Of a stretch of 30,680 bases of DNA, positions 1 to 30,680 are shown piece by piece (positions within the stretch are counted from its first letter, which is position 1; every line of letters begins with the position of its first letter). Position numbers and translations under genes: made by a program. Source of the stretch: Burkholderiales bacterium (GTDB taxonomy: Bacteria; Pseudomonadota; Gammaproteobacteria; Burkholderiales; Usitatibacteraceae); NCBI GenBank assembly GCA_031413695.1, contig JANOEV010000146.1:1-30680 (forward strand). The letters are read 5' to 3'. The notes under the pieces were generated by a model, which made no database searches, was not told where the DNA came from, and was given only the letters and a program-made list of their open reading frames with translations.

Positions 1-744
1 GGTCGGTGTTGCGGCCAGTTGTTGTTCGAACAACTTCTGCGCCTTTACCGCTTGGTCATTGTTGATCATTGCAAAACCCAGATTGCTCATCGCACCCGGC
101 AGGCTGTCGGCCAGATCCGTATCCGTACCGGGTTTGATCGATTTCAACATGGTCTCGGCCTTGGCAAATTCCTTTTCATAGGTGTGTACTTCCGCACGCA
201 GCAATTGTCCGCGCGCCCCGTCGATTTTGCCGAACTCATTGCTGCTGTCGATTGCCTTGCGGACGCTGCCGCCAGCGATACCGGGCGCTTGCAGATAGAA
301 CTGATTCAAGTCGCGGCGCATATCAAAATTGCGCGGATCCAACTCTACCGCCTTCACAAACATCTCCTTGATCTTGCCTGCGTATTTGAGCCCGCCGGTC
401 ATGCCGCCCGACATGGCCATCGCGCCGTAAAGCGAGCCGAGCATGTTATGGCAGCGCGCCGATTTCGGCAGATCCTTGATGCACTGCTCGGCACGCACCA
501 TCACGTCCTCGCGCTTTTTTGCGTCCCCGGCGACCACGCGTCCCAGATACCAAAGCGCCACATCGTCACCGGCATTTTTGGCGATACGTTCGCGGGCGAG
601 CGATTCAACCGCGGCGGTGTTGCGCAGCTTTAGCAGCGGTGTGAAGTCGGCGGCGGCTGATTGCGCGCCGGCCGGGTCAGACAGCGCCATTACGCCGGTG
701 ACGAGGCTGGCGTTAATCAATGTGGAGATTGTGTGTCGGTTCAT
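1..744 (-). CDS. Exported tetratricopeptide-repeat (TPR)-like protein, 3' end outside window (first 248 codons visible)
   Basis: Not in the ORF track because it has no stop in the window. Manual translation from ATG at 744: MNRHTISTLINASLVTGVMALSDPAGAQS (signal peptide-like), then helical TPR-like segments such as AEQCIKDLPKSARCHNMLGSLYG and FVKAVELDPRNFDMRRDLNQFYLQAPGIAGGS; frame is open to base 1. Confidence 0.8.
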   Translation of the reverse strand, partial: MNRHTISTLINASLVTGVMALSDPAGAQSAAADFTPLLKLRNTAAVESLARERIAKNAGDDVALWYLGRVVAGDAKKREDVMVRAEQCIKDLPKSARCHNMLGSLYGAMAMSGGMTGGLKYAGKIKEMFVKAVELDPRNFDMRRDLNQFYLQAPGIAGGSVRKAIDSSNEFGKIDGARGQLLRAEVHTYEKEFAKAETMLKSIKPGTDTDLADSLPGAMSNLGFAMINNDQAVKAQKLFEQQLAATPT

Positions 745-873
745 TTGTTTTCTTGAAAAGAATGGGAAGAATGCACTTTGACGCAATAGTGTGCGTGGTT
801 GGATGTCTAAAGTACGGAGAGAGACGGGCTATTGATTGGGTGTTTTGACCGAACTTTGGGCTAAAGTGTCGTG

Positions 874-2196
874 ATGGATGCAGATATTCAACCGCAACAA
901 GCCTGGCTCGCGTATTGCCGCGCCGGATTCGAACGCGATTTGGCGGAAGAATTACATGCCCGCTTTCACTGCACAGCGACTAACCTGGTTGAAAACAGCA
1001 GTTTCGTTGTTGCACCCGGCGCACGCATGAAGGCGTTGAACGAGACAGCCGTATCGACGCTGACCTTCGCGCGGCAGCTGATATTGACGCATACCACACC
1101 GGTTTCGTTGACAAGCAATGATCGCGTTAACCCGATATTGGAACGATTAATCACGTTTCTTGAATTCAACCATATTCTGTCAGTCACCGACTGCTGGGTC
1201 GAATATCCCGATACCAACGACGGAAAAGTGCTGTCGCGGGCGGCAAAGGCCATCGAACCCCGGTTGCGTGAGGCATTGTCTGCACAAAACAAGATCGCCG
1301 GCCATGCAAAGTATCGTGCACATGTTTTTATCACGCCGGACCGGCAAGCGTGGGTCGGTGTCGCCGAGGTGACGCTCTCGCAGCCGGACCCGCTCGGCAT
1401 TCCCCGCATCCGCATGCCGCATGATGCGCCGTCACGCTCGACGCTCAAACTGGCGGAGGCGTTCCAGGTATTTTTGGGTGAAAACCAGGCGCAGGCCTTG
1501 CAGCCCGATATGCGGGCGGTCGATTTGGGCGCAGCACCTGGCGGATGGACCTGGCAGTTGATGGGCCGCGGGATTCGTGTCACCGCCGTCGACAACGCCG
1601 ATCTGAAAGGCGATTTGGTCGACAATGCCATGGTTAAACATATGCGCATGGACGGCTTCAAATATGCCCCGCGTGTGTCTGTTGACTGGATGGTTTGTGA
1701 CATGGTTGAGTCGCCGTCGCGCATTGCACGACTGGTATCGACCTGGTTGGTCAATGACTGGGCGCGCTACATTATTTTTAATTTGAAGCTGCCGATGAAA
1801 AAACGGTATGCGGAGATGCTGCGCTGCCATGACATGATCGCGGCGGCGTGTGAAGACGCCGGCAAGCCGTTGGTGTTGCAAATCAAACAGCTCTATCACG
1901 ATCGCGAAGAGGTGACAGGGTTTGCCACCATCCCGACCCGACGTTCACAATTTGCCCACAACTTGACGGACGCAGCGGTCGCCCGCCGGTCGGAGCGCGC
2001 TGCAAGAAGCAAAGTGTCAACGGTGCGTGAGCATGCGTCGGAAAAGACGGCAGCAAAAGGCTCGGCAGGATCGGCCGGCGAAGGACGCAAGCGGTCGGGT
2101 GTGGAATCGCCGGCAACAAAACGCAAGCCAGCCACAGCGACCTCAACGTCGCCATGGTCGGCTAAGCCACCACCCAAACAAAAACGCCGCACCTAA
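874..2196 (+). CDS. rlmM: 23S rRNA (cytidine-2498-2'-O)-methyltransferase RlmM with a basic low-complexity C-terminal extension
   Basis: YCRAGFERDLAEEL N-terminus, MPHDAPSRSTLKLAEAF, AVDLGAAPGGWTWQL SAM motif, DWMVCDMVESP, IFNLKLPMKKRY and QLYHDREEVT are characteristic RlmM motifs. Start is ATG 874 or GTG 871. Confidence 0.93.
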   Translation: MDADIQPQQAWLAYCRAGFERDLAEELHARFHCTATNLVENSSFVVAPGARMKALNETAVSTLTFARQLILTHTTPVSLTSNDRVNPILERLITFLEFNHILSVTDCWVEYPDTNDGKVLSRAAKAIEPRLREALSAQNKIAGHAKYRAHVFITPDRQAWVGVAEVTLSQPDPLGIPRIRMPHDAPSRSTLKLAEAFQVFLGENQAQALQPDMRAVDLGAAPGGWTWQLMGRGIRVTAVDNADLKGDLVDNAMVKHMRMDGFKYAPRVSVDWMVCDMVESPSRIARLVSTWLVNDWARYIIFNLKLPMKKRYAEMLRCHDMIAAACEDAGKPLVLQIKQLYHDREEVTGFATIPTRRSQFAHNLTDAAVARRSERAARSKVSTVREHASEKTAAKGSAGSAGEGRKRSGVESPATKRKPATATSTSPWSAKPPPKQKRRT

Positions 2197-2209
2197 GTGC
2201 GGCGTTTTT
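2180..2209. terminator. Bidirectional intrinsic terminator between convergent rlmM and the TonB-like gene
   Basis: AAAAACGCCGCAC-CTAA-GTGCGGCGTTTTT: perfect inverted repeat with a T-tract on each strand; the loop contains the rlmM stop codon. Confidence 0.88.
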
Positions 2210-2226
2210 GTTTGGATCGGAAATGA

Positions 2227-2931
2227 CTATCGTTGGAAGTTGAATTCGGTTTCGTAGCTGCGGCCTTCGGTGCCGGCATTAAATTTCCATTTCATCAATG
2301 CCGCCTGAACTTCACGATCAAACACACGCGCCGGGCGGGCAGAAACAATGGAGACCAGGGTAGGGTCCCCGGCGGCATTGATATTGACGCGCGCCCTGAC
2401 TAAGCCGCCTTCAATATTCTGGCGAATCGCCTCACGCGGAAATCCTGGTTGTTCACGATTGATTACGGTGACTGTTGTATCGGCGGCGGGCCTCGGTGCA
2501 ACCGCCGCCACCACCGTTGCCGGCGACGCTGCAGCGACCGCTGCTGGCGCGGGTTGCACCGGCGCGACGACCGGTGCGGGTGGCGGTGTTGCCGGACGGG
2601 TGTCGGCTGCAACAGACTTGGCGGCATCAATCTTTGCAGGTCCGGCTGCATCCGGCTTTGCCACGGCGTCCGGCTTTGGGCCGGACTCGCGGATGGACTT
2701 GAGGTCCGCCATATAGTCGACTGTCTTGCGCGGCGCGTAAAAATCCGGCTGCGTTTCCTGCTTGGATTGCACGGACTTTAGTCGTTCCTCGGTGGTGACA
2801 ACCCGTTCACTCTTGCCGCAAGCGGATATCAAAACAAGCATCAGGCCGAAGGTAACCAACGCTGTTGCACGCGCCGGGATATTGATATTGGCGAACTGTC
2901 TGGCAGGCAATGCGTGTGGGGTCAGCATCAT
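2227..2931 (-). CDS. TonB C-terminal-domain protein with predicted lipoprotein signal
   Basis: Pro/Ala-rich linker followed by a TonB-CTD-like segment (REQPGFPREAIRQNIEGGLVRARVNINAAG...VFDREVQAALMKWKF); hydrophobic stretch ending in lipobox-like ISA-C. Exact start uncertain. Confidence 0.8.
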   Translation of the reverse strand: MMLTPHALPARQFANINIPARATALVTFGLMLVLISACGKSERVVTTEERLKSVQSKQETQPDFYAPRKTVDYMADLKSIRESGPKPDAVAKPDAAGPAKIDAAKSVAADTRPATPPPAPVVAPVQPAPAAVAAASPATVVAAVAPRPAADTTVTVINREQPGFPREAIRQNIEGGLVRARVNINAAGDPTLVSIVSARPARVFDREVQAALMKWKFNAGTEGRSYETEFNFQR

Positions 2932-2979
2932 CAGAATCTGAAAATATAGTGGATGGTTGGGTATTAATCAGCGGCGATT

Positions 2980-4098
2980 TTACAGCGGCCGCGCAACAAT
3001 GGTGAACATTGCAAACAAATTTGCCGAGAGGTCATTCACGACCTCGCCTTTGTCGTTTTTATCCCAGCCGGCGGCCAACCCCATGCGGCGCACAAACGCA
3101 TGATCTTCCGCGTCGAACGCGGTGATGGTAAAGCCGGCCTTGATGAATTGTTCGCGTGTAAACGGCGAACGGGCATCAGCCTGCGGCAAGAATGGCTTGT
3201 CGTTGGCCGATTGTTTCGGCGCAAGGTTATAAATGACCATCAGTCCGCCCGGTGCCAGTACTTGATAAACCGATTTTAGGAAAGCATCGTCAGTCACACC
3301 CAGATCGATCAGTTGGTTCTTGTTGGCGCGTCGCTCAGGCCTCAGATAACCGCGTTTAAGGGTGTTTTTTGACAGGATTAACTGATATGGGCCGCCGCGT
3401 GTGACGAGTTCGGCAATCGCTGCGTCTTTCGGCCAACGGCCGTGGGCAAGGGTGACCGTTCCCGGGGTGCCGCGATAGATGCCGCGCGCGGGTGCAACCA
3501 CGCCCTGATCGGAACGCTCCCGATATAACGCACCAAGGTAACTGTCAGGATCGACGCCGACGGTGTGTGCACCAAGACTAGCGAGCAGTCGCAAATGGCC
3601 GATCGAACCATAACCAAAATCGAGGATGTGCGCGCTTTTTGGTTCGGTGAAGCCGTGTGTGGCCGCCAGGTCAAGCGCGCGGACATACGCGAGTGGCGTG
3701 CCGTATTTGGTGAAGTAATAACGGTATTCATCAAGTTCCAGCGCGGCAAGTTTTTCGCGGCGCGCGGCGGGCAGCGCAGTGGCCTCGGTTGGCGAGAAGA
3801 ACTCGCGTGTGTTGTCATCGCGAAAGGCGGTACGGGTGGCAACAGACGGCAGGCCATCGGTGGCGCGAAGAAAACGCTTTGCCAAATCGGATGTCGCCAG
3901 CGGCATGAGAGCTGCAGCTTCGTCGACGAGCCGTTGCAGAGCCGCAGTCCGGGTGTTTTCAGCCGGTTTCGATGACTGCGATGAGGCTGTATTGACAGGC
4001 GCAACGATCGGCCGCTGTTGTGTGGCGCATCCCGCCAGCATTGACGCAAGCGCCATCGCAATAAAAATTCCGCCGTGCCTGTTTGGTTGCGTCTGCAT
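2980..4098 (-). CDS. Predicted lipoprotein with class I SAM-dependent methyltransferase-like fold, function unknown
   Basis: N-terminal GIFIAMALASMLAG-C lipobox; ILDFGYGSIGHLRLLASLGAHTVGVD resembles motif I plus the beta-2 acidic residue; YQLILSKNTLK and VYQVLAPGGLMVI resemble later MTase motifs. Confidence 0.6.
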   Translation of the reverse strand: MQTQPNRHGGIFIAMALASMLAGCATQQRPIVAPVNTASSQSSKPAENTRTAALQRLVDEAAALMPLATSDLAKRFLRATDGLPSVATRTAFRDDNTREFFSPTEATALPAARREKLAALELDEYRYYFTKYGTPLAYVRALDLAATHGFTEPKSAHILDFGYGSIGHLRLLASLGAHTVGVDPDSYLGALYRERSDQGVVAPARGIYRGTPGTVTLAHGRWPKDAAIAELVTRGGPYQLILSKNTLKRGYLRPERRANKNQLIDLGVTDDAFLKSVYQVLAPGGLMVIYNLAPKQSANDKPFLPQADARSPFTREQFIKAGFTITAFDAEDHAFVRRMGLAAGWDKNDKGEVVNDLSANLFAMFTIVARPL

Positions 4099-4212
4099 TG
4101 CTGGATTTTAGTCGATGCCGTAACCATGGGCGTAACTTGTGCGGAAATTTGTCCGGATACGCGTGTTCAGGCTTGCACTGAATTCAACCTTGAATCGCCG
4201 TCGCAATCCGTG

Positions 4213-5253
4213 TCATTCTGTTTCCGGTTCGGTCACAACGTAGCCCTTTTGGCGTAACTTTGCCAAATAACCATCTGGCGTGACCAGTTGCGCGATGGGC
4301 AGGACTGCAACGGTGACGGCATTTTTTGTCAGCGCATTTTCTGCACTGGTAAGCCAGAGCGTTTCAAGTTGCGCCGGAATATTTTGCGCACCAAGCGTTT
4401 TGACAAACGACGCATTGGTAATCGCCTCCTGGCAGGCGGCACGTTGGTCGGAAACGGGAAAGCGGCGCAGTTGGTCAACATCACCAACCGCCCAGGCCCG
4501 GGCGCGTGACCGCATGGCGTCCAGATCGGTCTCAATACGCGTGATGGTCTTGGCAAAACAATCCAAATCTGCCAATCGATTCGCGCGGAATTCCTTCAGT
4601 GCTGAACGCGCGTTATTGACCGGTGGCTCCAATTTGAGTTCGGTGACTTTGACGCGGTACTTTTTTGCACTTTCGTCTATTACCGGCCAAACCGCGTTGG
4701 TATTGGTGAGTCCGGACTTGCGAATCGCCTTCGAATACAGATGCAGCGCGGCGAACATCGGCCGCCATCGTTCGATATCAGTGTCCTCGTTGTCGGTGTT
4801 GTATTGGTCAACGTACTTGTCACGCAGCAACAACCAACGCGGATACAGATCTGGTGGGACAATGTCCTTGAGCATCGCGTTGTCCGGATTTTTCCGCGCT
4901 TCCATTGCCGATGGCAGCATGGTCAGCGCCGTAAAATAGCCGATCTGTTTCATCGACACACTGATGGTTGGTTCGCGGAGGACCTCCTGTGATTGCGCGA
5001 TGACAGCTTTGAGACTCTTGGCGCGCCAGGTCATATTTTGCGGAACGGGCGTGAGTGTGCCGACGATCCAAAGTACATTGTTTCCGCGCGACACCTTCCA
5101 CATGCCCGGGCCGGGTTGTTCACCGACAATCAGCAATGTTTCCGTATCAGCCGATGGTGGCACCGGTGTATTTGCCGGTGGCGATGGGTTCGCCAGCACC
5201 GCGCCGGCTGATATGGAGATGCACAGGGAAAGGACAATCGGTAGCGGATGCAT
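4213..5253 (-). CDS. TraB/GumN family exported protein
   Basis: Signal peptide MHPLPIVLSLCISISAGAVLA; GPGMWKVSRGNNVLWIVGTLTP, MRSRARAWAVGDV and WLTSAENALTKNAVTVAVLPIAQLVTPDGYLAKLRQKGYVV match the TraB/GumN pattern. Start moved to ATG 5253 because 5334 lies inside the terminator hairpin. Confidence 0.8.
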   Translation of the reverse strand: MHPLPIVLSLCISISAGAVLANPSPPANTPVPPSADTETLLIVGEQPGPGMWKVSRGNNVLWIVGTLTPVPQNMTWRAKSLKAVIAQSQEVLREPTISVSMKQIGYFTALTMLPSAMEARKNPDNAMLKDIVPPDLYPRWLLLRDKYVDQYNTDNEDTDIERWRPMFAALHLYSKAIRKSGLTNTNAVWPVIDESAKKYRVKVTELKLEPPVNNARSALKEFRANRLADLDCFAKTITRIETDLDAMRSRARAWAVGDVDQLRRFPVSDQRAACQEAITNASFVKTLGAQNIPAQLETLWLTSAENALTKNAVTVAVLPIAQLVTPDGYLAKLRQKGYVVTEPETE

Positions 5254-5320
5254 TTGTGAAGGAATCGACAAGGTCGTGAGAGTGATCGACTGCTGGATCG
5301 GATGATAGTTCCGCCCGACA

Positions 5321-5364
5321 TCAGAAACAGACAAGCCGGGCGAGCCCGGCTTGTCTGTTTCTGA
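5321..5364 (-). terminator. 20-bp perfect hairpin, probable terminator of the acnA/prp transcript
   Basis: TCAGAAACAGACAAGCCGGG-CGAG-CCCGGCTTGTCTGTTTCTGA, about 50 nt downstream of the acnA stop. Confidence 0.75.
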
Positions 5365-5414
5365 ATCGAAAAGTCAGCAATAAAGCGGATGACAATCGTT
5401 CGCCAGACGTCCGA

Positions 5415-8120
5415 TCATGCCGCCTTGCCGATCAGTTCCCGCAACACATATGGCAGGATACCGCCGTGCAGGTAGTAGTCAACCTCAATCGGCGTGTCAA
5501 TGCGCAGCAATAACGTGGTTGCGTGTTTGCTGCCGTCCTTGCGCGTGATGGTAAGCGTCACATCCATTTGCGGCTTGATACCGTTTTCAATCCCGGTGAT
5601 GTCAAACGACTCGTCGCCTTTGAGTCCCAACGTTTCAGCAGATTCGCCGTTCTTGAATTGGCACGCAAGCACACCCATGCCAACCAGATTGGAACGATGG
5701 ATGCGCTCAAAGCTCTTGGCAATAACGGCTTTCACGCCGAGCAATTGTGTGCCCTTGGCCGCCCAATCCCGCGATGAGCCGGTGCCGTATTCTTCACCGC
5801 CAAAAACAACGGTCGCTGTGCCAGCCGCAACGTATTGCATGGCGGCATCGTAAATCGATGTTTGTTCACCACCCGGTTGCAAAAGTGTGAAGCCGCCCTC
5901 GATACGTGATTTGTCGGCATTCAACGGCAGCATCAAATTTTTGATGCGGACGTTGGCAAATGTACCGCGCATCATCACCTCGTGATTGCCGCGGCGTGCA
6001 CCATAGCTGTTGAAATCGGGCTTTAGTACTTTATGGTTGATCAGGTACTTTCCGGCCGGCGAAGAGTCCTTGATGGAGCCGGCGGGTGAGATGTGGTCGG
6101 TGGTCACCGAGTCACCGAAAATGCCCAGTGCACGCGCACCCTTGACGTCGTGCGCGACGCCGGCGGACATGCCGAAGTTGTCGCCGAAAAATGGTGGTTC
6201 GGCAATGTAAGTCGAGGTCGGCCAATCGTACACCTGTCCGTCAACGCCCTTGATGTTTTGCCAAAGCGGGTTGTCTGCGCCAAGATTTGAATACAGACGT
6301 TGATAGGTTGCCGGGTCTTTGGCGAAGTTCATGACAGCGGCGACTTCCGCACTGGTCGGCCAGATGTCCTTCAGGAACACCGGGCCGTTGGTGCCATGGC
6401 CGACCGGTTCGGTTTCGAGATCCTTTAGCACGGTGCCGGCAATGGCATAGGCCACCACCAACGGCGGTGACGCCAGAAAGTTTGCGCGGATATTCGGATG
6501 TATGCGTGCTTCGAAATTTCGATTGCCCGACAATACCGCCGCCGCCACCAAATCGTTTGATTGAATTGACTCGTTGAATGCCGGCGTCAGATCACCTGCG
6601 TTGCCGATACAGGTGGTGCAGCCATAACCCGCCAGATAAAAGCCGAGCTGTTCCAGATACGTGAGCAGACCGGCCTTGGTCAGGTAATCGGTGACCACCC
6701 GCGAACCGGGCGCCAATGAGGTCTTGATATGCGGTGCAACCTTCAGACCTTTTTCAACCGCCTTTTTCGCCAGCAGACCCGCAGCGAGCAAAACGCCAGG
6801 GTTGGACGTGTTGGTGCACGAAGTGATGGCGGCAATCAACACATCGCCCGAGCCAAGGTCAACGCCACCCTTGGTTGGAAATCGTTTGCCCAGGTCATCG
6901 GCCGACTTGGCAAATCCATTTTCGGCAACCGGCTTGGAAAACAGCGACGCAAATTGTGACTTCATGTCGCCCAATTCAATTCTGTCCTGCGGCCGTTTCG
7001 GACCGGCAAGTGATGCACGGACTGAATCGAGATCAAATTCGAGTGTTGTCGAATAATGGCAATCACCCTTCATCGGCACACCATACAAACCCTGCGCCTT
7101 GAAGTAGCTGCTGAATGCATCGAGTTCGTCTGCGGTGCGGCCGGTCGACTTGAGATAATCAACAGTGGTATCGTCAACCGGGAAAAAACCCATGGTCGCA
7201 CCGTACTCCGGTGCCATGTTGGCAATGGTGGCGCGGTCGGGCAGCGCGAGTGACGCCGTACCGGGGCCGAAAAATTCAACAAACTTGCCAACCACCTTTG
7301 CCTTGCGCAGTAATTCGGTTATGGTCAACACGAGGTCGGTTGCGGTTACGCCCTCGCGTAATTTGCCGGTAAGATTGACACCGACCACATCCGGCGTCAG
7401 GAAATACACCGGCTGCCCCAGCATGCCGGCTTCGGCCTCGATGCCGCCGACACCCCAGCCGACCACACCGATACCGTTGATCATGGTGGTGTGTGAGTCG
7501 GTCCCAACCAGTGTGTCCGGGTAATAAACGCCGGCCTTGCTGTGTACGCCGCGTGCGAGGTACTCAAGGTTGACCTGATGCACAATGCCAATGCCGGGTG
7601 GCACGACCTTGAATGTGTCAAACGCCTGCATTCCCCACTTCATGAATTGGTAACGCTCGACGTTGCGTTGAAATTCGAGTTTCATGTTCAGATCGAGCGA
7701 GTCTGCGGTGCCGTAGTTGTCGACTTGTACCGAGTGGTCGACCACCAGATCAACGGGTACCAATGGCTCGATCATTTTTGGATTCTTGCCCATCTTGCTG
7801 ACCACGCCGCGCATCGCCGCCAGGTCGGCCAACAACGGAATGCCGGTAAAGTCCTGCAACACCACGCGGGCGACAATAAATGGAATCTCGTTTGAACGCT
7901 GATCGCCGGGCTGCCAGTTGGCGAGTTGCTTTACGTGTTCTTCCGTGACTTTTTTGCCATCAACATTTCTCAATACCGCCTCAAGCACAATCCGGATCGA
8001 TACCGGCAGCTTTGCCACGTTTGGGTAGGTCTTGGCGAGTTCGGGCAGCGAATAAAACTGTCCGTTTTTGCCGGACGCCAACTTAAATGACTGCAGTGTG
8101 TTGTGGGTGTTATGGGACAT
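5415..8120 (-). CDS. acnA: Aconitate hydratase AcnA
   Basis: 901 aa; [59 protein letters not shown] (three cluster Cys), [25 protein letters not shown]; AAAGGA RBS upstream. Confidence 0.96.
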
Positions 8121-8256
8121 GCTGATTCCTTTAGAGGCGGGAACGACGTAACGGCAGATTTGATGGGATTGGTAATTTTAAGGCCATTGTCGGCCTAATT
8201 GCGGGAAACAAAAGGGATGGGAAGTGATGGCATCCGCATATACCCGAGCGGTGTTG

Positions 8257-9453
8257 TCAACGCTGTTCGTCGGGAACACGAACAAAACCTTCCATCAAGA
8301 CCCTTGCGCTACGGCTCATGATGGCCTTGGTCACCTGCCATTCACCATTCACCATTGCCGCCTCGGCACCGACCCGAAGCGTGCCGGATGGGTGACCAAA
8401 TCTGACCGCGGAGCGTGGAATACCACCCGCGGCGAGGTTGACCAGGGTGCCGGGAACGGCTGCCGCCACCCCGATGGCAACCGCCGCCGTACCCATCATG
8501 GCGTGATGCAGCTTGCCCATTGACATCGCACGAACCAGCAAATCGACGTCGCCTGCGGCAACCGGCTTGCCACTGGACGACACATAGTTGGCCGGTTTTG
8601 CGACAAATGCGATTTTGGGCGTATGTTGGCGTTTGGCAGCCTCGCTGACGTTTTTAATGAGCCCCATTTTGATCGCGCCATGGGCACGGATTGTTTCAAA
8701 CATTGCCAGTGCGTTGGCATCGCCATTGATGGCATCCTGCAATTCGCATCCGCGATAGCCGATGGCGTCGGCATTGACAAAAATGGTCGGGATACCGGCA
8801 TTGATCATGGTCGCCTTCAACACGCCGACACCCGGTACATCGAGATCATCAACCAAATTACCGGTTGGAAACATTGCGCCGCCCGCACCGGGTTCTTCCG
8901 CCGCCGGGTCCATGAATTCCAATTGCACTTCGGCTGCCGGGAAGGTGACACCGTCCAATTCGAAATCACCGGTCTCCTGGACCTGACCATTGGTCACCGG
9001 CACATGCGAGATGATGGTCTTGCCGATGTTGGCTTGCCAGATGCGCACAATTGCGACGCCGTTGGCGGGAATTCGGCCTGCGTCAACCAGACCATTGCTG
9101 ATTGCGTAGGGGCCGACGGCGGCGGACAGATTGCCGCAGTTGCCGCTCCAGTCGACAAACGGCTGGTCGATTGATACCTGCCCAAACAAATAATCCACAT
9201 CGTGATCGGCGCGGTCACTTTTTGCCAGGATCACCGTCTTGCTGGTGCTCGATGTTGCCGCGCCCATACCGTCAATTTGTTTGCCGTAGGGATCGGGGCT
9301 GCCGATCACCCGCAGTAACAATTGATCACGCGTCGGGCCGGGTTTTTGCGCCTGTTTCGGCAGGTCGGTTAATTTGAAAAACACACCTTTGCTGGTGCCG
9401 CCGCGCATATAGGTGGCGGGGATGCGGATTTGCGGTGCACTTGGCTGGGACAT
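8257..9453 (-). CDS. prpF: 2-methylaconitate cis-trans isomerase PrpF
   Basis: IPATYMRGGTSKGVFF, GSPDPYGKQIDGMG, DWSGNCGNLSAAVG, SMGKLHHAMMGT, MSRSARVLMEG. Start moved to ATG 9453 (MSQPSAPQIRIPA), 2 nt after the acnD stop. Confidence 0.95.
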   Translation of the reverse strand: MSQPSAPQIRIPATYMRGGTSKGVFFKLTDLPKQAQKPGPTRDQLLLRVIGSPDPYGKQIDGMGAATSSTSKTVILAKSDRADHDVDYLFGQVSIDQPFVDWSGNCGNLSAAVGPYAISNGLVDAGRIPANGVAIVRIWQANIGKTIISHVPVTNGQVQETGDFELDGVTFPAAEVQLEFMDPAAEEPGAGGAMFPTGNLVDDLDVPGVGVLKATMINAGIPTIFVNADAIGYRGCELQDAINGDANALAMFETIRAHGAIKMGLIKNVSEAAKRQHTPKIAFVAKPANYVSSSGKPVAAGDVDLLVRAMSMGKLHHAMMGTAAVAIGVAAAVPGTLVNLAAGGIPRSAVRFGHPSGTLRVGAEAAMVNGEWQVTKAIMSRSARVLMEGFVRVPDEQR

Positions 9454-9455
9454 TG

Positions 9456-12062
9456 TTATGCGGCCTTTGCAGATTCCAAAAAATCTTTGGCGAACCGTTG
9501 CAACACGCCACCCGCCTCGTAGACCGAGACCTCTTCCGCCGTGTCGAGCCGGCACATGACAGGCACGTTCAGCCGCTCACCGCTGTTGCGGGTGACCACG
9601 AGTGTCAACGTTGCACGCGGTGTGCGCTCACCGACCACGTCATAGGTCTCCGTACCATCGAGGGCCAGCGTCAGACGCGTGGTGCCCGGCATGAACTCAA
9701 GCGGCAATACGCCCATGCCGACCAGGTTTGTGCGGTGAATACGCTCAAAGCCTTCTGCGGCAATCGCCTCAACACCCGCAAGCCGCACACCTTTTGCCGC
9801 CCAATCACGCGACGAGCCCTGTCCATAGTCGGCGCCGGCGATGATGATCAACGGCTGCTTGCGTAACATGTAGGTTTCAATCGCCTCCCACATGCGGGTC
9901 ACCTTGCCCTCTGGTTCGATGCGGGTCAGTGAACCGCGCTTGACAACGCCTTCAACAACCGCCATTTCGTTGACGAGCGTGGGGTTGGCAAACGTTGCGC
10001 GCTGTGCTGTCAGGTGGTCGCCGCGATGCGTGGCGTATGAATTAAAGTCTTCCTCGGGCAGGCCCATCTTGGTCAGGTATTCTCCCGCCGCACTATTGGC
10101 CATGATGGCATTTGACGGCGAAAGATGGTCGGTGGTGATGTTATCGCCCAATACCGCGAGCGGCCGCATGCCGGTCAGCATGCGCGGGCTGGCGAGCGCA
10201 CCCTCCCAATACGGCGGGCGGCGGATGTAGGTGCTGTCGCCCCGCCAATCGTAAAGCGGGCTAACCCTGGTTGCGCTGCTTGCACGGCCTTCAAACATCG
10301 GGAAATAAACCTTGCGGAATTGCTCGGGCTTGACGCTCGATGCGACGATGGCATCAATTTCTTCATCCAACGGCCAAAGATCCTTGAGCAAAATCGGTTT
10401 GCCGAGACTGTCGTTGCCAAATGAATCTTTTTCAATATCAAAACGCACGGTGCCGGCGATGGCATAGGCGACCACCAACGGCGGCGACGCCAGAAATGCC
10501 TGCTTTGCATAGGGATGGATGCGGCCGTCAAAATTGCGATTCCCGGATAACACGGCGGTGGCGTATAAATCACGGTTAATAATTTCCTGCTGAATCTTGG
10601 GGTCGAGCGCGCCGGACATGCCGTTACAAGTAGTGCAGGCAAAGGCGACGATGCCAAAACCGAGCGCTTCCAGCTCGCCCATCAATCCCGCTTCTTCAAG
10701 ATACAGCGCAACGGTCTTGGAGCCCGGCGCGAGCGAAGTTTTCACCCACGGTTTGCGCGTGAGACCGGCACGATTCGCGTTGCGCGCAAGCAGGCCGGCG
10801 GCAATCACGTTGCGTGGATTGGATGTGTTGGTGCAGCTGGTGATTGCGGCGATGATCACGGCCCCGTCGGGCATTACGCCGGCGACATCGTTCCATTTGT
10901 TGGCGATGCCCCTGGCTGCAAGGTCGGCTGTTGCCACGCGGGCGTGTGGATTCGACGGGCCGGCCATGTTGCGTACGACGGTCGAGAGATCAAATGACAG
11001 TAGACGTTCGTAGACGACATCCTTTAGCGCGTTTGCGTCGGCGCCCGACCAGAGTCCCGCCACACGTGCGTAATTCTCCACCAGCCTGACCTGTGCGTCG
11101 TCACGACCCGTCAACTTCAGGTAATTGATCGTTTGCTGATCGACGGAAAACATTGCCGCCGTTGCGCCATACTCGGGCGCCATATTGGAAATCGTCGCAC
11201 GATCCCCCAGGGTAAGTGCGGCCGCGCCAACGCCATAAAATTCAAGGTACGCACCGACCACTTTTGATTTGCGCAAAAATTCGGTCATGGCCAGCACCAC
11301 ATCGGTTGCCGTGATGCCCGGTTGCGGGCGGCCGGACAGTTCAACGCCGACAATTTCAGGAAGTCGCATCCATGAGGCGCGACCGAGCATGACATTTTCG
11401 GCTTCCAGACCACCAACACCGATGGCAATCACACCCAACGCATCAACGTGTGGTGTGTGGCTGTCGGTGCCAATGCAGGTATCCGGGAATGCAATGCCGT
11501 TCTGCGCGTGGATGACCGGCGACATTTTTTCCAGATTGATTTGGTGCATGATGCCGTTGCCGGCCGGAATCACATCGACATTGTGGAAGGCATTTTTTGT
11601 CCAGTCGATGAAATGAAAGCGATCCTCGTTGCGGCGGTCTTCAATCGCGCGATTTTTTTCGAATGCCTGCGGGTCAAAACCGCCACATTCAACCGCGAGT
11701 GAGTGGTCGACGATCAGTTGCACAGGCACCACCGGATTGACCTTGGCCGGATCGCCACCCTGGTCGGCGATGGCGTCACGTAATCCGGCAAGGTCAACCA
11801 GGGCAGTCTGGCCGAGGATGTCGTGACACACCACCCGCGCCGGGAACCACGGAAAATCAAGGTCCCGTCTGCGCTCGATGATTTGTGTGAGCGACGCCGT
11901 CAGCGTGGTCGGATCGCAGCGGCGCACAAGATTCTCGGCAAAGACGCGCGAGGTATAAGGCAGTTTGTCGTAGGCGCCGGGCTGGATGGCGTCAACCGCG
12001 GCGCGTGCATCAAAAAAATCGAGCGTGGTGTTTGGCAGTTGCTTGCGATATTGCGTATTCAT
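9456..12062 (-). CDS. acnD: Fe/S-dependent 2-methylisocitrate dehydratase AcnD
   Basis: 868 aa aconitase-family protein with AcnD-type MNTQYRKQLP, RVVCHDILGQTALVDLAGLRDAIA and FACTTCNGMSGALDP; lies between prpC and prpF. Confidence 0.95.
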   Translation of the reverse strand: MNTQYRKQLPNTTLDFFDARAAVDAIQPGAYDKLPYTSRVFAENLVRRCDPTTLTASLTQIIERRRDLDFPWFPARVVCHDILGQTALVDLAGLRDAIADQGGDPAKVNPVVPVQLIVDHSLAVECGGFDPQAFEKNRAIEDRRNEDRFHFIDWTKNAFHNVDVIPAGNGIMHQINLEKMSPVIHAQNGIAFPDTCIGTDSHTPHVDALGVIAIGVGGLEAENVMLGRASWMRLPEIVGVELSGRPQPGITATDVVLAMTEFLRKSKVVGAYLEFYGVGAAALTLGDRATISNMAPEYGATAAMFSVDQQTINYLKLTGRDDAQVRLVENYARVAGLWSGADANALKDVVYERLLSFDLSTVVRNMAGPSNPHARVATADLAARGIANKWNDVAGVMPDGAVIIAAITSCTNTSNPRNVIAAGLLARNANRAGLTRKPWVKTSLAPGSKTVALYLEEAGLMGELEALGFGIVAFACTTCNGMSGALDPKIQQEIINRDLYATAVLSGNRNFDGRIHPYAKQAFLASPPLVVAYAIAGTVRFDIEKDSFGNDSLGKPILLKDLWPLDEEIDAIVASSVKPEQFRKVYFPMFEGRASSATRVSPLYDWRGDSTYIRRPPYWEGALASPRMLTGMRPLAVLGDNITTDHLSPSNAIMANSAAGEYLTKMGLPEEDFNSYATHRGDHLTAQRATFANPTLVNEMAVVEGVVKRGSLTRIEPEGKVTRMWEAIETYMLRKQPLIIIAGADYGQGSSRDWAAKGVRLAGVEAIAAEGFERIHRTNLVGMGVLPLEFMPGTTRLTLALDGTETYDVVGERTPRATLTLVVTRNSGERLNVPVMCRLDTAEEVSVYEAGGVLQRFAKDFLESAKAA

Positions 12063-12097
12063 TGGATTCCAATTCTGCTGCGGGGGTTAACGGGCAA

Positions 12098-13261
12098 TCA
12101 CACCCGTTTGGCGATCGGTACAAATTGCAAATCGTCCGGCCCGATGTAATTCGCGCTTGGCCGGATGATCTTATTGTCGATACGCTGCTCGATCACGTGT
12201 GCCGCCCAGCCAGAGGTCCGACTGATAATAAAGAGTGGCGTAAACATTGACGTTGGCACGCCCATCATGTGATAACTCACGGCGCTGAACCAATCGAGGT
12301 TCGGGAACATTTTCTTTTCCCGCATCATCACCGCCTCCAACCGGTCTGCAATGCTGTAGAGCTTCATATTGCCCTGGGCCTTGGCGAGTCCCTCCGCAAC
12401 ACGTTTGATGACGACGTTTCTCGGGTCAGAGATGGTGTAAACCGGATGCCCAAACCCGATGATGACTTGTTTTTCGGCAACGCGTCTGACAATGTCGGCC
12501 TCTGCCTCATCCGGATTGTCATAACGCGATTGGATATCAAACGCGACTTCATTTGCACCACCATGCTTGGGGCCGCGTAGCGCGCCGATCGCACCGGTGA
12601 TTGCCGAATACATATCGGAGCCAGTACCGGCAATGACACGGGCGGTAAACGTGGAGGCATTAAACTCGTGTTCAGCATAGAGATTCAGCGAGACGTGCAT
12701 GGCCTTGACCCATGCATCGGATGGCGGCTTGCCGTGCAATAGGTGCAAAAAATGGCCGCCGATTGAGTCATCGTCGGTTTCAACGTCGATGCGTTTGCCG
12801 TTGACCGCGAAGTGATACCAGTACAACAGCATTGAGCCAAACGAGGCCATCAAGCGATCGGCAATGTCTTTTGCCCCCGCCAGGCTGTGGTCGTCTTTTT
12901 CCGGCAGATTGCAGCCGAGTGCGGAACAGCCGGTACGCAGGACATCCATTGGATGCGCCGAAGAGGGCAGCGATTCAAGTGCGTCCTGCACTGCGACAGG
13001 AATCCCGCGTAACGACTTCAGCTTGGCCTTGTACGATTTCAGCTCAGTCGCGGTTGGTAGTTTGCCGTGGATAAGTAGATGTGCGATTTCTTCGAATTCG
13101 CATTGCTCGGCCATGTCGAGAATGTCGTAACCGCGGTAGTGCAGGTCGTTGCCGGTGAGGCCGACAGTGCACAGAGCGGTATTGCCGGCGACCACACCGG
13201 ATAACGCGACGGATTTTTTAACCTTGGGTCCCGCAGGCGCGGTGTTTGTAGCGTCCGACAT
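12098..13261 (-). CDS. prpC: 2-methylcitrate synthase PrpC
   Basis: [63 protein letters not shown]. Confidence 0.96.
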
Positions 13262-13270
13262 TGTGTCTCC

Positions 13271-13627
13271 TCACAGTTTTTGCATCAATTCAATTCGATT
13301 GCCAAATGGATCCCAGATTGATCCCCGATGGAAACCAGAAGGTCCTTTATCCAAGCGGGTTTTCAAGCCTTTTTGCTCCGCAATGCTCATCAATGCTTGA
13401 AAGTTGTCAACGCGCAAGGCCGGGTGGGCATACCCGGAAGCGGCAAACACATCTTCTTCGCCGAGATGCAAGTTGACCGCGCCCTGCGTTAACCACGCGC
13501 CGGTTTGGCGCATGTCGGCGGGTTTTGGCACACGGCTAAAACCCAGCATATCAACATAAAAGGCGAGCGCGCTGTCGAGTTGCCCGGACGGGATGGAAAC
13601 CTGCACGTGATCGAATGCCAGAATCAT
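13271..13627 (-). CDS. VOC / glyoxalase-family protein (118 aa)
   Basis: FDHVQVSIP...AFYVDMLGF, LHLG, HPALRVD and DPFGNRIEL give the VOC metal-ligand pattern (H, H, H, E). Start moved to ATG 13627, overlapping the GNAT stop (ATGA). Confidence 0.85.
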   Translation of the reverse strand: MILAFDHVQVSIPSGQLDSALAFYVDMLGFSRVPKPADMRQTGAWLTQGAVNLHLGEEDVFAASGYAHPALRVDNFQALMSIAEQKGLKTRLDKGPSGFHRGSIWDPFGNRIELMQKL

Positions 13628-14229
13628 TGTTGGGCCATTCGTTGTTGCCATTGCGCCGGCGAAATCCGATGCAGTAAATGGCGCTTGAGCGGCCAATCCA
13701 TTGGCACACGCGGGTGATCAAAATCGCCCGCCGCATCCCGCACCATGCCCAACCGGTCCATTACCCGGTGTGATGGCGTGTTGGTGGCGACCGACATGGC
13801 CACAACCTGCGGCAATTGCAGGTGGGCAAACGCAAAATCAAGCGCCGCCGCGGCACCCTCGGTTGCGTACCCCTGGTGCCACGCGTCGCGTGCAAGCCGC
13901 CAACCAACTTCAACCGCAGGCATCCACGGCGCTTCAAAGCCGGGCACGCTCAAGCCGACAAAGCCGGCAAATGGATGGATATTCGGGATCTCAATGGCCC
14001 ACATTCCCCAACCACGTTGTTGGATTCCGGCGCGAATGCGCGACATCTCGCTGGCGGCTTCATCGGCCGACAGCAATTTCGGAAAAAATTTTCGAACGTC
14101 GGGGTTGGCATTCATTGCAGACCATGCACCGGCATCGCTGTCCTTCCATTGACGCAACAACACGCGCGGGGTGCGCAATTCGACCGGCGATGGGAAGGTG
14201 CGTAGCAGCAGGGTGGAAACATCCGGCAT
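13624..14229 (-). CDS. GNAT family N-acetyltransferase (RimJ/RimL-like)
   Basis: LRTPRVLLRQW, FAGFVGL, VEVGWRLARDAWHQGYATEGA, NTPSHRVMDRLGM; ATG overlaps the prpB stop (TAATG). Confidence 0.88.
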   Translation of the reverse strand: MPDVSTLLLRTFPSPVELRTPRVLLRQWKDSDAGAWSAMNANPDVRKFFPKLLSADEAASEMSRIRAGIQQRGWGMWAIEIPNIHPFAGFVGLSVPGFEAPWMPAVEVGWRLARDAWHQGYATEGAAAALDFAFAHLQLPQVVAMSVATNTPSHRVMDRLGMVRDAAGDFDHPRVPMDWPLKRHLLHRISPAQWQQRMAQQ

Positions 14230-15110
14230 TATTTTTTGGCGGCGTAGAGTTTATCCAGCGACTGTTCAAACGCGTGATAGCCAATTCGGTCGTAGAGCTC
14301 TTCGCGGGTCTGCATGATGTTGACGACATTTTTTTGTGTGCCGTCGCGGCGGATCGCCTCATAAACCGTTTCAGCCGCCTTGTTCATTGCGCGAAAGGCT
14401 GACAGCGGATATAAGACCATTGCAACATCGGCGGCGCGCAACTCGTCGGTGGTGAAGAACGGTGTTTTACCAAACTCCGTGATGTTGCAAAGAATCGGCT
14501 TTTTCGTCGCTTCCACAAAACGTTTGTAGGTCGGTAAATCGTACGCGGCCTCAACAAAGATGCCGTCTGCACCGGCTTCGGCGAAAGCGACTGCACGTTC
14601 AAGAGCGGCGTCAACACCTTCGACTTGAATCGCATCCGTGCGGGCAATGATGAAGAAATCGGCATCGGTTTTGGCGTCGACCGCCGCTTTGACACGATCG
14701 ACCATTTCCTGTTGGGTGACAATTTCCTTGCCTGGCCGGTGGCCACAACGCTTGGCGCCGACCTGGTCTTCGATATGGCACGCCGCCGCGCCGAACTTGA
14801 TGAGTGACTTGACGGTGCGGGCAATGTTGAATGCGGATGGACCAAAGCCGGTGTCGATGTCAACCAGCAATGGCAGGTCACACACGTCGGTGATGCGACG
14901 AATGTCGGTCAGCACATCGTCGAGGTTGTTGATGCCCAAATCGGGCATGCCGAGTGAGCCGGCCGCAACACCGCCGCCGGAAAGGTAAATTGCACGGTAG
15001 CCGGCGCGCTTGGCCAACAATGCATGATTGGCATTGATTGTGCCGATGATTTGCAGCGGCTTTTCGTCTATCAGGGCTTGGCGGAATTTTGCGCCGGCAG
15101 ATTGCATCAT
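14229..15110 (-). CDS. prpB: Methylisocitrate lyase PrpB
   Basis: [56 protein letters not shown] catalytic loop. Start ATG 15110 or 15107. Confidence 0.96.
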
Positions 15111-15150
15111 TTGATTACCGATCAAGAATGTTGGGACAACCAATTAGGGG

Positions 15151-16143
15151 TCATGCGGCAAAAAAAGCAGCGTCGGCCTCGGCGGTTATTTTAACGCCAG
15201 TCACCTTGGCCTTTTGCAGCAGCTCCCAAAAGTATCGATAGGTGGCCCGGTCGTGCAATTCGCCCTTGTATTGGATCGGGCCCCAGTCAACTGCCTGGGC
15301 GGCGAGCAAAATGTTGGCGGCATCCTCAACCTCGGAGTGATCGGGCTGCATGGCGTCGACAATCGGCTGGATTTGTGCGGGGTAGATCGACCACATGCGC
15401 AGGAAGCCGAACTCATTGCGCGCGCGCAACGCGTCAGCCTTTACCACCTCGGTGTTCTTCAGATCCAGGCAGACATTGTGGGCGGGCACAACACCGTTGG
15501 CGAGTGCCGCCGCCACCACCTCCGCCTTGCCGCGCGCAATCAGGTGGTGTTCAAACTGCCCGGGCGAACGCATCGCTGATGCCGGAATCGCGCCGTGGTG
15601 CGCCGAGACAAAATCCATCAGTCCAAAATCAAGCACTTCGATGTCAGGTAACGCCGCGATTTGATGAACGTCGCGCAGTGCGCCATGGGTTTCAACCAGG
15701 ATATGGATCGGAATACTGCGGTCGATCGTATTTTTCGCCGCTGCCGCGCGTACATAGTCGATCATGTCGGCCGCGTCTTCAAGAGAAGTCGACTTCGGGA
15801 TCGTGATGTAGCGCAGAACGGCACCCGCACCGCCGACCAGAATATCGATATCCTGCCGCCAGTGCGGATGGGAGTGATCGTGAATGCGCGCACCCGCCAT
15901 TTTGTGTTTGTTGGCGTCACTTGTGAGCACCCGCACAATCATTTCGGCGTGGGATTTTTCCTGGCCAGCCGGCGCGCCGTCTTCGCAGTCGCAGGTGATA
16001 TCAAACACCGGACCAAGGCTATCCTGAAGCGCAAGTGCTTTCAGGATCAGCTTTTCGCTGCCGGCAAAGTGTTCGCACGAGGCGATCATCGGGAACGGTT
16101 TTTCCCCGGCGAACAGGGCGGTATCAGGGTGGACGGTTGACAT
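15151..16143 (-). CDS. HpcH/HpaI aldolase / CitE-like lyase family protein (betaproteobacterial TCA-cluster type)
   Basis: CEHFAGSEKLILKAL, DCEDGA, ARIHD, IHILVETHGAL, DFGLMDF, GFLRMWSIYPAQI, HDRATYRYFW. Start moved to ATG 16143. Confidence 0.85.
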   Translation of the reverse strand: MSTVHPDTALFAGEKPFPMIASCEHFAGSEKLILKALALQDSLGPVFDITCDCEDGAPAGQEKSHAEMIVRVLTSDANKHKMAGARIHDHSHPHWRQDIDILVGGAGAVLRYITIPKSTSLEDAADMIDYVRAAAAKNTIDRSIPIHILVETHGALRDVHQIAALPDIEVLDFGLMDFVSAHHGAIPASAMRSPGQFEHHLIARGKAEVVAAALANGVVPAHNVCLDLKNTEVVKADALRARNEFGFLRMWSIYPAQIQPIVDAMQPDHSEVEDAANILLAAQAVDWGPIQYKGELHDRATYRYFWELLQKAKVTGVKITAEADAAFFAA

Positions 16144-16179
16144 GATGGTTGTCTTCAAGAGGTCTAAAGTTTGGTCGGA

Positions 16180-17223
16180 TCAAGCTTGACGTTGCATCAG
16201 GATGGTGTAATCAAGGTCAAGAACGCGTTGCGCATCGGTCATCGATGCAGAAGCGACCGTATTGGGGTCGACATTCTTGTACCCGGCGAGCCGGACGCGG
16301 AGCGCGCCAATCTGTGCGCTCAACGGCCACTTGGCGATCGGCGTCGAGACGGCGTACAGCGTGTCGCCTGCAAAGGTTGGGTTGGTGTGCGCACCGGCGT
16401 TGATGGCGGCGACTGACAGTGCGTTTTCAAGGCCGTCGAAGGACAGGGCGCGGCAAATTGAGATCACCTGACCGCCGTAGACCAGCCGCCGGCCGAAACG
16501 TGAACCGGTCATATGGTGCGCGTCAAAATGCACCCGCGCCGTATTTTGGTAAAGCTTGGTGGCAAGTGTGTGGTCGGTTTCATCAAGCGTCATGCCGGCC
16601 GGATGTTTGATCGGTACATCCAGCACAATATCATCCCAAAAGTGCCGGCTGCCGGTCGCGCCAGCCACTTGCGTTGACGCACGGAAAAATGGCGGTACAT
16701 GCAAGTTGTCGGGCGCGACAAAGGCGGCAAATTCCGGCGCGATTGCCTGTCCTGTGTTGACTTGGGAATCGGCCGACGCGCAATGCACCATTACCCAGCG
16801 CACCCAGGTCAGAACCATTTGGTCGTTTTGATTAAATGCATTGGAGCGCACATACACCACGCCGGTCTTGCCGCTGCTGTTCTTGCGCAATCCGATAATT
16901 TCAGATTCCGCGTGTATGGTGTCGCCCACGAATACCGGTCGGATAAAGCGGCAATCGGCGTAACCAAGATTTGCCACCGCGTTGTAAGAAACATCGGCGA
17001 CGGTCTTGCCAAACGCAATATGAAACACCAGCATGTCATCAACCGGCGACGACGGGTAGCCGAGTGAATGTGCAAAGGGTTCGCTGCAATGCAGCGGATT
17101 ACGCGAACCGGTCAACGCCTGATAAAGCGCGGTATCGCCGTTGGTGATGGTGCGCGGGGTGGCGTGGACAAATTTTTGCCCGACAAGGTAGTCGCCGAAA
17201 AAATAGCCGGAAAGCGGTCTCAT
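16180..17223 (-). CDS. mch: Double hot-dog MaoC-family hydratase, most similar to mesaconyl-C1-CoA (2-methylfumaryl-CoA) hydratase Mch
   Basis: FFGDYLVGQ..HATPRT, FHIAFGKTVADVSYNAVANLGYA, NSSGKTGVVYVRS, WVRWVMV, ATKLYQNTARVHFD, RLVYGGQVIS, NAGAHTNPTFAGDT and LDLDY follow the Rhodobacter-type Mch pattern as I recall it, over the whole length. Substrate not provable from sequence. Confidence 0.78.
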   Translation of the reverse strand: MRPLSGYFFGDYLVGQKFVHATPRTITNGDTALYQALTGSRNPLHCSEPFAHSLGYPSSPVDDMLVFHIAFGKTVADVSYNAVANLGYADCRFIRPVFVGDTIHAESEIIGLRKNSSGKTGVVYVRSNAFNQNDQMVLTWVRWVMVHCASADSQVNTGQAIAPEFAAFVAPDNLHVPPFFRASTQVAGATGSRHFWDDIVLDVPIKHPAGMTLDETDHTLATKLYQNTARVHFDAHHMTGSRFGRRLVYGGQVISICRALSFDGLENALSVAAINAGAHTNPTFAGDTLYAVSTPIAKWPLSAQIGALRVRLAGYKNVDPNTVASASMTDAQRVLDLDYTILMQRQA

Positions 17224-17233
17224 GGAGGTGGTC

Positions 17234-18109
17234 TCAGGCCGATTCCAGTTCCTTGATCATTTGTGCAAGCGCAATGATGCGTTTGGATGCCGCCACATGA
17301 TGCCCCTCGACCAGCCGGCCGTTGAGCATGATGGTGCCGCGTCCGTCGCGATGCGCAACCTCAAGCGCGTCAATCACTTCATATGCGTAAGCAACCTCTG
17401 TCGCCTTTGGTGTGAAGGCGTCATTACAATAGGCAAGTTGATTGGGGTGCACTAGCGATTTGCCGTCGAAGCCGAGGTCACGCGTCAGGCGGCACGCCAT
17501 TTCAAAGGAATGCATGTCCTTGATATCGATGCTGATGCCGTCAACCACGGCACGTTTATAGGCGCGACCCACCAGCAATACGTGGGAGAGTGAGTAGTGC
17601 AACGGGATGCGGTCGGGCGTTTTTCGGCCGTGTAACTGCGTGATCAAATCCGACGTGGCCATGATCAGGCACGCAATCCGGTCTGATGCGGCGGCAATTT
17701 CCTCGGCGCGCAACACCGCAATCGGACTTTCAATCATCACCATGATCGGCAAATGTGAACCGCCTGCGGCATCCAATGCCGCGAGTGCATCAATCACATC
17801 CTGCCGCGATTCAATATTCGGAAATAACACGGCGTCTACGCCGATGCGCGCGACGGCCTTGACGTCATCAAGACCCCATGGCGAGTCCAGATCGTTTACC
17901 CGCACCACCAATTCGCGGCGTCCGTAACCACCGGACAAAATCGCCTCGACCACCTGGGTGCGCGAAAGCGCCTTGTTTTCAACCAGTACCGAATCGCCCA
18001 GGTCGAAGATCACCGAGTCGACCTTGACGGTTCGCGCCTTGTTCAAAAAACGCTGGAAGCAGCCGGGAACATAAAGCATTGAACGGCGCGGTCGGAGAAA
18101 TGGGGTCAT
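17234..18109 (-). CDS. CitE-family CoA-ester lyase/thioesterase, closest in pattern to Mcl2 ((3S)-malyl-CoA thioesterase), with atypical residues
   Basis: RPRRSMLYVPG, GYGRRELVVRVN, SPWGLDD, MIES, TSDL, DG, GFDGKSLVHPNQ, GRLVEGHHV. Start moved to ATG 18109. Confidence 0.82.
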   Translation of the reverse strand: MTPFLRPRRSMLYVPGCFQRFLNKARTVKVDSVIFDLGDSVLVENKALSRTQVVEAILSGGYGRRELVVRVNDLDSPWGLDDVKAVARIGVDAVLFPNIESRQDVIDALAALDAAGGSHLPIMVMIESPIAVLRAEEIAAASDRIACLIMATSDLITQLHGRKTPDRIPLHYSLSHVLLVGRAYKRAVVDGISIDIKDMHSFEMACRLTRDLGFDGKSLVHPNQLAYCNDAFTPKATEVAYAYEVIDALEVAHRDGRGTIMLNGRLVEGHHVAASKRIIALAQMIKELESA

Positions 18110-18172
18110 TGCGATGTCGTCTGTGAAAGTATCGAGAATCGAAAAATGGCACACTGCTGCTGCAATGCAACA

Positions 18173-18200
18173 ATTCTAAAGCGTGTTTCAAAAAAGTCAA
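18173..18200 (-). promoter_or_regulatory. Sigma70-type promoter for the mcl-like/mch/prp/acn run
   Basis: On the minus strand TTGACT (18200-18195), 16-nt spacer, TAGAAT (18178-18173). Confidence 0.7.
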
Positions 18201-18206
18201 TAAGAC

Positions 18207-18228
18207 TTATATCTTATATAAGACATAA
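18207..18228. promoter_or_regulatory. Palindromic operator, SdhR-type GntR/HutC binding site
   Basis: TTATATCTTATATAAGACATAA: 22-bp palindrome with one mismatched pair and perfect core TCTTATATAAGA, between the divergent genes; matches the SdhR motif predicted by comparative genomics in Betaproteobacteria (TTATGTCTTATATAAGACATAA, from memory). Confidence 0.8.
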
Positions 18229-18255
18229 ATACATAATCGATGCTAATATTTCGCC

Positions 18256-19023
18256 ATGACCAATGTATCCCCGCCCAACATGCCGTCGTCCGCCACGCCC
18301 AGCTTCCAGCCGCTTTACGAGCAAATCAAGACGCTTATTACAAAAAGCCTGGTGTCCAGCGAATGGAAGCCCGGTGAGGCGATTCCGTCGGAAATGGAGC
18401 TGGCAACCCGTTTCGGCGTCAGCCAGGGTACCGTGCGCAAGGCAATTGATGCGCTGGCGGCGGAATTCATTGTTGTACGAAGGCAGGGTAAGGGTACCTT
18501 TGTCGCCACCCATACCGCGCCCAGTCAACAATATCGCTTTTTGCGGGTCCGACGCGATGACCGGAGCCATGTCGGTGCGGTGGTTCATCCAACCACAACA
18601 TTTATCGGCTTGGAGCGGGTGAAAGCGGATGCTGTCACGGCGGCAACGCTCGCGTTGCGTACCGGAACCTTAGTCACGGTCATCAAGCGCTTGCTGGTAT
18701 TTGCCGGACGTCCGCTCATCTTCGACCAGATACATTTGACCAACGCGGAGTTCCCCGGGCTGGCGATGGCGTCACTCGAGGCATCGCACGGTTCAATCTA
18801 CAGCTTCCTCGAGTCCGCCTATGGCGTGCGCATGATTCGGGCGGAGGAGAAAATCAAGGCGGTCGCGGCCGACCGGATCTCCGCCAAACATCTGAAGTTG
18901 TCGGTAGGCGCGCCATTGTTGAGCGTCGACCGGGTTGCCTATACATACGGTGACAAACCTGTTGAGTGGCGGCGCGGGTTATGTTTGACCGAGGGCTATT
19001 CGTATTTCAACGAATTGGCATGA
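18256..19023 (+). CDS. GntR family (HutC subfamily, UTRA domain) transcriptional regulator, SdhR-like
   Basis: PLYEQIK...WKPGEAIPSEMELATRFGVSQGTVRKAIDAL..RRQGKGTFV wHTH, C-terminal UTRA (IRAEEKIKAV, LLSVDRVAYTYGDKPVEWRRG); TCA-cluster context. Confidence 0.9.
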   Translation: MTNVSPPNMPSSATPSFQPLYEQIKTLITKSLVSSEWKPGEAIPSEMELATRFGVSQGTVRKAIDALAAEFIVVRRQGKGTFVATHTAPSQQYRFLRVRRDDRSHVGAVVHPTTTFIGLERVKADAVTAATLALRTGTLVTVIKRLLVFAGRPLIFDQIHLTNAEFPGLAMASLEASHGSIYSFLESAYGVRMIRAEEKIKAVAADRISAKHLKLSVGAPLLSVDRVAYTYGDKPVEWRRGLCLTEGYSYFNELA

Positions 19024-19202
19024 TTCCCAAATGCCCGGCTTGGCCGGTGCGTGATCACCGCGACCCATCAACCCTACCGCGACTGTCTGCCTGCCAATAA
19101 TTGATCGTTCTTGTCGATCCGGCAACAACGGACCTTCGCAGCAAGCCGCCAGCGACGGGTAACGGCCCCAAGGCTGCCCGCGCACAGAATCCCGGTCAAC
19201 AT

Positions 19203-19216
19203 TTGACGGGGATCAA
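19203..19216. promoter_or_regulatory. FNR/Anr/Dnr-type box upstream of nrdJ
   Basis: TTGAC-GGGG-ATCAA, 9/10 match to TTGAT-N4-ATCAA, about 93 nt upstream of the predicted start. Confidence 0.6.
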
Positions 19217-19308
19217 GAGATCGATCAGCTATTGATCGACAATAGCGCATGGCATCGGTTGGTCAGATCAAATGACCGCCCGCAGGTCACTTACCCTTTT
19301 TTCCTGGG

Positions 19309-22182
19309 ATGTTTATGGATACGCGTCATACCGCTCCAGCCGATGAGGCTGTCACTAGGTCGTCGATCGTGTCGTCTGATTTGAACGCATTGCCCGAACA
19401 AGCGATTTCACGCGAGGTATTGCTGGAGAAATACGCTAAAGGCGACGAGGCCAGCGTGCACGCGGTCCGCTGGCGTGTGGCCAACGCATTGGCGGCGGTC
19501 GAACGTCCAGTTCAACGCGATGAATGGGCGCAGCGTTTCTTTGCGGCACAAGAGGCGGGGTTTATCGCGGCCGGCCGCATCAATTCCGCGGCAGGCACCA
19601 CACTGTCGGCGACGTTGATCAATTGTTTTGTGCAACCGGTCGGTGATTCAATTACCGAAGTCGTTGACGGCACCCCGGGAATCTATACTGCGCTCGCCGA
19701 AGCCGCCGAGACGATGCGGCGTGGCGGCGGCGTCGGCTACGATTTTTCGGCAATCCGCCCGGAAGGCGCATGGGTGCGCGGTACGGATTCGCGGGCAAGC
19801 GGACCGGTGTCGTATATGAAAGTGTTTGATCGTTCCTGTGAAACCGTCGAGTCTGCCGGTTCACGCCGCGGCGCACAAATGGGCGTGTTACGTTGTGACC
19901 ACCCGGATATTGAAACTTTCATTCACGCCAAGGACGGCGGCGGGCTCACCAACTTCAATATTTCGGTCGGTGTCAGCGATGCGTTTATGCAGGCGGTTGA
20001 GGTGGATGGGCCGATTGACCTGGTACACCGTGCCGAGCCCTCGCCTGAAGTGATGGCAACGGGTGGATCTCGGCGCGCGGACGGACAATGGGTTTATCGG
20101 ACCTTGCCCGCCCGCAGGTTGTGGGCGCAGATTATGCAGTCGACCTACGACCATGCCGAGCCGGGCATTTTGTTTCTGGACACCATCAACCGTGACAACA
20201 ATCTGAACTATTGTGAGTCCATCGCGGCAACCAATCCCTGCGGTGAACAACCACTGCCGCCGTACGGCTGTTGCTGCCTTGGCTCGATCGATCTGACACG
20301 ATTTGTGTTGGCGGCTTTTGCGCAAGACTGTTCGTTCAATTTTGATGCTTTCAGTGATGTGATCGAAACAGCGGTGCGGATGCTCGACAACGTCCTCGAT
20401 GTCACCGAGTGGCCCCTTTCCGCACAGCATGACGAAGCACGCGCCAAGCGGCGCATCGGGCTTGGCTTTACCGGCTTGGGAGACGCACTTGCCATGTTGC
20501 GGCTGCGATACGACACGCCAGCGGCGCGCGACATGGCGTCAACGATCGCCGCGTTCTTGCGTGATCGTGCTTATGCAGCGTCAGTGGCGCTGGCCGAAGA
20601 GCGTGGGGCCTTTCCACTGTTTGACGCCAATCGATATCTGTCGGGCGGCAATTTTGCCTCCCGTCTACCGGAAAATCTCCGCGCAGACATCCAAAAACAC
20701 GGCATCCGCAATTCACACCTGCTGTCAATCGCGCCGACGGGTACGATTTCACTCGCCTTCGCCGACAATGCGTCCAATGGCATCGAGCCGCCATTTTCAT
20801 ATACCTATCAGCGCAAAAAGCGCAATGCGGATGGGTCGCACAAGCACTACATGGTCGAGGATCATGCGTGGCGGCTGTTCAGACACGCTGGTGGCGATGT
20901 TGAAAATCTGCCGGACTACTTTGTCACGGCGCTTGAGATTTCCGCGGGCGCGCACCTGCAGATGGTCGCCGCCGTGGCACCTTACATCGACACTGCAATT
21001 TCAAAAACGGTCAATGTTGCCGAGGATTACCCTTACGAGGACTTTGAACATCTTTATATCGATGCTTGGAAATCACAGCTCAAGGGAATCGCCACTTACC
21101 GGCCAAACAGCGTACTCGGTTCGGTCCTGTCAGTCACGCCCCCGATGCAGGCGGCAGTTCCGGACAAGCACAACGCGCGACTGGCGATTGATTCGTTGCC
21201 GGCGCCGGTGTTGGCCTCCCTGCGTTGGCCGGGGCGGCCGGAGCTTTGCGATGGCAACGACGCGTGGACATACATGATCGAGTCTCCCCATGGCCGGTTT
21301 GCGTTGTTCGTCGGACACATTGAGGAGAACGGCAAGGCGTTCCCGTTTGAAGTCTGGGTCAACGGCACCGAACAGCCACGGGGGTTGGGTGCCGTTGCAA
21401 AAACGCTGTCGATGGATATGCGCGCCAATGACCGTGGCTGGCTCGCGCTAAAGCTCGACGCACTGACCAGCACCGGTGGTGATGAGCCGTTTGACATGCG
21501 GTTCCCGCCAGTCGGTGAAAAACAGCGAATGCCAAGCGTCGTTTCCGCAATCGCGCAGATTATTCGCTACCGGTGTGAGCGACTCCACACATTTGAAGGG
21601 TCTGGCGGCACGCCGGTGCTCGATGTGATGTTCTCTGTGGATGAACCACGAACTGGCGTTGACGGGACACTGTCATGGACGGTTGACGTTGCCAATCCGG
21701 CGGCAAGCGACGATTTTGTTCTGGGGCTGAAAGAAGTCACGCTGCCCGATGGCACAACACGGCCCTACTCGATGTGGTTGTCAGGAAACTACCCGCGGAC
21801 CCTCGATGGCTTGTCGCGGATTCTTTCGCTGGACATGCGCGTGCATGATCCGGCGTGGATCGGCATGAAGCTCCGCAAGTTGCTGAACTACGCCGAACCG
21901 CTTGGCGATTTCATGGCATTTGTGCCGGGTGAACGCCGCCAGCAAAACTGGCCATCCACGGTTGCCTACATCGCGCGCCTGCTTATCCATCGCTACAACA
22001 CGCTCGGCGTGCTTGACAAAAACGGCTATCCGACAAGGGACATGGGTATTCTCGATGTGCCGCAGCAGCCCAGACGGTTGATGAGGGGCGGTGTTTGTCG
22101 TGAATGCGGACATCATGCGGTGATTCGCAAAGACGGCTGTGATTTTTGTGGTGCTTGTGGTTGGATTGGTGTTTGCGGCTAA
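19309..22182 (+). CDS. nrdJ: Adenosylcobalamin-dependent (class II) ribonucleotide reductase NrdJ
   Basis: [44 protein letters not shown] (N-C-E), [33 protein letters not shown]; C-terminal CRECG...CDFCGACG zinc ribbon; no small-subunit gene nearby. Start may be 19309 or 19315. Confidence 0.92.
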
Positions 22183-22206
22183 ACCGTTTTCGCATTTGCC
22201 GCCCGG

Positions 22207-22548
22207 CTATTGTTTTCCCGCCAGCTTTCTCAACACCGCGTCATTCATCCACTCGTTAAGGCTGACGCCACTTGATCGGGCCTCAATCAGCACGGCAGCG
22301 TGCACTTCCGGGGCGAGTCGGACCAGTATTTTCCCCGCGGCTGGTTTTTCCGGGTCAATGCCAGCCTCCTGACAAACCATCAGATAGTGGTCGATGGCAA
22401 ACATAAAATCGCCACGCAATTCGTCGACACTTGCACCGTAAAACGAGATTGCTTCCGACAATCCGAGCACGCTGCCGGCAAAAACGCCGTCGGCTTCATC
22501 GAAGTCGATGCGGGCGATGTATCCGCGGTAGCGCATGATGTTTTTCAT
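22207..22548 (-). CDS. hicB: HicB-family antitoxin (RNase H-like N-terminus plus ribbon-helix-helix), no adjacent hicA
   Basis: MKNIMRYRGYIARIDFDEADGVFAGSVLGLSEAISFYGASVDELRGDFMFAIDHYL...PEKPAAGKILVRLAPEVH...SGVSLNEWM is the typical proteobacterial HicB pattern. Start moved to ATG 22548 (113 aa). Confidence 0.88.
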   Translation of the reverse strand: MKNIMRYRGYIARIDFDEADGVFAGSVLGLSEAISFYGASVDELRGDFMFAIDHYLMVCQEAGIDPEKPAAGKILVRLAPEVHAAVLIEARSSGVSLNEWMNDAVLRKLAGKQ

Positions 22549-22645
22549 GATTGGCGTGGCGGGATCGGCGCCAGATGGCATATGCGGGCGTCCGTCAACG
22601 TCGGGACAAAAGTGGCAACGGACCTGACAAAATCTAACAAAAAGT

Positions 22646-22669
22646 ATGATATCAAATAATGATATCAAA
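22646..22669. promoter_or_regulatory. Tandem ATGATATCAAA boxes, probable HicB (RHH) operator
   Basis: ATGATATCAAA at 22646-22656 and 22659-22669 (13-bp period), each containing the palindrome TGATATCA, about 100 nt upstream of hicB. Confidence 0.55.
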
Positions 22670-23028
22670 GTATATTTTTTGGCTGAAGCCTGGATGCCAG
22701 TCTGACGCCAGCCCGATGTTTGGCCAAAAAAACATTTTAAAACAGATGGTTACGACTAAATGGTGGACGCTTTTAGGCGGTTGATCCGGTCAAATGAATA
22801 GCCGGCAAAACGCTACTCATTTCAATGCATTTCCGTTTAGAATCAACCGCTCTAATGTGTGTTGCAGCGCATTGCAAATGTGCTTTTCAAATTGAATTTG
22901 CGTGCAATCAATCAGGTAACGAAATTTAACGTGGCGCCCAGGCAAAACAGGCGAGTAGTTACGTGTCGATATCGATTGCAGCGCCGCACCAACGCAACAT
23001 CGCGTCTTGAACAATAAAAGGTACCTGC

Positions 23029-23436
23029 ATGTCATCACGCCCGACTTCCAGCCCCACGTCAGCCACTGCGCGACCCAAGTACGTTGATCTAAATCTGCTC
23101 AACCTGCCGGTGCCCGGCCTGGTGTCAATTTTTCATCGCGTCACCGGCGTGGCCATGTTTGCACTCTTGATCCCGCTGGTGTTGTATGTCCTGCAAACAA
23201 CGCTCACGTCTGAATCGGGATTCGCCGCCTGGCGGGGGTACTTTGCGAACCCTGTATTTAAAATAATCTTGATTGGATTTATCTGGTCATTTATGCACCA
23301 TTTGTTTGCCGGCATCCGCTATCTATTACTCGACCTGCATATCGGGATCGACCTCGCGCCGGCACGATTGTCGGCCAAGCTGGTGCTCATTGCTGGCGCC
23401 ATCAGCACGCTGATTTTTGCCGTGCGCATTTGGTAG
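23029..23436 (+). CDS. sdhC: Succinate dehydrogenase cytochrome b556 subunit
   Basis: RPKYVDL..LNLPVPGLVSIFHRVTG, FMHHLFAGIRYLLLDL; three hydrophobic helices; first gene of the sdh cluster. Confidence 0.93.
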   Translation: MSSRPTSSPTSATARPKYVDLNLLNLPVPGLVSIFHRVTGVAMFALLIPLVLYVLQTTLTSESGFAAWRGYFANPVFKIILIGFIWSFMHHLFAGIRYLLLDLHIGIDLAPARLSAKLVLIAGAISTLIFAVRIW

Positions 23437-23451
23437 AGAAAGACGACAAAA

Positions 23452-23799
23452 ATGGTAAATAAACAACCCGTTGGCGCACATTACGGCTGGAAAGACTGGC
23501 TGATTCAGCGTGTGACCGCCGTCATCATGCTGTTATTCAGTGTCGTCATCATCGGTTTTTTCCTGGTGCATGGCAGCGTCAGCTACGGCGAATGGAAACA
23601 GCTGTTCGGCAGCCCGATCATGCGAATTTTGACGCTCGTGTTTTTTCTTTCGGTGTTTTATCACGCCTGGATCGGCATGCGCGACGTATTGATGGACTAC
23701 GTCAAGCCGTTGTGGATCCGTTTGCTTTCGCAAGTTGTGGTTTGTTTGTTCCTGATCGTATGTTCGATCTGGACGGTTTCTATCCTCTGGGGCAACTAG
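23452..23799 (+). CDS. sdhD: Succinate dehydrogenase hydrophobic membrane anchor
   Basis: GAHYGWKDWLIQRVTAV, YHAWIGMRDVLMDYVKP. Confidence 0.95.
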   Translation: MVNKQPVGAHYGWKDWLIQRVTAVIMLLFSVVIIGFFLVHGSVSYGEWKQLFGSPIMRILTLVFFLSVFYHAWIGMRDVLMDYVKPLWIRLLSQVVVCLFLIVCSIWTVSILWGN

Positions 23800-23802
23800 A
23801 AA

Positions 23803-25602
23803 ATGGCTCTTCCGCTTTCTCCTTTACCGGTTCGTAAATTCGATGCTGTCGTTGTAGGTGCCGGTGGTTCCGGCTTGCGCGCCGCACTGCAACTTTCCAC
23901 AGCGGGGCTGAAAGTCGCCGTGCTGTCAAAAGTTTTCCCAACCCGCTCGCACACGGTTGCGGCGCAGGGCGGGGTCGGTGCATCGCTCGGCAATATGGGC
24001 GAGGATAGCTGGCACTGGCATATGTATGACACCATCAAGGGCTCCGACTGGCTCGGCGATCAGGATGCAATTGAGTTCATGTGTAAAAATGCGCCCGACG
24101 CGGTTATCGAACTGGAACACTTCGGCATGCCGTTTGACCGCAATGACAACGGCACCATCTATCAGCGCCCGTTTGGCGGACACTCGCAAAATTTCGGCGA
24201 GCGGCCCGTCCAGCGATCATGTGCGGCGGCGGACCGCACCGGCCACGCGATGTTGCATACCCTGTATCAACGAAATGTGTTCGCCAATACGCAATTTTTT
24301 GTCGAATGGATGGCGCTTGACCTGATCCGCGACGACGCCGGCGACGTTGTCGGTGTAACAGCGATGGAAATGGAAACCGGCGAGACCATGATTTTCCATG
24401 CCAAGGCGACGCTGTTCGCAACCGGTGGGGCCGGCCGCATTTATGCATCGTCGACCAACGCTTACATTAATACCGGTGACGGACTCGGCATGGCAGCGCG
24501 CGCGGGTATCCCGCTGGAAGATATGGAATTCTGGCAGTTTCATCCAACCGGCGTCGCCGGCGCGGGTGTGTTGATTACCGAGGGCGTACGCGGCGAGGGC
24601 GGCATTCTGCTCAACGCCAACGGTGAACGATTTATGGAGCGGTACGCGCCGACCATGAAGGACCTGGCGTCACGGGACGTGGTTTCACGTGCAATGGCGA
24701 CTGAAATCAAGGAGGGTCGTGGCGCCGGTCCAAACAAGGATTACATCCTGTTGAAGCTCGACCATCTGGGTCCCGACGTCATCAACAAACGTCTTCCGGG
24801 TATCCGTGAAATCGCGCTCAAATTCGGGAATGTCGATTGCACCAAAGACCCGATCCCGGTGGTGCCGACCTGTCACTACCAGATGGGCGGCATCCCGACC
24901 AACTATTTGGCTGAGGTCGTGGTGCCGAAAGACGGCAACCCGAACAGTGTTGTGGCGGGTTTTTATGCGGCGGGAGAGTGCGGATGCGCGTCGATACATG
25001 GCGCCAACCGGCTCGGGACGAATTCATTGACAGATTTGCTGGTGATGGGAAAATCAGCCGGCGACTCAATGGTCAAATACATCCGCGAAAACAACGCATT
25101 CAAACCGTTGCCTGCCAATGCCGGCGACGTCTCAATGGCACGTCTGGCAAGACTGGACAACCAGACCGGCGGCGAATCGGTGCACGAAGTCGGTGATGCG
25201 ATGCGTCAAACCATGCAGGCGCACTGCGGTGTTTTTCGTTTCCCCGACATGCTTGTTTCTGGTGTTGAGAAGATGAAGGAAATTGCGGAACGCGCAGCGC
25301 GCACCGAAATAAAGGACAAGTCGAAAGTGTTCAACACCGCGCGTATCGAAGCGCTTGAGTTGGACAATTTGATCGAAGTGGCGGTCTCGACCATGGTGTC
25401 CGCCGAAGCGCGTAAGGAAACACGCGGCGCACACGACCGTGCCGATTGCCATGACCGCCCGGGCTTTACTGCCGGACGTGACGATGCCAACTGGCTCAAA
25501 CACACACTCTGGTACAAGGATGGCAACACGCTCGACTACAAACCGGTCAATCTGAATCCATTGACGGTTGAATCGTTTGCCCCCAAAGCGCGCGTGTATT
25601 GA
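23803..25602 (+). CDS. sdhA: Succinate dehydrogenase flavoprotein subunit
   Basis: VVVGAGGSG, PTRSHTVAAQGG (FAD-His), QFHPTG, LITEGVRGEGG, DLASRDVVSR, HYQMGG, HGANRLGTNSL. Confidence 0.97.
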   Translation: MALPLSPLPVRKFDAVVVGAGGSGLRAALQLSTAGLKVAVLSKVFPTRSHTVAAQGGVGASLGNMGEDSWHWHMYDTIKGSDWLGDQDAIEFMCKNAPDAVIELEHFGMPFDRNDNGTIYQRPFGGHSQNFGERPVQRSCAAADRTGHAMLHTLYQRNVFANTQFFVEWMALDLIRDDAGDVVGVTAMEMETGETMIFHAKATLFATGGAGRIYASSTNAYINTGDGLGMAARAGIPLEDMEFWQFHPTGVAGAGVLITEGVRGEGGILLNANGERFMERYAPTMKDLASRDVVSRAMATEIKEGRGAGPNKDYILLKLDHLGPDVINKRLPGIREIALKFGNVDCTKDPIPVVPTCHYQMGGIPTNYLAEVVVPKDGNPNSVVAGFYAAGECGCASIHGANRLGTNSLTDLLVMGKSAGDSMVKYIRENNAFKPLPANAGDVSMARLARLDNQTGGESVHEVGDAMRQTMQAHCGVFRFPDMLVSGVEKMKEIAERAARTEIKDKSKVFNTARIEALELDNLIEVAVSTMVSAEARKETRGAHDRADCHDRPGFTAGRDDANWLKHTLWYKDGNTLDYKPVNLNPLTVESFAPKARVY

Positions 25603-25632
25603 CCCCCGACCCAGAGAAAACGGAACTGACAA

Positions 25633-26328
25633 ATGAAATTCAAGATTCTTCGCTTCGATCCTGACGTTGATAAAAAACCGTATTTCAAGGAATACGACAT
25701 CGCACTTGAGCCGACCGATCGCATGTTGCTGGATGCGCTGATTCGCATCAAGTCAATCGATGACACACTCGCGCTGCGCCGTTCGTGTCGCGAGGGCGTG
25801 TGCGGCTCGGATGCAATGAACATCAACGGCAAAAACGGGTTGGCGTGTATCACCAAGATTGTCGAGCTCAGTGAGCCGGTGGTGCTTAAGCCGCTGCCCG
25901 GCTTGCCGATCATTCGTGACCTGATTGTCGACATGACGCAGTTTTTCACGCAATACCATTCGATCAAGCCGTTTGTCATCAACAACGACCCGCCGCCCGA
26001 AAAGGAGCGCTTGCAGTCACCGTCAGACCGGCTCGAACTCGATGGTTTGTATGAGTGCATTTTGTGTGCCTGTTGCTCAACATCATGCCCTTCGTTCTGG
26101 TGGAACCCCGACAAATTTGTCGGCCCGGCCGGCCTGCTCGCCGCATATCGCTTCATCGCCGACACCCGTGATCACGCCACCAATGAGCGTTTGGACAATC
26201 TTGAAGATCCTTACCGGCTGTTTCGTTGCCACACGATCATGAATTGTGTCGACGTTTGCCCCAAAGGACTCAATCCGTCGCTGGCGATTGGCAAAATCAA
26301 AGAGATGATGGTGAAGCGGGCGGTGTGA
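25633..26328 (+). CDS. sdhB: Succinate dehydrogenase iron-sulfur subunit
   Basis: [35 protein letters not shown]. Confidence 0.97.
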
Positions 26329-26609
26329 TGGAAGACCGTGTCTACGACCGAATCAGGTGGCGCGCGCGACGGGGATTGCTCGAAAACGACATTTTGCTGG
26401 AACGTTTTTTTGAATTGGAATTGATGGCACTTTCGCCGGATGAATTGCAACAACTGGATGCCTTGTTACAGCTTGGCGATAACGAGTTGCTGGATATTTT
26501 GATGGGTCGCAAATTGTGCGGGGTGGCGGCGTTACAACCGATTGCCGCACGTATCGTGGCGGCATCGGCGGGAAAGTTGAACAGTATTTCGCAGGGCGTG
26601 CAGGGGTGA
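26328..26609 (+). CDS. sdhE: Succinate dehydrogenase FAD assembly factor SdhE (93 aa)
   Basis: [18 protein letters not shown] (RGxxE-like motif), [11 protein letters not shown]; ATG 26328 overlaps the sdhB stop (TGATG). Confidence 0.9.
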
Positions 26610-26673
26610 TGATGGCGGTTGGTATGCGCAGTCGGTGGCAACACAAATAATCGAACGCAATGGGAGAATTCAA

Positions 26674-27972
26674 ATGGACGCAATGGCACCTAAAGGAAAA
26701 GCAGTTCTCAACTATGCCGACGGCAAATCGGTCGACCTCCCCGTTTTTGGCGGCTCGCACGGGCCGGACGTCATTGATATCCGCAAGCTCTATGGTCAGA
26801 CCGGCATGTTTACCTATGATCCCGGGTTTTTGTCGACATCATCGTGCAATTCGACCATCACGTTCATTGACGGCGACAAGGGTGAATTGTTGTATCGCGG
26901 TTATCCGATTGAGCAACTCGCGAATAAATGCAATTTCATGCAGGTTTGTTATTTGCTGCTGAACGGTGAATTGCCAAATGCCGAACAGGACAAGGATTTT
27001 GTCGCGCGCGTGACCAACCACACCATGGTGCACGAGCAAATGCAGTTTTTCCTGCGGGGATTTCGCCGCGACGCCCATCCGATGGCGGTAATGACCGGAT
27101 TGGTCGGTGCAATGTCGGCGTTTTATCCCGACTCGATGAATCTGCACGACAAGGAACAACGCGACATTTCCGCCATCAGGCTGATTGCAAAGCTGCCAAC
27201 CCTGACCGCACTCGCATACAAATACACCGTCGGTCAGCCGACCATTTATCCGCGTAATGATCTTGGCTACACGGCAAATTTCATGCGCATGATGTTTGCG
27301 GTGCCCGCCGAAGAATACAAGGTCAATGACGTGCTGGTGCGCGCGCTTGACCGCATTTTTATCCTGCACGCCGACCACGAGCAAAACGCCTCGACGTCCA
27401 CGGTGCGTTTGTGTGCGTCATCGGGCACCAACCCGTTTGCCGCCATCGCCGCCGGCGTCGCATGCCTGTGGGGTCCGGCGCATGGTGGCGCCAATGAAGC
27501 CGCGCTAAACATGCTGTACGACATACAGCGCGAAGGTGGCGTTGCCAAGATCGGTGAATTTATTGCCAAAGTAAAGGACAAAAATTCGAACGTGCGTTTG
27601 ATGGGATTTGGCCATCGTGTTTATAAGAACCACGACCCGCGCGCCAAACTGATGCGCGAAACCTGCCACGAAGTATTGACTGAACTCGGTCTGCAGGACG
27701 ACCCTCTGTTTAAGCTGGCAATGGCATTGGAAAAAATCGCGCTGGAAGATGATTATTTTGTTTCGCGAAAGTTGTATCCAAACGTCGATTTCTATTCCGG
27801 CATTGTGCAAAAGGCGATCGGTATTCCGGTACCGCTGTTCACCGCCATTTTCGCACTTGCCAGAACTGTCGGCTGGATTGCGCAACTGAACGAAATGATC
27901 GCCGATCCGGAATACAAGATAGGCCGTCCGCGCCAGTTGTACGTCGGCGCGCAACGTCGCGACGTGAAATAA
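26674..27972 (+). CDS. gltA: Citrate synthase (type II)
   Basis: [62 protein letters not shown]; GGAGA RBS upstream of ATG 26674. Confidence 0.96.
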
Positions 27973-28062
27973 TTTTTATTGGTCGGCGCGAAATGTCTTG
28001 TGCGCCGAACTGCCGGAAATTATCAGGCCGGCAAACCATATGAGACTCAGAGGTAATCGATC

Positions 28063-30393
28063 ATGATGCGTGAAATTCAACAATCGTCGCTGTTTTTTGG
28101 TGCCAACGCACCATATATCGAAGAGTTGTACGAGCAATACCTCGCCGACGCGGCCTCGGTACCGGAAAATTGGCGCAAGCAATTTGACAGCCTGCCCAAT
28201 GTTGCCGGTAATGCGCAAAAGGACGTGCCGCATTCGCCGGTGATTGCCGCGTTTGAGCGGCTGGCGGCTCAGGGCGGTGCCAAACGCATCGCCTATGTCG
28301 CGGTTGGCGGGGCTGCGGCTGGTGGTGGCGACAGCAAAAAGTCGTTCAGGGTATTGCAATACATCCGCGCGCACCGGGTAATGGGCGCGCGCAACTCCTC
28401 GCTCGATCCGTTGAAGCGGATGGAGCGCATGAATGTGCCGGAGCTTGAACTTGCCTATTACGGATTGTCCGAGGCCGATCTCGAGCAGGAATTTGGTTTT
28501 GGCTCGTGGCAGGGGAGCATCGGCGGGCACGCAGAGAAGGCGAAACTGAAGGACATTGTTGCGGCGGTGAAAAAAACCTATTGCGGCACGGTTGGTGCCG
28601 AATATATCTATATTTCACAAACCGAGCAGAAGCGGTGGATCCAGGGGCAGCTCGAATCGGTCCAGTCACAGGCTGCGCTTAACAAGGAAGAAAAACAGTT
28701 CCTGCTTGACCGTCTGACCGCCGCTGAGACGCTGGAAAAATATCTGCATACGCGTTATGTCGGTCAAAAACGTTTTTCACTCGAGGGTGGTGAAACGCTG
28801 ATTCCATTGGTCGATGACATCATCCAGGTGGCCGGCGCCAAAGGGGTGAAAGAAGTTGTGCTGGGCATGGCCCACCGCGGCCGGTTGAATATTCTGGTGA
28901 ATTCGCTGGGCAAATTGCCGGCTGATTTGTTCGACGAGTTTGAAGGCAAGAAAAAAACCGACGTCGGTTCGGGGGACGTGAAGTACCACCAGGGTTTTTC
29001 GTCGGACATCCAAACCAACGGCGGCAGTGTGCATTTGACATTGGCGTTTAACCCGTCTCACCTTGAAATTGTGAATCCGGTTGTTGAGGGCAGCGTGCGT
29101 GCGCGCCAGCAACGCCGTCACGATGTCGAGGGCAACGAAGTCATTCCGCTGTTGATTCATGGCGACGCGGCATTTGCCGGGCAGGGCGTCATCATGGAGA
29201 CGATGGCGCTGTCACAAACGCGCGGCTTTAAAACCGGCGGTACGGTCCATATCGTGGTCAACAATCAGGTTGGTTTCACCACCTCCGATACAAGGGATTC
29301 ACGTTCGTCCCTGTATTGCACTGACATTGCCAAGATGATCGAGGCACCGGTATTTCACGTCAATGCCGATGATCCAGAGGCCGTCTTGATGGTCGGACGC
29401 ATCGCGCTTGATTACCGCATGAAGTTTCACAAGGATGTGGTGATTGATCTGGTGTGTTTTCGCAAGCTCGGCCACAACGAGCAGGACGAACCGTTTGTCA
29501 CGCAGCCATTGATGTACAAAAAAATCGCCCAGCATCCGGGCACGCGCAAACTTTACGCCGACAAACTTGCCGCGGAAGGAACGGTCGGGGCGACTTATGG
29601 CGATGATTTGGTCACAAATATCCGCGCCCGGCTTGACGCCGGCAAGAGTACCAATACCAAAATTTTGTACGGTATCAAGCCGCCGCTCGCCGTCGATTGG
29701 GCACCGTATCTTGGCAAGGATTGGCGCGCCGGTTTTGACGCGTCGTTGCCAATGGCCAAGCTGAAGTCCTACGCCGAGCGGTTGACACAGATTCCGTCGG
29801 ATTTTAAGTGTCACATGTCGGTCGAGAAGTTATTGGAGGCGCGCCGCAAGATGGGCAGGGGCGAATTGCCGCTTGACTGGGGCATGGCCGAGAATCTTGC
29901 CTATGCCTCGTTGGTGGCGGCAGGTACGCCGGTGCGGTTGAGCGGTCAGGATTGCGGGCGCGGGACATTTGCGCACCGTCACGCCGTGATGCATGACCAA
30001 AACCGTGAGAAGTGGGATTCGGGAACATACGTACCGCTGCAAAATATCGCCGAAAAGCAGGCCAATTTTGTGGTGATTGATTCGTTGCTTTCCGAAGAGG
30101 CGGTGCTGGGTTTTGAATATGGTTACGCGTCGGCACAACCGTTCGAGCTGGTGATCTGGGAGGCGCAGTTTGGCGATTTTGCCAACGGTGCGCAGGTGGT
30201 GATTGATCAGTTCATCAGCTCAGGCGAATCCAAATGGGCGCGTTTGTGCGGGCTCTCATTATTCCTCCCGCACGGATATGAAGGCCAGGGGCCGGAACAC
30301 TCGTCGGCGCGACTCGAGCGTTTCCTGCAGCTATGCGCGGAACACAATATCCAGGTGGTGGTGCAAGTGGTTCCGAAAATGTGGTTCCGGTAA
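28063..30393 (+). CDS. sucA: 2-oxoglutarate dehydrogenase E1, 3'-truncated (authentic sequence ends near 30360; roughly 170-180 aa missing)
   Basis: GQKRFSLEGGE, GMAHRGRLN, GDVKYHQG, FNPSHLE, HGDAAFAGQG, LSEEAVLGFEYGY, WEAQFGDF, LPHGYEGQGPEHSSARLERFLQLCAEHNIQV, then abruptly QVVPKMWFR*. The C-terminal RKPL..TPKSLLR region is absent. Confidence 0.93.
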   Translation: MMREIQQSSLFFGANAPYIEELYEQYLADAASVPENWRKQFDSLPNVAGNAQKDVPHSPVIAAFERLAAQGGAKRIAYVAVGGAAAGGGDSKKSFRVLQYIRAHRVMGARNSSLDPLKRMERMNVPELELAYYGLSEADLEQEFGFGSWQGSIGGHAEKAKLKDIVAAVKKTYCGTVGAEYIYISQTEQKRWIQGQLESVQSQAALNKEEKQFLLDRLTAAETLEKYLHTRYVGQKRFSLEGGETLIPLVDDIIQVAGAKGVKEVVLGMAHRGRLNILVNSLGKLPADLFDEFEGKKKTDVGSGDVKYHQGFSSDIQTNGGSVHLTLAFNPSHLEIVNPVVEGSVRARQQRRHDVEGNEVIPLLIHGDAAFAGQGVIMETMALSQTRGFKTGGTVHIVVNNQVGFTTSDTRDSRSSLYCTDIAKMIEAPVFHVNADDPEAVLMVGRIALDYRMKFHKDVVIDLVCFRKLGHNEQDEPFVTQPLMYKKIAQHPGTRKLYADKLAAEGTVGATYGDDLVTNIRARLDAGKSTNTKILYGIKPPLAVDWAPYLGKDWRAGFDASLPMAKLKSYAERLTQIPSDFKCHMSVEKLLEARRKMGRGELPLDWGMAENLAYASLVAAGTPVRLSGQDCGRGTFAHRHAVMHDQNREKWDSGTYVPLQNIAEKQANFVVIDSLLSEEAVLGFEYGYASAQPFELVIWEAQFGDFANGAQVVIDQFISSGESKWARLCGLSLFLPHGYEGQGPEHSSARLERFLQLCAEHNIQVVVQVVPKMWFR

Positions 30394-30680
30394 CCTTACT
30401 GACGAAGATGTCAAATCCTCCCAAGCTACCACCCCGGGAGGAGGGGATGTACATCGTTTTGCCTTCAGGGCTAAGGGTAAACCCCTTAGAAAAAGAAAGT
30501 GCGGTTATTTTTTTGGGTAGCATAATCGGCTCTTTCCAATCCATTCCTGCCCGCACTGCCATAAATGTGGTTGGCACATTGTCCTCGGTATTATCGCAAG
30601 TGAACATCAGGGTGTTTCCATCCAGGCACACGTAAGGCGCCCAATAGTTGAAAGAAGGGTTATTTAAGGCAGGGCCAAGT
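30360..30680 (-). CDS. Internal fragment of a PD40 (WD40-like/TolB-type) repeat protein; enters from the right edge and is cut at the sucA junction
   Basis: Frame is open from the window edge: LGPALNNPSFNYWAPYVCLDGNTLMFT...WKEPIMLPKKI...FTLSPEGKTMYIPSSRGGSLGGFDIFVSK..TTFSEP, i.e. two PD40-like repeats. It then reads into antisense sucA to a stop at 30215. Confidence 0.75.

Follow-up and report, generated by a model that had tools for sequence, protein, structure and literature searches.

A conserved betaproteobacterial operon combines a predicted mesaconyl-CoA hydratase and two CitE-like proteins with the methylcitrate cycle

In the 30,680-nucleotide stretch of DNA analyzed here (the window), from the 3.07-Mb genome of an uncultured freshwater betaproteobacterium, ten co-oriented genes on the minus strand (citE1 to acnA, Table 1) combine a putative mesaconyl-CoA hydratase (Mch) and two CitE-like proteins with enzymes of the methylcitrate cycle. 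The operon is best explained as a lineage-specific form of a supercluster described before in betaproteobacteria under the name 'methylcitric acid cycle', and it forms a single regulon with a second locus. We tentatively propose that a C5 acid is converted via mesaconyl-CoA and β-methylmalyl-CoA to glyoxylate and propionyl-CoA, which then enters the methylcitrate cycle; we infer both the direction and the substrates, and hold this reading with somewhat less than even confidence.

Results

Organization of the operon

Table 1. Features of the operon and its flanking regions (positions in the window).
Feature	Position	Strand	Evidence
Terminator-like hairpin after acnA	5332..5348	-	terminator scan
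acnA, aconitate hydratase A	5415..8120	-	TIGR01341 1290 bits (cut-off 945)
prpF, 2-methylaconitate cis-trans isomerase	8257..9453	-	TIGR02334 740 bits (cut-off 441); ATG at 9453
acnD, Fe/S-dependent 2-methylcitrate dehydratase	9456..12062	-	TIGR02333 1749 bits (cut-off 1420)
prpC, 2-methylcitrate synthase	12098..13261	-	NF009006 707.5 bits (cut-off 550)
VOC/glyoxalase-fold protein	13271..13651	-	PF00903 (Glyoxalase) 32 bits; PDB 2QQZ 65 bits
GNAT acetyltransferase, PA3944-like	13624..14229	-	PF13302 (Acetyltransf_3) 110 bits; PDB 6EDD 172 bits
prpB, 2-methylisocitrate lyase	14229..15143	-	NF008455 521 bits (cut-off 353)
citE2, CitE-like acyl-CoA lyase, uncharacterised 3QQW/3R4I clade	15151..16143	-	PDB 3QQW 543 bits, 3R4I 370 bits
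mch, predicted mesaconyl-CoA hydratase (β-methylmalyl-CoA dehydratase), double hot-dog	16180..17223	-	PF19315 49 bits (cut-off 26.5)
citE1, CitE/HpcH-fold, Mcl2 (malyl-CoA thioesterase) type	17234..18109	-	Glu for catalytic Asp; DLGD for DLED
Sigma-70-type promoter TTGACT-16-TAGAAT	18173..18200	-	top-scoring site of regional scan, 10/12 matches
Operator	18201..18230	.	14-nt palindrome at 18211-18224, consensus GTCTTATATAAGAC
GntR/HutC-type regulator (GntR HTH + UTRA domain), divergent	18256..19023	+	Pfam GntR 73 bits, UTRA 102.5 bits

The original prediction of a ten-gene operon with short gaps behind one promoter and operator was confirmed. Intergenic distances are 10 nt (citE1-mch), 36 nt (mch-citE2), 7 nt (citE2-prpB), 9 nt (VOC-prpC), 35 nt (prpC-acnD) and 2 nt (acnD-prpF), and only prpF and acnA lie further apart (136 nt). 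The prpB and GNAT genes overlap by 1 nt, and the GNAT and VOC genes also overlap, with an uncertain start for the latter (possibly as far upstream as 13696); prpB may start at the TTG at 15143 or at an ATG approximately 30 nt downstream. A scan of the region identified no intrinsic-terminator-like site in any intergenic gap within the operon. The predicted promoter lies directly upstream of citE1 and is adjoined by the operator palindrome, and both of its hexamers are kept in an alignment of the upstream regions of relatives. One conserved promoter and operator, under GntR/HutC control, serve citE1, mch and citE2 together with the prp genes and acnA. All relatives carry the divergent GntR/HutC-type gene beside the cluster, and its product is the regulator conserved with the TCA/methylcitrate supercluster in betaproteobacteria. 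The whole arrangement is kept across the genus and in related MAGs.

The identities of PrpB, PrpC, AcnD, PrpF and AcnA were assigned using NCBIfam equivalog cut-offs, all of which are exceeded (Table 1). The acnA gene closes the conserved supercluster, and holds that last position in 10 of the 20 further Burkholderiales loci that were examined. The GNAT and VOC genes are variably present among relatives.

A second locus under the same operator

No match to the operator palindrome was found in 100 shuffles and, when up to two mismatches are allowed, just two sites occur in the entire genome: one preceding the operon described here and one preceding a locus on another contig (C302). An additional half-site overlaps the -35 hexamer. 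In 52 related loci the palindrome occurs once per locus; every locus placed has it in the gap between gntR and mdh or citE1, or upstream of citE3. The operator thus precedes both the operon and the C302 locus, showing that the two constitute one regulon.

The C302 locus, which is kept in relatives, encodes a third CitE-like lyase (CitE3), an AMP-forming acyl-CoA ligase, a UPF0114 protein and a class I fumarase. It is divergent from acs, with which it has the operator-bearing intergenic region in common, and its counterparts in relatives adjoin an actP-type permease. The nearest solved relative of CitE3 is CLYBL, and its sequence has the Arg, Glu, Asp and lid-Asp motifs of the lyase set (PMC3832036). 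All NCBIfam matches of the ligase are below cut-off, giving no specific family assignment. The fumarase may simply serve the TCA or methylcitrate cycle. No C5-dicarboxylate transporter was seen near the operon or the C302 locus. In a phylogenetic profile across 151 genomes of the order, citE1, mch and CitE3 are found together, in one set of 7 genomes.

Proteins encoded by the first three genes

The hydratase matches the Pfam families MaoC, FAS1_DH and MC_hydratase, and scores 345 and 310 bits against the solved enzymes of Chloroflexus (PDB 4E3E) and Methylorubrum (8HGN), respectively. All eight substrate-site residues of 8HGN (F71, S79, N85, R142, N226, H231, Y248, and G249) are kept. On the basis of its sequence we therefore assign it as a true mesaconyl-CoA hydratase, in line with the Mch-like protein originally predicted. 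A RipB/Ich identity was rejected, at 109 bits against a cut-off of 340.

Both CitE1 and CitE2 match Pfam HpcH_HpaI. CitE1 had been predicted to be Mcl2-like and indeed carries the Glu-for-Asp signature, which is limited to the Mcl2 thioesterase cluster (PMC3832036) and is kept in approximately 74 of 75 mch-adjacent homologues from alpha- and betaproteobacteria. The DLGD motif is kept in 22 of 22 close relatives and, because these have Gly in place of the conserved Glu of the superfamily, the activity of CitE1 may be altered. Judged by the active site described in PMC3832036, hydrolysis by CitE1 fits malyl- or citramalyl-CoA, not mesaconyl-CoA; as a CitE-fold thioesterase needs the thioester of a 3-hydroxy acid for Mg chelation, the direction toward propionyl-CoA and glyoxylate is favored. 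A malate synthase is encoded separately in the genome, so that a malyl-CoA thioesterase role would be redundant.

CitE2 had been described as CitE-like. Its sequence keeps the Arg, Glu, Asp and lid-Asp motifs of the catalytic set (PMC3832036), making it a candidate β-methylmalyl-CoA/malyl-CoA lyase, but with only 54 bits to the malyl-CoA lyase Mcl (4L9Y) it falls outside either known malyl-CoA lyase clade. Of 151 Burkholderiales genomes, 48 encode it, and its gene neighbors TCA genes in 18 of the 20 loci examined. Since approximately 36 to 41 of the sampled genomes have citE2 without mch and citE1, its primary role may be another. Nor is citE2 a newcomer to the prp genes, as the arrangement citE2-prpB-prpC-prpD-acnA beside sdh/gltA is common in Burkholderiales.

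Sources and fates of propionyl-CoA and glyoxylate

As noted originally, prpD, prpR (sigma-54 type) and prpE are missing from the window. The absence of prpE had been read as a sign that propionyl-CoA is generated in situ, which does not hold, as PrpE is encoded elsewhere in the genome (split over contigs C29 and C166; above cut-off in relatives) and the prp genes therefore need no internal source. Genes of the methylmalonyl-CoA-mutase family were found in none of five high-quality genomes of the genus, so propionyl-CoA must pass through the methylcitrate cycle. Together with the failure to find Ccr in any of 41 genomes, this excludes the ethylmalonyl-CoA pathway, which the original prediction had raised. 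Isocitrate lyase (ICL) likewise went undetected in the genus (0 of 41 genomes). The genome encodes two family-III transferases, one a formyl-CoA transferase and the other unassigned in an unrelated context.

Discussion

The C5-acid route into the methylcitrate cycle retains from the original prediction the enzyme identities and the shared promoter and operator, and loses the ethylmalonyl source, the prpE argument and the claim to novelty. In our proposal, mesaconate, a branched C5 dicarboxylate that is external or made in the cell, would be activated to mesaconyl-C1-CoA by the ligase; citramalate could be the precursor of mesaconate, should the class I fumarase work as a mesaconase. Mch would hydrate mesaconyl-C1-CoA to β-methylmalyl-CoA, which a CitE-like lyase, most likely CitE2, would cleave to glyoxylate and propionyl-CoA. 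The co-transcribed methylcitrate cycle, the sole propionyl-CoA route in these genomes, would oxidize the latter to pyruvate and succinate. Glyoxylate and acetyl-CoA would form malyl-CoA, from which the thioesterase-type CitE1 would release malate, unless the separate malate synthase handles glyoxylate.

A closed cycle serving as an ICL-independent glyoxylate bypass is somewhat unlikely, although it gives every gene of the regulon a job, including thioesterase and fumarase. CitE3 would condense acetyl-CoA and pyruvate to (S)-citramalyl-CoA and CitE1 would release citramalate; the fumarase would yield mesaconate, re-activated by the ligase, and Mch and CitE2 would produce glyoxylate and propionyl-CoA, and the methylcitrate cycle would regenerate pyruvate. 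The net conversion would be acetyl-CoA and oxaloacetate to glyoxylate and succinate, and malate synthase would complete acetate assimilation. This matches the citramalate cycle proposed on paper (Ivanovsky, 1997; Miller, 2007). The operator region in common with acs and the actP-type permease are in favor of it, as is the lack of ICL from the genus in the presence of malate synthase. Of the seven genomes with citE1, mch and CitE3, six lack ICL, which 87 of the 151 genomes sampled from the order have. However, the seventh, of the same family (G087), has ICL, as do 5/5 mch-only genomes, and counted by genus (3/4) the trend is not significant, related genomes not being independent. The module is also missing from many Burkholderiales that have malate synthase but no ICL. 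Also against this cycle, the lyase-catalyzed condensation of acetyl-CoA with pyruvate is uphill and pulled only by hydrolysis, and in R. rubrum the citramalate cycle was given up for the ethylmalonyl-CoA pathway.

Improbable in our view is operation in reverse, the direction of the 3-hydroxypropionate bi-cycle's second cycle, even though the equilibrium of β-methylmalyl-CoA lyase favors condensation. Propionyl-CoA and glyoxylate would be converted via β-methylmalyl-CoA, mesaconyl-CoA and (through the free acids) citramalyl-CoA to acetyl-CoA and pyruvate, providing a second propionyl-CoA sink or a route of glyoxylate assimilation co-regulated with the methylcitrate cycle. The co-transcribed genes consume propionyl-CoA, PrpE supplies it, and this direction was preferred for A. 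butzleri (Miller et al., 2007). It requires, however, a mesaconyl-CoA thioesterase, and this enoyl thioester has no hydroxyl for the Mg site of the CitE fold; moreover, no gene for an Mct-type intramolecular CoA transferase accompanies the cluster, and a second Mch/Meh-like hydratase was not found in the genome.

Very improbable is a separate function of the trio, placed by chance in the TCA supercluster (CLYBL-like removal or repair of malyl-CoA, citramalyl-CoA or itaconyl-CoA, or itaconate degradation) and not feeding the methylcitrate cycle. In its favor, many Burkholderiales without mch, citE1 or even prp do have citE2 between mdh and acnA, the nearest solved relative of CitE3 is CLYBL, RipB/Ich is the best NCBIfam match of the hydratase and CitE1 scores 110 bits with RipC/Ccl (206 bits with citrate-lyase CitE). 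However, neither RipB/Ich nor RipC/Ccl comes near its cut-off (375 for the latter), the hydratase resembles true Mch enzymes far more closely and has its substrate site intact, and the cluster has no itaconate CoA-transferase gene linked to it. A dedicated pathway is also suggested by the strict co-occurrence, the common operator and the physical linkage to prp that recurs in several lineages.

The original view that this fused arrangement is undescribed proved incorrect. The same enzyme set and its chemistry were predicted on paper for ab1917-ab1921 of A. butzleri (Arcobacter) (Miller et al., 2007), and the 'methylcitric acid cycle' clusters of Methylophilaceae contain prpCBD, cyl1, maoC, cyl2, gntR, sdh, cyl3, a ligase, fum and acn, labeled "metabolite unknown" in the papers on that family. 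Two further families of Burkholderiales have the trio apart from prp, with CitE3 and the ligase directly before it; in the present genome that pair is found, together with the fumarase, at the C302 locus. The Methylophilaceae carriers use methanol, whereas the host here is a non-methylotroph with 2-oxoglutarate dehydrogenase, and their cluster has PrpD where this operon has AcnD and PrpF. New are the type of host, the replacement of PrpD by AcnD/PrpF, and a two-locus regulon defined by its operator.

Operon organization and gene content

The assembly that contains the window comprises 3.07 Mb in 568 contigs (90.6% complete, 4.4% contaminated) and is placed by GTDB in the order Burkholderiales. 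The ten genes of the operon, citE1-mch-citE2-prpB-GNAT-VOC-prpC-acnD-prpF-acnA, are separated, in this order, by 10, 36, 7 and -1 nt, an overlap, and 9, 35 and 2 nt, and acnA is preceded by 136 nt. PrpB, PrpC, AcnD, PrpF and AcnA each score above the NCBIfam equivalog cut-off. Pfam places an HpcH/CitE fold in the first and third genes (citE1 and citE2), a fused double MaoC hot-dog in the second (the hydratase gene mch), and one GNAT and one VOC gene between prpB and prpC. The only relatives found for the latter two were structural-genomics entries (PA3944, 2QQZ), which gave no lead to function. With PrpC, AcnD, PrpF and PrpB all above curated cut-offs, the operon encodes the AcnD/PrpF variant of the 2-methylcitrate cycle. 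PrpD, dispensable in this variant, is absent where AcnD/PrpF are present; neither the own genome nor three of four relatives gave a PrpD match.

The sigma-70-like promoter is the strongest such site in the region, and its hexamers are conserved in relatives. No terminator-like hairpin was found in any internal gap of the operon and one was found after acnA; the 136-nt gap before acnA was searched for a promoter of its own, and no convincing site was seen. Coordinates, distances and the promoter and hairpin scan thus confirm the original observation of ten co-oriented genes with small gaps behind one sigma70 promoter and operator.

Locations of the features discussed (C, contig; L, fetched locus; G, sampled genome)
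Feature	Location	Strand or orientation	Remarks
Ten-gene operon, citE1 to acnA	window 18109-5415	minus	head-to-tail
citE1 Gly38	window 17996-17998		Gly of the DLGD motif
Sigma-70-like promoter	window 18200-18173		TTGACT-16-TAGAAT, just upstream of citE1
Operator palindrome, window copy	window 18211-18224		one mismatch; next to the operon promoter
GntR/UTRA regulator gene	window 18256-19023	divergent from operon
GNAT and VOC genes	window 13271-14229
Ribonucleotide reductase and HicB-like genes	window 19309-22668		reductase 957 aa
sucA	window 28063-30393		reaches the end region
sucA, missing C-terminal part	C261:5109-5741		model positions 716-930
CitE3, AMP-forming ligase, UPF0114, class I Fe-S fumarase	C302, L150:4209-9348	divergent from acs	375 aa (CitE3), 547 aa (ligase), 509 aa (fumarase)
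Operator palindrome, second copy	C302:4209-4222		perfect; between acs and CitE3, 10 nt before a TTGACG -35 hexamer
Hydratase match in two pieces	G053:C44:16958-18046
Hydratase match in two pieces	G107:C29:899-1897

Species of the genus carry both, one or neither of the GNAT (PA3944-like) and VOC genes (L009-L013, L094, L096), and one of these loci (L094) has an additional 116-aa ORF (Pfam PF28289) 3' of prpC. The ribonucleotide reductase and HicB-like genes separate gntR from sdhC; elsewhere in Burkholderiales sdhC is directly preceded by gntR, and HicB is also found there in related MAGs. The C-terminal part of sucA lies on another contig, so the apparent truncation looks like an assembly break or chimeric contig end and not like a disrupted essential gene.

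The hydratase is assigned to mesaconyl-CoA hydratases

The 347-aa hydratase matches PF01575 (78 bits), PF13452 (35 bits) and PF19315 (MC_hydratase; 49 bits, cut-off 26.5). It is similar over its full length to the solved Chloroflexus aurantiacus protein 4E3E (345 bits, E 2.9e-102, residues 6-346) and to 8HGN, the mesaconyl-CoA hydratase MeMeaC of Methylorubrum extorquens (310 bits, E 1.4e-91, residues 4-344). In the paper describing 8HGN, bound malate is ringed by F71, S79, N85, R142, N226, H231, Y248 and G249, and K113 contacts CoA. All eight malate-site residues are identical in the window hydratase, with the same numbering and in ungapped parts of the alignment; the residue equivalent to K113 is Arg. 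The itaconyl-CoA hydratase model (RipB/Ich; cut-off 340) aligns with no more than the N-terminal half, residues 2-150, and scores 109 bits. On these residues and full-length similarities, which bear out the Mch-like label given originally, we file the protein as a predicted mesaconyl-CoA hydratase (Mch/MeaC). It is approximately 50% identical to its alphaproteobacterial homologues.

In several relatives (two listed in the table, and G017, G018 and G011), the hydratase match is broken in two at about residues 200-204, where a linker joins the hot-dog halves; a variable insertion in this linker, or a split gene, may explain the break.

Residue-level assignment of the CitE proteins

The closest solved relative of citE1 is the malyl-CoA lyase of R. 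sphaeroides (123 bits). In the lid hairpin, citE1 reads GRLVE where 4L9Y reads GRLVD, and a Glu replacing the catalytic Asp of this hairpin (Asp299 of R. sphaeroides Mcl) is the signature of the Mcl2 thioesterase (PMC3832036). About 74 of 75 citE1 homologues next to mch keep this Glu, and in most alphaproteobacterial loci a homologue (38-47% identity) lies directly upstream of mch; together these support the earlier description of the first gene as Mcl2-like. The superfamily-wide Glu-Asp pair DLED, which holds Mg-bound waters, however reads DLGD in citE1. The same DLGD occurs in 22/22 close betaproteobacterial relatives, with DLED or DMED in more distant homologues, and its retention argues for a selected change and not an error. 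JGI labels for the homologues are generic (citrate lyase beta or citryl-CoA lyase). The evidence supports citE1 as a predicted (3S)-malyl-CoA thioesterase of the Mcl2 type.

Read against the lyase residues given in PMC3832036, citE2 shows ARIH, VETH, LMDF, DCED and GELHD, corresponding to the catalytic Arg, the Glu/Asp Mg ligands, the Glu-Asp pair and the lid Asp. It scores 54 bits to 4L9Y and 33 bits to 4L7Z, compared with 543 to 3QQW and 370 to 3R4I, both structural-genomics "CitE-like" proteins of unknown function, and lies outside the known malyl-CoA lyase clades.

Among 151 high-quality genomes of the order, 48 encode citE2. In 18 of 20 fetched loci it stands beside TCA genes, in the order sucA-gltA-sdhBADC-gntR <-> mdh-citE2-(prpB-prpC-prpD)-acnA. 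This spread indicates that citE2 with prpBC and acnA beside TCA genes is a layout long and widely established in betaproteobacteria; the lineage-specific novelty is citE1-mch in place of mdh, and the own-genome mdh is found on contig C189.

A second locus and a shared operator

The third CitE-like gene, CitE3, is located on another contig (C302) together with genes for an AMP-forming acyl-CoA ligase, a UPF0114 protein and a class I fumarase. Relatives keep this locus, and the lid Asp is visible in the CitE3 alignment. Against NCBIfam, the ligase stays below every cut-off, and the genome's genuine PrpE and Acs are separate proteins.

Upstream of both loci we identified a palindrome with the consensus GTCTTATATAAGAC. 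In the whole own genome, allowing at most two mismatches, it occurs at these two places only, with 0.00 and 0.01 matches per source in shuffled controls. At one mismatch or fewer, each of 52 fetched loci has a single copy, and every copy whose position was determined lies either between gntR and mdh/citE1 or upstream of CitE3. The shared palindrome links the window operon, the GntR regulator and the CitE3-ligase-fumarase locus, and places both loci and the conserved regulator in one predicted regulon.

Phylogenetic profiles agree with this link: 7 of 151 genomes, from four genera and three families, carry citE1, mch and CitE3 together. Of the 24 genomes sampled in the genus, 22 gave a hydratase match. 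The arrangement gntR <-> citE1-mch-citE2-prpB-(GNAT)-(VOC)-prpC, followed by acnD-prpF-acnA or prpD-acnA, is repeated in the genus and in other MAGs, and the sdhCDAB-gltA-sucA neighbours recur as well. In two other families (genomes G113 and G174), citE1, mch and citE2 are located apart from prp and directly behind CitE3 and the AMP-forming ligase. In alphaproteobacterial and other distant loci, the citE1-mch pair alone is conserved, with no citE2, CitE3, ligase, fumarase or prp gene within 10 kb. The C302 cluster is probably the second half of the pathway.

A reduced variant, mch-citE2 without citE1 or CitE3, was observed in five genomes (G038:C82 (L013), G074, G107, G126 and G170), all of which encode isocitrate lyase (ICL); in G038, mch-citE2 is fused to prpB-prpC.

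Metabolic background of the genus

Crotonyl-CoA carboxylase/reductase (Ccr; TIGR01751, E <= 1e-50) had no match in 41 genomes of the genus, and the methylmalonyl-CoA-mutase family (PF01642) none in five high-quality genomes, one of them closed. This excludes the methylmalonyl-CoA route for propionyl-CoA as well as the ethylmalonyl-CoA pathway, which is thereby rejected as a source of mesaconyl-CoA. The absence of prpE from the window had been read as a sign of propionyl-CoA generated in situ. That reading did not hold, since PrpE is encoded elsewhere in the genome: it scores above cut-off in relatives and, in the own assembly, is divided between contigs C29 and C166. In genomes with the full module, hexulose-phosphate synthase was not found and 2-oxoglutarate dehydrogenase E1 is encoded, so their hosts are not RuMP methylotrophs.

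The ICL search of the 41 genus genomes matched PrpB and no isocitrate lyase. Malate synthase is present (malate synthase A in all three genus genomes checked), and in a genus without ICL the module would account for its glyoxylate. As a profile, malate synthase is uninformative, many ICL-negative genomes without the module having it too. Across the order, no anticorrelation between mch and ICL was seen (ICL in 6/12 mch-positive and 81/139 mch-negative genomes).

Two family-III CoA-transferases were considered as the missing activator and rejected: one exceeds the cut-off for formyl-CoA transferase, the other has no assignment and lies beside a peptidase and a TonB-dependent receptor, and both are away from the cluster.

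Proposed function

Gene identities, operon, regulon and co-occurrence follow from the results above; substrates and the direction of flow are inferred. A CitE-fold thioesterase holds the hydroxy-acid moiety of its substrate on Mg, so citE1 should take malyl-, citramalyl- or beta-methylmalyl-CoA and not the enoyl thioester mesaconyl-CoA. This places the ATP-spending ligase on mesaconate and the flow towards glyoxylate and propionyl-CoA. The ligase would convert mesaconate to mesaconyl-C1-CoA, Mch would hydrate this to beta-methylmalyl-CoA, and citE2 or CitE3 would cleave the product to glyoxylate and propionyl-CoA. The propionyl-CoA would enter the co-transcribed methylcitrate cycle, and glyoxylate could be converted to malate either via malyl-CoA and citE1 or by malate synthase. 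We put this core route forward tentatively, at somewhat less than even confidence. Of the C5 route into the methylcitrate cycle originally proposed, it retains the enzyme assignments and the methylcitrate link; the prpE argument, the claim of novelty and any ethylmalonyl-CoA source fell away.

A more far-reaching alternative, which we consider unlikely, is that the regulon encodes a complete ICL-independent glyoxylate bypass. Acetyl-CoA and pyruvate would be joined to citramalyl-CoA and converted via citramalate to mesaconate by CitE3, citE1 and the fumarase acting as mesaconase; mesaconyl-CoA would then give beta-methylmalyl-CoA and hence glyoxylate and propionyl-CoA, and the methylcitrate cycle would return pyruvate and yield succinate. 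The window operon would hold part of this closed loop and the CitE3-ligase-fumarase locus the rest. Every gene would be used, the CitE3-ligase-fumarase locus shares its operator-containing gap with the divergent acs, and ICL is missing from the genus and from 6 of 7 genomes with the full citE1, mch and CitE3 set. By genus, however, this is a weak trend (3/4) that is not significant, and one full-set member of the same family has ICL. The loop, so far proposed on paper only, would if true explain acetate assimilation in a genus without ICL, the ethylmalonyl-CoA pathway or B12 mutases, and be a new central carbon pathway, adding to the glyoxylate cycle, the ethylmalonyl-CoA pathway and the methylaspartate cycle as ways to assimilate acetyl-CoA. 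If it is false, the module would be a C5-dicarboxylate catabolic branch of the methylcitrate cycle.

Operation in the reverse direction, resembling the 3-hydroxypropionate bi-cycle, seems quite improbable given the flow suggested by citE1. Least probable is an unrelated repair or itaconate role: beside the partial RipB/Ich match, the RipC/Ccl model of itaconate degradation (Ict/Ich/Ccl, RipABC) reaches 110 bits against 375, and the cluster contains no CoA-transferase.

Comparison with known systems

With the TCA supercluster of Burkholderiales, the operon shares the regulator, the operator palindrome, citE2, prpB, prpC, acnA and the sdh/gltA/sucA neighbours; it differs in citE1-mch in the mdh slot, acnD-prpF for prpD, and the added GNAT and VOC genes. 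In R. sphaeroides, mcl2 presumably adjoins mch. Relative to the lower part of the ethylmalonyl-CoA pathway (Mch, Mcl1 and Mcl2 of R. sphaeroides and M. extorquens), the window has an Mch ortholog with the Mcl2-type gene directly upstream, whereas Ccr and the B12 mutase family are lacking, the lyase partner comes from another CitE clade, and propionyl-CoA would enter the methylcitrate cycle instead of methylmalonyl-CoA.

In the haloarchaeal methylaspartate cycle (Mct, Mch, beta-methylmalyl-CoA lyase), mesaconate is activated by succinyl-CoA:mesaconate CoA-transferase, hydrated, and cleaved to propionyl-CoA and glyoxylate. The linked activator candidate here is instead an AMP-forming ligase, and the haloarchaeal models score 36 to 48 bits against the window proteins, with cut-offs of 500 to 560.

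The fused arrangement had been thought undescribed, but comparable sets are present in the literature. In Arcobacter butzleri RM4018, ab1917-ab1921 encode CitE, acyl-CoA synthetase, enoyl-CoA hydratase, CitE and class I fumarase, predicted to interconvert glyoxylate plus propionyl-CoA and pyruvate plus acetyl-CoA, and were discussed with an AcnD/PrpF methylcitrate pathway (Miller et al., 2007; PMC2147049). The enzyme set, likened here by that description only, matches ours; in A. butzleri, which belongs to a different phylum from the window host, the ligase carries a fused CitE domain, and prp is located away from the cluster. No ligase-CitE fusion like ab1918 was found among the best 120 ligase homologues, all of them unfused close relatives.

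A close counterpart is the "methylcitric acid cycle" (MCC) gene cluster of Methylophilaceae, reportedly first described by Chistoserdova in 2011. It is represented by mmol_0748-0766 of Methylotenera mobilis and m301_0686-0703 of M. versatilis, and comprises prpC, prpB, the citrate-lyase-like cyl1-3, maoC, gntR, sdhABCD, a ligase labelled "prpE", fum and acn; the published accounts give its function as unknown (Vorobev et al., 2013, PMC3728764; Beck et al., 2014, PMC4109929). Vorobev et al. (2013; PMC3728764) observed strong in situ induction of these genes, gntR included, and describe the metabolite that they process as unknown. Likened by the published gene list, the gene-family inventory is the same, including a GntR-type regulator inside the cluster. 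The MCC holds prpCB(D), cyl1-maoC-cyl2, gntR, sdhABCD, cyl3-ligase-fum and acn together, whereas here all these families occupy two loci under one operator, which alone ties in the CitE3-ligase-fumarase part on the other contig.

The window thus appears to be a further case of a known, functionally open cluster type, and will not surprise those familiar with the Methylophilaceae cluster. Its own features are a TCA-complete, non-RuMP host with 2-oxoglutarate dehydrogenase E1, AcnD/PrpF instead of PrpD, GNAT and VOC inserts, mdh located elsewhere, two operator-linked loci, and the DLGD motif of citE1. Occurrence of the enzyme set in TCA-complete heterotrophs of cold freshwater indicates that it is not methylotroph-specific. 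To the earlier descriptions we add residue evidence that predicts a true Mch, a CitE of thioesterase type and two of lyase type; a defined operator uniting both pathway halves and the conserved GntR regulator; and grounds for excluding both the ethylmalonyl-CoA pathway and the methylmalonyl-CoA route. Together, regulon and residues narrow a long-standing question to direct enzyme assays.
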